From positions 1 to 64,000 of IMG/VR virus record IMGVR_UViG_3300025437_000010: a stretch of DNA of 64,000 nucleotides. One strand, 5' to 3'. Positions 1-64,000 of the stretch are shown in pieces (the first letter of the stretch is position 1; each line of letters opens with the position of its first letter). Source of the DNA: a virus. Position numbers and translations under genes: made by a program. Below the pieces are notes generated by a model that was given only the letters and a program-made list of their open reading frames with translations, had not been told where the DNA came from and ran no database searches.

Positions 1-1
1 A

Positions 2-2242
2 AATATCACATCCCTTGGCAATTTGACTAGTCTGAATATGGCAGGCGTTGCTAATTTGGGTCCAACTAGTAACATTGTCATTACTGGTGGAACTGTAAAC
101 CAAGTGCTTGTTTCTAACGGATCAGGTGGAGTAAATTGGTTAAGCACTACCGCATTGACTATTGCACCGGGGTCAAATACTCAGGTTCTGTTCAATGATA
201 GTGGAAACTTTGCAGCACAGCCGGGATTAACCTTCAATAAGACAACAAATGCACTTAGTGTCACCGGTAATATCAGTGGGGGTAATGGTGTATTTACTAG
301 CGTATTTGGTAGCGGAACGGCATTAACAAATCTTCCAGCCGGAAATCTAACCGGAAATATTTCAAGTGCAACTCAGGCAAATATTACACAAACAGGAACA
401 CTATCTTCATTGATTGTTTCCGGCAACATCAATTCCGGAAATATATCTGCACCAAGTGGTAGTGTTATTGGTAGTTTGTTGACTGGAACACTAACAACAA
501 ATGCTCAACCAAATATTACTTCCGTTGGAACGTTATCCACTCTTACGGTAACGGGTAACATTACTGGCAACGGCGCAAATCTAAGTTCATTATCAGGACC
601 AAATGTAATTGGAACGGTAGCAAATGCAAATTATGCAGTATATGCACAGCAATTGGTAGGTGGATCAGGCGTATCTACGGCAAATACAGTAACAAATGCG
701 GCGCAGCCAAACATTACCTCTGTTGGAACATTAACATACTTAATTACATCCGGAAACATCAATGCTGGAAATATAATAGTTCCAAGTGGCACTATTACTG
801 GTAACCTAATCGGCACAGCATCCACCGCAAATACAGTAACAAATGCAGCGCAGCCAAACATTACCTCTGTTGGAACACTTTCAAACCTAACTGTTACTGG
901 AAATATTTCAACAGGAAATCTGATATCAGCAAGCAATGTGTCTGCAAATGGAGTCGTGATCACTAATCCAAACGCAACGACAAGTTTATATTATGATAGT
1001 CCAAACAATGCAATAGGCGCGTTTCAAGGTAACCTTGCAAATTATGTGCAGGTATATATTTGGAATTCAAACGTAAGTCAGAACACATCTGCCGACTTTG
1101 CAATTTATGATACTACTGGACCTTCAAGTAATAATTTCATTGATATTGGTATTCTAAGTAATACTTGGAGCAATGGATCATGGACCGTTACTGGACCATC
1201 AGATGGTTATGTATACACAGGTAATACAAATTTAGGCATCGGCACGGCAGGAAACGCTAATGTTATATTCTTTACGGGAGGACAGTTAGCAAGCAATGAA
1301 CGTATGCGTATTGCTTCAAATGGTTATGTAGGTATTAACCAGACTAGCCCAGCATATACCTTGGATGTCACAGGAAATTCAAGAATTACTTCATCAGTAT
1401 TCATAGGAAATGCTGCTGCCAATACAACTATTAACGGTAATGGCGCAATACGTATAATTCCAAATAATGTTTCAGCAGCAAGTTGGTATGGCACCAATGC
1501 GAACGGCGTGGGAATAACACAAAACAATGCCACTTATACTGATACAACCTCAAGCGGAACAGCATCTTCTAATGTAAATATTAATTACTTTGGTCAATCT
1601 CAATTAAACGCATCAAATCCTGTAACATTCACTAATTTATATGGAACATATTTCTCTAATCCAGTTAACGGAACGAATGTAACTACTACTAACAATTTTG
1701 CAGTAGGAGTAGATTCATTATCGGTGAGTAGATTATTTGTTACTTCTACTGCCAACACAACCACCGGCACTACGATTACGCCTACGGCAGGAACCACAAA
1801 TCAATACAATATAACAGCACTGGCTACATCAGCAACCATCGCCGCTCCATCCGGAAATCCAGTAGATGGCCAGAAATTGATGTTACGTTTCACGGATAAC
1901 TTAACTTCTCAAGCACTGACATGGGCAAGTATATACCGTCCTATTGGAATATCATTCCCTAGTAGCACCGTATCAGGAAAAGTTTTGTATATGGCGTGTA
2001 TTTATAATGCAACTGGTGCGTATTTTTTTGGAAGCATTTCTGGCACTGCATTAACGGTAAATACTGTTTATTCGGGAACCATCGCCATCGGTATGGTTCT
2101 TAGCGGATCAGGCATAACATCAGGCACTACAATAACTGCCGGAAGTGGCACATCGTGGACGGTTAGTATTTCTCAAGCTACAAGTGGTTTTGTAAGTATT
2201 TCGGCAGCTTGTTGGGATGTCATTGCAGTAGCGGAACAATAA
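2..2242 (+). CDS. Tail fibre-like virion protein (5'-partial; frame is open from the window edge)
   Basis: Frame is open from base 2 (NITSLGNLTSL...). Contains AQPNITSVGTL repeats, an ERMRIASNGYVGI...P.YTLDV tail-fibre motif and Thr/Asn/Gly-rich composition. Confidence 0.8.
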   Translation, partial: NITSLGNLTSLNMAGVANLGPTSNIVITGGTVNQVLVSNGSGGVNWLSTTALTIAPGSNTQVLFNDSGNFAAQPGLTFNKTTNALSVTGNISGGNGVFTSVFGSGTALTNLPAGNLTGNISSATQANITQTGTLSSLIVSGNINSGNISAPSGSVIGSLLTGTLTTNAQPNITSVGTLSTLTVTGNITGNGANLSSLSGPNVIGTVANANYAVYAQQLVGGSGVSTANTVTNAAQPNITSVGTLTYLITSGNINAGNIIVPSGTITGNLIGTASTANTVTNAAQPNITSVGTLSNLTVTGNISTGNLISASNVSANGVVITNPNATTSLYYDSPNNAIGAFQGNLANYVQVYIWNSNVSQNTSADFAIYDTTGPSSNNFIDIGILSNTWSNGSWTVTGPSDGYVYTGNTNLGIGTAGNANVIFFTGGQLASNERMRIASNGYVGINQTSPAYTLDVTGNSRITSSVFIGNAAANTTINGNGAIRIIPNNVSAASWYGTNANGVGITQNNATYTDTTSSGTASSNVNINYFGQSQLNASNPVTFTNLYGTYFSNPVNGTNVTTTNNFAVGVDSLSVSRLFVTSTANTTTGTTITPTAGTTNQYNITALATSATIAAPSGNPVDGQKLMLRFTDNLTSQALTWASIYRPIGISFPSSTVSGKVLYMACIYNATGAYFFGSISGTALTVNTVYSGTIAIGMVLSGSGITSGTTITAGSGTSWTVSISQATSGFVSISAACWDVIAVAEQ
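680..877 (+). repeat. 51-bp near-identical direct repeat inside the tail fibre gene (680-730 and 827-877)
   Basis: gcaaatacagtaacaaatgc(g/a)gcgcagccaaacattacctctgttggaaca occurs twice with one mismatch and encodes ANTVTNAAQPNITSVGT. Confidence 0.9.
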
Positions 2243-2243
2243 A

Positions 2244-4118
2244 ATGACTACTATAAAAACGGTTTTAATTACTTCTGGAACTACTTGGACAATCCCAGTT
2301 GATTTTCTGTATAATTATCCATTTACCGTTACTTGTATTGGTGGTGGTGGCGGAGGAAGTGATGCGAATGCAAACCTTTTTGTGGCAGGCGGAGGCGGCG
2401 CGTGGTCACAAACCTCCTCTCTGACCATTTCATACCCGACCACCGTATACATATCGGTGGGAGCAGCAGGTAGTGGTGGAACCAACAGTTATGGCGGGAA
2501 TGGTGGTGATACTTGGCTTAATATAGCAACAAATGCAGCACCAACTTCAACTTCTCAGGGTGCTCTTGCCAAAGGAGGATTGGGCGGATCGACTGGCATT
2601 GGAGGACAAGCATCATCCGGTATAGGCAACATAACATATTCTGGAGGAAATGGCGCTACATCTTATTACGGCGGTGGCGGCTCAGCAGCTTCTTCGCTTG
2701 GTAATGGGTTTAACGGTGGCGGCGCCGCCTCATCCTCAGGTGGTGGTGGTGGTGGTGGAGGAACTGGCGGAGCCGGTACATATAATTCCACAAATAGTCC
2801 GGTGGCTGGAGGCGCAGCAGGGGCCAACGGCGGAGGGGGTGGTGGCAGTGGGGATGGCAATACCGGCAGCGGGGGCGGTGGTGTGGGCGTATCTGGTAGA
2901 GATATTTTGCTTAGTTCTGGATCATATGCTGGTGGTGGTGGAGGCGGCGGTGGCAGCGATGACTCCGGAGGCTTTGGCGGCCTTTATGGCGGCGGCGGTG
3001 GTGTGGGAAATAGTCAAGGTATATCGCCGGGGAATGGTGCGCAAGGCGCTATAATTATTCAATATACTGCGGCTACGACTAGCACTGTCCTTCTTACTAC
3101 CACAGGAAACAACATTTGGTATTATCCAGCCGGATTAGTTGTCACTTCTCCTATAAGCGTCGCTGTAATTGGTGCAGGAGGCAATGGAATTGTAAATCCA
3201 AACTCAGCAGGCTCTATCGGCGGCGGCGGTGGTGGATTTTCATTATCAAGTAACGTGTATTTAAGTGCAAATTCTACGTATGCATATTATTATATACCAT
3301 CTGGTGGTTCAACATCTAATGTATATTTTAACACATTAAGTTCTGGTCCCCCTAGTAACCCTACTAACGGTGCTTTAGCAAGAAGTGCTACTGGAAATGT
3401 CGGTGGTAATACTACGGGGGCTGTTGGGAATGTTCTCACCTATGGTGGAAATAGTTACACTAGTACGACTTCAGGTTTTAGTGGCGGTTCTGGCGGTGGT
3501 GGTGCAGGCGGACCATCAGGTAATGGTGGTTTTGGTGTAGGAGCAAACTCCAACACCGGAACCAATTCTGGCGGCGGCGGCGGCGGGGGTGGCCAGCTAA
3601 TCGTCGCTTTTTTTGCACAATATGGGCAGGGTACCAGTAATGCTGTCCCATACGCAGGAGGATGGGGACAAGGCAATCCCTCCAGTGGTGGAAACGTCGC
3701 AAATGGTGATGGACAAAACGGAACAATTAATCTTTATGGACCGGGTGGCGGCGGCGGGCGCGGCAATAGTTTAGGAACATATTTAGCCCCCGGTGGTGGC
3801 GGCTTGGGTGGAAATGGTGGTCATGCAAATATATATACTATCACTGCCGGAGCATATGTTGGTCAACTTGTAGGACCGGGCGGCGGCGGAGGAGGGGGCG
3901 GCGGCGCTAATGGAGTCGGTTCAGCCGGTTCTCCGAACTATGGGGGGTATGGTGGAAACGGCGGTCTATTTGGCGGCGGTGGCGGCGGCGCTGGTGGCAC
4001 AGGCGTATCACGTTCATATTTAACTACTGGAGGATTCGGCGCTCAAGGTGCGATTATTCTCACTTATTATAGTCAACCGGTCGTGCAAACCTCTAATATG
4101 CTTATGATGTTTTTTTAA
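2244..4118 (+). CDS. Glycine-rich tail adhesin / receptor-binding protein with two tandem Gly-rich domains
   Basis: Two units, each running from V.xIG(G/A)GG to GAQGAII(I/L)xY. Poly-Gly runs, hydrophobic C-terminus MLMMFF, located directly after the tail fibre. Confidence 0.75.
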   Translation: MTTIKTVLITSGTTWTIPVDFLYNYPFTVTCIGGGGGGSDANANLFVAGGGGAWSQTSSLTISYPTTVYISVGAAGSGGTNSYGGNGGDTWLNIATNAAPTSTSQGALAKGGLGGSTGIGGQASSGIGNITYSGGNGATSYYGGGGSAASSLGNGFNGGGAASSSGGGGGGGGTGGAGTYNSTNSPVAGGAAGANGGGGGGSGDGNTGSGGGGVGVSGRDILLSSGSYAGGGGGGGGSDDSGGFGGLYGGGGGVGNSQGISPGNGAQGAIIIQYTAATTSTVLLTTTGNNIWYYPAGLVVTSPISVAVIGAGGNGIVNPNSAGSIGGGGGGFSLSSNVYLSANSTYAYYYIPSGGSTSNVYFNTLSSGPPSNPTNGALARSATGNVGGNTTGAVGNVLTYGGNSYTSTTSGFSGGSGGGGAGGPSGNGGFGVGANSNTGTNSGGGGGGGGQLIVAFFAQYGQGTSNAVPYAGGWGQGNPSSGGNVANGDGQNGTINLYGPGGGGGRGNSLGTYLAPGGGGLGGNGGHANIYTITAGAYVGQLVGPGGGGGGGGGANGVGSAGSPNYGGYGGNGGLFGGGGGGAGGTGVSRSYLTTGGFGAQGAIILTYYSQPVVQTSNMLMMFF

Positions 4119-4135
4119 GAAATGGAACTTACATA

Positions 4136-4909
4136 ATGACGATAGTACCATCAGGAATAATCAGTTTGGGTGGAATTGTCCAATCATCCGGACTAAATGA
4201 ATCAATTGAATACGAATTATATCAAAACGGTAAAGGCTATAATGGATCGGGGAATGCTACTATTTCTCTAAATGATGCTGCCGTAAGAACCCTTGCTGGA
4301 ATTCCTTCTGGACCCATTTCATTTGCCGACCTATATGGAAAAACTGCATTCAGTCCAACCCTTCATATTCATACAACAACTGGCTCCGGAACAGAAACTA
4401 TACCAGTGGGTGCGGCGACAATGGTAATTGAAGTTTGGGGAGGCGGCGGTGGTGCTGGTATTGGTACGAAAACAGGTGCTTCTACTGGCGGCGGTGGTGC
4501 TGGTGGTTACTCTAGATCATCGTATAACGTGATAGGATATTCGGGACAAACCATAAATTATACTGTCGGGGCAGGCGGAACTGGAATAACTGATGGTCTA
4601 GCATCTAACGTATCATCCAATTCTTATACATTAACAACTATGCAAGGATATGGTGGTACACATTCTCCCAACAGCGCGACTTTGACTGGTGCTGGAGGAA
4701 ATGGTGGTTCAGCTACAGGTGGCAATCAAGCAAACTATAATGGTATGTCAGGCGATGCAGCAGACGGTGCTGGCGGCGTGGGGGGCGAAGGTACAACAGG
4801 AAGCGTTGCTGGAGATGGTTCTCCATATGGTAAAGGTGCAGATGGAAGCACATATCCAAGTCCAGCAACTTCTGGTTATAATGGTGCAGTCGTGTTTTAC
4901 TATACTTAA
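4136..4909 (+). CDS. Glycine-rich tail fibre tip / adhesin-like protein
   Basis: N-terminal ISLNDAAVRTLAGIPSGPISFADLYGK motif, then an EVWGGGGGAG Gly-rich domain ending GAVVFYY. Confidence 0.7.
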   Translation: MTIVPSGIISLGGIVQSSGLNESIEYELYQNGKGYNGSGNATISLNDAAVRTLAGIPSGPISFADLYGKTAFSPTLHIHTTTGSGTETIPVGAATMVIEVWGGGGGAGIGTKTGASTGGGGAGGYSRSSYNVIGYSGQTINYTVGAGGTGITDGLASNVSSNSYTLTTMQGYGGTHSPNSATLTGAGGNGGSATGGNQANYNGMSGDAADGAGGVGGEGTTGSVAGDGSPYGKGADGSTYPSPATSGYNGAVVFYYT

Positions 4910-4913
4910 ATCG

Positions 4914-4920
4914 ATAAATA
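4914..4920 (+). promoter_or_regulatory. T4-like late promoter (ATAAATA)
   Basis: ATAAATA lies 25 nt upstream of the endolysin ATG; the same motif recurs before many late genes. Confidence 0.6.
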
Positions 4921-4945
4921 GTTTTAATATATTGAAGGAATTTAA

Positions 4946-5569
4946 ATGATCACATTGGAGCTATTACAACACATGTGTCCACATACACCCACAGCAACTC
5001 TTGGGATGTTTGTTGATCCTCTTAATGATGTTGCTAAGCATTACGACATGTTGGAAAACCCGAAACGTGAAGCAGCGTTTGTGGCACAAGTTGCACATGA
5101 ATCGGGAGGGTTCACCGCAACCAAAGAAAATTTAAAATATAAAGCAGCATCATTGATGAAAACCTTTCACAAATACTTTCCTTCAATGGCTTTAGCAATG
5201 GAATATGAACGCCAGCCAGAAAAGATCGCCAATCGTGTCTATGCGAATCGCATGGGCAACGGGAATGAAGCATCAGGTGATGGATGGTTATTCCATGGAC
5301 GCGGATTGATTCAGTTAACTGGTCGCGACAATTACACACGTTTTGCAACTGCAATCGGTAAAACAGTTGAAGACGCTGCTGCATATATGGAAACTGCCGC
5401 TGGGGCAACCGCATCTGCTGGTTGGTTTTGGCATGCAAATAAATTAAATGCATATTGCGACACTGATAACTTTGTAATGTTGACGCGTAGAATTAATGGT
5501 GGAACTATTGGCATTGAAGATAGAAAAAGACTCTATCTTCTTGCTCTCGGTTCTATATCTCACGGTTAA
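4946..5569 (+). CDS. Glycoside hydrolase family 19 (chitinase-like) endolysin
   Basis: GH19 motifs AAFVAQVAHESGGF, FHGRGLIQLTGRDNY, SAGWFW and TRRINGG. Confidence 0.9.
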   Translation: MITLELLQHMCPHTPTATLGMFVDPLNDVAKHYDMLENPKREAAFVAQVAHESGGFTATKENLKYKAASLMKTFHKYFPSMALAMEYERQPEKIANRVYANRMGNGNEASGDGWLFHGRGLIQLTGRDNYTRFATAIGKTVEDAAAYMETAAGATASAGWFWHANKLNAYCDTDNFVMLTRRINGGTIGIEDRKRLYLLALGSISHG

Positions 5570-5577
5570 GGATTATT

Positions 5578-8445
5578 ATGTCACAACCAGTTTGGAATAC
5601 ACCTAGTGGAACCATTGGAACCTATCCTTCCTTAGTATCATTAACATTTCAGTTATCAGCAAGTGCAATATTGCCTGCTGTTTCTGTTACATATGCAATA
5701 ATCAGCGGAAATTTACCAACTGGTCTGGGGTTAAGTACTTCTGGATTAATTTCAGGTATACCAACTTTAGTAACGGATAACACATCCTATTCTTTTGTCG
5801 TAAGAGCAACGGATAATCTTGGAAATATTAGAGATATAACATTATCTGTTACTATTTCGGGATCAGCAAATCCAAGATTTACGATTCCGGCAGGAAATTT
5901 ATTGACAACTACGGATAGTACTTGGATAGAATTTCCAGTAACATATAATAATCCTATTTCAACTAATGAAGTAATTGTTAATGTTGTTGAAGGAAGACTT
6001 CCACCCGGCATAGAGATAAATGAATATGGTTTAATACGCGGGTATGCACAGCCTCCTGTAATTCAAGTAAATCTGCAAGCAGAGACTACAAATATCGTAG
6101 CAATCAGTAATAATCAATTAATATGCCTGAGCACTGCTGGGTTTGAAATTAATAGACCTATAGTATTTTCCGGAACAACATTTGGTGGATTAGTTGCTGG
6201 TCAGACATATTATGTTTTATCAATCATTGATCAAAGCACTTTTACTATTTCCAACACTGTTAATGGAAGCCCACTGTCACTGACCAATGGGGTTGGTTAT
6301 ATGTCAGCATCACTTCCTTCAATTACTGTTGGTCAACCAATAGTGCAAACGTACTCTTTTATTCTTAAACTTAACAGTATATTGGGAACTGACATTGCTT
6401 CTTATAGCATAACGGTTATTAATCAAAATACTCCTTCAAGCCAAGGAGGACCGGGCAATCCACCAAACACGAGAATACCCACAATTTATAACACGCGACC
6501 AGAAACATATTTACTTGATTCTAATCAACAAGAATTTGGTTATTACGTTCTGCCAGCAAATTCTAATGGCGCTACCTATCTTCCATCTCAGAATGCATAT
6601 ATAAATGAATTTAATAGTGGAGATTTCCTTGCATTTAAAATTCTTGGGCATGATTTTGACAATAATACCTTGACTTATTTATATACAGGACTGCCTGCCG
6701 GATTGACTGGTGACCCAAACACCGGATGGATTACTGGAACTCCCATGATCACTGTAAATACTATCACTGAATATTACTTTACTGCACAAGTAGTAAAAAC
6801 TAATAATACTAGTATAGCATCTCCAGTATTTAATTTTTCTCTTAAGTTGACAAACCAAATTAGTGGTATAATAACTTGGGTGACAAACTCCAATCTTGGT
6901 CAAATCAATAATGGATCGGTTAGCACTCTGAGTGTGTCAGCCACATCAGATGTTCCATTGTTATATACTTTAGTATCAGGAACACTTCCACCCAACCTCA
7001 CATTATACAGTGATGGTGAAATAGCAGGGACTGTGGCATATCAACCGACCTCAGCTTTATTGCCTCAAGGGGCTTCTACCACTTTCACTTTTACTATACA
7101 GGCATATTCTCCAACATTTCCAACGGTAATCAATTCCAATCAGACGTTTACCTTGACAATTTATCAAGAATTTGAATATCCGACCGACACGTTATATATT
7201 CAGTGCACACCAAGCATGCAAGACAGAAGTTTGCTCACCACATTATTAACTAATGATACTCTTATTCCGCCAGACTTTATCTATAGACCAAATGACGTAA
7301 ACTTTGGTAAAGCAAAAGGTGTCATATATGAACATGCTTACGGTATCAATGCAAGTAACGTTGATCAATATATAGCAGCCGTTACTGAAAACCATTACTG
7401 GAGAAATATCACTCTTGGAAACATTGAGACTGCTGTTGCCAGAGATAATAATGGTAATATTGTATATGAAGTGGTATACAGCAGAGTCGTTGATAATCTT
7501 GTTAATCCACCTGCGGTAAATCAGAATTACAGTAATTATCAAACATATTCACAAACAAATTATGTTTCTCCTTATGGTATTAGCGTTGCTAAGCAAGTAA
7601 CATGGCCATTTCCCATTCCTTTAAATCTTGGACCATGGTATACTTCAGAAGAAGATATATATGCTAGTTATATCGGCGGCACTAATACAATGGATGGGAC
7701 AATAACCCAAACCGCATCATCAGGAAATGTGATCACATGTCAATCTACTCAAGGATTAAATGTCAATGATTATATCATTTTCATTGGAACTCCATTTGGT
7801 GGAGTAAACATTAATACTACCTATTACATTGTAAGCATTCTAAGCAGTACGCAAATAGTAATTTCAATGTCAGAAGATGGAACACCAGTTACTCTGACCG
7901 ATTCCATAGGAAGTATGTCATTTGTTGCATGGACTGATCCTAAGGATTTCTATACAAGCCTGACTCCGGGATTTGCAGAAACAGTATATCCAAACTCATT
8001 ACCTAACATGAGGCTGCAAGTTGAAGATGTGCTTGGTGATCAAAATGCAATTGGTATTCTTCCAGATTGGATGTCAAGTCAGCAAAAGAACGGATCAACT
8101 CTTGGATTTACTCCTGCTTGGGTCATTGCATATTGTTTACCCGGTTTAACCACATTACCAAATGGAACCACCGGAACCTATGCTCAGTATATTCAGTATC
8201 AAATTCAGAATAATTGGTTAAATCCAGTAGGTGAACTACAAACTCTTAATACTATAAATTTCAAGATTGATAGATTTACTGTGGATAAAAGTAATACGTA
8301 TGATTATAATACAACAGTTAATCCTCATGTATGGACTTCACTTCCCAGCGCCACTCCTGCCGCGAATCCAAAAAATGAATATGATTTCTATGTGCTGTTT
8401 CCACAAGAGACAATATTACCTACAACAACACAATTAGATTTGTGA
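5578..8445 (+). CDS. Large virion structural protein with putative Ig-like repeats (baseplate/tail)
   Basis: Repeated (S/E)G.LP.GL.L...G.I.G.P motifs and two GGL..(G/N).TYYV modules. Confidence 0.7.
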   Translation: MSQPVWNTPSGTIGTYPSLVSLTFQLSASAILPAVSVTYAIISGNLPTGLGLSTSGLISGIPTLVTDNTSYSFVVRATDNLGNIRDITLSVTISGSANPRFTIPAGNLLTTTDSTWIEFPVTYNNPISTNEVIVNVVEGRLPPGIEINEYGLIRGYAQPPVIQVNLQAETTNIVAISNNQLICLSTAGFEINRPIVFSGTTFGGLVAGQTYYVLSIIDQSTFTISNTVNGSPLSLTNGVGYMSASLPSITVGQPIVQTYSFILKLNSILGTDIASYSITVINQNTPSSQGGPGNPPNTRIPTIYNTRPETYLLDSNQQEFGYYVLPANSNGATYLPSQNAYINEFNSGDFLAFKILGHDFDNNTLTYLYTGLPAGLTGDPNTGWITGTPMITVNTITEYYFTAQVVKTNNTSIASPVFNFSLKLTNQISGIITWVTNSNLGQINNGSVSTLSVSATSDVPLLYTLVSGTLPPNLTLYSDGEIAGTVAYQPTSALLPQGASTTFTFTIQAYSPTFPTVINSNQTFTLTIYQEFEYPTDTLYIQCTPSMQDRSLLTTLLTNDTLIPPDFIYRPNDVNFGKAKGVIYEHAYGINASNVDQYIAAVTENHYWRNITLGNIETAVARDNNGNIVYEVVYSRVVDNLVNPPAVNQNYSNYQTYSQTNYVSPYGISVAKQVTWPFPIPLNLGPWYTSEEDIYASYIGGTNTMDGTITQTASSGNVITCQSTQGLNVNDYIIFIGTPFGGVNINTTYYIVSILSSTQIVISMSEDGTPVTLTDSIGSMSFVAWTDPKDFYTSLTPGFAETVYPNSLPNMRLQVEDVLGDQNAIGILPDWMSSQQKNGSTLGFTPAWVIAYCLPGLTTLPNGTTGTYAQYIQYQIQNNWLNPVGELQTLNTINFKIDRFTVDKSNTYDYNTTVNPHVWTSLPSATPAANPKNEYDFYVLFPQETILPTTTQLDL

Positions 8446-8470
8446 TTTTTGTAATGAATAATTAAAAGCA

Positions 8471-8477
8471 ATAAATA
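8471..8477 (+). promoter_or_regulatory. T4-like late promoter
   Basis: ATAAATA in the intergenic gap upstream of 8502. Confidence 0.55.
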
Positions 8478-8501
8478 CAATATCAAATTAGGAATTTAAG
8501 T

Positions 8502-9527
8502 GTGAGTCAGATCAATACCAATGGAATTAATGTAAACTATCCTGTGCCGGGTAAAAATAATTCAACACAGGGATTCAGAGATAATTTTACGCAAATTTCT
8601 GCACAGTTGAATACTGCTGGAACAGAAATTACCGACTTGCAATCTAAAGTAGTTTTGAAGGCCGCGCTGAACAATACAGTTCTTAATAATGACATGGCTA
8701 ATACCTTGATTAGTAATGCATCCACAAGCGGTTTCAGAGCAACTACATATAATTTAGGTAATGCCATCGCCGGAACTGTGTTAGTTAACGTTAATCAGGC
8801 CGATGTTCAGTATGGTGCCATTACTGGAAATACTATTCTTCAGTTCGGAAACTGGTCACCCACGAATACAGAAAGCAATGTTGTGTTAAGATTGAGCATC
8901 TCTAATGCCAATGCTACAATTTCTTTGCCAAGTGCATGTGTCAATTCAAACAATAATTTTGGTGTTACCCTTTTGGAAAACTACTCAAATGTAGGTGGCG
9001 TCGCGACACTAAGTGCACCTGCAAATGTATCCATTTTGGAGTATAGATTCTCTACGGTTGATTGTGGAAATACCATTACAGTTGAACCCGTGAACCGCCC
9101 ATATCAATCTACTGAGATTCAACAACGCACACCTTCACCTTATGGTTCACTGGGAGATACCGCTGGAACAGTTGCTGTTGATGCTAACTATGTTTATGTA
9201 TGCACTGGAAGTTATAATTCAACATCAAATGTAGCAACACTTACAAACACATATGCAACTGGAAATCTAATCACATTGAGCAGCACGACAAATCTTACGG
9301 TTAATGCGCCAATCGTGTTTACAGGAAATGTGTTTGGTGGGCTGGTGGCAAACACCGTCTATTATGTTTCTTATCTGAGCACTCCAAATATTGCAGTAAG
9401 TGCCACCCGCACCAGTGGAACCCATGGTGCAAATTTTGCATTAAGTACTGCTACCGGAAATGCTGTCGCTTCGTATTATACCAGCGGAACAGAAATTTGG
9501 TCCCGCATACCGTTGCAAACGTGGTAA
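8502..9527 (+). CDS. Virion structural protein
   Basis: N-terminal INVNYPVPGKNNSTQGFRDNF and C-terminal W.RIPLQTW motifs typical of phage tail proteins; GTG start with AGGA RBS. Confidence 0.65.
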   Translation: MSQINTNGINVNYPVPGKNNSTQGFRDNFTQISAQLNTAGTEITDLQSKVVLKAALNNTVLNNDMANTLISNASTSGFRATTYNLGNAIAGTVLVNVNQADVQYGAITGNTILQFGNWSPTNTESNVVLRLSISNANATISLPSACVNSNNNFGVTLLENYSNVGGVATLSAPANVSILEYRFSTVDCGNTITVEPVNRPYQSTEIQQRTPSPYGSLGDTAGTVAVDANYVYVCTGSYNSTSNVATLTNTYATGNLITLSSTTNLTVNAPIVFTGNVFGGLVANTVYYVSYLSTPNIAVSATRTSGTHGANFALSTATGNAVASYYTSGTEIWSRIPLQTW

Positions 9528-9534
9528 ATTAAAC

Positions 9535-9780
9535 ATGGAACATCCATTTATTAAAGGACTGGAAGAAAAAACTCTTGAAGAACTTCAAGAAGTAATTTCT
9601 GGTCTGACTTCTAAATTAACTTTCGCCCACAGAACACAAAATGGTCCGCTCATACATCAGATTCAAATGGCTATGGAAAGTTATAAGAATCAACATCGTA
9701 AAAAGATGGATGCTTTGTTTGAAAAACAAAAACTAAACACTAAAATTAACATACAGTCTGAAAATGAACACAAGAATTGA
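9535..9780 (+). CDS. Hypothetical protein (coiled-coil)
   Basis: ATG at 9535 (MEHPFIKG...) follows the previous stop. Confidence 0.6.
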   Translation: MEHPFIKGLEEKTLEELQEVISGLTSKLTFAHRTQNGPLIHQIQMAMESYKNQHRKKMDALFEKQKLNTKINIQSENEHKN

Positions 9781-10321
9781 AAAAGACTTCTTCTTTCAGT
9801 GCGGAGTGCACTTTAAGAATGAATATTATATAAACAATTATGATATCGTGCTCAGTTTTTTAGTTGAGACGGACTCAATGCATGAACAAAACATTGCTAT
9901 GGAACGTGTCGTTCATTACGTTACTAACGTACTTCAAAATGCTGTTCTTGTCGAATCTACGCAAGAAGATACAATAAATCTATACAAAGCAGCAAAAATG
10001 AAAATCTGTGAACTTCCACAAGAACCATATGATCAAATTTTTGGTATGGTGCTTTTGCTGAAATTAAATTCCATCATGGAAGGGCGCATGAAGATCACCG
10101 ACATGATAATGGGATCAATGCTTAGTGACGGAGTGAGATATAGCATCGTTGCAGAAGTTGCCGAAAGCGCGCTTAGTGGTAAACACTGGTGGAATCGTTC
10201 AAATATATGTCTGAGTGACAATGATTTAAAATGTCCAAATGGTGATAATATTTTAAAATTATTCAGTGATAACAAATGGTCTGATTTAGACCTACAGTGG
10301 AAAGAAAAATTAAAAAAATAA
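9764..10321 (+). CDS. Hypothetical protein
   Basis: 185-aa ORF overlapping the upstream gene in operon fashion. Confidence 0.6.
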   Translation: MNTRIEKDFFFQCGVHFKNEYYINNYDIVLSFLVETDSMHEQNIAMERVVHYVTNVLQNAVLVESTQEDTINLYKAAKMKICELPQEPYDQIFGMVLLLKLNSIMEGRMKITDMIMGSMLSDGVRYSIVAEVAESALSGKHWWNRSNICLSDNDLKCPNGDNILKLFSDNKWSDLDLQWKEKLKK

Positions 10322-10322
10322 A

Positions 10323-10350
10323 TTGACATGTTTTCTTTATTTGCTATAGT
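10323..10350 (+). promoter_or_regulatory. sigma70-type early promoter
   Basis: TTGACA-N16-TATAGT with an extended -10 TG, followed by an AGGAG RBS. Confidence 0.65.
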
Positions 10351-10372
10351 AGACGCAACAAGGAGACAAGTC

Positions 10373-10657
10373 ATGGAATTTGATAAAACAGATACCGATG
10401 GTCGGCGTTATAACGAAATTACGCTGCCCGGTGGAACATTTCGTGCATACGAAGATGATCCATATACTTGTCATCAAGTAAAACAATCGCCCGACGAACC
10501 GTGCTGGTTTGAGCCAGTGCTGGCTGCATGGGATCGTGGGGAATTTAAAGAAAAGACTGCCAAGGTAGTTCGTAATCCTAAGGACAAAGGCATCCTGCGC
10601 AAAGGTCCGGATGGGCTGTATGACGTTTTCTATGATATGCCTCTGGATGAAAAATAA
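10373..10657 (+). CDS. Hypothetical early protein
   Basis: AAGGAG RBS then ATG at 10373 (MEFDKTD...). Confidence 0.65.
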   Translation: MEFDKTDTDGRRYNEITLPGGTFRAYEDDPYTCHQVKQSPDEPCWFEPVLAAWDRGEFKEKTAKVVRNPKDKGILRKGPDGLYDVFYDMPLDEK

Positions 10658-10670
10658 TTCAAATTAATTG

Positions 10671-10699
10671 TTGACATGGCTATTTTGCTGCATTATAAG
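10671..10699 (+). promoter_or_regulatory. sigma70-type early promoter
   Basis: TTGACA-N17-TATAAG. Confidence 0.7.
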
Positions 10700-10728
10700 T
10701 GATGCATCGGAACACAAGGATACTTCAA

Positions 10729-11130
10729 ATGTTTACTCTTTCGGACATCAACTCGCTGACCAACTCGCACGATGGTGACATCTACTCTGATCTTTTCAAA
10801 GATGTTCACGGATTCCGTCCGCGTGGTACGAGTTTTGTGTCTCTTGAAGACTTTAACGAAGACTTCGAGAATCTGATCGTTCAACTGAATGCTCACAACC
10901 AAGAAGAAGCTGTTCGCCAAGAAAAAAATTGGAATAAGTTCCTCGCCCGCGTCTTTGAAGTTCGTGACATTGTGGTTCAGACCACCACCGAAGATGCCAT
11001 CTACATCATTGCTGATGCGGAAGGTATCACCACCGACGAACTCAAGTTCTATGGTTGGGAAATTCTTGAGCATGAACTGAACCTCAAATATGGTTCTATC
11101 AAGGCTTATCTTGCGGAAGGAGTAAATTAA
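10729..11130 (+). CDS. Hypothetical early protein (YSDLFKDVHGFRPR motif)
   Basis: AAGGA RBS and ATG at 10729; the motif resembles small T4-like phage proteins. Confidence 0.65.
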   Translation: MFTLSDINSLTNSHDGDIYSDLFKDVHGFRPRGTSFVSLEDFNEDFENLIVQLNAHNQEEAVRQEKNWNKFLARVFEVRDIVVQTTTEDAIYIIADAEGITTDELKFYGWEILEHELNLKYGSIKAYLAEGVN

Positions 11131-11348
11131 TGGACACGCCTGGCCAATATGATTTTGAAAATTTCGCAAAATTGTTTAGTATTTTGAAATGTCGGTTCAA
11201 AGATCAGGATAATCCCGATCTTGCTGCGTTTGTCTATATTGCAGCCTTGGTGCCATCATATGTGCCATCTGACGTATTGAAGTTTCATGTTGAGTTTAAT
11301 CAAAAGGCTGTATTAGACGAGACCATCAAACAGCAAGCAAAATGGTAA
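11130..11348 (+). CDS. Hypothetical protein
   Basis: TAATG coupling to the upstream gene and a GGAG RBS. Confidence 0.55.
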   Translation: MDTPGQYDFENFAKLFSILKCRFKDQDNPDLAAFVYIAALVPSYVPSDVLKFHVEFNQKAVLDETIKQQAKW

Positions 11349-11355
11349 ATTTAAT

Positions 11356-11685
11356 ATGACCAACCCTAAAGTTACTATTAGACCAAATGGAACCAAGGAA
11401 TGGTGGGTAAAAGGTCAGCTTCATCGCGAAGATGGACCTGCTATTGAATTTATAGATGGACATAAACAATGGTGGGTAAAAGGTCAGCTTCATCGCGAAG
11501 ATGGACCTGCTATTGAATTTACAGATGGTCAGAAGGAATGGTATCTGAATGGCAAACTCCATCGCGAAGATGGACCCGCAGTTGAACGTGCAGATGGTTC
11601 CAAGTGGTGGTATCTAAATGGCAAGGAAGTAGATCAACTTGTTTTTTGGGTCACTACCAAGGAACGAATGAAGGTAAAATCATGA
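11356..11685 (+). CDS. HREDGPA-repeat protein (3 x 23 aa)
   Basis: LHREDGPA(I/V)E...W(W/Y) repeats; paralogue of 38371..38844. Confidence 0.8.
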   Translation: MTNPKVTIRPNGTKEWWVKGQLHREDGPAIEFIDGHKQWWVKGQLHREDGPAIEFTDGQKEWYLNGKLHREDGPAVERADGSKWWYLNGKEVDQLVFWVTTKERMKVKS

Positions 11686-11987
11686 ACATGGATGTAAATC
11701 AAAGACAGCTATTGATCAGTAAAAGCGATGATCTTTTTGATATTCTGCGTGATGAACAGGTTACCTTGTCCACTGCAGAATTGATTGAATTCAAAATAAA
11801 TTTAGATATCTCCCCTTTATATAAGCTTCCTTTATTGAATATGTTTAAATTCGAGAGTTGTTTATTTACTAAAAATGGCAGTGAAGTAATAGCGCGTTAT
11901 AACACATGGGAAAAGGCAGTTAAGGGACACCAGTTTCTTTCTGAAAAATATGGATTGACAATTCATGAAGAATATGTTATACCATAG
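11682..11987 (+). CDS. Hypothetical protein
   Basis: ATGA overlap with the upstream stop; RYNTWEKAVKGH motif. Confidence 0.55.
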   Translation: MNMDVNQRQLLISKSDDLFDILRDEQVTLSTAELIEFKINLDISPLYKLPLLNMFKFESCLFTKNGSEVIARYNTWEKAVKGHQFLSEKYGLTIHEEYVIP

Positions 11988-11989
11988 CT

Positions 11990-12502
11990 ATGATTGTGGA
12001 TAGTTTTGGACAACAGGTATATACTGAACAAGACCTTTGTGACTTATATTTAACTAACCCCGACATTGAACTCAAAAATGTTCTCGTTGCAGAGCAGATT
12101 AAGTTTGATGTCGCGCTTGATTTAGTTAAAGTCCCAACACTGAAACAGTATGATGTAAATGATCTTGATCTTACGATTGAAGAGTTTGATCGGCGCGCGC
12201 GCAACAAATGGTTCATTCCAAACGACTATCGCGATTTTGATATTGCAAAATTTGTATTAGATCAATGCGCAGATGAAACAGAATTGCAAAGAGCAGGAGA
12301 AGAACTTCTGCTATATCAAGAACGCGATATGTTCATGCTTTTAAGATATCTCAAATATCTTGTTGACACCATGCGTCAAAACAACATTGTATGGGGCGTT
12401 GGGCGCGGCTCCAGCGTAAGCAGTTTTGTTTTATATTTGATCGGAGTGCATCGCATTAATTCACTGTACTACGATCTTTCCGCAGATGAATTTTTCAAAT
12501 AG
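11990..12502 (+). CDS. DNA polymerase III alpha (DnaE)-like fragment
   Basis: YLVDTMRQNNIVWGVGRGSSVSSFVLYLIGV matches the DnaE G-x-G-R-G-S region; only 170 aa. Confidence 0.8.
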   Translation: MIVDSFGQQVYTEQDLCDLYLTNPDIELKNVLVAEQIKFDVALDLVKVPTLKQYDVNDLDLTIEEFDRRARNKWFIPNDYRDFDIAKFVLDQCADETELQRAGEELLLYQERDMFMLLRYLKYLVDTMRQNNIVWGVGRGSSVSSFVLYLIGVHRINSLYYDLSADEFFK

Positions 12503-12515
12503 CAGTGTTTCTGAA

Positions 12516-12523
12516 TATAAATA
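12516..12523 (+). promoter_or_regulatory. T4-like late promoter (TATAAATA)
   Basis: Exact T4 late consensus, followed by a GAGGAG RBS. Confidence 0.7.
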
Positions 12524-12542
12524 CAAGACAGAGGAGATTAAA

Positions 12543-12899
12543 ATGGCACAATATAGAACAGCACAGGGAAAGAGTTTAGATATGGCAGCACTCGCAGCCA
12601 GAAATGAGCGCGTTCGTGCAGTTGGGAATATGCCCGTAAATGCAAGAGGCGATACTATTGACTCACAGGGAAAAATCATCTTACCAGTGACACAGGCAAC
12701 TTCGGAAGCATATAAAAGAACAGTAGCAGACCGTGCAGTAAATAATGTATCAAAAAATACGACACCCAACTATCCAGCAACAGTTGATTCAATTGAAGAA
12801 TTTACTGCCGATGATCTTGGGTTTGATGATGCAGATTCAATTGAAATTGAAACGATTAAAGCACAAGAATTAAAAACCACAAGTAGAAAAACTAAGTAA
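12543..12899 (+). CDS. Hypothetical late protein
   Basis: GAGGAG RBS and ATG at 12543; sequence YRTAQGKSLDM...RAVGNMPVNARGD. Confidence 0.65.
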   Translation: MAQYRTAQGKSLDMAALAARNERVRAVGNMPVNARGDTIDSQGKIILPVTQATSEAYKRTVADRAVNNVSKNTTPNYPATVDSIEEFTADDLGFDDADSIEIETIKAQELKTTSRKTK

Positions 12900-12901
12900 G
12901 T

Positions 12902-13273
12902 ATGGCAAACGCAGTACACATTACTAAATCTAAAATTAATAGTAAAACATTTAAAGCAACAAAAGGAACCATCTTAGTTCATGGGATGGATTTCAATGAA
13001 AGAATCACTCATTCAGGAATTATTCTTCCTGATGATGATATGAAGAGTGCTGGAATTAGGCCGCGATGGGCGCAAGTCTATGCGGTAGGTTCCGACATTC
13101 AAGATGTAAATGTAGATGATTATATTATGATAGCACACGGTCGCTGGTCAAGAGGTCAAGCAATTGAAGATGAGACCGGCGAGAAAGTAATCCGTAAAGT
13201 AGACCCTAAAGATATATTATTAATAAGTGATACTAAAATAGACGATTACACATTAAGTGATAAAGCAATTTAA
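12902..13273 (+). CDS. groES: Co-chaperonin GroES-like protein
   Basis: ERITHSGIILP mobile loop, then VYAVG...V.V.D.I and a C-terminal DIL motif. Confidence 0.75.
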   Translation: MANAVHITKSKINSKTFKATKGTILVHGMDFNERITHSGIILPDDDMKSAGIRPRWAQVYAVGSDIQDVNVDDYIMIAHGRWSRGQAIEDETGEKVIRKVDPKDILLISDTKIDDYTLSDKAI

Positions 13274-13278
13274 TAATC

Positions 13279-13412
13279 AATGAGGCATGAATAATGGATT
13301 CATGTGTGGACGAAAATATGTGAGACTAAGTAAGTTTCACCCATTACTCATTAAATTTTAGGGAGTGGATAAACATCTTGGCAGAATTGAAAACTGACCC
13401 CACTCCCTAAAA
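13279..13412 (+). ncRNA. Candidate structured intergenic RNA (3-way junction plus 13-bp stem)
   Basis: Stems 13288-97/13341-50, CAUGU/AUAUG and GUGAGAC/GUUUCAC, plus a perfect inverted repeat at 13356-13368/13400-13412. Confidence 0.35.
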
Positions 13413-13415
13413 AAC

Positions 13416-13444
13416 TTGATATTTTCCTTAACATAGTATATTAT
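13416..13444 (+). promoter_or_regulatory. sigma70-type promoter
   Basis: TTGATA-N17-TATTAT upstream of the clamp loader gene. Confidence 0.55.
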
Positions 13445-13471
13445 ATAAACTCAAATAAATGAAAGTAGACA

Positions 13472-14398
13472 ATGAAACAAAAACTTTGGGTTGAGGCTTA
13501 CAGACCTACGTCTGTAAATGATTACGTATTTGTTAATGAACAACAGCAGAAGCAGGTAGAACATTGGATCGCAGAAGGCATTATTCCACACCTGCTTCTT
13601 TCTGGTAATCCGGGCACTGGCAAAACTACGCTTGCTAAAGTTCTTATTAAGGAACTTGGTGTAGAGGAATATGATGTCCTTGAAATTAATGCGTCACGTG
13701 AAAATGGTATTGATTTCCTTCGTGATAAAATCAATGGTTTTGTGCAGACTATGCCATTCGGTAAATTCAAGGTCGTTTTACTAGACGAAGCCGACTATTT
13801 GACGCAGGCATCACAGGCTGCATTACGTAATGACATGGAAGCATATGCTGATACCGTGCGTTACATTTTAACTTGTAACTATGAACACAAGATCATTCCT
13901 GCATTACGTGAAAGCCGTTGCTACAAGTTTCATATTGCCAAGCCCGATATGACTGACTTTACCACCCGTGCTGCCACTGTGCTGCTCACCGAGGGCGTTG
14001 AATTTGATTTAGATGATTTGGACACTTATGTTCGTAGCTGCTATCCTGACCTACGAAAATGCCTCAATCAATTGCAGCAGAATTCTACGAGTGGGACGCT
14101 GAGCAAACCGCAGTCAACCGGTAGTGGAGAAGACGAACTTCTGATGGTAGCCACGGAACTTTTTAAGTCTGGAAACATTCTTGAAGGTCGTCAGCAGTTG
14201 TTGCAATACATTTCATTGTATCCTACACGTATTGAGGATTTGGTTCGCTGGGCATATGATAATCTTGATCTATGGGGAAAGACTAACGAACAAAAAGATG
14301 CAGCAATCATTACTATTCGGAACACACTAGCAAATTTGCCACTAGTGGGAATTCCTGAAATAAGCATTGCTGCTATGATGGTAGAACTCACTGCCTAA
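13472..14398 (+). CDS. Clamp loader AAA+ subunit (RFC small subunit / T4 gp44-like)
   Basis: LWVEAYRP, Walker A GNPGTGKTT, EINAS, Walker B VLLDEAD and the SRC motif. Confidence 0.92.
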   Translation: MKQKLWVEAYRPTSVNDYVFVNEQQQKQVEHWIAEGIIPHLLLSGNPGTGKTTLAKVLIKELGVEEYDVLEINASRENGIDFLRDKINGFVQTMPFGKFKVVLLDEADYLTQASQAALRNDMEAYADTVRYILTCNYEHKIIPALRESRCYKFHIAKPDMTDFTTRAATVLLTEGVEFDLDDLDTYVRSCYPDLRKCLNQLQQNSTSGTLSKPQSTGSGEDELLMVATELFKSGNILEGRQQLLQYISLYPTRIEDLVRWAYDNLDLWGKTNEQKDAAIITIRNTLANLPLVGIPEISIAAMMVELTA

Positions 14399-14412
14399 AT
14401 TTGGTTTCCAGT

Positions 14413-14721
14413 ATGATCTATCTAGGTGCAAGCATTCGTTGGCCATGGTTTAAAGGCTATAAAAGTATTTATGATGACTATTTGTATAAGTCATGGAGCG
14501 TGTCCAAGAACAAAACTCTTGAACTACAGGTTAGTAAAGGTGGCGATGACCTTATAGGGTTTATGTTTAGTTGGAGTATGCGACGGGATCATGCAGGACT
14601 AGACATTGAGGTTTCGCTGTTCCGCCGTTTTATCCTTATCTCATTCCATGACAACCGACACTGGAATGATAATACAAGCCGCTATATCAACTATGATGAT
14701 CCAGAAGAAGTTAAGGAGTAA
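14413..14721 (+). CDS. Hypothetical protein
   Basis: ORF with DHAG...D.RHWN motif. Confidence 0.55.
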   Translation: MIYLGASIRWPWFKGYKSIYDDYLYKSWSVSKNKTLELQVSKGGDDLIGFMFSWSMRRDHAGLDIEVSLFRRFILISFHDNRHWNDNTSRYINYDDPEEVKE

Positions 14722-14726
14722 TATGA

Positions 14727-15011
14727 ATGAGATATCTTGTAGTAAATTTTTTAAGAAAAAATAACGGCAGAATTGATGAAATCGTTTCTGTTTCCAAAGA
14801 CGTAACACCACGCGTCAAAGAAAATTCTAATGTCATTGTTGATTTTGGAACTAAGACTATCGTTAAGTCGGTAATTGAAGGTAAGGAACATGACGCTGAT
14901 TTTGATAAACTTCGGGAATACTATTTGAAGATTTATCCTAATCTAATCGGTCAACTTGATAGGGAGGCTCCTATCACCATGGCTGAACAGAAAAGTGGTA
15001 AGAAGAAATGA
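14727..15011 (+). CDS. Hypothetical protein
   Basis: AAGGAG RBS; 94 aa. Confidence 0.6.
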   Translation: MRYLVVNFLRKNNGRIDEIVSVSKDVTPRVKENSNVIVDFGTKTIVKSVIEGKEHDADFDKLREYYLKIYPNLIGQLDREAPITMAEQKSGKKK

Positions 15012-15058
15012 TTGAAAAGAATTAATTAAATAATTAAGTAACAGAACTCCTGTTAATT

Positions 15059-15718
15059 TTATTTTGCCCAATTCCAATTATTACTATTTTTTCTTTGCTT
15101 TTTAGATTTTTGCTGTCTTCTAAGTCGTTCTAAAAGTGCTCTTGTGGAACAATTATTTAATTTGGCAGCTTCAATTACGGATTCATATAAAGTTCCATCT
15201 GGACCAATACATGAATTTTTTGCTAAATTGGTTTTTTTACCACCAAAAAATCTTTTGTCCCATGGTCCTCTACCGAGAACATAATCTGCAGGTTGTGTCC
15301 CTTCACTAACATAGATGCAATTTTGCCCATTGTTATACCAACGCAGATTTTGTTCGTTTATGGCAGATTTTCCAAACATCGGATTCAATGGACCCTTTAC
15401 TTTTTCTGCCATTTTCGGGTCTTTCATCGGGTTTAATTGTCCAGATGCAAAACCATCACCTTCTTCTGGTTTTAGGTTGGCCCATTCATCACTTTCAACG
15501 ACGTTCCACAATTCGCTATAATAAAGGCCCCAATGCTTTAATTCTTCAACTGTCAGACACTCTTTAAGAATTTCAGTAGTGACATCATATCCGTATTTTT
15601 TGATATGAGGAATCCAATCATTACCTGATCCCTTATATTTATATGGGTTTTGGACAGTTTTCCCAAGATACTTTAATCCGGTTTTGTTGTGGGTTTTTTT
15701 GTATAGATAAATAGTCAT
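15059..15718 (-). CDS. Free-standing GIY-YIG-like homing endonuclease with NUMOD-type DNA-binding modules
   Basis: N-terminal YLY...GLKYLGKT...Y.GSG, then NPMFGK, WYNNG and a C-terminal YESVIEAA helix-turn-helix-like segment. Confidence 0.75.
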   Translation of the reverse strand: MTIYLYKKTHNKTGLKYLGKTVQNPYKYKGSGNDWIPHIKKYGYDVTTEILKECLTVEELKHWGLYYSELWNVVESDEWANLKPEEGDGFASGQLNPMKDPKMAEKVKGPLNPMFGKSAINEQNLRWYNNGQNCIYVSEGTQPADYVLGRGPWDKRFFGGKKTNLAKNSCIGPDGTLYESVIEAAKLNNCSTRALLERLRRQQKSKKQRKNSNNWNWAK

Positions 15719-15789
15719 GCTGATTGCTTCTTAATAGCGTTAGATAGGGTGGGGACTGCACTCCCGCGACCCTTATATAATGTATTTAT
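15719..15789 (-). promoter_or_regulatory. Late promoter plus structured 5' leader of the endonuclease gene
   Basis: On the minus strand, ATAAATA (15789-15783) is followed by the hairpin AGGGU-CGC-GGGA...UCCC-C-ACCCU and a second stem next to the start codon. Confidence 0.5.
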
Positions 15790-16571
15790 TCTTCTCCATA
15801 TAGTTTTAAAATATGTGTGATGATTTCATGTCTTCTAATATCTCTATTATCAAATGCGCAAAATGTCATTCCAGGAACAGTGTGTGATTGTGCGCGATAT
15901 ATAAGGTCCAACAATCCATTGTCTGGTGTTTTTCTATCTGCCTGCTTGGTATCGCCTGTAATGACTAACTTACTGCCCTCACCAATTCTAGTCATTATCA
16001 TTTTCATCAGGTGTGGCGAGCAATTCTGCATTTCGTCACATATGATCCACGCATTTTTAAATGTTCTCCCTCTACAAAATGCCAAGGGGGCAATCTCGAT
16101 TATTTGTTCCTTTATCATATATTCTAGTTCAGTGACACTATAATATTCACGCATAACATCAAACAACGGTCTTACCCAAGGTTCCATTTTTGCGTTTAAA
16201 TCTCCTGGTAAAAATCCATGTTGTTCTGCGTCCGCAGCTACTGCTGGTCTTGTAAGTAATATTTTATCACAGTCTCCTTGTCTCATTGCTTTGATTGCTG
16301 CTAACATAGCAAGGTATGTCTTTCCGGTTCCCGCTGGCCCACTAACCACTACGATGTCTGTTTCAGGGTCTGTCAATGCGATGATATATTTTTCCTGATT
16401 TATGCTCTGAGGCACTAACTCTACTGGTTTAGTTTGCTTTTTGGGTTGGGATTGAGTGAAGTCAATAGTCTTTGATTCTTTAGTGTAAAATACTTTACCT
16501 TCAGTTTCTTGATATCTTCTTCCTGATCGGGTGTCTTTTTGTCTAAGGGCGCTTGTTTTGCGTTTAGTCAC
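15786..16571 (-). CDS. phoH: PhoH family ATPase
   Basis: GPAGTGKTYLA, LTRPAV, GFLPGDL..KM.PW, RGRTF, DEMQN, TRIGEGSK and GD..QAD motifs. Confidence 0.93.
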   Translation of the reverse strand: MTKRKTSALRQKDTRSGRRYQETEGKVFYTKESKTIDFTQSQPKKQTKPVELVPQSINQEKYIIALTDPETDIVVVSGPAGTGKTYLAMLAAIKAMRQGDCDKILLTRPAVAADAEQHGFLPGDLNAKMEPWVRPLFDVMREYYSVTELEYMIKEQIIEIAPLAFCRGRTFKNAWIICDEMQNCSPHLMKMIMTRIGEGSKLVITGDTKQADRKTPDNGLLDLIYRAQSHTVPGMTFCAFDNRDIRRHEIITHILKLYGEE

Positions 16572-16679
16572 GTGGTTCTCCTAATTTGATACACCATTCT
16601 TGAAATACACTTGTATCTCAGACTTACTTAGAGCGGGAAAACGAGTAAACTATCGGCAAGTGTAATTTAGTTTGCTAAG

Positions 16680-16716
16680 ATAAATACTAATCACATTTAC
16701 ACAAAGATGATAAATA
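16680..16716 (+). promoter_or_regulatory. Tandem late promoters
   Basis: ATAAATA at 16680 and at 16710. Confidence 0.55.
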
Positions 16717-16743
16717 GTCATAACAAAGTGGATTAATACTTAG

Positions 16744-17334
16744 ATGAGCAGTCTTCCAGCAGATAAATTTTTCAACGATGTCAACTTCGTAAGTATTGTT
16801 GATACCATCAAAAATGTGTATATGAGTGATGGTGCAATGTCCACATTACTTGATTTTGAGAGATGCTTGGACGAAGCAGACCTATATGCATACAAAAATT
16901 GGATTATTGGCGAATTGGTGGATGGTCCCAAAGTAGGAAGATATTCATGTAAATGTATTTTTATGTGGCCATATAAACTTATGCCAGACCCAAGAGGCGC
17001 GCTGAGATTAGAGTCCGTGGGGTGTAAAGTTACTTTTGGTAAATCAGAAGTTGAAGTTCCAATAGAAGTCAAAGATTATGATGACTTCGTTCCGGGCACA
17101 CGTTATCCAAAAATGCATAATAGAAAAGTTTGGTTTGTTGAAATTAGAATCCCAATTGAACTTATGAATGACATCAAGGAAGGATCAATTGACCTTGCTG
17201 ACCAATCAATTGACTTGTCAGACATTGAAGATGCATACAATGAAGATTTAGACAAAATGGATTCACCAGAAAGTGGTCCCGATACCATGCAGGATGAAAA
17301 TCAAAATGTAGGCGCGATGGGAATGCAGGTTTAA
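16744..17334 (+). CDS. Hypothetical late protein (acidic C-terminus)
   Basis: LLDFERCLDEADLYAYKNW...MPDPRGA motifs; late promoter upstream. Confidence 0.65.
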   Translation: MSSLPADKFFNDVNFVSIVDTIKNVYMSDGAMSTLLDFERCLDEADLYAYKNWIIGELVDGPKVGRYSCKCIFMWPYKLMPDPRGALRLESVGCKVTFGKSEVEVPIEVKDYDDFVPGTRYPKMHNRKVWFVEIRIPIELMNDIKEGSIDLADQSIDLSDIEDAYNEDLDKMDSPESGPDTMQDENQNVGAMGMQV

Positions 17335-17336
17335 TT

Positions 17337-17879
17337 ATGGCTATTATCACTGAAAATTTAGATTTCATGGATATGGAAGGGCAAATAGCCGACAGAATAT
17401 CAATTGATGAATACGCTGCAAAAATAGGCAGTGATGCTGATATTGTTACATTGGCTTTTATTGTTCATTCTGAATTGGCAGCAGATGATTTAGTAACATG
17501 GTTTGAACGCGGGTATGATTTTGTGCTTGATGCCAGCGTTAGCGATGGTGAAATTGAACCAGGCAAATATATGGTGTTTGTAGAAATGGATCGTAGAATG
17601 AAAGTTCCTGAGAGAATTTGTAATATTCTTTCTGATCTGGAAACCTTAACCGGATTTAAACTAAAAGATTGGACAGTTGATATACAAGGAGACGATTATG
17701 ATGCGGACCCTGAAATTATTGCTAAAAAAATGATTCTCAATCCCAATGAATATAAAACTGCTCGTGAAACAGACGAGAAGTTAAATGAAATTCGCGAACT
17801 GGCAGGTATTGAGCCAATTACTGCCGGTCATACCAATGATGAATACATCAAAAATTTAAAAGCAATGGCAGGAATGTAA
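17337..17879 (+). CDS. Hypothetical protein, possibly head-associated
   Basis: Starts MAIITE; C-terminal repeats IRELAGI and LKAMAGM. Confidence 0.6.
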   Translation: MAIITENLDFMDMEGQIADRISIDEYAAKIGSDADIVTLAFIVHSELAADDLVTWFERGYDFVLDASVSDGEIEPGKYMVFVEMDRRMKVPERICNILSDLETLTGFKLKDWTVDIQGDDYDADPEIIAKKMILNPNEYKTARETDEKLNEIRELAGIEPITAGHTNDEYIKNLKAMAGM

Positions 17880-17883
17880 TTAC

Positions 17884-18774
17884 ATGTCCGATAATCAAGA
17901 TTTGTCCCAAGGAAACCCAACTACAGATAATTCCTTACAGAACGGTGCTCTTTCACCAACTCCTTCATTAAATGATCAATCAAATGGAGATGATGATGGA
18001 AATCCGGATGATGATGAGGATGTTTCTCCTAAGCCATCATCAGAGCCTGCTGCTTTAGCCAATAAAAATCAAGATGAGCACATGCAGATTGTTGGAAAAA
18101 ACGATGAACATGTTGCATCAATGACTAGTGATCCGGATATGTTTCAACATATGCAACAAATGAATACCGCTTACAATCAAACATCTACCAGCATGGGCAG
18201 TGGCATGTCCGTTGGAATAGGCGTCACGCAATCAGGCATGGGCATGGGTGGTTCCATGGGTATGTCTGGTGGACTTGGTATGGGTGGTTCCATGGGTATG
18301 GGCGGCTCTATGGGCGGTGGACAGACAGGCATGGGGATGGGTGTAGTTGTTCAGGGCAACTTAACGGGCGCGGGCAATAATGCCGCACAAGGCGCTGACG
18401 TACTCGTTGCCAATACTAATGAAGACTGGATCAATAAAAAATGGCGTCCAGTAATGGGATGGATGTATATGGCAGTTTGCGTATTTGACTTTGTTATTGC
18501 GCCTATTTTGTGGTCAATAGTTCAGGCATACGCACATGGCGCTGTAAACGTACAGTGGCAACCACTTACCCTTCAAGGTGCTGGATTGTTTCATCTTTCT
18601 ATGGGTGCGGTTCTTGGTATCGCTGCATATGGGCGTACTCAAGAAAAGATTCAAGGCGTATCAAATGCATCAACAACCACCTCAGCCTTAACCGGAATCA
18701 CGCCTTCTGCTCCGCCAGCACCAACCGGTTTAACTAACCCAAGCATGCCAAACGGATTTGGTGGAATTCGTTAA
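17884..18774 (+). CDS. Holin-like membrane protein (3TM/GTA-holin-like) with low-complexity N-terminus
   Basis: WINKKWRPVMGWMYM, hydrophobic helices and LGIAAYGRTQEK. Confidence 0.65.
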   Translation: MSDNQDLSQGNPTTDNSLQNGALSPTPSLNDQSNGDDDGNPDDDEDVSPKPSSEPAALANKNQDEHMQIVGKNDEHVASMTSDPDMFQHMQQMNTAYNQTSTSMGSGMSVGIGVTQSGMGMGGSMGMSGGLGMGGSMGMGGSMGGGQTGMGMGVVVQGNLTGAGNNAAQGADVLVANTNEDWINKKWRPVMGWMYMAVCVFDFVIAPILWSIVQAYAHGAVNVQWQPLTLQGAGLFHLSMGAVLGIAAYGRTQEKIQGVSNASTTTSALTGITPSAPPAPTGLTNPSMPNGFGGIR

Positions 18775-18784
18775 AACATAATTG

Positions 18785-18813
18785 TTGACACTCAGTGCCT
18801 GATATGTTAGTAT
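18785..18813 (+). promoter_or_regulatory. sigma70-type promoter
   Basis: TTGACA-N17-TAGTAT with an extended -10 TG; the ATG follows only 6 nt later. Confidence 0.6.
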
Positions 18814-18819
18814 CTGAAT

Positions 18820-19620
18820 ATGGATCATTATAACACATTAGGCATTTCTCGTGATGCCACTTCGGAAGAAATCAAAAAAGCGTACCGCAAATTAGCAGTT
18901 CAACATCACCCCGATAAGCCGGGTGGTAATCTTGAAAAGTTTCAAGAAATTAGCAATGCATATGAAACATTAAGTGATCCTGCTAAAAAAGCATCATATG
19001 ATAATCCCCAGCCTCAGTTTAATGGTGCACCGGGTGGATTTAATTTCCATACTAATGGCTTTAACGTTGATGATTTGTTCAGTCAGTTATTTGGTCACCA
19101 AATGCACCATGGTGCGGCGAGGCAACCACAGAAGCCAATGTATCGCACGAGAGTCACTGTGTCTCTCTTAGATGCATATAATGGTGCCGATCATTTCCTG
19201 CAGGCCGCAACACCTACTGGCACAAAACTCATCAATATAAAGGTTCCAAAAGGTGTTGACTCAGGACACCAAATGCGGTATGAGAATCTAATAGACGATG
19301 GAACTCTAATCGTTGAATTTATCGTGCAGCCAGATTTGCATTTTGATCGTAAAGGAAATGATCTTTATACAAATCTCTCGATATCAGTGCTTGATCTGAT
19401 TGTAGGAACCTCTGTAGAGGTGAATACGATTGGTGGGAAGAAACTTGAAGTTGCTATTAGTCCAAGGACTCAGCCATATCAACAGATTAGAATACCCGGA
19501 TATGGAATGCCTACACAAAATGGACAACATGGTGATCAAATTCTCTTGCTAAAACCGACAATTCCTGATATAATTGCCGATGATATTATTGAAAGTATCA
19601 AGCGCAACCAAACTAACTAA
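18820..19620 (+). CDS. dnaJ: DnaJ-class (type II, CbpA-like) co-chaperone
   Basis: J-domain with HPD, a G/F-rich region and a C-terminal domain (F.R.GNDL, G.GMP, GD); no zinc finger. Confidence 0.92.
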   Translation: MDHYNTLGISRDATSEEIKKAYRKLAVQHHPDKPGGNLEKFQEISNAYETLSDPAKKASYDNPQPQFNGAPGGFNFHTNGFNVDDLFSQLFGHQMHHGAARQPQKPMYRTRVTVSLLDAYNGADHFLQAATPTGTKLINIKVPKGVDSGHQMRYENLIDDGTLIVEFIVQPDLHFDRKGNDLYTNLSISVLDLIVGTSVEVNTIGGKKLEVAISPRTQPYQQIRIPGYGMPTQNGQHGDQILLLKPTIPDIIADDIIESIKRNQTN

Positions 19621-19631
19621 AGGATAACAAA

Positions 19632-21899
19632 TTGCAAACCTCTCCAGAAATTGAAAATATTATTGAACGTGCAATTGAAAGCGCAAAGACCAGACAGCAT
19701 CAATATTGCACCGTAGAACATTTGCTACTTGCGCTAATCACTCATCCTCCTTTCAAGAAGTGCTTGAACAGTTTCAACGTTGACACTGACCTCATGGTAG
19801 ATGAAGTTGAAACATACATCAATTCTCTTCATGCAATTGAAACAAAAGACCCCAACTTTAGTCCACGCAAGACTAATACTCTTGAGCGCGTAATGAACCG
19901 TTCGGTTACGCAGGTTCTATTCAATGGTCGTCGTCAAGTAACTACTCTTGATTTGTATCTTTCTATTGCATCTGAAAACAATTCCCATGCCCACTACTTC
20001 TTGCTCAAGTATGGTGTTACTAAGAATGAATTTTTCCGTCATTGGGAAAAAACATACAAGGGTGGCGCAGGAAACACGAAACTCACCGAAACACAAGCCG
20101 ACGAAATTCTTGAAGAATACACTACCAATCTTACTCAGCTTGCTCGTAATGAAAAGATTGAGCCGGTAATTGGTCGTGCTACTGAAATCAATGACATCAT
20201 CAATGTGCTTGCAAAGCGTTTCAAGTCAAACGTGCTGATGGTCGGTGATCCGGGCGTAGGTAAGACTGCAATCGCAGAAGGAATCGCTCAGGCAATCGTT
20301 GATAAAAATGTTCCAGATTTCTTGCTGGATCATGACCTGTATTCTTTGGAAATCGGTTCTCTACTTGCTGGTTCTCGCTATCGCGGTGATTTTGAAGAAA
20401 AGATCAAGAACATTCTTGACGCACTAAACGTCAAGAAGAAAGCGATTCTTTTCATTGACGAGGCTCACACAATGCAGGGTGCAGGAAATGCTGGCAACGG
20501 TGGACCAGACTTTGCAAATATGATTAAGCCTGCAATCACCAAGGGAACTCTCAAGGTTATTGCTTCTACGACTTGGGAAGAATTTTACGAATCCTTTGAA
20601 AAGGATCGTGCTTTGATGCGCCGATTCTATCGCGTTAGCATTGATGAACCTTCGCAGGATTCAACTATTCGCATTTTGAGCGGACTTGCAACTCGTCTAA
20701 ATGAATTTCACAATGTGGAAATCACTTCAGATGCAATTGAAGCCGCAGTTGATAGTTCTGCTCGTTATATCCATGATCGTAAGAACCCTGACAAGTCTAT
20801 TGATCTTATTGATGCTGCTTGCGCCAAGCAGAAGGTCCTTGGTAATGACGGTGCTGTTATTACTAAGCAAATGATCCATGAGCAAGTTGAAAAGTTTACT
20901 GGTGTTCCTGCTGATAAACTCAGTGGTGACAACTTTGATCGTATTCAGAATCTTGAATTGAATGTCAAGAACAAGCTCTATGGTCAGGACCAAACTGTCA
21001 ATGATGTTCTTGAGCGCGTGTATGTTTCTTTTGCTGGCATCGGCAATGAAAAGAAGCCAATTGCAAGTTTCTTGTTTTTGGGACCAACGGGTACCGGTAA
21101 GACTGAACTTGCAAAATTGCTTTCTTCCAATCTGGATATGCCACTTCATAAGTATGACATGTCCGAATATTCTGAGAAGCACAGTGTAAGCAGTTTGATT
21201 GGTCCTCCTCCGGGATATGTGGGTTTCAGTGACTCACAGGTTCAGGGTGGACGCCTGATTTCAGACTTGAGTAAGAATCCACATTCAATTCTGCTGTTTG
21301 ATGAAGTTGAAAAGGCGCATCCTGACATCTTTAATATTTTCTTGCAGATGCTTGATGAAGGTCGGATTACTGGATCAAACGGTAAGGAAGTATCATGTAA
21401 GAATACTATCATCATTCTTACTTCCAATCTGGGGTCGGCTGATAATGAGCGAAACAACATCGGTTTCGGTACTCTTGAGAAGTCCGGAGAAGACGACAAG
21501 GCGCTCAAGCAGTTCTTCAAGCCTGAATTCCGCAATCGTCTTGATATGGTTTGCAAGTTCAACAAACTTGATAATCTGTCAATCAAAAAGATCGTTGTAA
21601 AGTTCTTGGAAGATGTGAAGAAGCCTCTGTTGGAAAAGCACAACATTACTCTCAACCTAAGTGAGCCGGTCATTGACTATCTGGCTGCACAGGGTTATGA
21701 CAGTAAGATGGGTGCTCGCCCACTTAGTCGTAAAATTGACGAACTCATTCGCGTTCCGCTTTCAAAGAAGATTCTTTTTGAACGTATCAGCAATGCGAAT
21801 GTGATGGCGACTCTTGTAGATAATCAGATTGTTTTCTCCATGACTGAAAAGCAATCTGCCCATATTAATGAGGATGGAATAATTGAAGTTCAGTCTTGA
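19632..21899 (+). CDS. clpA: ClpA-like Clp ATPase
   Basis: Clp-N domain (TVEHLLLAL) and two AAA+ modules (GDPGVGKT, GPTGTGKT). Has a ClpP-docking IGF loop and no ClpB middle domain. Confidence 0.9.
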   Translation: MQTSPEIENIIERAIESAKTRQHQYCTVEHLLLALITHPPFKKCLNSFNVDTDLMVDEVETYINSLHAIETKDPNFSPRKTNTLERVMNRSVTQVLFNGRRQVTTLDLYLSIASENNSHAHYFLLKYGVTKNEFFRHWEKTYKGGAGNTKLTETQADEILEEYTTNLTQLARNEKIEPVIGRATEINDIINVLAKRFKSNVLMVGDPGVGKTAIAEGIAQAIVDKNVPDFLLDHDLYSLEIGSLLAGSRYRGDFEEKIKNILDALNVKKKAILFIDEAHTMQGAGNAGNGGPDFANMIKPAITKGTLKVIASTTWEEFYESFEKDRALMRRFYRVSIDEPSQDSTIRILSGLATRLNEFHNVEITSDAIEAAVDSSARYIHDRKNPDKSIDLIDAACAKQKVLGNDGAVITKQMIHEQVEKFTGVPADKLSGDNFDRIQNLELNVKNKLYGQDQTVNDVLERVYVSFAGIGNEKKPIASFLFLGPTGTGKTELAKLLSSNLDMPLHKYDMSEYSEKHSVSSLIGPPPGYVGFSDSQVQGGRLISDLSKNPHSILLFDEVEKAHPDIFNIFLQMLDEGRITGSNGKEVSCKNTIIILTSNLGSADNERNNIGFGTLEKSGEDDKALKQFFKPEFRNRLDMVCKFNKLDNLSIKKIVVKFLEDVKKPLLEKHNITLNLSEPVIDYLAAQGYDSKMGARPLSRKIDELIRVPLSKKILFERISNANVMATLVDNQIVFSMTEKQSAHINEDGIIEVQS

Positions 21900-22557
21900 A
21901 GAACGTGCTACCCTGTACTATAACAAACATAAGTACAGGGTAGCAATATCCGAAAAATGTTTGCGCCATGTGTATTATGCTAAGAGCTTAAGAGGATTTA
22001 AGAAGAGTTTAGCCGAGTATATTAAATATGTTGAGGAGAGTCCATTTGCTACTGATCGTGACTTTTCCCTCACTCAAAAGCAATACAGAAAAATAAGTAA
22101 AATTATTAAATTTAGAAACAATTTTGCAAAATTGGAAAACACTTCCATTCGTCATTATAATGACACAATGAGTTTCTATTGTGATGATCCTACTTTTTTT
22201 GATCCAATAAAAGAGTTCAGTCCGGATGCAACAATTACTGAAGTTAAGTTACTTCCATCAGGTATTAAATATTTCTCAAAAGAACCAAAAAATAAGTATA
22301 GGCTGTTCTTTAAGAATAAGCAAGTTGACGCTATAACTATTTCTGATCTGATAGAGTATTTTAATAAAAATAAGGATATAACTCCATCCAAATCTTTGAG
22401 CGGATGGTTGTTCTATCAAAGCCAAACATATTATTACAAGTATATCAGAGATTGTTTTTTTATTGATTATAATGATGAATCTACGTTAACAATCATGCAT
22501 CTGTTATTTACTGGAATAATAGGCAAATCATTCAAATTGGAAAAGCGACCATCGTAA
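21883..22557 (+). CDS. Hypothetical protein
   Basis: 224-aa ORF overlapping the end of clpA. Confidence 0.55.
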   Translation: MKFSLEERATLYYNKHKYRVAISEKCLRHVYYAKSLRGFKKSLAEYIKYVEESPFATDRDFSLTQKQYRKISKIIKFRNNFAKLENTSIRHYNDTMSFYCDDPTFFDPIKEFSPDATITEVKLLPSGIKYFSKEPKNKYRLFFKNKQVDAITISDLIEYFNKNKDITPSKSLSGWLFYQSQTYYYKYIRDCFFIDYNDESTLTIMHLLFTGIIGKSFKLEKRPS

Positions 22558-22558
22558 G

Positions 22559-22586
22559 ATAAATACTCCATATATTTGGAGTATTT
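22559..22586 (+). promoter_or_regulatory. Late promoter within an RBS-sequestering hairpin
   Basis: ATAAATA at 22559-65; a perfect 10-bp stem AAATACTCCA/TGGAGTATTT covers the GGAG RBS. Confidence 0.7.
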
Positions 22587-22587
22587 C

Positions 22588-22752
22588 ATGGCAAAGATGG
22601 TTGAAAATGTTCTCGTAATCAAACTTAGTAAGCTGATCAGAGACAATGAAGATGCATCAGACATCTTAAATAACGAAGTTCTGACAGCACTTGAACAAGT
22701 AACACAAGAACTGGTCGGTGCTGGTGTTCTGGTGGAAGTGGAAACGGCGTAA
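22588..22752 (+). CDS. Small hypothetical protein (54 aa; not in the ORF track)
   Basis: MAKMVENVLVIKLSKLIRD...GVLVEVETA*, with a GGAG RBS and TAATG coupling to the next gene. Confidence 0.7.
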   Translation: MAKMVENVLVIKLSKLIRDNEDASDILNNEVLTALEQVTQELVGAGVLVEVETA

Positions 22753-23138
22753 TGGCACAGTCAACCACTCTCATACTGCTTCCACAGACTCCTTATGATA
22801 ATCCGGGCAACGGTGCCCCTTATACTGTTACCGGTGAATATGTTCCAGCAGCATCATATTATCTTGGTAACCAAGATTTACAAACCGTCAATATTAGTTT
22901 GACAGACTGCACCGGTAATATTGTCATTGAGGCAACACTTGCCACTACCCCACAAGAAATTGATTGGTTCAGTGTATATGAACTTGACGCAAATGCGAAT
23001 GCAGCATCAAACTCTGCACCACAAATCGCATCTAATGCTTCAATATACACTAATATACAAGGAAACTTTGTGTTCATGAGAGCCGCAGTTTACGATTTCC
23101 AAGGCGGCGGCGTGAACTATATCAAGCTGTCATATTGA
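22752..23138 (+). CDS. Putative virion structural protein (beta-rich)
   Basis: AASYY, IEATL, DWF.V and GNFVFMRA motifs; in a late operon. Confidence 0.55.
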   Translation: MAQSTTLILLPQTPYDNPGNGAPYTVTGEYVPAASYYLGNQDLQTVNISLTDCTGNIVIEATLATTPQEIDWFSVYELDANANAASNSAPQIASNASIYTNIQGNFVFMRAAVYDFQGGGVNYIKLSY

Positions 23139-23152
23139 ACGGAATTAATTAA

Positions 23153-24133
23153 ATGAAAATAGTAGCAGTCATGCCTGGCAGATATCATCCCTTTCATAAA
23201 GGTCATGCAGCAAGCTTCAAACAACTTGCTGAGAAATTTGGATTGCCCAATACACTTTTAGCAATTTCGGCTAAGCAAGAGCAGCCAAATAGCCCATTTA
23301 TGCCACAAGACAGAGCCAAGATGGCGCAGCATCTTGGAATCCCATCAGAAAATATTATTATCGTCCGCAATCCATATAGTGCTACAGAGTATGCAGATCA
23401 TCTTGCAAGCAAAGGAATAGACCCAACAAAGACTGCATTGGTATTTGGAGTAAGTGCTAAGGACATGGAGGATGATCCGCGTTTTTCATTTAAACCTACT
23501 AAGAGCGGCAAGCCAAGTTATTTTCAGCCGTATTCTAAAGAAGCATTGGAAAATATGCAACCAATGACGAAAGGTGAACCGGGAACTGGTCATGCATACG
23601 TGATGACTACCAATGTTCAAGAGTTTCCTATTGCTGGAAAAACTATGCGCGATGCAAGTGCCATTCGTAAAGCATATGCGGGAGCTAAGCAACAGAAGAA
23701 AATGCGTATCCTTCGTGATCTATATGGCGATTCAGCGGAACAAATGAAGCAAACTTTTGACAACAATTTACAAATCACAGAGAGTATTGCCGCACTTGTC
23801 AATAAGATAAAACCATTGATTAGTGAAGCCACCCTTGAACAAAAAGAAAAGTTTGTGCAGTTACTCAGTGAAGCAAAGAAGGCTATTATAGCTACAGCCG
23901 ATGATACTGTAGATGAAGCGGCAAATGCTGCTCAACAGGCTGCTATTGCCATTAATATGAAGAAGCATCATAAGAAGCCAAAAAAGACCAGCGAATCCAA
24001 AATGATGGAATCTCTTGGCGATGGCTTCTATTTAATTGATGAGTCAGAAGTTGTATTCCTTTCAAAAGCAGATGAAGTCGTTAATGCGAAAAAAAATATT
24101 GATGAAACTGCAGATTATTTGACAGAAAAATAA
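23153..24133 (+). CDS. HxGH nucleotidyltransferase (cytidylyltransferase-like) with a modular C-terminal tail
   Basis: PGRYHPFHKGH motif and a downstream DASAIR motif. Confidence 0.75.
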   Translation: MKIVAVMPGRYHPFHKGHAASFKQLAEKFGLPNTLLAISAKQEQPNSPFMPQDRAKMAQHLGIPSENIIIVRNPYSATEYADHLASKGIDPTKTALVFGVSAKDMEDDPRFSFKPTKSGKPSYFQPYSKEALENMQPMTKGEPGTGHAYVMTTNVQEFPIAGKTMRDASAIRKAYAGAKQQKKMRILRDLYGDSAEQMKQTFDNNLQITESIAALVNKIKPLISEATLEQKEKFVQLLSEAKKAIIATADDTVDEAANAAQQAAIAINMKKHHKKPKKTSESKMMESLGDGFYLIDESEVVFLSKADEVVNAKKNIDETADYLTEK

Positions 24134-24141
24134 TTTCACCC

Positions 24142-24187
24142 CCTCTTCGCGGTGTAAATATCATTATAGTTTACAACAAAGAAGAGG
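24142..24187 (+). promoter_or_regulatory. Late-promoter variant inside an RBS-sequestering hairpin
   Basis: CCTCTTC (24142-48) pairs with GAAGAGG (24181-87), with an inner TGTAAA/TTTACA stem; GTAAATA at 24154-60. Confidence 0.55.
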
Positions 24188-24192
24188 ACTAC

Positions 24193-25149
24193 ATGGCACG
24201 TAAACCAACAAATAAAACTAAAAATATCGCACCTAATGGTGAAGAACGCACTGTTCCCGTTGAACAGGTTCATGCAATTGCTGAACAGGCTGCACAAGAA
24301 CAACAGCAGCCACAAGAAGGGCAGATTCAAGTAAACGTTGACTACCTTCGCACTACCAAGGTTCACATTGCAATGCCATGTTATGGCGGCATGTTAACTG
24401 AATCAACTTTCATGTCGTTTATCAAGTGGGCAAATACTGCTCGCCAGTTAGGTATTGACTGGACACTTGAAACGATGGTAAACGAATCACTTATCAGCAG
24501 AGCAAGAAACACTCTCACTGCTAAGTTCCTTGACATGCCTGACGCAACACACTTGTTCTTCGTTGATGCGGATATTGGATGGGAGCCATGGCACCTATTA
24601 GTTCTTATTAATCGTGACGTTGATGTTATCGGCGGATTGTATCCAATGAAGACTATGCCTATCAAGTGGGTAGTAAATGGATTTGAAGGCGCAGAAGAAG
24701 GTCCAGATGGACTACAGGAAGTTTCTAAGGCTGGAACCGGGTTCCTTCTTATGAAGAAGCATGTATTTGAAAAACTCAATTCACATCCTGCAGTCAAGCA
24801 GTATAAGAATGATATCGGTCTTGACCCAAAGTATGACCAGTATTTGAAGACTTATTTTGATACTGCTGTTCGTCAGAATCGCTACTATTCGGAAGACTGG
24901 ACATTCTGTGAAAATTGGCGCGACATTGGTGGAAAGATTTATGTTGACAAGCGTGTGCTTCTTCGTCACTCCGGTTCATATGTATTCTGCATGGAAAATC
25001 AGGAACATCTGCTCAATACGGTTGGTCCAATGTATGTTGAATCATTAAAGGCAAAGGCAGCAATTGAGGCACAGGTGGCAACCATTTCATCACCTGAAGA
25101 TGTCGCAGCCGCTGCAATGTCAGCCGCAGGAATTAATCCTTCTGCATAA
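24193..25149 (+). CDS. GT-A fold glycosyltransferase-like protein
   Basis: IAMPCYGG, ESLISRARN, a DxD motif (FVDADI), GTGFLL and SEDWTFC. Confidence 0.75.
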   Translation: MARKPTNKTKNIAPNGEERTVPVEQVHAIAEQAAQEQQQPQEGQIQVNVDYLRTTKVHIAMPCYGGMLTESTFMSFIKWANTARQLGIDWTLETMVNESLISRARNTLTAKFLDMPDATHLFFVDADIGWEPWHLLVLINRDVDVIGGLYPMKTMPIKWVVNGFEGAEEGPDGLQEVSKAGTGFLLMKKHVFEKLNSHPAVKQYKNDIGLDPKYDQYLKTYFDTAVRQNRYYSEDWTFCENWRDIGGKIYVDKRVLLRHSGSYVFCMENQEHLLNTVGPMYVESLKAKAAIEAQVATISSPEDVAAAAMSAAGINPSA

Positions 25150-25177
25150 TACTTATTTTTTGAATAGTGTAAAAATT

Positions 25178-25206
25178 GAGACCTCAGAAATGGGGTCTCT
25201 TTTTTT
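25178..25206 (+). terminator. Intrinsic terminator
   Basis: GAGACCTCA-GAAA-TGGGGTCTC followed by a T run. Confidence 0.85.
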
Positions 25207-25213
25207 GTATGGG

Positions 25214-25220
25214 ATAAATA
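25214..25220 (+). promoter_or_regulatory. Late promoter opening the putative head-cargo cluster
   Basis: ATAAATA immediately after the terminator. Confidence 0.65.
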
Positions 25221-25243
25221 CTCTATAATTAAGGGTCTTAATA

Positions 25244-26422
25244 ATGAAAATCAAAGATATTTGTGAATCAACATGCGCAGGTGGAATTGCTCCAGTAGCG
25301 ATGCCAATGACTACACAAAAACGCACAAAAGAATCGGTAGACGTTAATGGCTTACAGCCTGCCGAAAAGGTGATGAAGGGCAAAGCTAAGAAAAAAGGTC
25401 CTTATATGAACTCAATTAGTGAATCAAAAAAGGTTTCTGAGGCACACCTTGATGAGGAAGATGTAATCATGATTCCAGGCCAAGGTCGCTCAATGAAAAC
25501 TGGATTTGTTGCACATGATCCTGATCGTGCAGAGCATGAAGGTGAAACTCTTAAGAATAGCCTACGCACAATTGTTCGTTTGTCTTCTGAATTGGAAAAG
25601 CGTTTATCTGATAAAGATCAATTCCCTGAATGGGTATCAGAAAAGGTCGGCGGAATCAAGGCGATGATGACAAGTGTGATGCAATATCTTGCAAGTCAAC
25701 AGGATGCCGGTAAACCTTTTGAAACGAAGAAGATTCCGAATGGCGGGACTATTGCTGGTGGTATTGCCGCAGAGAATAAGAACAATCTACGTAAACGTAA
25801 CGACAGTAAGAAAAATACACTCGGTCTTCAATGGGGTGACATTCCAACCGAAATCGCTAATATGGACAAAAAAATTAATTTTTATGAGTCATATGTAGTA
25901 AACGATGGAAAACTATTTGAAACTAACGAAACATCTAACTTAGATGCATTCGATAAACTAAATGACCTTGCGGAGGCTAACCCAACTGTTGGTAACAAAT
26001 ATTTAATCATCGGTCTTTACCTATTGAATGATCAATTGGAAATATCACAATATCCAGAAATGTGTGAATTGCTATCAAAAACTTCCAACTCATTTAAAGT
26101 TAAACTTGGAAATGATAATAGAGTAGTAGAATTCCCATCAAAAACAATGTCAAAAGTAATGCCAGTAGTAACACTTCTATTTAAAAATGTTGGCGACTAT
26201 GATAAAATGAGATCATATGTCAGTATTAAATTTGACGGTGACTCACTGCCAGCGTTCACTAATGATGTTGTAGAAGGCGCAAAAGTTGATCGCATGGCAA
26301 AGCATATTGCTAAGTCGGAACGCGAAGCAGGTAAATCTAAGGACAAGGCAGAAAATATTGCTTGGGCAACATTAAATAAGCGTGGAATGTTAAACAACAA
26401 AAACCACAAAAAAGGCAAATAA
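25244..26422 (+). CDS. Modular putative internal head protein (leader MKIKDICE; C-terminal ChaB-like helical module)
   Basis: Modules separated by ISE/VSE/LDE/VVE sites; ends AENIAWATLNK. Confidence 0.6.
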   Translation: MKIKDICESTCAGGIAPVAMPMTTQKRTKESVDVNGLQPAEKVMKGKAKKKGPYMNSISESKKVSEAHLDEEDVIMIPGQGRSMKTGFVAHDPDRAEHEGETLKNSLRTIVRLSSELEKRLSDKDQFPEWVSEKVGGIKAMMTSVMQYLASQQDAGKPFETKKIPNGGTIAGGIAAENKNNLRKRNDSKKNTLGLQWGDIPTEIANMDKKINFYESYVVNDGKLFETNETSNLDAFDKLNDLAEANPTVGNKYLIIGLYLLNDQLEISQYPEMCELLSKTSNSFKVKLGNDNRVVEFPSKTMSKVMPVVTLLFKNVGDYDKMRSYVSIKFDGDSLPAFTNDVVEGAKVDRMAKHIAKSEREAGKSKDKAENIAWATLNKRGMLNNKNHKKGK

Positions 26423-26425
26423 TCC

Positions 26426-27919
26426 ATGAGTTCTGTAATGAAGGGCATCATTGATGAAGAAGACATTGATGAAGTCAATCTTAATAGTTATAAGAAAAAA
26501 GAACGATTTGATTCTTATGTATTAGGAAAACGCCCACCAAAAGAAGCAAAATTAATAGGGGAAATAGGAAATAATTTTCCTGTCTATAGATATGCGGATG
26601 AATATGGTGAAAATGAATTCTTCGTTACCTCACCTAAATCAGGTAAAACTGTAATATTTCTTAGTACTGAAGTGCCATCCAGTGCCAAAAACGTGCATAA
26701 AATTAATATAGTAGTGGCAAGTGATAAATCTCCCGGCGTAGATAAGCTATATCGTTTTCTGGTATTAAAAAAAGATTTGGTGCTGGTAGGTGATGATCAA
26801 TCTGAGGGTGCCAGAAAAGTATGGAAAAAAGCCACCAGACATCCCGGAATTAATGTGCATGGATTTAATCCAAAAACAGGCAATGCATTCCATCTTCGTG
26901 CATCCGACGAAGAAGGCTATTCAAATGCCACAGAAAGAGATAAATGGCGCGCAGATAAAAAGAACGCTTATGGTTCTGGACTTGAACCGGACAAACTACT
27001 GAAATATGACTCAGAAATTGATAATTTAATAGATGTGGGGAATTCCCAAATTGTTATGCACAAGCGTGACAAGAACATGACCAAAGAAAGTATTGAATCA
27101 TTGTTGCGTCCTTTGTGTGAGCACAAAATACGTCGCAGAAGTTCAATTCTTAAGGGAATTGTCGGAGAAGATTCAGACATGCAGTTTGCCGCTGAAAAGA
27201 CGCCAGCAGTTAATCCTTATGGTGGAAAAAAAGATAGGCAATTTAGAGGTGCCATCAGCGAAATGCCAGATACTTCTGGTCCAGTAGGAACACAAGATGG
27301 TGGATGGCGTCAAGTTAAATTAAAGCCTGCTGGTCAACTTGATGAATCTGATGTTCCTAAATGGTTAGAACTTGATCATCTGGGTTCTATGGAAAATAAA
27401 TTACAGTATTACGAAGCATATGCTAAAAATAAAGGTAATGTTCTTGAATCAAACGAGGATGATTACATTGATTCATTCGTGAGTCTGGCTAATATGGGAG
27501 ATTCCCCGGACATTAACTCTGAATGCATCATGATATCATTTTTACTTCTAAACAATAAACTCAGTTTGATGCATCGTCCAGAATTAGTAAAGCTATTAAA
27601 AGTTGATTCAGGAAAATACACTGTAAAATTAATGGACCAAGACAATAGAGTTGTAGAATTTCCAATTAATAGCAATTCCGCAATAGCGCCTATCATAACA
27701 CTTCTGTGCTCATCTACTGATACGTATGATAAAATACGAACATACGTAGAATTACGTTTTGACCTATCGTTACCGGACTATATCAATGAGGACACTTCAT
27801 ATGGTGGTGGCGGTGGACAAGGTGGTTATGCTGGACAGTCCTATCGTAAGTTCAGACCAAAAATGGCCGGGACTCATATGAAAAAAGAAAGTGCGATTCT
27901 GAAAGGAATTCAGATGTGA
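26426..27919 (+). CDS. Modular putative internal head protein (GNAT-like domain plus a domain shared with 25244..26422)
   Basis: LYRFL...DDQSEGARKVW GNAT-like motif, a DNRVVEFP domain, and S(S/A)(V/I)(M/L)KGI three times. Confidence 0.6.
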   Translation: MSSVMKGIIDEEDIDEVNLNSYKKKERFDSYVLGKRPPKEAKLIGEIGNNFPVYRYADEYGENEFFVTSPKSGKTVIFLSTEVPSSAKNVHKINIVVASDKSPGVDKLYRFLVLKKDLVLVGDDQSEGARKVWKKATRHPGINVHGFNPKTGNAFHLRASDEEGYSNATERDKWRADKKNAYGSGLEPDKLLKYDSEIDNLIDVGNSQIVMHKRDKNMTKESIESLLRPLCEHKIRRRSSILKGIVGEDSDMQFAAEKTPAVNPYGGKKDRQFRGAISEMPDTSGPVGTQDGGWRQVKLKPAGQLDESDVPKWLELDHLGSMENKLQYYEAYAKNKGNVLESNEDDYIDSFVSLANMGDSPDINSECIMISFLLLNNKLSLMHRPELVKLLKVDSGKYTVKLMDQDNRVVEFPINSNSAIAPIITLLCSSTDTYDKIRTYVELRFDLSLPDYINEDTSYGGGGGQGGYAGQSYRKFRPKMAGTHMKKESAILKGIQM

Positions 27920-28437
27920 GAGCATTTGAGTTTCTGACAGAAGATCAGACAACCACTATTCAATATCATATTGGCAATGCCAATAGTATTAACAGAGACG
28001 TCATGACTCAACTGTCACGCCTGATATCAGAAGGCGCAGAAGTTGATATGGGAGTTGTAAATCGCAACCTCGCATCAGCACCGTCTATAGGTTATGCGAT
28101 GGATGGTAATCAGGCAGTCGGCGTTATCGTATTAAAAAATCCGGTGAGTTCATATCGCCAAAAATGCTTTGTCGCAGCAGGAGTTCCGGAATTAGAAAGC
28201 CGATATAATTTAGAAATCGGTTATGCGTTCGTCAAAGAAGAATATCGTGCAAGAGGCGTAGGAATTTATCTTTGTCGCAAAATGGTTCGTTCTATCAGTG
28301 CACCGATTTATGCAACTACTCGTGAGGCCAATACTACGATTAATAAATTATTGCAGTTTGGCGGATTTCATAAAGCAGGAAATTCTTGGAAAAGTGATCG
28401 CGGAAACTATAATCTTTTCTTGTGGATTAAAGGTTAA
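27916..28437 (+). CDS. GNAT acetyltransferase with leader MRAFEFLTE
   Basis: EIGYAFVKEEYRARGVG acetyl-CoA motif A; N.TINKLL..GGF. Confidence 0.8.
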   Translation: MRAFEFLTEDQTTTIQYHIGNANSINRDVMTQLSRLISEGAEVDMGVVNRNLASAPSIGYAMDGNQAVGVIVLKNPVSSYRQKCFVAAGVPELESRYNLEIGYAFVKEEYRARGVGIYLCRKMVRSISAPIYATTREANTTINKLLQFGGFHKAGNSWKSDRGNYNLFLWIKG

Positions 28438-28444
28438 ATAAAAA

Positions 28445-29980
28445 ATGAAAACCAATGACATTGAAACCATTAATTATTTCGCATATGCACACAACGCCAA
28501 TACTCATATCATGAAGAAACGCTGTCCTTCAGCAAAATTAATTGGCACTGGCGTTCTTAAAAATTTCAAGTTAGTTTTCCGCCATTATGCTGATATAGAA
28601 AATGAAGATAATACTGAATGCTATGGTGTTCTATGGAATATCAATATCAAAGAGTTAAAGACGCTTGATTATGACGAAGGCATTCACAAATCTTACAACA
28701 GAATTCCAGTATCCGTAGATACTGAAAATGGTCCAGTAAAAGCAATGGCATATATAATGGACCCCGCTAACAGTGTTAAAAAACTTACACCTGAATGGTA
28801 TATCAAAAGCGTTGAAGAGGGATATAAAGAACATGGTCTTCCCGTTGAAGCCGTAGAAAATGCTCCTAAGAATGAAGGCTTTGACCAACCACTAAGCGAA
28901 GCAGGAGGGGTGCCTACGTATTATTTCTCTTACGGAATGCTATGTGATCCTAATAATATGCATAATGCTAAATTAGTGGGCGTCGGTGAACTTCGCAATT
29001 TTGAGTTTAAATTGTATCGTTTTGCAAATGTTGAACCAAGCACGGGAAGCAAGGTGTATGGTTGCCTGTGGGAAGTTGATCGCAGAATGTTAAGTGAGTT
29101 GGATTACTTAGAGGGATATCCTCAGATGTATGACCGTCGCACATACCCTATATACTGTGATGGTCAAAAATATCCAGCAGAAGTCTATCTGATGACCCCA
29201 GATACTATTAATCGCCTGCAAGGCACTATCCCAGCCAACTCATATATTATGTCAATTAAGTATGGCTATTCGCATGCGGGTGTTCCTTTATACCAACTGT
29301 ATGATGCGCTTGATACATTAGACGATCACAAATATCATGGATACACTGATACTAAAAATGATTACTCCACGTGGAATAATAGTAGCTATCTAGACGTTAA
29401 AGATGACAACGAGGATAATGGTGATTGGGACCCTTCTTATAGAGGACACCGAAACATTCAATATGAAACTGTCAGCACGGGAATGGGAGGCGGATCAGCA
29501 GGTAATAGCGGCGGCGCAATGGTAGGTGGTCCAACTACCTATGAACAAGAACATGCTTTAACTAAACACAAAGGGCGTGGGCAGAGAAGAACATTAGCCA
29601 GCACTTATGAGAGTGTAGGTAACCAGACAATAACTCTATCAGACATTTATGATGGTGCTTATCCTGATCATGATGAAATGGTTTGGAACTTTGTTGGCGA
29701 TAACGACTTTGATATACCATTTGCTGTTCATACTATTCAACCATTTGTATTGGAACAATTGCTATCGAATCAACATGGTGTTGATGATTTAGAAGATTTG
29801 TTTGATAAAATGCAACCTGCTCAGGAAGCAATAGTATCTGATTATCAAAATAATCCTAATCTTTCTCAGGAAATAATAGTGCTTGCGGGTGACAGAATTA
29901 TTGACGGGCATCACAGGGCATTGGCAGCAGCATTATCTAATCGACCAATCAAGTATATTGATGTGACTGAGGAAGCATAA
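28445..29980 (+). CDS. Polyprotein: two gamma-glutamylcyclotransferase (GGCT/AIG2-like) domains plus a ParB/Srx domain
   Basis: YFAYAHN...GVLW...LDYDEG, then YFSYG...GCLW...LDYLEGYP, then IIDGHHR. Confidence 0.85.
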   Translation: MKTNDIETINYFAYAHNANTHIMKKRCPSAKLIGTGVLKNFKLVFRHYADIENEDNTECYGVLWNINIKELKTLDYDEGIHKSYNRIPVSVDTENGPVKAMAYIMDPANSVKKLTPEWYIKSVEEGYKEHGLPVEAVENAPKNEGFDQPLSEAGGVPTYYFSYGMLCDPNNMHNAKLVGVGELRNFEFKLYRFANVEPSTGSKVYGCLWEVDRRMLSELDYLEGYPQMYDRRTYPIYCDGQKYPAEVYLMTPDTINRLQGTIPANSYIMSIKYGYSHAGVPLYQLYDALDTLDDHKYHGYTDTKNDYSTWNNSSYLDVKDDNEDNGDWDPSYRGHRNIQYETVSTGMGGGSAGNSGGAMVGGPTTYEQEHALTKHKGRGQRRTLASTYESVGNQTITLSDIYDGAYPDHDEMVWNFVGDNDFDIPFAVHTIQPFVLEQLLSNQHGVDDLEDLFDKMQPAQEAIVSDYQNNPNLSQEIIVLAGDRIIDGHHRALAAALSNRPIKYIDVTEEA

Positions 29981-30004
29981 ATACTCCAATAAGGACTATT
30001 AATA

Positions 30005-30445
30005 ATGCTGGCTGATAATTTAAAAACATTGCTCGGAAGCACTCACGTATTATATACTAAAATACACGGATTTCACTGGAACGTTCAAGGAAAGGATTTC
30101 CCTCAATATCACAAATTCTTGAATAAATTCTATGATGAAGTTTATGAAACGATTGATACAATTGCTGAATATATCAGAACATTAGATTCATTTGCTCCGG
30201 GAAGTCTCGCGAGATTTATGGAACTTACCATAATTGAAGAACAATTATTGGTTCCAAGAGCAGAACTAATGATGGCAGAATTGCTTGAAGATTCAGAAAA
30301 AATGATAGAGTTAGTAAAAGACATATTTGACGTTGCTACTGAAGCCAGAGAGCAGGCGATTGCAAATTTTATGGCAGACCTACAAGAACTTTATGCTAAA
30401 AAAGCATGGATGTTGCGTTCAATTCTTAAAACTTCACGAGCATAA
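30005..30445 (+). CDS. dps: Dps family ferritin-like protein
   Basis: HGFHWNVQG..F..YH, DTIAE.IR and K.AWML motifs. Confidence 0.9.
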   Translation: MLADNLKTLLGSTHVLYTKIHGFHWNVQGKDFPQYHKFLNKFYDEVYETIDTIAEYIRTLDSFAPGSLARFMELTIIEEQLLVPRAELMMAELLEDSEKMIELVKDIFDVATEAREQAIANFMADLQELYAKKAWMLRSILKTSRA

Positions 30446-30448
30446 TAT

Positions 30449-33046
30449 ATGAGAGCAAAACAATTTCTTGAACTGTATGAGGCACAACAGCAACTATTTG
30501 AAGTGGAAATGTCCCCTTCAAGTTTAAGAAAACTTGCCAGTAATATTCCGGGTGCTTTAGCCGGTCTTGAGTATGAAATGTTTGTTCCGGATGTTGATTT
30601 AGGAGGCGATGACGATGAGCCAGAAGAAGACATGGATATGGACGAATCCGCAATTGACATTGACGATATTGTTCGTTTCTTTGACGACAGCGAACATAAT
30701 ACTTCAAGAACAATCCGCGAACTGAGACGAGAATTAGAAGAAAAATATTCCGAGTATGTTGACCGTGAAATTGAAGATGCCTGGCAGGGTTCCGAAGGTA
30801 AACAGCATCTTTACGACTGGATTAAAAATAATGTTGATAATGATGATCTTGCTGAATATTTAGACAAGACACCCGAAGAAGATGAAGAGGGCGATAAAGA
30901 AGAATTTAGTCCAACCGAGGAAGATTATGAAGAGGCAGCAGAAAAATCTTGGCAAGACGAAGATTCTTATTGTGATGATGCTAAAGAAGATTTCATTAAT
31001 GACTATGATAGAAGCAATTTCAGTGAGAGAGATTTCTTAAGAGATATCGGAATTTATCACATGTCAGACGTAAACGGTAGTGTTTATGTTGACCTCACAT
31101 GGCCGCACTGGATTCGCGGGTCATCGGGTGAAAGGGGAATTACTGAAGTTGCCGAAGACATATCAGAATTTTTAGGAATTCCGGTATATACGGGAGAATA
31201 TCATTCTGGCGCAAGATCACCAAATGGCTATACATTAGAGACTGATGGTAGTTTACAAAAAGACGGTTATGCGGGTCTGGAATTGATAAGCCCGACCCCG
31301 CCGCCCCCAGTTGCCAAAACTCTTGAGGACATGGATAAAATTATTGAATGGGCACATGATAATGATTGCATAACTAATAAATCATGCGGGCTTCACATGA
31401 ATATTAGTATTCCAAATTATAACAGAGATAATTTGGATTATGTAAAACTTGCAATACTTACAGGTGATAAATATGTTCTTGATCAATTTGGAAGAGCAGC
31501 TAATACATATTGTAAATCCGCTATTGATATTATTAAAAGTAAAGCAGCTAATACAGAGCAAGCTGAACAACTTATTGATAAGTTACGTAATAATGTAGAA
31601 GAAATTGCCAGTAAAATATTACATGGCGGTCGCACTGACAAATACACCAGTATTAATGTTAAAGAAAATCGTATAGAATTTCGTTCACCCGGAAATGATT
31701 GGCTAAATGCCGGGACTGAAAAATTGACAAACACGTTACTGCGTTTTGTAGTGGCATTGGATGCGGCTTGCGATCCAAACAAATACAAAAAAGAATATTA
31801 TAGGGCACTGTATAAATTACTTAAGCCAAAAGACCCCAAATCTGACATGAGTTATTTTGCTCGTTATATGTCAGGTGAAATGACTAAAGAAGCATTAGCC
31901 GGTGATCTTTTACGCGCAAGAAAAACTCGTCTTGGTAAAAGCGGTATTGAGGAACTAAGTGAGTCTGAGGTCGATGATGGCGACTGGATTGTAACTGTAG
32001 GTGGTCGCGACAATAATACTAATACTATATATCTCAGATATACCAAACAAGTAAGTAATGGGACAGAAGCATTATCTGCCGCTCAAAAATTATATCCAAA
32101 AATATTTAATAAAAATAATGTTCAAAATACCACAGTTCAGAGATATAAAATTGATATTGATCCAGATTTAAAACTTTATAGAGTATATTATGGTTACTTG
32201 AACACTGACGTTGTTGCCAAGTCTGAACAGGAAGCAGAAAAGTTAGTTAAGATCATTGATGCTAGGCAAATTTCTCAATTTGGTGGTGACCCACGACTTA
32301 AGGCTGAAGAACTTGTGTCAGCTACTAAAAGAGCCATGAAAAATATGCTAATCATACAAAATAATAAGTTTGAAGAAGGTAAACATTGGCTTGAAAGTGA
32401 CAAAATTTATATTATTAGAGGCAATTTAGAATATGACATACCCATCAAATATATTGCCGCTAAAACAGAGCAAGAAGCCGAAGTGATCGCCAAACTAATG
32501 TATCCTCAATTTGATGATGATGCTAATAATTGGTATATTGTTCGTGGTTCGGGCAATATTCTCTATCCAGAAGAATCTGCAACATATAGAAAAGCACAAG
32601 AAGAATTAATTAAAAATAATCAAACCAATCGTCAGTCAACAGATGACACGCATGCCACAGATATGTCAGATATTAAAATGTATCGCGTTCATAATATAAT
32701 TGGATATGATTATGTAATGGCTAAATCGGAGGAAGAGGCGGAGGCGCTGGCCACTAAGATTAATTATGTAAAATTCCCCGCTGGTTCAGTGACTGCAGTT
32801 AGGGCAGAATTAGACCCAAGCAATACCGAGGAATTCGTTAGAAGACAAAATCTTAGATTAGCAAATGCACCTAAACCTTATCATATTATTGACACAAGAA
32901 CTAATCAGCCTGTGCCTGATTCTACATTCCCGGTGATTAATGATCATGATGCAGTTTTGAGATTGCGTGATTATGCAAGTTTTGGAAGACATGGTTTATC
33001 ATCAGCCCGAGCGCGCGAAGTGTTTGCGGTTCGTCCAGTGTCTTGA
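30449..33046 (+). CDS. Putative amidoligase (COOH-NH2 ligase type 2) with acidic insert and C-terminal repeats
   Basis: GLEYEM, ETDGSL, GLELIS, CGLHMNIS and IEFR motifs; leader MRAKQFLE. Confidence 0.8.
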   Translation: MRAKQFLELYEAQQQLFEVEMSPSSLRKLASNIPGALAGLEYEMFVPDVDLGGDDDEPEEDMDMDESAIDIDDIVRFFDDSEHNTSRTIRELRRELEEKYSEYVDREIEDAWQGSEGKQHLYDWIKNNVDNDDLAEYLDKTPEEDEEGDKEEFSPTEEDYEEAAEKSWQDEDSYCDDAKEDFINDYDRSNFSERDFLRDIGIYHMSDVNGSVYVDLTWPHWIRGSSGERGITEVAEDISEFLGIPVYTGEYHSGARSPNGYTLETDGSLQKDGYAGLELISPTPPPPVAKTLEDMDKIIEWAHDNDCITNKSCGLHMNISIPNYNRDNLDYVKLAILTGDKYVLDQFGRAANTYCKSAIDIIKSKAANTEQAEQLIDKLRNNVEEIASKILHGGRTDKYTSINVKENRIEFRSPGNDWLNAGTEKLTNTLLRFVVALDAACDPNKYKKEYYRALYKLLKPKDPKSDMSYFARYMSGEMTKEALAGDLLRARKTRLGKSGIEELSESEVDDGDWIVTVGGRDNNTNTIYLRYTKQVSNGTEALSAAQKLYPKIFNKNNVQNTTVQRYKIDIDPDLKLYRVYYGYLNTDVVAKSEQEAEKLVKIIDARQISQFGGDPRLKAEELVSATKRAMKNMLIIQNNKFEEGKHWLESDKIYIIRGNLEYDIPIKYIAAKTEQEAEVIAKLMYPQFDDDANNWYIVRGSGNILYPEESATYRKAQEELIKNNQTNRQSTDDTHATDMSDIKMYRVHNIIGYDYVMAKSEEEAEALATKINYVKFPAGSVTAVRAELDPSNTEEFVRRQNLRLANAPKPYHIIDTRTNQPVPDSTFPVINDHDAVLRLRDYASFGRHGLSSARAREVFAVRPVS

Positions 33047-33052
33047 TAAATA
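33046..33052 (+). promoter_or_regulatory. Late promoter
   Basis: ATAAATA overlapping the upstream stop codon. Confidence 0.6.
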
Positions 33053-33072
33053 CTAATTAATATGAGAGCAGT

Positions 33073-35718
33073 ATGAGAGCAAAACAATTTCTTGAACTTT
33101 ACGAAGCACAGCAGCAATTATTTGAAGTGGAAATGTCTCCTTCAAATTTAAGAAAACTTGCCAAAGGCATTGAAGGTGCCAAAGTTGGTATTGAATTTGA
33201 AATGGTTGTTCCAAACGTAAGTATAGAAAACAATGACGATGATGATGATGAAGTGAATTTTCCGGAACCAGAAATGAATAACCTATATGAACCTGCAAGA
33301 AGCATAGATGACATTGTTGAGTTCTTTGATAACCCTGGTTACAATGACTCACGCACAATCACCAGACTTAGAAACATATTAGAGACTAAATACCGAGAAT
33401 GGGCTAAGCAGTTCGTTGATAAACAATGGGACAAGAATGGAAAAGAATATCTTCTAAATTGGATTAGAAAAAATGTTAGCCCAAACAAAATTGCTGATTA
33501 TTTAGATTTACCCGAAGATTTGTTAGGTGATCGCATTCCTTCTAAGGAAGATTATGAAGAAGTAGCGTATGAAGAATGGATGCGCCCCGGCAATGCGGCT
33601 GGACATAATTATTATGATGCGGCATATGAATCATTTCGCGACGGTGATGTATTGCCTAATTATTATTATGATGAAGATGATGAAGACTCTGATCCGGACG
33701 AAAATAAAGAATATATATTTGGTTTTGACAGCGATGATGCCGATGATGCTGATGAAGAAACATTCTTAGAAAGTCTCGGAATCAATGATATGGAAGATGT
33801 GTATCATAACTCATTGAATAGCAATCATGTATTATCATGGCCAAGCTGGACTGATCCACAACCTGAATATAACAGTAGTAGTAGTTCTTCTTCTGGCGGA
33901 TCAGAATCAATACAAGATACCGCATTAGGGTTCATGAAGGCTCTCGGCTATGATTCAATTGCATATTCTACTTCATATCACGGAACATATTATAAATGGG
34001 ACGGTAACGATTGGGAATATTATGGTAATAAAAAACCAAATGATTGTTATGCGGTTGAGCCGGATACCAGCATAACAAAAAAGTCCGATGAGGCAGGTTT
34101 GGAGTTTGTGAGTCCACCACTTCCTCCAGAACAAATTATGGCAGATATTAAAAATATAAAAACATGGGCTAATCGCATTGGAGCCTATACTAATAAATCT
34201 ACTGCCATTCATACTAATGTTAGCGTTCCTAATTATGATATAGGAAAAGTTGACTATGTTAAACTTGCTCTATTATCTGGCGACAAATATGTCTTAGATC
34301 AGTTTGGTCGGACATTTAATGATTATACCAGTTCTTCACTAGATATTATCAAAAATAGATCATCTCGGTTATCTAATGAACAAGTAGAAAAGTTGTTGGA
34401 TAAACTAAAAAACAACGTGGAAGAAATAGCCAGCAATGAAATTCATGGACCATATTCAATGAAAAAAATGGTATCTGTTAATACCGGCGATCCGGCTGGT
34501 TACAATAAGAAAAGCGGTTATGTAGAGTTTCGTGCTCCGGGTGGCGATTGGCTTGGGACTAACTATGAAAAAATTGAGAATACGATTCTAAGATATATCG
34601 TCGCTCTTGATGCTGCCGGTAATCCTGAAAAATACAAACGTGAATATACTAAAGCGTTGTATAAAATACTAAAACCCAAGACTGCCACAGATAACATGAG
34701 TCTATTTGCTCAATATATGGCTGGTAATATTACCAAAGAAGCATTAGTAAGTAAACTTAAGGTTAAGAAAAAACCTTCACAAACAAACGATAAAATTGCT
34801 TCCACACAGTCAGGTGAAGATGAAACTATGTATAGATTCAGCACTCGTGATGGTTCAGTTGCGCCTGCTTATGCATCTGGTTCTGATCCAATGGAAGCAT
34901 TTGATAGATTAACTGCACGTAATGCTGTATGGAGAACTATGCCTATTAGTAATGTTCTTACTCATGTTGCTGAACCCAGTCGAAGACAAACTCCTCCTGA
35001 TGTTCAACAATTATCATCACCTGAACCTGATTCAATACCTGAATTAACCCGTGAATATCAACAGTGGTGTGAGCAACAAGGTCTTCCATATGTGGCAACA
35101 GAATATCAGGACTTTGATGAACTAACCGATGCGCAACGTGATTGGATAATGCGCTTTAATGTTCGCTGGTCGGCTGCAGAAGAAGCGCGTGATGCGCCCC
35201 AACAACAATCATCTTCCGAAAGAAGATTGTATTCAGTAAGAAATACAGACACAGGTGACGTAATGCAAGTTTTTGCAGATAGCCCCCTTAACGCAATGAT
35301 CGGTGCAAGAAGTGAAAATCCCGACTTCCGTAATGCTTCTCTTCATGCAGCAATAACTGCACCTGAACCAGATCAAACTCCCCGCCACACAGAAGGCGAA
35401 TCATTATATCGGGTGACCAATAATAACACTGGTGAGCAAATAACTATTGCCGCAGGTTCATTACAAACTGCATATGGCAGAGCGCAAAGAAACAATCCAT
35501 CATGGCAAGGCTCCATACTGACTGCCCGTCAGATTGGCTCTGATGAAATTAGTCCAGAATCTCCGACATATGATGTGCGTGATACAGCAGGAACAATACA
35601 TACATTACAAATACAAGCCAACAACGCCGATGAAGCCAGAAGAATAGCAAGATTACGTTATCCCGAACTTGACAGTCTTCCGGACACCAGACTTCTTGCA
35701 ACAAGAAGATCATCATAA
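33073..35718 (+). CDS. Putative amidoligase, tandem paralogue of 30449..33046
   Basis: GIEFEM, EPDTSI, GLEFVS, AIHTNVS and VEFR motifs; first ~30 aa nearly identical to the paralogue. Confidence 0.8.
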   Translation: MRAKQFLELYEAQQQLFEVEMSPSNLRKLAKGIEGAKVGIEFEMVVPNVSIENNDDDDDEVNFPEPEMNNLYEPARSIDDIVEFFDNPGYNDSRTITRLRNILETKYREWAKQFVDKQWDKNGKEYLLNWIRKNVSPNKIADYLDLPEDLLGDRIPSKEDYEEVAYEEWMRPGNAAGHNYYDAAYESFRDGDVLPNYYYDEDDEDSDPDENKEYIFGFDSDDADDADEETFLESLGINDMEDVYHNSLNSNHVLSWPSWTDPQPEYNSSSSSSSGGSESIQDTALGFMKALGYDSIAYSTSYHGTYYKWDGNDWEYYGNKKPNDCYAVEPDTSITKKSDEAGLEFVSPPLPPEQIMADIKNIKTWANRIGAYTNKSTAIHTNVSVPNYDIGKVDYVKLALLSGDKYVLDQFGRTFNDYTSSSLDIIKNRSSRLSNEQVEKLLDKLKNNVEEIASNEIHGPYSMKKMVSVNTGDPAGYNKKSGYVEFRAPGGDWLGTNYEKIENTILRYIVALDAAGNPEKYKREYTKALYKILKPKTATDNMSLFAQYMAGNITKEALVSKLKVKKKPSQTNDKIASTQSGEDETMYRFSTRDGSVAPAYASGSDPMEAFDRLTARNAVWRTMPISNVLTHVAEPSRRQTPPDVQQLSSPEPDSIPELTREYQQWCEQQGLPYVATEYQDFDELTDAQRDWIMRFNVRWSAAEEARDAPQQQSSSERRLYSVRNTDTGDVMQVFADSPLNAMIGARSENPDFRNASLHAAITAPEPDQTPRHTEGESLYRVTNNNTGEQITIAAGSLQTAYGRAQRNNPSWQGSILTARQIGSDEISPESPTYDVRDTAGTIHTLQIQANNADEARRIARLRYPELDSLPDTRLLATRRSS

Positions 35719-37919
35719 TGAGAGCAAATGAATTCATAACAGAGTCATCGGGAGTAAGACTCAAAGATTTAGCCACTGTGAAAACTAATTTTCCGGATGC
35801 CGATTTCTGGCTTCAGCGCAAAGGTAGCGAGAAGTCTGTAGGCACACCAACCAAAGAGTTTTCACCAGAAAATATCGGCATCAAGGTAACGGCTACTGAT
35901 GTTCTTGATGCAAGATATCTGTATTACATGATGCAGCATATTCACAACATTGGATATTGGAAACAGTTTGCGAGTGGTGCATTGAGACTAGTCAATCTTC
36001 CATTACAACATGTTGCCAATCTTCCTCTTGGTATGAATGAATCTTTAAATGAAGATGAAAATGTTCAAATAAAAACTGACCTAACTTATACCGATAGCTA
36101 TCAGGGACAGGCAGACGGATTCATACTTGCATCTGCTAACGGTAAATCACCATGGGCGGATGAAGGAAATGGCTATTGTCCTAATGCAGTTGGTGGATTG
36201 GATTTTAGTATCTACGAAGGCAAGGCATTAATCAAAATGGTGCAGGTTAAGCCCGAATATCAACGCATGGGAATCGGATTGGCTTTAGTAAAAAGACTTG
36301 AACAAGAAGTTGGTAAGGGAAACATTGACTGGGGGATGATGACCGACACCGGAAAAGTATTACATGATAAGTATCAGAATTTAGATGAGGCGTTGCCAAC
36401 TTGGGCTAAAAAAGGTGAGTTTATAATTGAGTCAATCGGACCTGATACGATCTTTAATCAGGTGAAAAAAATTCACCATACCTTCCGAGATATAGAAGAA
36501 GGTGATTTACCTGACCGTATCTATTGGTTTAGTGAGTACAAGAAAAGTGAACTCCCGCTATCACTGCTTTATTTACATGAATTTTTTGTTGATGAGCAAT
36601 TGGTAGATGATTATGTAAAACTAATCCAATCTTCACCCAATACAATGCCGCCTATTGTATATGATCCTATCGCTGGTTCAATCATTGACGGTAATCATAG
36701 AGCCAATGCTTATGCTAAATTAGGCTATGACACTATACCCGCATACGTTGGGTTAACAAAATCTGACAGTTACGGTGAGCGTGAAAACGAAATTGACGAA
36801 GCATTTCCTTCTTGGGCTAAAAAAGGTGCATTGGCAGCAGGCGGCGCGGCTGCATTGGCGGCTGGTGGTGTAGCACTAAGGCATGCACAAGACGATAAGC
36901 CTCAAGTCAGATTTGAACTCCCAAATGCTAAATCAGCAGAGAACGCACTCCGCCAAGATGCAAAAATTCTCGCTCATACTATGTGGGGAGAAGCAAGAGA
37001 CCAAGGCATTGATGGTATGATTGCCATCGGCAACGTCATAAATAATCGTGCCAAGGATACGAAACATGCAAGAATGTTTGGACAAGGCATCAAAAATATT
37101 GCAACCAAACACAAGCAATTTAGTTGCTGGAATCCCAATGATCCAAACTTTAAGTATGCTAAAGAAATGGAAAAAATTGATCACATCGTCAACACAAAGC
37201 GCGCGCCGAACAACGAAGACTTCAATAAATGGTTATCAGAGTTTAAAAATACCGGAGAGTTTCTAGATTATAAAAAATGGCGTAAGAGTTTAGAACTGGC
37301 AACTAAAATTCTGTCTGGTCAACTTCCTGATCCAACTCATGGAGCAGTGTATTATCACACTAAAAACGTTCATCCTGAATGGGCAAAGAGTATGAAAAAA
37401 ATAGGCTCACTTGGTCAGCACGTTTTTTATTCTTTACCTACGGCTATAAAAGAAACTCATGAATTAGACGAATACAAAGTGGACAATGAAAATGGTTTGG
37501 GTCAAGTTCCATACAATGCTAATGTGGATTATATGGGATTACGAGTTTTAATGAAACCGAGTATATTTTTGAAACTTGCTCACAAATTAGAAAATCCCAG
37601 AAGCGTTGATCATATCGTGAATCACATTAAACAAGGTGGCGCATTGGGTTCTCCATTTTTGTCCATAGACATTCCCCGTGAATGGGAAGAGGGCGATTTC
37701 AAACATGATGCCAGAGTAAGCGGACACGAAGGACGCAATCGCATGATGGCTATTCAGCAAGTTGAAGGCGATGATCCAGTTGAAGTTCACCTATTTCCGC
37801 GTGGAGGAATGAGAGCCAGACATCTTACGTCAGAAATTATCAAGCATTTACAAGATAGTATGTTTGGACAAGACGGAAACTATGTGTGTGGAAATTTATT
37901 CCAATTAATGCAAAAATAA
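35718..37919 (+). CDS. Five-domain polyprotein: HsdS TRD-like, GNAT, ParB/Srx, SleB-type cell-wall hydrolase, ParB-like
   Basis: Leader MRANEFITE; LDARYLYY; VKPEYQRMGIG; IIDGNHR; TMWGEAR...VINNR...QFSCWN...DPTHGAVYYH...HVFY; GHEGRNR. Confidence 0.8.
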   Translation: MRANEFITESSGVRLKDLATVKTNFPDADFWLQRKGSEKSVGTPTKEFSPENIGIKVTATDVLDARYLYYMMQHIHNIGYWKQFASGALRLVNLPLQHVANLPLGMNESLNEDENVQIKTDLTYTDSYQGQADGFILASANGKSPWADEGNGYCPNAVGGLDFSIYEGKALIKMVQVKPEYQRMGIGLALVKRLEQEVGKGNIDWGMMTDTGKVLHDKYQNLDEALPTWAKKGEFIIESIGPDTIFNQVKKIHHTFRDIEEGDLPDRIYWFSEYKKSELPLSLLYLHEFFVDEQLVDDYVKLIQSSPNTMPPIVYDPIAGSIIDGNHRANAYAKLGYDTIPAYVGLTKSDSYGERENEIDEAFPSWAKKGALAAGGAAALAAGGVALRHAQDDKPQVRFELPNAKSAENALRQDAKILAHTMWGEARDQGIDGMIAIGNVINNRAKDTKHARMFGQGIKNIATKHKQFSCWNPNDPNFKYAKEMEKIDHIVNTKRAPNNEDFNKWLSEFKNTGEFLDYKKWRKSLELATKILSGQLPDPTHGAVYYHTKNVHPEWAKSMKKIGSLGQHVFYSLPTAIKETHELDEYKVDNENGLGQVPYNANVDYMGLRVLMKPSIFLKLAHKLENPRSVDHIVNHIKQGGALGSPFLSIDIPREWEEGDFKHDARVSGHEGRNRMMAIQQVEGDDPVEVHLFPRGGMRARHLTSEIIKHLQDSMFGQDGNYVCGNLFQLMQK
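36400..36828 (+). repeat. 18-bp perfect direct repeat (cttgggctaaaaaaggtg) flanking the ParB/Srx domain
   Basis: Copies at 36400-36417 and 36811-36828, 411 bp (137 codons) apart. Confidence 0.9.
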
Positions 37920-37922
37920 CTG

Positions 37923-37951
37923 TTGACACGTTTATTCTCCCATCTTATAAG
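37923..37951 (+). promoter_or_regulatory. sigma70-type early promoter
   Basis: TTGACA-N17-TATAAG. Confidence 0.7.
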
Positions 37952-37983
37952 TCATCCATCATAAACAAAGAGCGAGATGTAAC

Positions 37984-38334
37984 GTGACTTTCAAACTTAG
38001 TAATTCCGGTGTGGTTGCAGTTGTTACCATGGACCGTCTCGAATCTATTCGCGTGTCCAATATTATTCGTAGGGCAGGTATTCCGCGCGAAACTTATTTC
38101 ACTGGCAACATCAAAAAGCAGATGAAGAAGTCTTCTGATTTGGAAGCAGTGATCCTTGTTCAGGATGGTGCTATCTTCATTAAGGACATGCTTACTGGCA
38201 TTCAGCGTGAGGTCACCGGTGATCTCGTGAAATCTGTGGAATATGTTCTTTATTATGGCTATCATGAAGATGACGTTTGTGTCCGAGACAATGCTTACGA
38301 TTTTGGTGATTTTTCGTTGTATGGCATCGTTTAA
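37984..38334 (+). CDS. Hypothetical early protein
   Basis: GTG start downstream of the promoter. Confidence 0.55.
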   Translation: MTFKLSNSGVVAVVTMDRLESIRVSNIIRRAGIPRETYFTGNIKKQMKKSSDLEAVILVQDGAIFIKDMLTGIQREVTGDLVKSVEYVLYYGYHEDDVCVRDNAYDFGDFSLYGIV

Positions 38335-38370
38335 AATTAAACACTACATGAAACATGAGGAAATTCCATA

Positions 38371-38844
38371 ATGTCTAATAAACCCACTATGACCATTGAC
38401 CAAGATGGACATAAAGAATGGCGTCTGGATGGCAAACTCCATCGCGAAGATGGACCTGCTTTTGAATATGCAGATGGTACTAAGAAATGGTATCTGAATG
38501 GCAAACTCCATCGTGAAGATGGGCCTGCTGTTGAATATACAAATGGCGAGAAGCAATGGTATCTAAATGGAAAACTCCATCGCGAAAATGGACCCGCTAT
38601 TGAATATGCAAATGGCACCAAGATATGGTACCTGAATGGCAAACGCCATCGCGAAGATGGACCTGCTGTTGAATATGCAGATGGTTCCAAGCGTTGGTAT
38701 TTAAATGACAAACGCCATCGCGAAGATGGACCTGCTGTTGAATATGCAGATGGTTCCAAGTGGTGGTATCTAAATGGAGAAAAAATAGATCAATTGGTTT
38801 TCTGGGTTACCACTAAAGAGCGCGAGCAACAGAAAACTTCTTGA
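38371..38844 (+). CDS. HREDGPA-repeat protein (5 x 23 aa)
   Basis: 69-bp tandem repeats; C-terminal DQLVFWVTTKER is shared with 11356..11685. Confidence 0.8.
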   Translation: MSNKPTMTIDQDGHKEWRLDGKLHREDGPAFEYADGTKKWYLNGKLHREDGPAVEYTNGEKQWYLNGKLHRENGPAIEYANGTKIWYLNGKRHREDGPAVEYADGSKRWYLNDKRHREDGPAVEYADGSKWWYLNGEKIDQLVFWVTTKEREQQKTS

Positions 38845-38869
38845 CATACGATATCGCACGTATTATAAG
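38841..38869 (+). promoter_or_regulatory. sigma70-type early promoter
   Basis: TTGACA-N17-TATAAG. Confidence 0.7.
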
Positions 38870-38900
38870 CTTTTACACAATTACAAAAGGATATTTCAAA

Positions 38901-39203
38901 ATGGCCAAGACCCTCCAAGAAAACGATGTTGTCAATGATGCTGATAATGATCGCATTCCCGTTCTTCCGATGCAACTTCGCAAAAGCATTGATGTTGGTG
39001 GTAATCGCGAAATCATTTTCCAAGACGGTGACAGGGTAAAGATTCCCCTTCGCACCATTGACGCGTTTTTTGACATTTATAATCGTCTTAAGCCCATTGA
39101 TCGTGAAGCTATGCAAAATAAGGCGAGCAAGAGTGCGATGGACTTTGTTGATGCACTGATTGACTTTGCCCAAAAAGAGAAGATGCCGCGCAGTATCTAC
39201 TGA
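38901..39203 (+). CDS. Hypothetical early protein
   Basis: AAGGA RBS and ATG at 38901; MQLRKSID...I.F.DG motif. Confidence 0.6.
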   Translation: MAKTLQENDVVNDADNDRIPVLPMQLRKSIDVGGNREIIFQDGDRVKIPLRTIDAFFDIYNRLKPIDREAMQNKASKSAMDFVDALIDFAQKEKMPRSIY

Positions 39204-39211
39204 TATTAAAA

Positions 39212-39300
39212 ATTTCCCATAATAGCTAAATAATAGTGCCTTGGTGTAAGAAAAACTTACACTTGGGCATTGTTGTTTAAGGTGAGGATTTATGGGAGAT
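39212..39300 (+). promoter_or_regulatory. Long RNA hairpin occluding the first start codon of the curli/cyclase operon
   Basis: Inner stem 39227-50/39256-79 (23 of 24 positions paired, several G-U); outer stem 39212-22/39290-300 covers the AUG; CTAAATA at 39226-32. Confidence 0.65.
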
Positions 39301-39573
39301 ATCTTTAAAGTTATTGGTGACGTAGGATTTCCCATTGCCGCTGCATTTGGTGCCGGATATTTTGTATTCCTAACTCTCAAATTTATTCTTGCAGGAGTTA
39401 CCAGTAGCGTTAAGAACATGGCTGGTATTATTACTGCACTTGATAACCGCGTAAAAACTATGAATCATGATGTCATTCGTATTGACACGGTTGTTTCAAA
39501 CGCGCTTGGGCTAAGTCCTGACGTTGAGCGTATTGGTCGTTCTGACGGAAAAAATGATGCCAGGAGAGATTGA
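39292..39573 (+). CDS. Small membrane-anchored coiled-coil protein
   Basis: GFPIAAAFGAGYFV TM segment followed by a heptad region. Confidence 0.7.
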   Translation: MGDIFKVIGDVGFPIAAAFGAGYFVFLTLKFILAGVTSSVKNMAGIITALDNRVKTMNHDVIRIDTVVSNALGLSPDVERIGRSDGKNDARRD

Positions 39574-39660
39574 TAAAAATACACTTAGCAATTAAATAAC
39601 GATCCACTTTACAGTCCATACTCGCAATAAAAAAGATGTATTAAATAAGAAGAAAAATAA

Positions 39661-39999
39661 ATGAGCATAGAAATAGCAGAATTGGTCAACAAGTATGGGT
39701 TTCCTATCATTGCCGCTGGTGGAATGGGCTATTTTGTATTTCATGTATGGGAATGGGCAACTAAAGAAGTTAAACCAGTTCTCAGTGAGACAAATACTGT
39801 CCTGATTGCGTTAATTGATCGTATACGTATGTTGGATAACGATCTAATACGTCTCAATCAAAAAGTCAATACCGTATTGCATTTGCGCGGAAAAACGATT
39901 GAGCATGAACGTGTTGAGGCTGAAAAAATTATTAATCAGCCACGAGTTCGCCATAAAGACACGGAAGAATCTCAAGAAGCAGCATCAGGCAATAGTTAG
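39661..39999 (+). CDS. Small membrane-anchored coiled-coil protein (paralogue of 39292..39573)
   Basis: GFPIIAAGGMGYFV; ALIDRIRMLDNDLIRL aligns with ALDNRVKTMNHDVIRI. Confidence 0.7.
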   Translation: MSIEIAELVNKYGFPIIAAGGMGYFVFHVWEWATKEVKPVLSETNTVLIALIDRIRMLDNDLIRLNQKVNTVLHLRGKTIEHERVEAEKIINQPRVRHKDTEESQEAASGNS

Positions 40000-40007
40000 G
40001 TAAAATA

Positions 40008-40463
40008 ATGAAAACCATAACAACACTAATGCTTTTTGGTATGCTGTTTATGAGTGAAACTGCGCATGCTGATCAAATAGTTCAGCAATTCAAAGACCCA
40101 TCATTCAATGGTATTAACTGGTCTAACCATGTTTTATCAATTGAATCAATAGAGGCGTCCAATAAATCAGCAAATACGAATGCACTTGCATCTGCACAGG
40201 CGGCTGCGGCAAATGCGGCTGCTAACACACCTCTTGCAAAATTTGTGTCTCTATTTGAATCTCAGGTATATTCACAATTGGCAACGCAATTATCAAATAA
40301 TCTGTTTTCAACAAGTGGACCATCATCAAATGCTGGAACATTTAACTTGGCTGGAAATAGTATTAGTTACGTAAAAACAAACAATGATGTTACATTGACT
40401 GTAGTAGATACTTCCGGAAACAAAACTATAGTTACAGTTCCGATAGCAACATTTGCATTTTGA
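40008..40463 (+). CDS. csgF: Curli assembly protein CsgF-like
   Basis: Signal peptide ending AHA; mature N-terminus DQIVQQFKDPSFNG resembles CsgF; F...ESQVYSQL; C-terminal T.V.VP. Confidence 0.75.
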   Translation: MKTITTLMLFGMLFMSETAHADQIVQQFKDPSFNGINWSNHVLSIESIEASNKSANTNALASAQAAAANAAANTPLAKFVSLFESQVYSQLATQLSNNLFSTSGPSSNAGTFNLAGNSISYVKTNNDVTLTVVDTSGNKTIVTVPIATFAF

Positions 40464-40474
40464 AGGAATAGAGT

Positions 40475-41320
40475 GTGAATAAACAGATTGCTTTACCATT
40501 ATTAATTCTATCAGCTTTATCCCTTTCTGGATGTATTGGTGCTATTAGTCCACGACTAAACAAAGACGTTGAAATCATGCGTGAGAAGGCAAGAATAGAA
40601 GGTTTCGCAAATCCAAAAATATTTGTTAATTTACCTGAATTGGATGGTCCTGCTATTCCTATTGCAGTATATAGTTTTACAGATAAAACTGGCCAACGTA
40701 AAAATTCATCCAGTGTTAGTAGTTTTAGCACGGCAGTTACTCAAGGTGCAGATGCATACTTAGTAAAAACTCTCTCAGATGTAGGAAACGGAAAATGGTT
40801 TAAGCCTGTTGAGCGCGTGGGCATTGAAAGCCTTATAAAAGAGCGTCAGCTTATACGTCAAATGCGTGAATTGGAATTCGGTGATAAGGCACCTCCATTG
40901 CCACCTCTTATGGTGTCAGGTCTTATTATTGAAGGTGGAATTATTGATTATAATAGTGACACCAAAACTGGAGGGAACGGGGTTCGCTACCTTGGTATAG
41001 GTCCGAATACTCAATATAGCCAAGATATGGTTGTCATAAATATGCGTCTCGTGTCTACGCAAACTGGGGAAGTCTTAGATAGCGTAACCGTAACAAAAAC
41101 TATTATCTCAACATCAGAAGGTTTAACTGCATTTAAATTTTTTGATTTAGGAACGCATGCTTTTGAACTTGACGCTCAACAGACAGCGAATGAACCGGGA
41201 AGTTATGCTATTCGTTCAGCAATTGAAGTTGGTGTAGTAGAACTAATCAAACATGGTGAAAAGAAAAAATTATGGCACTATAAAACTAATACGTTACCAA
41301 CCAATAAGGAATTAAAATAA
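40475..41320 (+). CDS. csgG: Curli secretion channel CsgG-like lipoprotein
   Basis: Lipobox LSGC; IAVYSFTDKTGQRK, STAVTQGA, WF..VER....L.KERQLIR, EGGIIDY and TQTGEVL. Confidence 0.9.
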   Translation: MNKQIALPLLILSALSLSGCIGAISPRLNKDVEIMREKARIEGFANPKIFVNLPELDGPAIPIAVYSFTDKTGQRKNSSSVSSFSTAVTQGADAYLVKTLSDVGNGKWFKPVERVGIESLIKERQLIRQMRELEFGDKAPPLPPLMVSGLIIEGGIIDYNSDTKTGGNGVRYLGIGPNTQYSQDMVVINMRLVSTQTGEVLDSVTVTKTIISTSEGLTAFKFFDLGTHAFELDAQQTANEPGSYAIRSAIEVGVVELIKHGEKKKLWHYKTNTLPTNKELK

Positions 41321-42141
41321 TGAAAGCAATAAAAATAATAAAATACGCATTAATTCTTAGTTCGCTATTTGTATCCGATGCTACATTTGCTCAGTCACTT
41401 ACGGCGGAATCTAATCCAACAAGTGTCCCATCTGCCGTTTTACCAACTCTACCAAATCCTCCTGCAATTATCGCCTCATCTCCTAATGAGCAGGCAGCAT
41501 CTACGTTGGACACAACTAACCAAGTATATATCAACCAGTCAGGATTTAATGTCAATGTTAATATCCAACAAACTGGTGTATCAGACTTGATTGGAAGCCT
41601 ATCATATCCAACTTTTCTACGTGGAGACAATCAAGTATTAACCGTGATTCAGACTGGAAACACAAACAATCTACAGTTAGGAATTATTGGTAACATTGGC
41701 GCAGGTGCCGGAACTACAGCAACTATTCAACAACTCGGCAATGGCAACTATGCTAATATTCAATGCGGAACTGGCAAAAACGATCCAAATTGTAATGGAT
41801 TAAATTTGAATGATAAATTTAATGGTAATTTCAATACTCTTAACTTTCATGGATCAGCCGCAAATATCACTCAAACAGTTGATATTGAAGGTAACAACAA
41901 CTACACTAATATCTTTTCCAACTCTCCAAATTCTTCACAGACATTATTGTTCAATGGTGAAAACAACACAATTAACGTAAATCAGACTGATGCAGGTGGA
42001 AACTATGGTCACAGTTTATTTGCAAATGTCATCGGAAGCAATAATACGCTTACTGTTCAACAATATGGTGCTTCAGAAACCGTAATCAATATTCAAAGCA
42101 CTGGCTCAAATGGCATCTTTAATATTAAAACCGGTCATTAA
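41320..42141 (+). CDS. Secreted curlin-like beta-solenoid protein
   Basis: Signal peptide; repeated (I/V).Q.G..N units; Asn/Gln/Gly-rich; directly after csgG. Confidence 0.7.
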   Translation: MKAIKIIKYALILSSLFVSDATFAQSLTAESNPTSVPSAVLPTLPNPPAIIASSPNEQAASTLDTTNQVYINQSGFNVNVNIQQTGVSDLIGSLSYPTFLRGDNQVLTVIQTGNTNNLQLGIIGNIGAGAGTTATIQQLGNGNYANIQCGTGKNDPNCNGLNLNDKFNGNFNTLNFHGSAANITQTVDIEGNNNYTNIFSNSPNSSQTLLFNGENNTINVNQTDAGGNYGHSLFANVIGSNNTLTVQQYGASETVINIQSTGSNGIFNIKTGH

Positions 42142-43279
42142 TTTAATTGGATTACTATGCTTGCTAATTGCCACCCCGGCGTTAGCAAGCATAGGGTCTA
42201 TTACCAATTTCAAAGGTGCTGGACAAATTAAACGTGGTTCCGCATCCATTCCTGCTAATCAAAATTCTGGCATTGAGAAAATGGACATTGTATCTACTAA
42301 CTCGCAAGGTAAGATAAAAATAACATTCATTGATGCAACTACTGTCAACATTACTGAAAACAGTAGACTCGTGATTGATGATTTTGTGTTTGATAGTAAA
42401 AATTCATCAAAGGGTAAATTGGGTCTTAAAGTGGCGTTAGGAACTATAAGATATACATCCGGCGCGCTGGCTCATGGAAATCCATCAGGCATTAACATAC
42501 GCACTCCTACGGCAACTATAGCGGTTCGTGGAACAGATTTTGTGATGTCCGTTGACGAAACTGGAGAATCTACGGTTATTCTTGTTCCAAATTGCTACGA
42601 TGATAAAGACATAACAAAAACTGAGTTTGATTGCTCATCCGGTGTTATTGAAGTCATAACTGCGGCTGGAATAGTAACTTTGAACAAGCCATTTCAGGCT
42701 ACTGTAGTCCAGAATTCATTTATACCACCATCACCTCCTATAAAAATTACTACTGCACTAAAAGTAATGAATAATAATATACAGATTTCTCCGCTTGCAA
42801 CTGATGATGGAAAAAGTTTAATTAAATTTGCAAAGAATGCAGCCACAAAATATGCCAACCCATCTAAGGCAATAGCAGATTCAAATAAAGACCCCACAAC
42901 AAATTCAAATGATAGCGCCGAAGAAGCAGAACTCGCCGTGCAACAAAAATCTTCAAGTCAAATCAATGATCAAAAAGATACACTTATACCCAAAATTACT
43001 GTTTCTGGTAGAGTGATATATACGAATGTATCACCTACCTATGTCAAACAGGTTCAGGAGGGGTGGGCATATGCGCGTATGTCAAGTGATAAAAATCAAG
43101 TCGTTGCAATATGGGTTGATCTTAAAACCGATACACAAATTATTTCGTCACAAGAAGGATTAATTGACTTCTACGATTTTGTGAATGCTAAGTATCCAAC
43201 TTCGGGATCAGGTAAAGCAACTGGTAACATAAATATAATACAAAATGGAGCAGTTCCACCAACTAATAGCGGAAAATAA
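42110..43279 (+). CDS. Periplasmic FecR-domain protein
   Basis: Signal peptide ending ALA; ITFID.T.V.ITENSRLVID and IRTPTATIAVRGTDF. Confidence 0.85.
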   Translation: MASLILKPVINLIGLLCLLIATPALASIGSITNFKGAGQIKRGSASIPANQNSGIEKMDIVSTNSQGKIKITFIDATTVNITENSRLVIDDFVFDSKNSSKGKLGLKVALGTIRYTSGALAHGNPSGINIRTPTATIAVRGTDFVMSVDETGESTVILVPNCYDDKDITKTEFDCSSGVIEVITAAGIVTLNKPFQATVVQNSFIPPSPPIKITTALKVMNNNIQISPLATDDGKSLIKFAKNAATKYANPSKAIADSNKDPTTNSNDSAEEAELAVQQKSSSQINDQKDTLIPKITVSGRVIYTNVSPTYVKQVQEGWAYARMSSDKNQVVAIWVDLKTDTQIISSQEGLIDFYDFVNAKYPTSGSGKATGNINIIQNGAVPPTNSGK

Positions 43280-43293
43280 TAAAGGATAGAGTC

Positions 43294-45351
43294 ATGAAAA
43301 AATTAAAAAAAATACTAATAAATCCGTGGTTGGCTCTCCTGACATTTGCAATATTGCTTATAGTTAAACTATCAAATCCATATTTAATAGATGCAATGAA
43401 ACTTAAATTTTATGACTATCTAATGTTAAGTAAACCAATTCACAGTGATCAGATTGTAATTGCAAATATTGGTGAAAGGGCATTAGAGAAATACGGACAA
43501 TATCCATTTCCCAGAGATACATATGCAAAAATCGTCAACAATCTATATGATAATCATCATGCTGGTTTAGTTGGCAGCACCATAATGTTTCCAGAAAAGG
43601 ATAGGTTTGGCGGAGATGATGTGTTTGCTAAGTCGCTTACAGAGCATCCAGTGGTTCTAAGTCAAACTGTTTCTGCCGATTGCACACGCAACAATAGTTC
43701 AACCCGTAAAACTGGCGTTGCAATAGTAGGTGATGGCAAGCCAACAGAATTTTTACCAAATTATCCATGTGTTCTTGATAATATTTCAGTGTTGCAAGAG
43801 TCTGCTGTAGGTGTTGGTATAACATCAACGCTTCCTGAAACCGATGGTGTTGTTCGTCGCGTTCCTATGCTGGCAACATCAAAAGGAGATTATTATCCTT
43901 CGTTTGCATTAGAAATGCTACGTGCTGCTACAGGTGATCCAAGTTATCAGGCAAAAATAAATGAGACCGGCATTGAGGCAGTTCGTATTCCACAGTTTGG
44001 TAAAATTTCCACTGACGAATATGGTCGCGTGTTTGTTAATCCGAATTATGTATTCTCATCGTTTGAAGTAGGCGGGAATATTCCGCATCTCGGTGGTAAG
44101 ATCGTTCTACTCGGTGTGACTGCGAACGGTGTTGCAAACCCTGTAGCAACGCCGTCTGGTGCCCGAATGCCCCATCAGGTTCAGGCCAGCATTCTTCAGA
44201 CTCTGATAAATCAGGATTCTGTATCAATTCCGAATTGGGTTGAATTGGTTGATCTTCTGGCATTTTTTATTCTTTCAGTTGCTGTTATTGGAATGTCAAA
44301 CTTACGTTATTCTATTATATGGATCGCAATATTATTAACTGGATATATTTATGCTCCCTTCTATATGTATATACATAATAAAATATTATTTGATGTGTCA
44401 TTCAATGTACTGGCAGTTCTGATCATTTATATACATGTTTATTCAGTAAAGTTCATCAGTGAATTTCTACAGAAACAACAAATCAAGAAACAGTTCGGCA
44501 CATATCTAAGTCCTGATCTGGTTGCCCAATTGCAACGTCAGCCTGAATTGCTGCAATTGGGTGGCACTGAACAAGAACTTTCAATCATGTTTACGGATGT
44601 TCGTGGATTCACGACGATTTCAGAACATTATGGTAAGAACGTGCAGGGCTTGACAAAAATTATGAATCGGTATATGACTGCTATGACCAAAGCAATTTTA
44701 GAAAATAAAGGCACTTTGGACAAATACATCGGAGACGCTCAGATGGCGTTTTGGAATGCGCCGGTCAGCAATGAACAACATGCTCTGGATGCCGTGCGTA
44801 CTGCCTTTCAGATGTTAAAATCTCTTGAGGAATTTAATTATGAAGTCACCAAAGAAGGAGTCCCTGCTTTTGGAATGGGTCTGGGAATCAATACTGATAC
44901 CGTTGTTGTTGGTAATATGGGAAGTGATCAGCGTTTTGACTATACTTGCTTGGGAGACGGTGTTAATCTTGCGTCACGGTTGGAAGGGCAGTCAAAGCCT
45001 TATGGAGTCAGAATCATCATTGGTCCAAAGACCGCACAATATGTCAAAGACCGATACCAAATCGTAGAACTTGATCTTATTGCCGTTAAAGGTAAAACTG
45101 AGCCAGTAAGAATATATACGGTTTTGGAACAATTTAAAAAGATTGATGAAAATGCACATAATATGATTTTAAGTGCTTATAGGCTCGGTGCATGGAAAAG
45201 AGCACTGGTCATGATACAAACGCGTGGAAACATGTGGAATGGGCAACTGGATAATTATTACAAGATGCTTGAAGAGCGGATTTTAGAAATTCAAAAAAAT
45301 CCGCCCGCTCCCAAAGATTGGGACGGGGTATATCGCGCTACATCAAAATAA
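43294..45351 (+). CDS. CHASE2-domain class III adenylate/guanylate cyclase
   Basis: N-terminal TM; CHASE2 (GQYPFPR, DGVVRRVP, TPSG.MPH); three TMs; FTDVRGFT, DKYIGDA and DYTCLGDGVNLASRLEG. Confidence 0.92.
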   Translation: MKKLKKILINPWLALLTFAILLIVKLSNPYLIDAMKLKFYDYLMLSKPIHSDQIVIANIGERALEKYGQYPFPRDTYAKIVNNLYDNHHAGLVGSTIMFPEKDRFGGDDVFAKSLTEHPVVLSQTVSADCTRNNSSTRKTGVAIVGDGKPTEFLPNYPCVLDNISVLQESAVGVGITSTLPETDGVVRRVPMLATSKGDYYPSFALEMLRAATGDPSYQAKINETGIEAVRIPQFGKISTDEYGRVFVNPNYVFSSFEVGGNIPHLGGKIVLLGVTANGVANPVATPSGARMPHQVQASILQTLINQDSVSIPNWVELVDLLAFFILSVAVIGMSNLRYSIIWIAILLTGYIYAPFYMYIHNKILFDVSFNVLAVLIIYIHVYSVKFISEFLQKQQIKKQFGTYLSPDLVAQLQRQPELLQLGGTEQELSIMFTDVRGFTTISEHYGKNVQGLTKIMNRYMTAMTKAILENKGTLDKYIGDAQMAFWNAPVSNEQHALDAVRTAFQMLKSLEEFNYEVTKEGVPAFGMGLGINTDTVVVGNMGSDQRFDYTCLGDGVNLASRLEGQSKPYGVRIIIGPKTAQYVKDRYQIVELDLIAVKGKTEPVRIYTVLEQFKKIDENAHNMILSAYRLGAWKRALVMIQTRGNMWNGQLDNYYKMLEERILEIQKNPPAPKDWDGVYRATSK

Positions 45352-45365
45352 AGATAAATATATTC

Positions 45366-45953
45366 ATGATAACAACCGAAATCATCCATGAATCTGCCGC
45401 TGATGTGCTGGCGAAGAAATTGCCTTCATTTGAAAAGCATGACTATGATACTATTGACAAATTAGTTCGTAATGTTGCTGATAAACATAGCATTACCAGT
45501 GATGCATTGCATGATATATTTGTCAAAAAATATCATAAAACTCCCAAGGCTTGGATTGAAGACCTCAAAGATTTGGATGAAACCAGCGGTAATCCTTCTG
45601 ATGATATTGGTGAAGAGGTAAAGAAATTTGCTGAATGGACCGGTCGCCGCCTCAACCTCAACCATCTTCCCAAAATTGAACTTAGTCATGACAGCGATGA
45701 TGCACAAAATAACCATCATACTGGTGGACACATGCCCGGTTCAGGATCGGTATGGGTTTATGCAAAAAATAGAAATCTTGTAGACATACTGAGAACCGTA
45801 GCACACGAACTTACCCATGTACGACAAGAAGAACTCGGAATGATCAAACCAGGATCAAGCTATCCCGGAAGTCCAATAGAATTACTAGCCGATATGGTAG
45901 CTGGAAAACTGATTAAGATTTATGGCGAAAAGAATCATCACATCTTTCAATAA
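45366..45953 (+). CDS. HExxH zincin-like protein with leader MITTEIIHE
   Basis: DILRTVAHELTH...E; late promoter ATAAATA at 45354-60. Confidence 0.7.
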   Translation: MITTEIIHESAADVLAKKLPSFEKHDYDTIDKLVRNVADKHSITSDALHDIFVKKYHKTPKAWIEDLKDLDETSGNPSDDIGEEVKKFAEWTGRRLNLNHLPKIELSHDSDDAQNNHHTGGHMPGSGSVWVYAKNRNLVDILRTVAHELTHVRQEELGMIKPGSSYPGSPIELLADMVAGKLIKIYGEKNHHIFQ

Positions 45954-45967
45954 ATTGGACAAAAACA

Positions 45968-45995
45968 TTGACTTATCTGCGTAGTGTGTTATAAT
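45968..45995 (+). promoter_or_regulatory. sigma70-type promoter of the replication operon
   Basis: TTGACT-N16-TATAAT with an extended -10 TG. Confidence 0.65.
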
Positions 45996-46018
45996 AACTA
46001 GACTAATAAGGAGATAAT

Positions 46019-46279
46019 ATGTCTAACAGAACTTTTAACGCAGAAGCCACTCTTAAATTGAAGCAGTTGATCAACGAAGGACTAAATGTCCTACAGGAAG
46101 TTGAAACTCTCAACGAAGGTCTAAATGACACCGTTAAGTCTATTGCTGAGGAATTGGAAATCAAATCGTCAATTCTCAAGAAGGCGATCAAAGTTGCCCA
46201 CAAGCAGCGCCTTGAACAAACTAATGAAGAAAATGAAGCACTCAACCATATTCTACAGGTAGTCGGGAAAGCCAACTAA
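46019..46279 (+). CDS. Small helical DNA-binding protein (T4 DsbA/GapR-like)
   Basis: AAGGAG RBS; LKQLINEG...IAEELEIK..ILKKAIK.AHK pattern. Confidence 0.55.
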   Translation: MSNRTFNAEATLKLKQLINEGLNVLQEVETLNEGLNDTVKSIAEELEIKSSILKKAIKVAHKQRLEQTNEENEALNHILQVVGKAN

Positions 46280-47971
46280 GTGTCATATGTTGATGCCATC
46301 CTTTCAATAAAGGATGATAAAATACATGTGGTAGAGCGAAGCCCTGAAGGCAATCGGATATACAAAGAATATCCAACAAATTATGTTTTTTATTACCCTG
46401 ACCCAAAGGGAAAGCATCGTTCTATTTTTGGTAATCCACTTAGTAGATTTTCAACTCGCAAGAGAAATGAGTTTGAAAAGGAAAAGCGGATTCATGGTAA
46501 CAAAAAACTATTTGAAAGTGATGTTAATGCGGTATTTAGATGCTTGGCAGACAACTATCTCAATGTAGAACCTCCCAAGTTACATACTTGCTTTTTTGAT
46601 ATTGAGACGGACTTTGATCCTGAAAAGGGTTTCAGTCCGACAGACGATCCATTTAATCCAGTCACGGCGATTTCTTTGTATTTGGATTGGAAAGATCAGT
46701 TAATCACTCTTGCTATTCCACCAAAACACATGACCGATGAAACGGCGCAAGAGTTAGTGCGTGACTTTCCTAACACGTTTCTGTTTCGTTCTGAAATTGA
46801 AATGTTTGAGACATTCTTCCAACTGATTGAAGATGCCGATATTCTCACTGGGTGGAACTCAGAGGGATACGATATTCCTTATTGTGTAAATCGGGTAACC
46901 CGAATTATGTCTAAGGATGATACACGTAAGTTCTGCCTTCTTGGTCAACTTCCGAAGATTCGCACATATGAACGATTTGGTAAAGAAGAAACTACCTACG
47001 ATTTAGTCGGGCGAGTTCATATGGACTATTTGCAGTTATATAAAAAGTATAACTACGAATCGCGCCATAGTTATTCTCTTGATGCAATTGGTGAAATGGA
47101 AGTAGGTGAACGTAAGACTCAATATGAGGGTTCACTTGACCAGTTATACAATCAAGATTTCAAAACCTTTATTGAATATAACCGACAGGATACTATGCTT
47201 ATGGTGAAGATTCATCGTAAGACTAAGTTTCTTGAATTAGCAAACGCACTGGCACATGAAAACACAGTGTTGTTACCAACGGCTATGGGTTCGGTGGCGA
47301 TGATCGAAATGGCGGTCATCAATGACGCACATTCTCGTGGATTTGTCGTTCCCGATAAGAATAGGAAAGATGGACCAAGCGATGACCAACAGGCGGCTGG
47401 TGCATATGTTGCCACACCACAGGTTGGAATGCACGAATGGGTGGGAGCAGTGGATATTAACTCACTGTATCCTTCTGACATTCGTGCATTGAACATGTCA
47501 CCAGAAACCATCGTTGCTCAGGTTCGTCAGACTCTTACCGAACAGTATATGGCTGACAAAACCAAAAAAATCAAGCAAAGCAAAAAACAGAGCAAAAGAA
47601 AGGATAGCACTACTGACAAAGAAATAACTGCTGCTTTGTTATGGGAAAATCTTTTTGGATCGCTTGAATATACTGCGATCATGAATCAGGAACGTGGCAC
47701 TATATTGATCGTTGACTATGAAGACGGAAGATCAGTAGAAATGTCTGCTGCTGAAATCTGGAAGATGATATTTGACAGCAATAATCCATATATTCTCTCT
47801 GCGAATGGCACGATCTTTACCTATGAAAGGGAAGGAGTCATCCCCGGTTTGCTATCAAGATGGTATTCAGAACGTAAGGCTACACAAAAGCAAGCCAAGA
47901 CGGTCAGAACTTTAAACTCTGGTATTGAAATCAATTCAAAATTAGCCGAAAAACTTAAAAAAATACTTTAA
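46280..47971 (+). CDS. polB: Family B DNA polymerase, N-terminal part (exonuclease, motif A, first finger helix)
   Basis: FFDIETD, GWNSEGYDIPY, YSLDAI, YNRQDT, DINSLYPS and WYSERK, then a stop. Confidence 0.92.
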   Translation: MSYVDAILSIKDDKIHVVERSPEGNRIYKEYPTNYVFYYPDPKGKHRSIFGNPLSRFSTRKRNEFEKEKRIHGNKKLFESDVNAVFRCLADNYLNVEPPKLHTCFFDIETDFDPEKGFSPTDDPFNPVTAISLYLDWKDQLITLAIPPKHMTDETAQELVRDFPNTFLFRSEIEMFETFFQLIEDADILTGWNSEGYDIPYCVNRVTRIMSKDDTRKFCLLGQLPKIRTYERFGKEETTYDLVGRVHMDYLQLYKKYNYESRHSYSLDAIGEMEVGERKTQYEGSLDQLYNQDFKTFIEYNRQDTMLMVKIHRKTKFLELANALAHENTVLLPTAMGSVAMIEMAVINDAHSRGFVVPDKNRKDGPSDDQQAAGAYVATPQVGMHEWVGAVDINSLYPSDIRALNMSPETIVAQVRQTLTEQYMADKTKKIKQSKKQSKRKDSTTDKEITAALLWENLFGSLEYTAIMNQERGTILIVDYEDGRSVEMSAAEIWKMIFDSNNPYILSANGTIFTYEREGVIPGLLSRWYSERKATQKQAKTVRTLNSGIEINSKLAEKLKKIL

Positions 47972-47974
47972 GTG

Positions 47975-48000
47975 ATAAATACCCTATACGGAGGTATTAT
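47975..48000 (+). promoter_or_regulatory. Late promoter and RBS-sequestering hairpin of the HNH gene
   Basis: ATAAATA at 47975-81; AATACC (47978-83) pairs with GGTATT (47993-98), overlapping the GGAGG RBS. Confidence 0.65.
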
Positions 48001-49177
48001 GAACTTAATTGATATAGAAACCATTATGAGAGACATGTGCAGTATAAAACATGAACACTCATTTAAACGATACCTAAAATTGATTGAAATTTACAGAAAA
48101 TTAAATTTATCCAAGAAAAGTTTTGGAAAAGGTGAGATTGAAGCGCATCACATTCTTCCAAGTAAAATATGGCAAGAATATAAAAAAGAAAAATGGAATA
48201 TAGTGAACCTACCCGTCCGTGCTCATGTTATCGCGCATTATCTACTTTATAAATTTTTACCAAAATCGGAGTGTGTGTTTGCGTTTAATCAGATGCACAG
48301 AGTTTCCGTAAAAACAGGAAAGTTAAACGCCAGATTATATGCCAAAGCGAGAATTGAATTGGCGCAGTTGGTAAGCAAAGTCAATTCCGGCAGAAAATGG
48401 TCAGATGAACAGCACAAATTGCATAGAAAAATTCATTGTGGTAAAAACACATATCGCAATATCACATCTGGAGAGTGTAAAAAGTTTATAGTAGGAGATG
48501 AACCGGCAGGATGGGAGCCGTTCCAGACTGGTCGGACAAAGAGTATTGCAGCAAAAGAAAAAATGGGAGAGTCAATGTCTGGAAGAATATGGCAATATCA
48601 TTCGGAATCTAAAGAGGTTAAATTTGCAAACTTTTTAATAGATGGGTTTACGAAGGGAATACCGCCATGGTTTGTCTATGATCATGCAGAAATTACGAAA
48701 ACCTACAAATGGGCATATAATCCGGATACAAACGAAGTTATTCGGTGCGCAGAAATTGATATTCCCGTTGGGTTTGAATTGGGGCGGGACCCGTCTTATG
48801 TTAACAAAGGATTTGAAAAAATAAATCAGTCCGGTTTATGTAGGATGCTGGACATTGAAGACAAATGTTATACGCTAGTATCAGAAGATATTTTACCTAA
48901 CCCACGATATGTTAAACATGGTGCTTGTGTTGACGATATTTATGTGATATTATACAAAGACAGTATTTATTATTCTTGGGTTGATGTAGAACGAGAACAC
49001 CCAGAATTGCCGAAAATGAACAAAAAGAGAGATATCTCTCTACTTGACTACGTTGTGCCTAAAAAGCATTTTAACCAAACACCAGATAGGCAACGTTTTT
49101 GTGAAATGCATCATGGTAAAACATTTGGAGAAATTGGAATATCTATGCGAAAACTAAAGGAAAATGACAATGATTGA
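47999..49177 (+). mobile_element. Free-standing MobE-like HNH homing endonuclease gene inserted in polB
   Basis: EAHHILP...NIVNLPVRAHVIAHYLL HNH motif; NUMOD-like segments; GGAGG RBS before ATG 47999. Confidence 0.8.
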
Positions 49178-49362
49178 TACAGAATATATCAACACCCTAA
49201 TAAAGACAGAAGACGTTGATGGTCTTGCCGCGTATATGAAAAAATATAAATTGCGATTATCCGCAGACAACAAAATTATTGGTGATGCGGATGTTGTTGC
49301 TGAATCTTATGCTTACTGGGATAAAAGACAACTCGTGCGAAAAATTCTCCTAAACTCTGCGT
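49164..49362 (+). CDS. polB: Family B DNA polymerase C-terminal part, exon 1 (start 49164 or 49170)
   Basis: WDKRQLVRKILLNSA is the first half of motif B; AAGG RBS. Confidence 0.85.
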
Positions 49363-49642
49363 TAATTCCTAGCGCCCTTGTGTAGTGATACACACTGAAT
49401 AACCCGTCTAATTGCTGGAAACTCTCATTGCGTAATGGCAGAGACAATCAGCAGCCAAGTAGAAATAGATTATTTCTAAAGGTTCAACGACTAGCCCATA
49501 GTGGCGTAAGCAATAAGCCAATGATTGCTGAAACGGCGGGGGTCTATACTTAATAGATCGTGATATAGTCTGTTCTAATATGAAAATATTAGCAGCATTT
49601 TAAATGCGGATGTGAAATTGCTAATCACATTGAACACTAAAG
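49363..49642 (+). ncRNA. Group I self-splicing intron (ORF-less, IA2-like), 280 nt
   Basis: P1 with a U.G pair at the splice site; AAUUGCUGGAA, AAUCAGCAGC, GUUCAACGACUA and GAUAUAGUC core elements; terminal G. Removal restores NSA-Y-GA in frame. Confidence 0.92.
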
Positions 49643-50700
49643 ATGGTGCACTTCTAAACGAACACTGCCGATTCTATGATAAACGAATCGGTCAGTCAGT
49701 AACTCTTTCTGGTCGTCAAATTGTTCGCCACATGATGAGCAAGATCAATGAGATTATTGAAGGGACTTATTCTCACGAAGGAAGTTCAATCGTATATGGA
49801 GATACTGACTCCTGCTATTTCTCTGCATATCCAATTCTTAAGAGTCAAATTGATTCTGGTGAAGTTGAATGGGACAAAGACACCTGCGTTGCATTGTATG
49901 ATAACATAGCAGAACAGACCAATGAAAGTTTTCCTGCATTCATGGAGAAAGCATTTCATTGTCCACGCAAGAATGGTGCAGTCATTAAGGCTGGTCGCGA
50001 ATTGATTGGTGATCGTGCTATCTTTATTGCCAAGAAGATTTATGCCATCAATATTTTTGATCTTGAAGGCGATAGACTTGATCTGATTATTGACGAGAAT
50101 GATGCTATCAAAAAAGGCGTAAATATCGGTTACGGTAAGGTAAAGGCTATGGGTGTCGCATTGAAGCGGTCGGATACGCCAAAATACATTCAAGAGTTTT
50201 TAATGGATGTATTGTGTATGGTAATTCAACAAGGCAAACAGCGCGAGGAAGTTATTCAAAAAATAAAAACGTTTAAAACCTATCTTTCTGGTCAAGATAG
50301 TTGGACCAAAGGTAATCCCAAGTCTGTAAATAAACTAACGTATCATACTGCAAAATTTGAAAAAACTGGACAGTGTGGAGTTGGTCATGCCAAGGCAGCA
50401 ATCAATTACAATTATCTGCGTAGAATGCACGGTGATAACTACAGCCAAAAAATTGTTGATGGCATGAAGGTAATTGTATGTTCACTTAAACCCAATCCTC
50501 TCGGATTTACATCTATTGCATACCCAACCGATGAATTAAGATTGCCTCAATGGTTTTTGGATTTGCCATTTGATGACAAGGACATGGAACGCAAATTGAT
50601 AGATGAAAAAATTGAGAACTTGCTCGGCGTCCTAAAATGGGACTTACGAATTGATACTGATACAAACAGCACCTTCGCAGATTTGTTCAATTTTGGTTAA
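49643..50700 (+). CDS. polB: Family B DNA polymerase C-terminal part, exon 2
   Basis: GALLN..CRFYDKRIGQSVTLSGR, YGDTDS (motif C), KKIYA and KAMG...RSDTP. Confidence 0.92.
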
Positions 50701-50708
50701 CAGGCTTG

Positions 50709-50737
50709 TTGACTTATATCACAAATTCATGTAATAT
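50709..50737 (+). promoter_or_regulatory. sigma70-type promoter
   Basis: TTGACT-N17-TAATAT. Confidence 0.55.
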
Positions 50738-50763
50738 AGACATTATATAACAAAGGAAATACA

Positions 50764-51495
50764 ATGAAAGATTATCTTCTTGATATCATTCAACACACCC
50801 ATGGTTTAGGTGGAGTTGATTTAGTTAAGGTTGTCGGAACGGATGCCGATACTCAAGTTACTGCCTCTTCGGAAGACCGAACGGTTATCGTATATGGAAA
50901 CTTTAAGGCTCCATTAGCAGATTTCATCGGCACGTTTGGAATGCCAAATTTGTCTAAGTTAAAGACTATCGTAAGTTTTGATGACTACGATGACGATTCC
51001 ATTATCAATGTTACCCGAGGAACACACTCTGATGCGACTGCACCATCAGCCATTCACTTTGAAACTAAGTCGGGTGACTTCATCAATGACTATCGTTTAA
51101 TGGCTAAGACAATCGTTGAGGATAAAGTTAAGAATGTTACATTCAAAGGAACTACTTGGGATGTGGAATTTGAACCTTCAATGAACAGCATTCAGCGATT
51201 GAAGAATCAGGCACAGGCCAACAGTGAAGAACTTTATTTCAAGACCAAGACTGACAACGGCGACTTGAAGATTTATTTTGGGGATGCGTCAACGCACTCC
51301 GGTAATTTCGTGTTCCAATCAAATATTACTGGAAACTTAAGCAAGCCGTGGAATTGGCCAGTCAAGGTTTTCCTTGCAATCATGGGGCTTCCGGGCGACA
51401 AGACAGTCCGCATCGCGGATGCAGGTGTCACTGAAATTACAGTTGACAGTGGTCTTGCCATATGGCGTTATCTACTCCCAGCACAGGCTAAGTAA
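50764..51495 (+). CDS. Putative sliding clamp (gp45/PCNA-like)
   Basis: 243 aa with an alternating beta/alpha pattern; directly follows polB; a clamp loader is present in the window. Confidence 0.55.
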   Translation: MKDYLLDIIQHTHGLGGVDLVKVVGTDADTQVTASSEDRTVIVYGNFKAPLADFIGTFGMPNLSKLKTIVSFDDYDDDSIINVTRGTHSDATAPSAIHFETKSGDFINDYRLMAKTIVEDKVKNVTFKGTTWDVEFEPSMNSIQRLKNQAQANSEELYFKTKTDNGDLKIYFGDASTHSGNFVFQSNITGNLSKPWNWPVKVFLAIMGLPGDKTVRIADAGVTEITVDSGLAIWRYLLPAQAK

Positions 51496-51496
51496 T

Positions 51497-51874
51497 ATGA
51501 TCAATGGAATTAGTTCAAGCAGTAAACATATAGTGACATATGGCACGACTTCAAACAAGCCATATATAAATTCTTCGTATAACACATTGCTGGGCATTGG
51601 TAATCTTCGCTATAATCCATCTACAGTCATGTTTGAAGTATACGATGGAAATTCATGGCTTCCTTTTCCCGAGTCAATCACCAGTATTGGTATTACTACA
51701 CAGGCGGAATCAGCACTTGATTGGGTAATACAAAAAATGAATGAAGAGAAGCAGATTGAAGAACTCGCAAAAACAAGCCCTGTCATTCAAGATTTGATTA
51801 ATCAAATCAATGAAAAGAAAGAGCAGATCAAGGTAGTTCAAACTCTGCTCAAGGAAGAGTCTAAAATTGCATGA
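51497..51874 (+). CDS. Hypothetical protein
   Basis: ATG at 51497; G.LRYN...EVYDG.SW then a coiled coil. Confidence 0.6.
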   Translation: MINGISSSSKHIVTYGTTSNKPYINSSYNTLLGIGNLRYNPSTVMFEVYDGNSWLPFPESITSIGITTQAESALDWVIQKMNEEKQIEELAKTSPVIQDLINQINEKKEQIKVVQTLLKEESKIA

Positions 51875-52211
51875 CATGCAGCGGCAGATGATTCTGTCTG
51901 ACAATAGAAATATGATTAAAGATAGGGCGGCGCGTATTTTATGGGTTTCTCTATCTTTACCACTCCATAAAATTAATGCTGGCATTCGGGTGCATGGCAG
52001 CGATAATGAATTTAATTTTGAAGAGTTCAAGAGTTTTGTAAAAAACTTTATTAATAGTGAAGCTCTTGAATTTACCCAAAAATCTTGCATTTTGATTAGT
52101 GATGAGGTATATGAGTATATAGCAACTCGCTATCCTAATCGCATGATTGAAATTACCGTTTCAACTAATGACGACAATGACGGTTCAACCATTTACTATC
52201 ACACCCTTTAG
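51867..52211 (+). CDS. Degenerate QueD/PTPS-like (T-fold) protein
   Basis: Retains EFEEFK-like, KSC..ISD..Y..I..RYP.R...I.VS segments of phage QueD-like proteins but has no HxH metal motif. Confidence 0.45.
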   Translation: MHDMQRQMILSDNRNMIKDRAARILWVSLSLPLHKINAGIRVHGSDNEFNFEEFKSFVKNFINSEALEFTQKSCILISDEVYEYIATRYPNRMIEITVSTNDDNDGSTIYYHTL

Positions 52212-52227
52212 ACACAAGGAATATAAA

Positions 52228-52464
52228 ATGACTAAGAATATCAAATCCAATCCCAAGGTTCAACAGATTTTTGACGATCTGGAAAAGTATCGTGAATTTT
52301 GCAGTAGCCATGGTTATATTTTTGATGAGGCAGAACTCTACAATAGCAAGAGTTTTTCGTATCGCCAGTTCCAAAGACATGTCACAGGCAAGCCCGCCAA
52401 GGATCAGTGGGAAGCCGACTACATTAGATTCAAAGAACAAGATTCTACAAATCTGTATATGTGA
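52228..52464 (+). CDS. Hypothetical protein
   Basis: AAGGA RBS and ATG at 52228; [12 protein letters not shown]...GY.FDEA.LY. Confidence 0.65.
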
Positions 52465-52469
52465 TAATC

Positions 52470-53492
52470 ATGAGAATTGAAAACGAAATTTTGCTTGACT
52501 TCAATGACGTATTGATTCGTCCAAAACGGTCTACTCTTAATAGCCGTAAGGATGTCAACTTAGGGCGTTCATACACGTTTAAGCATAGCAAATATATTTG
52601 GTATGGCATTCCGATTATGGCTGCAAATATGGATTTTGTTGGCACTACTGAAATGGCAAAAGTATTGTCAACATTCAGTATGTTCACTTGCTTGACAAAA
52701 GATACTGCTCCACTTGGTATCTCAGATTTGAAGGGTGTCAGTACTAATTCCTACGCCATCAGTGCAGGAACAAGTGATATTGATTTCATGAGAATCAAAG
52801 AAACACTGAATGTTTTTCCAGATATCCAATTTATTTGTATTGATGTTGCTAATGGATATAGTGAGCATTTTGGTAATTTTGTTGCAAAAGTTCGCGAACT
52901 GTATCCAGATAAAACTATCATTGCCGGAAATGTCGTTACAGCAGATATGACACAGGAGTTAATTTTACGTGGTGCTGATATTATTAAGGTGGGCATTGGA
53001 CCTGGGTCTGTTTGTACTACTCGTATACAGACCGGTGTTGGTTATCCTCAACTCTCGGCCATCATTGAATGTGCTGATGCTGCTCATGGGCTGGGTGCTC
53101 ATATCATTGCTGACGGTGGTTGCACTTGTCCTGGCGACGTAGCTAAGGCATTTGGTGCAGGTGCTGACTTTGTAATGCTTGGTGGAATGTTTGCTGGACA
53201 TAAAGAAGGTGGCGGAGAAGTTGATGCAATTAACAATACCGTTACTTTTTATGGAATGAGCAGTGACACTGCCATGAAAAAACATCATGGTGGCGTTGCT
53301 GATTATCGGTCAAGTGAGGGGAGGACCGTAGAGATTCCATACAAAGGCAATGTAGCATTTACTATCCAAGACCTCCTTGGCGGGCTGCGTAGCACTTGCA
53401 CATATGTTGGTGCCTCTGAATTGAAACATTTGAGCAAATGCACAACATTTGTTCGGGTAAATAACCAATTCAATCGCGTATTCAGTAAGTAA
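52470..53492 (+). CDS. guaC: GMP reductase
   Basis: [47 protein letters not shown] and YRSSEG. Confidence 0.93.
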
Positions 53493-53498
53493 TCAATT

Positions 53499-53852
53499 AT
53501 GACTCAGAACGAAAATATTTCCAACACTGATTATGAATTGTATACGCATTTTAATCATGGTGGTAATCAAGAGGGCATCATTCATATGGGTGGCATTGGT
53601 TACCATCATGATTTACAGGAGCGATGGCAAAAGACGATTAACTATAAATTTAATATTTTTCACATAAACGGCCCGACAATTGATTCTGATGGGCACTGTT
53701 TGTATGTGCATACGCCATACAACTATCCAAAAAGTGCCAGAGATTTATATCCTAATGCTGTTAGAATAGAGAGTTATAACGGCAACTCTGGTATTTTATA
53801 TCGCGTGTTTGAATCAGACGAAGATTTGCTTTGGAACATATTAAAAAACTAA
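53499..53852 (+). CDS. Hypothetical protein
   Basis: 117-aa ORF in the operon. Confidence 0.5.
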   Translation: MTQNENISNTDYELYTHFNHGGNQEGIIHMGGIGYHHDLQERWQKTINYKFNIFHINGPTIDSDGHCLYVHTPYNYPKSARDLYPNAVRIESYNGNSGILYRVFESDEDLLWNILKN

Positions 53853-53882
53853 AATGACATGGTTTTTGATGAGGTGGGCATA

Positions 53883-54155
53883 ATGAATATACCCGATTTT
53901 ATTAATGGTAGTTTTGAAGCGTTTGGTGCGGTGGCAGCAACTATCAACATATTCACTCTTCGCAATCATAAAACTGTAAGGGGCACTTTCTGGCCCTCTA
54001 GTTTTTTTTGGGCTATTTGGGGATTTTGGAACGTGTATTTCTATTGGCATCTGCATCAATGGTTTTCATTGTTTGCGGGTGCCACTCTTGCTGTGATGAC
54101 AAGCATTTGGTTGGTGATGGCTATCTACTATGTGAGAAAAGACAATGACACTTGA
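53883..54155 (+). CDS. Small 3-TM membrane protein (PQ-loop/SemiSWEET-like)
   Basis: Three hydrophobic helices with K.V.G after TM1 and W..Y in TM2; GAGGTG RBS before ATG 53883. Confidence 0.5.
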   Translation: MNIPDFINGSFEAFGAVAATINIFTLRNHKTVRGTFWPSSFFWAIWGFWNVYFYWHLHQWFSLFAGATLAVMTSIWLVMAIYYVRKDNDT

Positions 54156-54354
54156 CCTTCATGGCGTAAGGCACCAAGATGTTGATATGTTAGTGGAAAA
54201 CTTTGTTTTGATGAACCAGAACAGTTTTCCATTGACAATTGTTTGCGGAAATAGTATAAGAATGATTAATATTGCCGAAAATGTGCTAAAGCGCATCGGC
54301 TGTGAAACTACCTCTTTAAGATATGGGGTATTAACAATAAGAAAGTTTAAATAA
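54145..54354 (+). CDS. Stand-alone Smr-domain protein
   Basis: N-terminal LDLHG and IVCGNS motifs. Confidence 0.65.
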   Translation: MTLDLHGVRHQDVDMLVENFVLMNQNSFPLTIVCGNSIRMINIAENVLKRIGCETTSLRYGVLTIRKFK

Positions 54355-54801
54355 ATGTTTTATCTCGCATACGGAATGAATTCCAATACCAATCAGATGT
54401 CTAATCGTTGTCCAAAGGCAATGAGTTTTGGTAGATACGATTTGAAAGATCATCGCATTGTGTTTCGCGGAGTTGCCGATATTGAAGTCAGTGAAGGAAG
54501 TGTCGCACAATGCGTTTTGTGGGATATCACTCCGGAATGCGAGGTAGAACTGGATATTCTTGAGGGATATCCATTCTTTTATGATAAGAAATATATTACC
54601 GTTTCTGTTAATGGCAGAGAATATGAGGCCATGTTTTACCAGATGACAGAAGGTCATGTAAATTACTATCCTCCAAATACATATTATCAGCAGATGCTGG
54701 AAGAAGGTTATTCCGAACATGGTTTGGAATTGGATCAGATATATACAGCAGAAGGGTTTACTTACGATGACTTGTGGATGGAAGAATATGCGAATGGATA
54801 A
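54355..54801 (+). CDS. Gamma-glutamylcyclotransferase family protein
   Basis: YLAYGMN...M..RCP.A, VLW, LDILEGYP and Y...L.EGY..HGL. Confidence 0.85.
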   Translation: MFYLAYGMNSNTNQMSNRCPKAMSFGRYDLKDHRIVFRGVADIEVSEGSVAQCVLWDITPECEVELDILEGYPFFYDKKYITVSVNGREYEAMFYQMTEGHVNYYPPNTYYQQMLEEGYSEHGLELDQIYTAEGFTYDDLWMEEYANG

Positions 54802-54949
54802 GAAAATCAACAAAAAGGCACTATATCCGATGGTTATTGGCATGAGTATTCTTTTGCCATTAGGTTCACTGATTCCTTTGTCAATAATGGCATGGAATTA
54901 TTATCGGTCAAGAAAAGCCGATGATGTGGATTATTCTTCTGATGTTTGA
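54794..54949 (+). CDS. Small membrane protein
   Basis: ATG at 54794; one hydrophobic segment. Confidence 0.45.
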   Translation: MDKKINKKALYPMVIGMSILLPLGSLIPLSIMAWNYYRSRKADDVDYSSDV

Positions 54950-55157
54950 TTTACCAACGCAAGTTGAGCTTAACTTTATTAGGCGCGCGCAAGTCGTTAT
55001 GTTTTTTTGTTTCTGGCCGCGCCGATCTAGTATCTCAAATAAATGGATATGGTTGACGAGGGGATATCGCGCTAGATCATGGTATAACCATGAGCAGTGT
55101 CCTTGTGATCATTGGTATAGTGAACAGGAATATATTATACTAAAATTAAAAGGATGA
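54942..55157 (+). CDS. Hypothetical protein
   Basis: F...PRRS.IS.KWIWL...Y motif. Confidence 0.5.
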   Translation: MFDLPTQVELNFIRRAQVVMFFCFWPRRSSISNKWIWLTRGYRARSWYNHEQCPCDHWYSEQEYIILKLKG

Positions 55158-55696
55158 ATTGTGAATAATCAAGAAATAAAAAATTAAAGGGACGAAAATG
55201 TCCGAGAACGGCTGAACACCAGACTAAGATTATTGATTCCAAAAGAAAAAACGGAACACTAAATCACACGCAATCCGCTAAAGATAATATCAGAAAAGGC
55301 GTTAACAAAGTTTACCAATCGGACAATCCTCCTTGTACTATTTCATCTGGATCACCTAAGGGATATATTACGGGTAATATTAATGGAATTTTTTATCGTT
55401 CAAGTTACGAATTGAAATTCTTGGAATATTGCCATGCTAATAATATTCCTGTAGAAACAGCAAGTACCAAAGAATTTAGAGTACGTTATATAGCGGATGA
55501 CGGGAAGCAACATTATTATTATCCGGATTTCTATCTACCAGATTATGACTGTATTATTGAAATAAAACCACTTGACAGGATAACTGATTTGGTGCATACT
55601 AAAAATCACGCAGGCGCAATGGAATATAATTTCTTGTTAGTAACTGAAGAAGAACTAAACAATCTGTCTGAATTTTTCAAATATCTTAAGGAGTAA
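55154..55696 (+). pseudogene. TnsA-like PD-(D/E)xK endonuclease with an in-frame stop at codon 5
   Basis: MNCE-TAA(55166)-SRNKK...; the frame then stays open through YRSSYELKF, YYPDFY and IIEIKP. Confidence 0.6.
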
Positions 55697-55699
55697 TCC

Positions 55700-56305
55700 A
55701 TGAATATCTTTGTGATTGAGCAATGTCCCATAATATCAGCAATGGGTCTGGTAGATAAGCATGTAACTAAAATGTGCGTTGAATCGGCACAATTGCTTTC
55801 AACTGCTCATCGCGTTCTTGATGGCGTAGAAGTGACTAACATATCTCCTACTGGACGTAAGAAAAAAGAGTGGAAATTCAATGATGTTCGTGATGAGTTA
55901 CTTTACGCTAATACTCACATCAATCATCCTAGTGCTATTTGGGCGCGAGCAACTAGTGAAAACTATTTGTGGTTGTATAATCATTTTGTGGCTCTTGGTG
56001 CAGAGTATACTCATCGCTACGGGAAACAACATCTGTCCTGCATTAAACTTGAATCTATCCTCAAATCACCACCATCTAATATACCCTTTGCACCTATAAC
56101 TTTGATGCCATCTTGCATGGATGATAAGTATAAGGTCGGAGACGATCCGATAGAGAATTATCGCAACTATTACGCTGTAGGCAAGGCAAGTCTGCATCAG
56201 TGGTCTAATCGTCTCCCTCCACTGTGGATGCAGGGTGAAGTCGTTATTGTTCCTCGTGATGACGATACTGAAAGCAGCAGGATAGTGTACACAATTAAAA
56301 GGTAA
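55700..56305 (+). CDS. Pyrimidine-dimer DNA glycosylase-like (DenV-related) protein
   Basis: MNIF...DKHV.KM..ESAQLLSTAH, H.NHPS..W and EYT.RYGK.H. Confidence 0.6.
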   Translation: MNIFVIEQCPIISAMGLVDKHVTKMCVESAQLLSTAHRVLDGVEVTNISPTGRKKKEWKFNDVRDELLYANTHINHPSAIWARATSENYLWLYNHFVALGAEYTHRYGKQHLSCIKLESILKSPPSNIPFAPITLMPSCMDDKYKVGDDPIENYRNYYAVGKASLHQWSNRLPPLWMQGEVVIVPRDDDTESSRIVYTIKR

Positions 56306-56308
56306 AAT

Positions 56309-56761
56309 ATGCTAAAGAAATTTATAAAATGGTTAACGATGGAAGATGTTCTGTCAGGGAAAGTAGTACCTGAAACCCAACTTGAATCCCCAATGCCTCC
56401 GGTAAAGGCTCCACGTAAGCCTAAAGCGGCTCCCCTAGAGTTAACACCCAAGGAGCTTGCAACATCAAAGGGTGAGCCTTATATTGCCATCCTTAGTGTA
56501 GACCTTGATCCTTCCGATATTAATAATGGGTCGTTTGATCTTGATTGGAATGACAAGTTCATAATCAATCTGATCAAACAGGGATACAAATACAGCAAGA
56601 ACGATACAGATCAAATGATCGTTGATCGTTGGTTTCAAACCGTATGTCGTAATATCGCTCTTGAAGTATATGAACAAGAAATTGCCGATCCAGACAAGCG
56701 CGATGATGTTCGCATTATTCAGCAGCGTGATTTGGGCGGTGGGTTCACCGAAGTAAGTTAA
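56309..56761 (+). CDS. Conserved hypothetical protein
   Basis: KE.AT..GEPY, G.F.LDWN..F and IVDRWF..VCRN. Confidence 0.65.
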   Translation: MLKKFIKWLTMEDVLSGKVVPETQLESPMPPVKAPRKPKAAPLELTPKELATSKGEPYIAILSVDLDPSDINNGSFDLDWNDKFIINLIKQGYKYSKNDTDQMIVDRWFQTVCRNIALEVYEQEIADPDKRDDVRIIQQRDLGGGFTEVS

Positions 56762-56784
56762 ATCAATAAAGGAAAAAATATTTA

Positions 56785-57336
56785 ATGATTAAAAATGCAC
56801 TTTCTCGTCCTGAAGCACAAATGATTTTAAAGAAAGCTACGGTTGATCCATTTAAAGGAACCGTATTAGAAGGCTACAAAGCGATAGGACCAAAACAAAA
56901 GGGCGGATATGGAGAATACGTCATTTCTGATATGCTCAAAACGGATTATGGTTTTACTGTAGAAAAACCACAAAATGCAAGCCATGACCGGATTGTTCAA
57001 GGCCATAAAACTGAAATGAAGTTTTCTGTTGCGCTTACGGACCATGGAACTGGCGGATGTAAGGAAGACAGTTTCATATTTAATCATATTGCTATCTCTA
57101 AGGATTGGGATAGGATTATATTTTGCGGAATCAATTTGGAATTAGACAACTCGCATGTTGTTTGGATGTCCAAAGAAGATTTTATTGGCGCTCGTGATTC
57201 AGGAGAACTTCAAAAATATTTTACTCCCCAGCAAGGTGGTAAAAATGGCGGAAATGATGATTATATGCTCAATGGAGTTGAAACCTTTAAGCAGTTTTTA
57301 AATTCTGGATTGGCCAGAGATATCTCAACATGGTAA
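56785..57336 (+). CDS. Putative type II restriction endonuclease (PD-(D/E)xK)
   Basis: KG.YGE, HDRIV.G.KTEMKFS and F.FNHI; overlaps an MTase gene. Confidence 0.55.
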   Translation: MIKNALSRPEAQMILKKATVDPFKGTVLEGYKAIGPKQKGGYGEYVISDMLKTDYGFTVEKPQNASHDRIVQGHKTEMKFSVALTDHGTGGCKEDSFIFNHIAISKDWDRIIFCGINLELDNSHVVWMSKEDFIGARDSGELQKYFTPQQGGKNGGNDDYMLNGVETFKQFLNSGLARDISTW

Positions 57337-58085
57337 ACTTTGATCTAAGACAAGGCGATTGCTTAGATATTCTAAAGACTTTAGACGAAGATTCGGTTGA
57401 TTTGCTCCTTGTTGATCTTCCGTATGGAACTACTGCCTGTAAGTGGGATAGCGTATTGCCTCTTGATGAATTGTGGAAAGAATACTACCGAGTCTGTAAA
57501 AAGTCTGCAGCGATGGTATTCACCGCTGCACAGCCATTTACCACTACACTGATAGCTTCCAATCTCAAGCACTTCAAGTATGAGTGGATTTGGGAGAAGC
57601 CGCAGGGAACAAATCCTATGTGTGCTAAGTCTATGCCTCTTAAATCACATGAAAACATTGTTGTGTTTTGTAGGCAGAAAACGATATACAATCCACAAAT
57701 GACACAGGGAACACCATACAAAGGATTTTCCAGCGATAGCTCTAAGATTGGTGAGGTATACGGCAGCGCCAATTCTGTGCATAGAGATAACCCTGATGGA
57801 ACACGTTACCCCAAAACGGTCTTGCGTTTTAAACAGGAAAAGGGATTTCATCCCACTCAAAAGCCAGTTGCTCTTATGGAATACCTAATCAACACCTACA
57901 GCAATCCGAACGATGTTGTTTTGGACAATACTATGGGTTCCGGAACAACCGGAGTTGCTTGTAAAAATCTTGGAAGAAGCTTCATCGGGATAGAGAAGGA
58001 AGAAAAGTATTTTGAGATTGCAAAATCTCGTATTTTTCCGCCGCCCGTCCTCAACTCTGAATTGTTTGATGAAAGTTCAACGTAA
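57330..58085 (+). CDS. N6-A/N4-C DNA methyltransferase (beta class)
   Basis: GDCL, DLPYG (motif IV), HPTQKP and VLDNTMGSGTTG (motif I). Confidence 0.92.
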   Translation: MVNFDLRQGDCLDILKTLDEDSVDLLLVDLPYGTTACKWDSVLPLDELWKEYYRVCKKSAAMVFTAAQPFTTTLIASNLKHFKYEWIWEKPQGTNPMCAKSMPLKSHENIVVFCRQKTIYNPQMTQGTPYKGFSSDSSKIGEVYGSANSVHRDNPDGTRYPKTVLRFKQEKGFHPTQKPVALMEYLINTYSNPNDVVLDNTMGSGTTGVACKNLGRSFIGIEKEEKYFEIAKSRIFPPPVLNSELFDESST

Positions 58086-58088
58086 ATC

Positions 58089-58117
58089 TTGACATATAAG
58101 CATATTATGTGTATAAT
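58089..58117 (+). promoter_or_regulatory. sigma70 consensus promoter
   Basis: TTGACA-N17-TATAAT, a perfect consensus. Confidence 0.8.
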
Positions 58118-58142
58118 GTTTGTATATTAATGAAGGAATCAT

Positions 58143-59144
58143 ATGAACTACGCCCTGATCGATACTGCCAATACTTTTTTCCGTGCGCGACATGTCGCTT
58201 CTAAAAGTCATGACACGTGGGAAAAAATTGGCATGGCAATGCACCTTACGTTATCTTCGGTAAATCAGATGGTGCGTAAATTTGGTATTGATCATGTGAT
58301 TTTTTGTCTTGAAGGACGTTCTTGGCGTAAGGAATTCTACAAGCCATATAAGGCTAACCGCTCGGTTGATCCTAAAACGCTGACTCAAGCCCAAATTGAA
58401 GAAGACAAAATGTTCTGGGAAACCTACGAACATTTTGTAACTTTTCTTCGTGAAAAGACTAATGCATCTGTTCTTCGTTGCTCAACCGCCGAAGCAGATG
58501 ATTTGATTGCAAGATTCATTCATTTACATCCTCATGACCAGCATTTTATTATCTCTTCTGACACTGATTTTGTTCAATTGATCAGTGAAAACGTCCATCA
58601 ATATAATGGTGTTGCTGGGCAGTTGATCAAACTTGATGGGTATTACGATGATCGTGATCGTCCGGTAAAGGACAAAAAAACCAAGGAACATAAGTTGCTT
58701 GAGGACCCTGAGTATCTTCTGTTTAAGAAGTGTATCAGGGGAGATGCTACTGACAATGTGTTCAGTGCTTATCCCGGCGTTCGCGAGAAAGGAACTAAAA
58801 ATTCTGTTGGTATCAAAGAGGCGTTTGATGATCGGACCAAACAGGGGTTCAACTGGAATAACTTGATGCTGCAAAAGTGGGTAGATCACAATGATGTTGA
58901 ACACCGAGTCAAAGATGATTATGAACGCAATCGCACTCTGATTGACCTGACTGCGCAACCACAAGAAATTAAAGATGCAGTTGATGATATCATTCGTTCA
59001 GAAATCAGGACCACAATAACTCCTCAAGTTGGAATTCACTTGATGAAATTTTGTGGAAAGTATGAACTTAATAAAATTTCAGAATCCGCAGACATTTATG
59101 CAAAATGGCTGAATTCTCCGTATAAGGGGGTGCTTCATGGGTGA
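58143..59144 (+). CDS. T4 RNase H-like 5'-3' exonuclease / flap endonuclease
   Basis: LIDTAN, SWRK...YK.NR, EADDLIA, ISSD.DF.QL, GD..DNV and N..LIDL. Confidence 0.88.
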   Translation: MNYALIDTANTFFRARHVASKSHDTWEKIGMAMHLTLSSVNQMVRKFGIDHVIFCLEGRSWRKEFYKPYKANRSVDPKTLTQAQIEEDKMFWETYEHFVTFLREKTNASVLRCSTAEADDLIARFIHLHPHDQHFIISSDTDFVQLISENVHQYNGVAGQLIKLDGYYDDRDRPVKDKKTKEHKLLEDPEYLLFKKCIRGDATDNVFSAYPGVREKGTKNSVGIKEAFDDRTKQGFNWNNLMLQKWVDHNDVEHRVKDDYERNRTLIDLTAQPQEIKDAVDDIIRSEIRTTITPQVGIHLMKFCGKYELNKISESADIYAKWLNSPYKGVLHG

Positions 59145-59343
59145 TTATGAACTCAATAAATGTGTTTGCGGTAAAACTCCCATTTTGTGCGAGCCTAACT
59201 ATGCAGATGACAGTGATACTATGGTAGTGTGCGAGTATTGTGACCGGCACACAGATGGTTTCATTTTCGGAGAGTATAGAGAGGGGTCTGAACTGGCAGT
59301 TGAAGCATGGAATCGCGGGGAGATTAATCAATATCATGACTAA
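59137..59343 (+). CDS. Lar-like restriction alleviation zinc-ribbon protein
   Basis: L.KC.CG, V.C..C and A.EAWNR. Confidence 0.6.
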   Translation: MGDYELNKCVCGKTPILCEPNYADDSDTMVVCEYCDRHTDGFIFGEYREGSELAVEAWNRGEINQYHD

Positions 59344-59752
59344 TTGGGTTAAAATGTCTGACTGGTTGAACGATTTCCAAAGTGGAAACAGAGGTTTTCG
59401 TCCGGGAATGGAAGTTAAACTTGTTACTAGTGTCCGACAACAAGGCAAGTCTGTAATTATGGACATACAATCCGACACGTTTACTGATTGGGAGCATGTT
59501 TTACGTCCACATTACGTAGAAATGTATAATGAATCTGATCAACTACAGTGGTACAGATATCCTAAGAAGCCAAATATGAGCGTCATATATGAAGCTACCA
59601 CAGTTGTTCGTCAGAATTCTGATGGCTCATTTGAGTACACCAAGAATCGCGCTGGCACTGGTATAAGAGTCCTTAATGAAGAGGAAGAAAAGGAATTTCT
59701 GTTTATCATTCTGAAAGCAAAACCTATGCATCTTGGGGCAAAATTTACATGA
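59336..59752 (+). CDS. Hypothetical protein
   Basis: GGAG RBS and ATG at 59336. Confidence 0.5.
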   Translation: MTNWVKMSDWLNDFQSGNRGFRPGMEVKLVTSVRQQGKSVIMDIQSDTFTDWEHVLRPHYVEMYNESDQLQWYRYPKKPNMSVIYEATTVVRQNSDGSFEYTKNRAGTGIRVLNEEEEKEFLFIILKAKPMHLGAKFT

Positions 59753-60207
59753 CCGGATTAGTAGCAAAACCAATCATCAAGAACCAATTCTGGATTGTCA
59801 CGGACGGAGAAAAGAAAGTTGGCAACATTGAAGCCAATAATGCTGGTTACGGTGTACAGCTTAATGGTAACTTCCTTCAGTTTGATAATGCAAACGAATT
59901 GAAGAAGACGACTCAAATTCGGTTTGAGCCACTTAAGTCAAATAATACCAAAGTGGCAATGCCATATCCACAGTATCCGACGCCACCAAAGATTTATAAT
60001 TCTATCTTTGATGTTCAGCGTGGGCTTCATTTATTTACTACTTCTAAAAAGAGCAAATGTCTGCATGCCGCAGGATGGTTTGCGATAAATCAAAATGATG
60101 TTAAACAAGTAGTTTTTTGTCCAAAATATATATTCATTCAACGCTATTCTTATGATGGTCCATACAAAACCCAAGAAGAAGCACAGAGCATGATAAATAC
60201 TCAATGA
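59749..60207 (+). CDS. Conserved hypothetical protein
   Basis: AKPIIKNQFWIV, FT...KSKC..AAGW and CPK.I.IQRY...GP.KT. Confidence 0.65.
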   Translation: MTGLVAKPIIKNQFWIVTDGEKKVGNIEANNAGYGVQLNGNFLQFDNANELKKTTQIRFEPLKSNNTKVAMPYPQYPTPPKIYNSIFDVQRGLHLFTTSKKSKCLHAAGWFAINQNDVKQVVFCPKYIFIQRYSYDGPYKTQEEAQSMINTQ

Positions 60208-60419
60208 ACCATATTCACATCAAAAAATTTATAGATAAATTAGCAGTCATGGAGACAAAACAATCACGAGATGTTGTTTTATCTGCTGCTGATGCTCGTG
60301 GATTACGCGATGAGATTTCAAAATTATTGTCAGATTTGTATGAGTTGAGTAATGCAAGGACGAACGAAAAATTAAATGAAGTGATACAGGTAGAAATTAA
60401 AGGCGGTTCGTTTAAATGA
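60204..60419 (+). CDS. Hypothetical protein
   Basis: ATGA coupling; ends GGSF; ATAAATA at 60193-99. Confidence 0.6.
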   Translation: MNHIHIKKFIDKLAVMETKQSRDVVLSAADARGLRDEISKLLSDLYELSNARTNEKLNEVIQVEIKGGSFK

Positions 60420-60715
60420 GCAGAACACAACCAAAAATTTTATTGGAACATGTAGATAAAAAAACATATAAAAATGATCAGATCGTAGAAGCTGCCGGAA
60501 TATGGGCTGTATTTTATGATGATCAGCCCATCAATCTCAAATCGTCACATTATCTTGCAAACGATGCTGCTCCGAAATACAAGAAAACCAGTTTTTCTAA
60601 TCCCGGACATGCTCGTAATTTATGTCGCAAATTAAATGCACAGTTTCATACTGATAAGTTTACTGTTGTTTTCCTAAATTCTGGTCGCACCGTATATCCA
60701 GATGACTTATCATAA
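60416..60715 (+). CDS. Conserved hypothetical protein
   Basis: WAVFY, PINLK and KYKKTSFSNPGHA. Confidence 0.65.
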   Translation: MSRTQPKILLEHVDKKTYKNDQIVEAAGIWAVFYDDQPINLKSSHYLANDAAPKYKKTSFSNPGHARNLCRKLNAQFHTDKFTVVFLNSGRTVYPDDLS

Positions 60716-61103
60716 AACTAAGAAAGAGATAACAGAAAAAATCCTTTCAGAATTTTCTGATGTTGAAGAAAATATCTGGGGTGAGTTACCAATTGATAAG
60801 CTCATATTTCGTTGGTGGACTACGGGTAGAGGTGGAAGTGGTCTCAGGCTGTCAGAAGAAGGTATGAGAGCCTTTGAAATTGCTAAAATAGCCCACTATG
60901 AATTTCCTTTGGGCGACCTTGATAGAAAAATATGGGATTCTTTTATAAAAGATTTAACAAAAAAGCTTGACTGTCCCTACTATCTTGGTGTATACAGAGA
61001 AGGTGATAGTAAGGGTCCCTATATCAGAATATATGACCATAAGATCGCAATGATGTTGACACTCTACGGAAATCTGAAAGAATATTTAGAATCTCGTAAG
61101 TAA
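60702..61103 (+). CDS. Hypothetical protein
   Basis: WW...GLRLS..G and CPYY motifs. Confidence 0.6.
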   Translation: MTYHKTKKEITEKILSEFSDVEENIWGELPIDKLIFRWWTTGRGGSGLRLSEEGMRAFEIAKIAHYEFPLGDLDRKIWDSFIKDLTKKLDCPYYLGVYREGDSKGPYIRIYDHKIAMMLTLYGNLKEYLESRK

Positions 61104-61128
61104 CTTGTGTTTTTGTGTAGCATCATAA

Positions 61129-61136
61129 TATAAATA
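61129..61136 (+). promoter_or_regulatory. Late promoter (TATAAATA)
   Basis: Exact T4 late consensus in an intergenic gap. Confidence 0.65.
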
Positions 61137-61176
61137 TGACCGTGGGTTTTCCACTACAACCAAAAGGGAAAGTAAA

Positions 61177-61302
61177 ATGAGTAATTACTCAAATGCATCA
61201 TATTTGACCAAAACTCCTATGGTAATCAAGGTTTCCAGAGTAGCAGGTCTAATTATTGTAAGTTTGTGCTTGGCAACACTGTACAACGTTTTAGGTCTAT
61301 AA
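61177..61302 (+). CDS. 41-aa single-TM peptide (not in the ORF track)
   Basis: MSNYSNASYLTKTPMVIKVSRVAGLIIVSLCLATLYNVLGL*; AGGGA RBS. Confidence 0.55.
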   Translation: MSNYSNASYLTKTPMVIKVSRVAGLIIVSLCLATLYNVLGL

Positions 61303-61313
61303 GGAAGTTAGAT

Positions 61314-61376
61314 ATGTTTCCATATACAGAAGAAGAATGGGAATATATTTCTAAAGTCAAAATCATGAGTTTGTAA
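61314..61376 (+). CDS. 20-aa mini-ORF (not in the ORF track)
   Basis: MFPYTEEEWEYISKVKIMSL*; AAGGA RBS. Confidence 0.4.
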   Translation: MFPYTEEEWEYISKVKIMSL

Positions 61377-61417
61377 CAATCTAACTGGGACAAAATTTTT
61401 AATATTCCAGCAACGAT

Positions 61418-61447
61418 TGCCCGAAGGAAACTTCGGGCATTTTGTTG
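61418..61447 (+). terminator. Intrinsic terminator
   Basis: TGCCCGAAG-GAAA-CTTCGGGCA followed by TTTTGTT. Confidence 0.85.
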
Positions 61448-61476
61448 TTGACAGGATATATAAATGTGGGTATAAG
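61448..61476 (+). promoter_or_regulatory. sigma70-type early promoter
   Basis: TTGACA-N17-TATAAG. Confidence 0.7.
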
Positions 61477-61500
61477 TAAAGCATTCAACGGAGAAGTGTC

Positions 61501-61650
61501 ATGAAGAAGGAAGTAATTCAATTTCAGGCGGGTCGTCCCAAAACTCGTGCACACCATGTGTTGTACGGTGATACTCCGTTTAAGCCTAAAATCGTTGAAA
61601 ACAAGACGCGCTACAAGCGTAAGCCTAAACATCCGAAAGGGGATTGGTAA
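61501..61650 (+). CDS. 49-aa basic ArfA-like peptide (not in the ORF track)
   Basis: MKKEVIQFQAGRPKTRAHHVLYGDTPFKPKIVENKTRYKRKPKHPKGDW*; GGAG RBS; first gene after a promoter. Confidence 0.6.
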   Translation: MKKEVIQFQAGRPKTRAHHVLYGDTPFKPKIVENKTRYKRKPKHPKGDW

Positions 61651-61651
61651 C

Positions 61652-62056
61652 ATGAAAGATAAAATCATCAAATTTAAAATTTTGATCCTCGGGGCAGCAC
61701 TTATTGCCGCAATTATTTCGTGTTACGTTATATACAAATATGTCATATACAAACCGTTGATTAATGATCATATTCCAAAACAAATTGATAAGTGCAGTGA
61801 TCAAACAGTAGTTGCCGTGGTTTATTCTCTTCGCACAGACCCGCAATCATGGACATCTGATTCATATAATTTGAGTTATGGAAATGCCGTTAAGATATGG
61901 GTGGCAAACGAAGATTATGGGCTTAATATCGGTCTTGGCAGTGATATATCCAATGGTGCGAAATATGATATGTCTGATGAATGCCGCGCTTTGTTGTATT
62001 CTGCAACGCAGGATTGGCGCACAAATTACGTCACCACAAAATTGAAGGAAGAGTAA
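61652..62056 (+). CDS. Membrane-anchored hypothetical protein
   Basis: ATG at 61652; N-terminal TM segment. Confidence 0.6.
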   Translation: MKDKIIKFKILILGAALIAAIISCYVIYKYVIYKPLINDHIPKQIDKCSDQTVVAVVYSLRTDPQSWTSDSYNLSYGNAVKIWVANEDYGLNIGLGSDISNGAKYDMSDECRALLYSATQDWRTNYVTTKLKEE

Positions 62057-62057
62057 C

Positions 62058-62360
62058 ATGCCCTACGGCATTGAAGACGCTATTCAAGATGAAATTGTGC
62101 TGCTTGATGATCTGATTATATGGGCAACCAAAAATGATAAGATTTTTTTGGAAAAAATTTACACCGTCAAGCGCCAAAGTCTAAATCATATTATTGAACG
62201 AATGAAAGGATATGATTTTAAGCTGTCTGTTAATAATGACGGAAAGGTGTTTGTTGGAGGATCACAATCTAACCGCAAAACTCTTGAAGAAGAATATCCT
62301 GCTTTGAAAAAAGTAGCAGAAGAATATGATATTATAAAAAATCTCGTAAAAAGCAGTTGA
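62058..62360 (+). CDS. Hypothetical protein
   Basis: C-terminal EEYPALKK.AE.Y motif. Confidence 0.55.
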   Translation: MPYGIEDAIQDEIVLLDDLIIWATKNDKIFLEKIYTVKRQSLNHIIERMKGYDFKLSVNNDGKVFVGGSQSNRKTLEEEYPALKKVAEEYDIIKNLVKSS

Positions 62361-62385
62361 CAGCCGGGTCATACAAAGCTATGCA
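62357..62385 (+). promoter_or_regulatory. sigma70-type promoter (weak -10)
   Basis: TTGACA-N17-TATGCA. Confidence 0.45.
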
Positions 62386-62416
62386 TTGCTCATAGGTTCT
62401 AATAAAGGATTTCAAA

Positions 62417-63082
62417 ATGGGTTCTTATCGCAATAACTATGCTCGCAAGGTCGCTGATACTGCTCGCTTCAACACTCGCGAAGCGTTTGCTGCTGCATGT
62501 GCTGCTCAGCGCGTTAACGGTGACTATCTCAAGCTTTCCGAAACCGATCATCAAGGTGATCGGGTGCGTATCGCCAATAAGCATCTTACTCGCGATTTTA
62601 TTGACAGTAAGTTTGACATTCGCGAAGAAGACCGTGCGCAAGCCGAAAACGTGATTCTCCATTTTCAGGGGCTGACTTTCAAAATTCTTCAAGGCAAGGT
62701 CCTCAGTGATTTTGAGACTAAGGCCATGGAATGCGCAACTTGCGAAGAAGTTGGTGTTTTTGAACTCGCTGTGATTTCTTCACTTCCTTCTTGTTACATT
62801 CGCGCCAAGGCTCGTCAAGACACTGATTCTCGTCTTCGTGACACTGACGGTTATATCGGTAACGTTGGTGATAAGGTTGATATTTACGATTTTGAAATTG
62901 TGCGCTGCCGCTATTCTGAAAATTGGAACACCTACTTTGTTACGGGTATCACACCCGATAATAAGGCGGTGTTCTTTTCCTACCGCAACAATATTGATGT
63001 TGGGGCCATCGTCAACCTGTCTGGTAAGGTCAAGGCACACAAAGAAAATCAGACACAACTTAATTATGTAAAGGGCATTTGA
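62417..63082 (+). CDS. Hypothetical protein with a C-terminal OB-fold-like domain
   Basis: YIG.VGDKV...G.VKAH...TQLNYVK; AAGGA RBS. Confidence 0.6.
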   Translation: MGSYRNNYARKVADTARFNTREAFAAACAAQRVNGDYLKLSETDHQGDRVRIANKHLTRDFIDSKFDIREEDRAQAENVILHFQGLTFKILQGKVLSDFETKAMECATCEEVGVFELAVISSLPSCYIRAKARQDTDSRLRDTDGYIGNVGDKVDIYDFEIVRCRYSENWNTYFVTGITPDNKAVFFSYRNNIDVGAIVNLSGKVKAHKENQTQLNYVKGI

Positions 63083-63083
63083 T

Positions 63084-63332
63084 GTGACCTTCGGAGCACG
63101 TAATGCCTTCATTAAAGAGATATGCAATGCTGGCATTGGTGACTCCGAGAAGACATATATGAAATGGGAGCCAATAATTGCTTGGCTCCCTATTAAAATT
63201 AAAAATAGATACGTTTGGCTTAAAAAAATCTACCGTAGAACAATTTATTATAGGTTTAATGAGGAAGGCGTTCTGGAATATGAATATGGTGATTTGTTTA
63301 CTATATTAGAGAAGGGAACAGAAAATGAATGA
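63084..63332 (+). CDS. Hypothetical protein
   Basis: AWLPIKI...VWLKKIYRR motif. Confidence 0.5.
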   Translation: MTFGARNAFIKEICNAGIGDSEKTYMKWEPIIAWLPIKIKNRYVWLKKIYRRTIYYRFNEEGVLEYEYGDLFTILEKGTENE

Positions 63333-63729
63333 TACACGAAGGGTTTATGCATGGGCAGTTGTAGTCGCGGACGCTATTTTTATGCTTATGTCGGGCGGCT
63401 GTATCGCATATGATTATATTCATTCTGTTCGCTGGGATACTGTGCTACTGAATATCATTATGTTCGGTTTGTGGACATACTGGCTCATTCAAGATACCAA
63501 AAAGCTGCGGCAGAGACACCTTATGTATATGTCAGATCAGGCATTTGACAATCTGAAGGATTGGTTGCTTGATAATAAATGTGATTGGAAGAAAGTTGGT
63601 ATCAGTAACACGTATATCAACAACTTCCTCGTGCCTGCTGCCGGTCTGTATCTTGTAGATTGGACAAGTCGTCAGTTTGCAATCGTTGATAAGAAACGAT
63701 ATGTAGAATTTTCGTTGAGGTATCTATGA
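63325..63729 (+). CDS. Membrane protein (2 TM) with a soluble C-terminal domain
   Basis: Two hydrophobic segments at the N-terminus. Confidence 0.55.
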   Translation: MNDTRRVYAWAVVVADAIFMLMSGGCIAYDYIHSVRWDTVLLNIIMFGLWTYWLIQDTKKLRQRHLMYMSDQAFDNLKDWLLDNKCDWKKVGISNTYINNFLVPAAGLYLVDWTSRQFAIVDKKRYVEFSLRYL

Positions 63730-63947
63730 CTTGTGTTTGGACACTGAAAAAACAGGGGGTTCGCTTCACCTACCAACCTTCAGTTAAAACCTTTTTTTGG
63801 GTTGACGAAAAGTTTTACACTGCTAATAAAGAAGAGATTCTTGAATGGGCTGAGCGATATAACTGTGAGGTTCCTTCAAAAACTTATGGTTGGGTAACTT
63901 GTCCCGATGACGATGTTGCATTGCTTTTTAGGATGATGTGGTCGTGA
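63726..63947 (+). CDS. Hypothetical protein
   Basis: ATGA coupling; ends LLFRMMWS. Confidence 0.55.
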   Translation: MTCVWTLKKQGVRFTYQPSVKTFFWVDEKFYTANKEEILEWAERYNCEVPSKTYGWVTCPDDDVALLFRMMWS

Positions 63948-64000
63948 CTGCTGAATATCTCGTTAGATTCAGTGCCAATCGACTTGTGGTGCGGGAATGG

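Follow-up and report, generated by a model that had tools for sequence, protein, structure and literature searches.

The window analysed here covers the initial 64 kb of a fragment of 110 kb, which makes up about 30% of the genome of an uncultured jumbo phage of roughly 360 kb. The phage is T4-like and related to the PA5oct/Rak2 lineage. Positions 25244-37919 hold seven genes in one orientation, whose products (173-881 aa, cargo proteins A to D and F to H below) are mostly unrelated and have in common an N-terminal leader ending in hydrophobic-x-Glu. BLAST among these proteins revealed no similarity apart from two paralogous pairs, 25244/26426 (a module of ~150 aa in common) and 30449/33073 (~500 aa in common). 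The features of the cluster, together with one gene further downstream, are as follows.

25178..25199, plus strand: terminator-like hairpin followed by a T run, ending the upstream unit right before the cluster
25214..25221, plus strand: T4-late-promoter-like ATAAATAC, 30 nt 5' of the first cargo gene (25244)
25244..26422, plus strand: cargo protein A, 392 aa; leader of residues 1-8, ending I-C-E
26426..27919, plus strand: cargo protein B, 497 aa; variant leader, residues 9-11 being I-D-E
27916..28437, plus strand: cargo protein C, 173 aa; begins with GTG and has a leader of 9 aa, the last three being L-T-E
28445..29980, plus strand: cargo protein D, 511 aa; 7-aa leader-like start whose P3 is not hydrophobic
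29977..29984, plus strand: ATAAATAC motif, 28 nt 5' of the ferritin-like gene (30005)
30005..30445, plus strand: ferritin/Dps-like protein, 146 aa, within the cluster, leaderless and excluded from the cargo count
30449..33046, plus strand: cargo protein F, 865 aa; 18-aa leader with two sites, E11 and E18
33046..33053, plus strand: ATAAATAC motif, 27 nt 5' of the second amidoligase gene (33073)
33073..35718, plus strand: cargo protein G, 881 aa; paralogue of F, with which it is 42% identical over ~500 aa
35718..35744, plus strand: leader of protein H, 9 aa, ending F-I-T-E
35745..36053, plus strand: H unit 1, residues 10-112, ending L-N-E
36054..36389, plus strand: H unit 2, residues 113-224, GNAT acetyltransferase, ending L-D-E
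36384..36417, plus strand: direct repeat copy 1 of 34 nt, 18 of them forming the identical core; lies where the putative ParB/Srx cassette begins
36390..36800, plus strand: H spacer with a relic leader (E-F-I-I-E, end at 238), then unit 3 (residues 239-361), ending I-D-E
36795..36828, plus strand: direct repeat copy 2, 411 nt downstream and in frame, at the end of the putative ParB/Srx cassette
36801..37472, plus strand: H unit 4, residues 362-585, ending at I-K-E and L-D-E
37473..37916, plus strand: H unit 5, residues 586-733, C-terminal, matched to no family
45366..45953, plus strand: seventh listed leader gene, whose would-be cut-site Glu is Ala in the relative

Just 5' of the cluster (18820-21899) lie genes for a ClpA/B-like ATPase and a J-domain protein, and putative ClpX-like and ClpP-like ORFs, read from N-terminal motifs alone, lie further along the contig.

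A sequence-only reading of this DNA had quoted a set of related N-termini: MKIKDICE (25244), MRAFEFLTE (27916), MKTNDIE (28445), MRAKQFLE (30449 and 33073), MRANEFITE (35718), and MITTEIIHE (45366). All are present at these positions. The leader takes three forms: nine residues (M-R-A-x-E-F-I-T-E), eight residues (M-K-I-x-D), and an 18-residue form with two sites. A loose pattern (M, K/R, 1-3 residues, D/E/N/Q, hydrophobic, 0-2 residues, E), written after the leaders had been seen, matched 10 of the 171 ORFs on the 110-kb contig, compared to 0.45 expected from composition. Six of the ten matches fall within 25244-37919, none elsewhere in the window, and four at 91.6-98.4 kb. Among leader-like genes, the 5'-nucleotidase gene at 91591 has a perfect sigma-70-type (early-type) promoter directly 5'. 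Leader codons vary synonymously among genes, and the constraint is therefore on the peptide.

The commonest form of the leader has an EFI[A/T]E core in common with the verified leader of IPII and IPIII in the T4 record, bearing out the proposed likeness to T4. In protein H, three of the last four leader residues are those of the T4 peptide, with T replacing A. We ran a degenerate DNA pattern for M-R-A-x-E-F-I-T-E against the IMG/VR contigs, which returned at least 120 contigs compared to an estimated ~2 chance matches. Among the matches listed, 87 of 87 (in 80 loci) begin an ORF, and the leader is attached to at least nine unrelated cargo families.

Individual leaders differ in quality. Those of 25244, 26426, 27916, 30449, 33073, and 35718 end in a motif of the (I/L)-x-Glu type. 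The quoted start of 28445 is real, but as a cleavable leader it is unsupported, with D or E instead of a hydrophobic residue at P3. The leader of 45366 is doubtful and unsupported because Ala replaces its Glu in the relative.

Domain assignment of the cargo proteins was uneven. Proteins A and B were matched to no known family. Residues 178-344 of protein A form an inserted module, missing in the relative's orthologue, which begins after A-A-E and closes with V-V-E. The same module occupies residues 308-455 of protein B, with L-D-E before it, I-N-E after it, and a Gly-rich linker next; the variant leader of protein B is conserved in the relative. After its leader, protein C gave a weak GNAT match, under the Pfam cut-off. 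Protein D contains two GGCT/AIG2 domains with L-S-E at 152 between them, matched by the GGACT/AIG2 profile in two stretches at 94.5 and 73.3 bits, above the curated cut-off (phrog_2520). These are followed by a Gly-rich linker, a feature that occurs in polyvalent proteins too, and a C-terminal unit with a DGHHR motif, putatively ParB/Srx-like but with no confirming profile match.

Protein F consists of the leader, a glutamine-synthetase-like amidoligase, a linker with sites at 502 and 505, and four small alpha/beta repeats. Amidoligase_2 (PF12224) scored 32.5 bits against a cut-off of 22, and glutamine synthetases were the best, though weak, fold matches. In the structural model (pLDDT 86) the leader forms a helix of its own at the N-terminus, and the conserved sites 502/505 lie in the linker joining the amidoligase and repeat domains. 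Leader sites E11 and E18 are each retained in 97% of homologues (n=120). Although the model places site 98 inside a long helix, 93% of homologues conserve it; motif conservation alone is therefore no proof of cleavage. Protein G is identical to F over its first 20 residues, scored 19 bits with Amidoligase_2 (under the Pfam cut-off), and has a Pro-rich linker with sites at 634 and 657. Its last 118 aa, missing in the relative, are an extension that ends without [ILV]xE, as does the C-terminal extension of a deaminase protein. Uniform cleavage of the cluster's proteins, as implied by the sequence-only reading, is unsupported for the two amidoligase proteins: their C-terminal 360-430 aa have few or no sites, and the 360-aa repeat region of F has zero.

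Protein H is the most composite. Unit 1 was matched neither by Pfam, searched up to E = 1, nor by any relevant PDB entry; in other phages it is placed after an internal I-T-E or T-N-E. These searches lend no support to an HsdS target-recognition domain, as had been suggested for this unit. The GNAT of unit 2 belongs to a 249-aa cassette that is missing in the relative. Unit 3, which stands directly behind the N-terminal leader in two other proteins, had no match in Pfam, and its PDB sequence matches were only sulfiredoxins, at E = 0.2. Foldseek placed Srx, Noc, and ParB on top (probability ~1, E = 0.02-0.05) with a low-confidence model. Together these weakly suggest a ParB/sulfiredoxin-like fold. 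Homologues sharing this unit carry PF18760 (ART-PolyVal), PF22028, PF18765, and PF02195. Unit 4 has an Ala/Gly-rich hydrophobic stretch, possibly a membrane anchor, followed by a SleB/CwlJ-type cell-wall hydrolase (Hydrolase_2, PF07486). Unit 5 is a well-folded domain, with residues ~610-730 at pLDDT 70-90. As the model of H overall is poor (pLDDT 50), its linkers are weakly assigned. Of the enzymes named from the sequence, the two GGCTs, Amidoligase_2, GNAT, and Hydrolase_2 thus stand, ParB/Srx is weak, and the HsdS-like domain is unsupported.

Comparison of the window with its relatives revealed clean indels that start and stop exactly after xxE. The [ILV]xE sites named by the sequence-only reading exist and coincide with borders set independently by this comparison. 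Across the wider family, 55 of 87 unique cassette borders have [ILV]xE within 3 residues, compared to ~17 expected (p ~1e-8 and 1e-12), while the controls [ILV]xD and [ILV]xK are flat. In eight module families the start lies immediately behind a leader in some cases and immediately behind an internal [ILV]xE in others, and inserted cassettes carry their own C-terminal site. The motif is also present within folded domains, and some relatives have G or D instead of the junction Glu.

Late expression and a suitable protease were approached through the relatives as well as the window. The T4-late-like ATAAATAC motifs stand 27-30 nt upstream of 25244, 30005, and 33073. TAAATA is enriched 4-9 times just upstream of ORF starts, and in the relative it occurs 5' of the portal gene and of the two head-module ORFs that come after it, as well as 5' of several large ORFs downstream of that module. 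A gp21-type protease was not found on the 110-kb fragment (~30% of the genome). It was found in all six of the large leader-bearing relatives tested, as a T4 gp21-family prohead protease (PF03420, 85-97 bits), so the protease that had been called for is present in the relatives but not on the fragment itself. In the complete 360-kb relative the order is portal, small protein, 283-aa ORF, protease, scaffold-position ORF, and major capsid protein, which is a T4-type head module. The scaffold-position ORF has 24 [ILV]xE sites, the top density among 323 ORFs of at least 100 aa (464 called), and the first 42 residues of the capsid protein contain four hydrophobic-x-Glu motifs at positions matching in PA5oct. 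In PA5oct, three proteins with leader-like N-termini belong to the MS-defined virion proteome (93 of 461 proteins), a data set that does not cover processing.

Taken together, the leader, the protease in relatives, the borders, and the module positions make the reading of a packaged, protease-cut polyprotein well supported computationally. Each computational check able to overturn the core idea turned out favourable to it. Judged from sequence, the cluster rather probably encodes head-packaged, protease-processed ejection proteins of a T4-like jumbo phage. The genes would be transcribed late from T4-type TAAATA promoters. The leader of 7-18 residues would serve as a capsid-targeting signal, docking each precursor on the prohead scaffolding core by analogy with T4 IPIII. 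A prohead protease of the gp21 family, predicted to cut after Glu, would then remove the leader and cut exposed [ILV]xE junctions between modules. The released units would include two GGCTs, GNATs, ParB/Srx-like units, several unassigned modules, a glutamine-synthetase-like amidoligase (its repeat tail either attached or removed), and a SleB-type hydrolase with the hydrophobic segment as a possible membrane anchor. These would remain alongside the DNA inside the head, pass into the host upon infection, and act before phage gene expression. Cassettes may be exchanged by two routes. A module with its own C-terminal xxE site could be inserted after an existing site, or a free-standing leader-bearing gene could be fused in, whereby the end of its leader would become an internal site.

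The same traces of fusion lend themselves to another explanation, in which packaged proteins lose the leader only. Multidomain proteins would then stay whole, like T4 Alt, which is trimmed at both ends only, and internal [ILV]xE would be uncut fusion scars (old leader ends) or simply good linker chemistry. The relic leader in H (E-F-I-I-E before the ParB/Srx-like unit) and the direct repeats on its flanks fit this account, and fusion and fission of leader-bearing genes clearly occur. Also in line with it are the junctions where G or D stands for E with the protein not lost, and the homologues of F, which hold a single fixed full-length architecture across >1,200 proteins. However, most internal junctions retain no more of the motif than its final three residues, and the surrounding contexts are otherwise unrelated, unlike a decaying 9-aa scar. 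The border enrichment is specific to Glu at P1 and I/L/V at P3, and the C-terminal sites that inserted cassettes bring with them also speak against uncut scars. We consider trimming of the leader alone unlikely.

Quite improbable, in our estimate, is a role of the leader outside the capsid: as a tag for phage Clp-type unfoldases/proteases or a J-domain chaperone, as a translation-start element, or as a mere recombination handle for cassettes. The Clp-like and J-domain genes described above would suit a tag, and the leader-like gene at 91591 looks early. The IP loci of T4 shuffle at conserved 5' ends, in keeping with a recombination handle. Against these points, the synonymous codon variation shows that peptide and not RNA is conserved, and the peptide equals the T4 capsid-targeting leader at residues important for processing. 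The gp21-type protease co-occurs in six of six genomes, hydrophobic-x-Glu is concentrated in the scaffold-position protein, and PA5oct proteins with such N-termini were found in virions. Chance in an AT-rich, Glu-rich proteome is negligible even though [ILV]xE tripeptides are common (in the relative, ~1.3 per 100 aa), given the leader counts on the contig and in IMG/VR and the border enrichment with flat controls.

Returning to packaged and processed precursors, we can put the proposal in a more general form, in which our confidence is evenly balanced. T4-like jumbo phages forming a large, mostly uncultured clade may use a portable two-part capsid-loading code: the leader would dock any protein to the prohead core, and hydrophobic-x-Glu junctions would be cut in trans by the prohead protease, with modules moving freely between places behind a leader and places behind an internal site and no embedded peptidase. 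If true, injected arsenals of amide-bond ligases, gamma-glutamyl cyclotransferases, acetyltransferases, deaminases, superoxide dismutase, and wall hydrolases could be assembled and re-assorted without such a peptidase. Leader and junction motif would then be a sequence signature predicting the pre-made, injected proteins of uncultured jumbo phages, a class otherwise invisible without virion proteomics. Candidate first-minute effectors include the amidoligase, GGCT, deaminase, and superoxide dismutase modules, which may act in host takeover or counter-defence. Like the T4 capsid-targeting sequence, the leader could also be a handle for packaging foreign proteins in large phage heads.

Three known systems bear comparison. 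In T4, the IPII/IPIII leader on its own suffices to direct packaging, and gp21 removes it (PMC9026906). As with IPI, IPII, IPIII, and Alt of T4, the cluster has a short N-terminal leader common to otherwise unrelated proteins, ending in (I/L)-x-Glu with the E-F-I-x-E core of IPII/IPIII. Further likenesses are the T4-type head module and Peptidase_S77 protease of the relatives, the late-promoter-like motifs at the genes, and a hypervariable cargo set exchanged as cassettes. In contrast to the small basic proteins of T4, the cargo here consists of large multi-enzyme fusions with internal sites. The leader forms (9-aa, 8-aa, and 18-aa two-site) also differ, and the phage is a ~360-kb jumbo phage of the PA5oct/Rak2 lineage.

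Iyer et al. 2017 (PMC5512222) likened polyvalent proteins to polyproteins, so the virus-style polyprotein idea of the sequence-only reading is not new. They proposed release by embedded peptidases (MPTase, assemblin-like) and listed PF07486 hydrolase, GNAT, and ParB-like domains among the components. Both sets of proteins combine many unrelated effector domains in each polypeptide, their genes lie close to late genes, and packaging with release as separate units is predicted for both. In the cluster, two or more unrelated domains occur in D (two GGCTs and the DGHHR unit), H (GNAT, ParB/Srx-like, Hydrolase_2), and F (amidoligase and repeats). Homologues of H contain Pfam families that define the polyvalent class (ART-PolyVal PF18760, DUF6934, ParBc, and GNAT). 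Unlike in polyvalent proteins, the junctions here bear a motif belonging to a trans-acting protease, and the leader is of T4 type. No embedded peptidase (MPTase, assemblin-like, LonC) was found in the eight proteins, with unassigned segments searched at E up to 1. A text search of PMC5512222 returned no amidoligase, cyclotransferase (GGCT), capsid-targeting leader, or cleavage-motif mechanism. The two-part code, if true, would provide one branch of polyvalent proteins with the processing mechanism that it has lacked so far and explain how effectors having no peptidase of their own are released.

The giant phages phiKZ, 201phi2-1, and SPN3US process many of their internal head and ejection proteins, with a gp21-like, T4-related prohead protease cutting after Glu, frequently at multiple sites; N-terminal propeptides are thought to direct these proteins into the prohead (PMC5694885). 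These phages are of another lineage; their P3 is A/S/G where it is I/L/V here, their propeptides are mostly >100 aa compared to 7-18 aa, and their cargo comprises the virion RNA polymerase and inner-body proteins. In concept, the system described here is the capsid-targeting sequence of T4 joined with the polyvalent proteins of Iyer et al.

Between 25244 and 37919 the window carries eight large ORFs, closely packed and in one orientation. The sequence-only reading had proposed that this cluster encodes precursors that are packaged in the phage head and cut there into separate enzymes by a prohead protease.

25178-25199: terminator-like hairpin before the cluster
25244: protein A, no known family
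26426: protein B, no known family
27916: protein C, weak GNAT match
28445: protein D, two GGCT/AIG2 domains
30005-30445: ferritin/Dps-like protein, mid-cluster, with its own ATAAATAC motif and without a leader; same place in the relative IMGVR_UViG_3300032675_000001
30449: protein F, Amidoligase_2
33073: protein G, Amidoligase_2 below the cut-off
35718: protein H, GNAT and SleB/CwlJ-type cell-wall hydrolase

Profile searches bore out the proposed GGCT, Amidoligase_2, GNAT and cell-wall hydrolase domains and found no peptidase domain in the eight cluster proteins. An HsdS-like domain proposed for H was dropped, as neither relaxed Pfam nor PDB sequence searches backed it. The ParB/Srx assignment of the C-terminal unit of D, which carries a DGHHR motif, was unconfirmed by Pfam or PDB sequence search. 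The module shared by A and B, units 1 and 5 of H and the repeats of F had no match in relaxed Pfam, PDB sequence or ESM Atlas searches. Protein D also contains a Gly-rich linker (window 29450-29640, residues ~335-400) reading S-T-G...G-G-G-S-A-G and then G-G-P-T-T-Y-E-Q-E. This module closes with a basic stretch and T-x-E, recurs in many H homologues and divides units in many of the clade's polyvalent proteins.

The window covers the opening 64 kb of one IMG/VR contig of 110,198 bp, rated ~30% complete by CheckV. It is full of phage genes (tail-fibre-like proteins, endolysin, clamp loader, ClpA/B-like ATPase) and also encodes a cyclase and a split family-B DNA polymerase with an HNH gene between its halves. 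The relative, a close one found via protein H, is 360,683 bp long with terminal repeats, is 100% complete and also has the cluster, with its gene order unchanged, at 52-93% amino-acid identity over shared parts. Because in its major capsid protein it shares 64-67% identity with Vibrio phage 2.275.O, Pseudomonas phage PA5oct and GAP32/Rak2-like jumbo phages, we assign the phage of the window to the T4-related jumbo phages of the PA5oct/GAP32/Rak2 lineage. Megablast of the cluster against cultured phages gave no match. As tblastn of F and one polyvalent homologue returned single-module matches only, no cultured phage carries this cluster.

Several other genes were recorded. A 401-aa HNH/homing-endonuclease gene separates the two ORFs of the polymerase (window 46280-50700). 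The 685-aa cyclase-like protein (window 43294-45351) has its best cultured matches, annotated as adenylate/guanylate cyclases, at 37-38% identity in Methylophilales phage Melnitz and Pelagibacter phage HTVC008M (pelagiphages). Two minus-strand ORFs of ~215 aa, ~73 kb apart (window 15059-15718 and contig 87990-88637) and identical in their first 14 residues, look like repeated mobile, homing-endonuclease-like genes. A 266-aa J-domain protein and a 755-aa two-AAA ClpA/B-like 'ATP-dependent protease' (phrog_4871) are encoded at window 18820-21899, ~3 kb upstream of the cargo cluster, and ORFs at contig ~68970-70169 and 72871-73491 have N-termini judged by eye to be ClpX-like and ClpP-like. Such chaperones have been suggested as possible aids in loading proteins into jumbo-phage heads (Iyer 2021).

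Every cluster protein but the ferritin-like one begins with a short leader ending hydrophobic-x-Glu, though in D (28445) the hydrophobic P3 is missing and the claimed cleavability does not hold. A further leader, proposed at 45366, was rejected because its would-be cut-site Glu is not conserved. A loose leader pattern, composed after the leaders had been seen, matched 10 of 171 contig ORFs versus 0.45 expected: six in the cluster, none in the rest of the window and four at contig 91.6-98.4 kb, heading a 5'-nucleotidase, a dCMP-deaminase fusion, a 136-aa protein and a GNAT fusion. Leader-bearing proteins were mutually unrelated by BLAST, two paralogue pairs excepted, in agreement with the earlier claim that mostly unrelated proteins share the leader. 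The leaders vary at synonymous codon positions and are retained in the relative. An Fe/Mn superoxide dismutase outside the window (contig 94307-94867; L023:6307-6867) has a leader-like start ending L-L-E and a ATAAATAC motif immediately upstream of its gene; it would be unusual as a packaged enzyme.

The likeness to the T4 leader also stood. In the T4 record IPII and IPIII have the same first 10 residues, ending E-F-I-A-E, where the leader here ends E-F-I-T-E. The 10-residue T4 leader is enough to package foreign proteins, with residues 4 and 7 for targeting and 8 and 10 for processing, equivalent to P7, P4, P3 and P1 (PMC9026906), and gp21 cuts it after Glu (PMC9026906; PMC5694885). P4, P3 and P1 are identical in the two leaders.

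The commonest form, M-R-A-x-E-F-I-T-E, was written as a degenerate DNA pattern and found in at least 120 IMG/VR contigs, with ~2 chance hits estimated. Among the matches listed (80 loci), all 87 of 87 lay at an ORF start, and the leader-headed ORFs had a median of 130 aa and a maximum of 501 aa. The 78 complete cargo proteins from these listed matches (at least 100 aa, leader removed) formed nine BLAST families, the largest with 50 members of ~125 aa, some as tandem pairs; few of the listed cargo proteins had a Pfam family (GNAT, GH19, DUF6934, DUF6321). The ~125-aa family is likely the clade's counterpart of the small T4 internal proteins. It is widespread, carries the exact 9-aa leader and belongs to no Pfam family; its members occur as tandem pairs in the IMG/VR loci L024, L025, L044, L054, L066 and L084, and also lie at 62259-63007 of the relative and contig 96242-96652.

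Cultured PA5oct offers a hint of packaging, as three leader-like proteins are annotated as virion proteins detected by mass spectrometry: gp150, a 73-aa protein encoded directly after the portal gene (N-terminus ending I-T-E), gp237 (I-T-E) and gp238 (L-V-E). A fourth leader-like ORF is without virion annotation. These looser N-termini came from an ORF scan; a DNA-level search found no exact M-[KR]-x-x-[DE]-F-type leader in PA5oct. The virion study, which gives no processing analysis, counted 93 of 461 proteins as virion-associated (PMC7318152).

The gp21-like protease was located in relatives but not in the fragment itself. The PF03420 profile had no match in the ~30%-complete fragment, but it identified a protease in the relative (174783-175421; 97 bits) and in 5 of 5 further large leader-carrying genomes (246-353 kb). 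The head module of the relative runs portal, small protein, 283-aa ORF, protease, 368-aa scaffold-position ORF and major capsid protein. The scaffold-position ORF has 24 sites of the gp21-type motif [ILV]xE, or 6.5 per 100 aa versus a genome median of 1.3; among 323 ORFs of at least 100 aa (464 called) its density was highest and that of the protease third. Four hydrophobic-x-Glu motifs fall within residues 1-42 of the capsid protein, and PA5oct has them at matching positions. This site density and the capsid N-terminal motifs suggest that the prohead protease retains T4-like specificity. Directly upstream of the relative's portal gene, 163946-171714 encodes two paralogous ~1,290-aa proteins, possibly further large virion proteins; the one scanned has a C-terminal endolysin-like domain.

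Upstream motifs of the cluster fit T4-type late promoters, the T4 late-promoter consensus being the basis of comparison. The genes at 25244, 30005 and 33073 each have the motif ATAAATAC 27-30 nt upstream; 96242 and another gene, likely for a tail fibre, are also preceded by it. The 50 nt ahead of ORF starts contain TAAATA 4-9 times as often as random 50-mers do, and in the relative this motif precedes the portal gene, the two head-module ORFs that follow it and several large ORFs beyond the module. A perfect sigma-70-type promoter, TTGACA-17-TATAAT, precedes the leader-like gene at 91591 (contig 91591-92133; L023:3591-4133), which encodes a 5'-deoxynucleotidase (NT5C). This gene may be a false member of the leader set: the pattern either matched it spuriously or picked up an early protein that reuses the peptide.

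Domain borders were claimed to fall mostly on [ILV]xE. Window proteins were aligned globally with orthologues, and clean cassette indels were read off.

A: insert of 167 residues, border before at A-A-E, after at V-V-E
H versus the relative: insert of 249 residues, before at L-N-E, after at I-D-E
H versus a second locus: insert of 136 residues, before at L-D-E, after at I-D-E
GNAT protein at 96649: insert of 146 residues, before at V-N-E, after without an exact site (L-D-E six residues on)

The inserted module of A also occurs in B, there between L-D-E and I-N-E. Across cassette insertions in the wider protein family with at least 55% identity on both flanks, duplicates removed, [ILV]xE lay within three residues of 25 of 43 left borders (8.2 expected; p ~2e-8) and 30 of 44 right borders (8.5 expected; p ~3e-12). 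The controls [ILV]xD and [ILV]xK were unenriched. This clean-indel test replaced an earlier, noisy one on all BLAST HSP ends, which gave only ~2-fold enrichment.

Leader and internal positions also appear equivalent. For leader-bearing proteins, the 70 residues behind the leader were searched against internal stretches of other proteins; this showed eight module families that begin either right behind an N-terminal leader or right behind an internal site, including H unit 1 (residues 10-112), the ParB/Srx-like unit of H (residues 239-361), a GNAT, a deaminase and several unknown modules. The 58 listed junction contexts had [ILV]xE in 29 and another xxE in 10; ~8 of the rest were off-by-one repeats of junctions already counted. 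In H a relic leader ending E-F-I-I-E precedes the ParB/Srx unit, and 34-nt direct repeats, 411 nt apart, bound that cassette; from its sequence, this is apparently a fusion event caught. Searching a database with H yielded 77 proteins, many having only the ParB/Srx-like unit in common with it. Their other domains (ART-PolyVal, DUF6934, nucleotidyltransferase, ParBc, GNAT, deaminase) mark these multidomain proteins, by domain content, as polyvalent proteins sensu Iyer et al.

More than 1,220 proteins of similar length are homologous to F. The best 120 of them begin with an 11-aa leader of variable sequence, which ends in [ILV]xE at position 11 in 97%; a second site, at residue 18, is likewise kept in 97% and a junction site near residues 505-510 in 77%. 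AlphaFold gave a good model for F (pLDDT 86); that of H is poor (pLDDT 50) and was kept out of the quantitative linker/site comparison. In the F model the leader stands apart as a helix (residues 2-18), and a loop leads on to a large domain; the best fold matches of this domain, all weak, are to glutamine synthetases. Sites 502 and 505 fall in the linker ahead of four small alpha/beta repeats, a region with zero sites. Site 98 lies inside a long helix, yet is kept in 93% of homologues, so tripeptide conservation alone is not proof of cleavage. An alternative, that the proteins are packaged and only the leader is removed, we consider unlikely. Leader-directed packaging with cutting at module junctions is what we predict, with moderate confidence; its support comes from several independent computational tests, any of which might have failed.

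Such a system would yield a readable code for injected proteins across a large uncultured phage clade. Its parts have precedents: textbooks already cover the capsid-targeting sequences and hypervariable internal proteins of T4 (PMC9026906), and in phiKZ-like phages a gp21-like protease is known to cut head proteins at multiple sites after Glu (PMC5694885). Iyer et al. (2017) defined polyvalent proteins, predicted their packaging, compared them with viral polyproteins and proposed release by embedded MPTase or assemblin-like peptidases (PMC5512222). Iyer's 2021 jumbo-phage survey likewise makes no link to a T4-type leader or protease-motif junctions, and our literature search found no paper on capsid-targeting leaders or such junctions in this lineage. 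In contrast to the embedded peptidase proposed by Iyer et al., none of the eight cluster proteins has a peptidase domain, and junction cutting would offer a processing mechanism for polyvalent proteins without their own. The predicted system joins two known kinds, T4-type capsid-targeted internal proteins and polyvalent proteins, and the variant is what is new.
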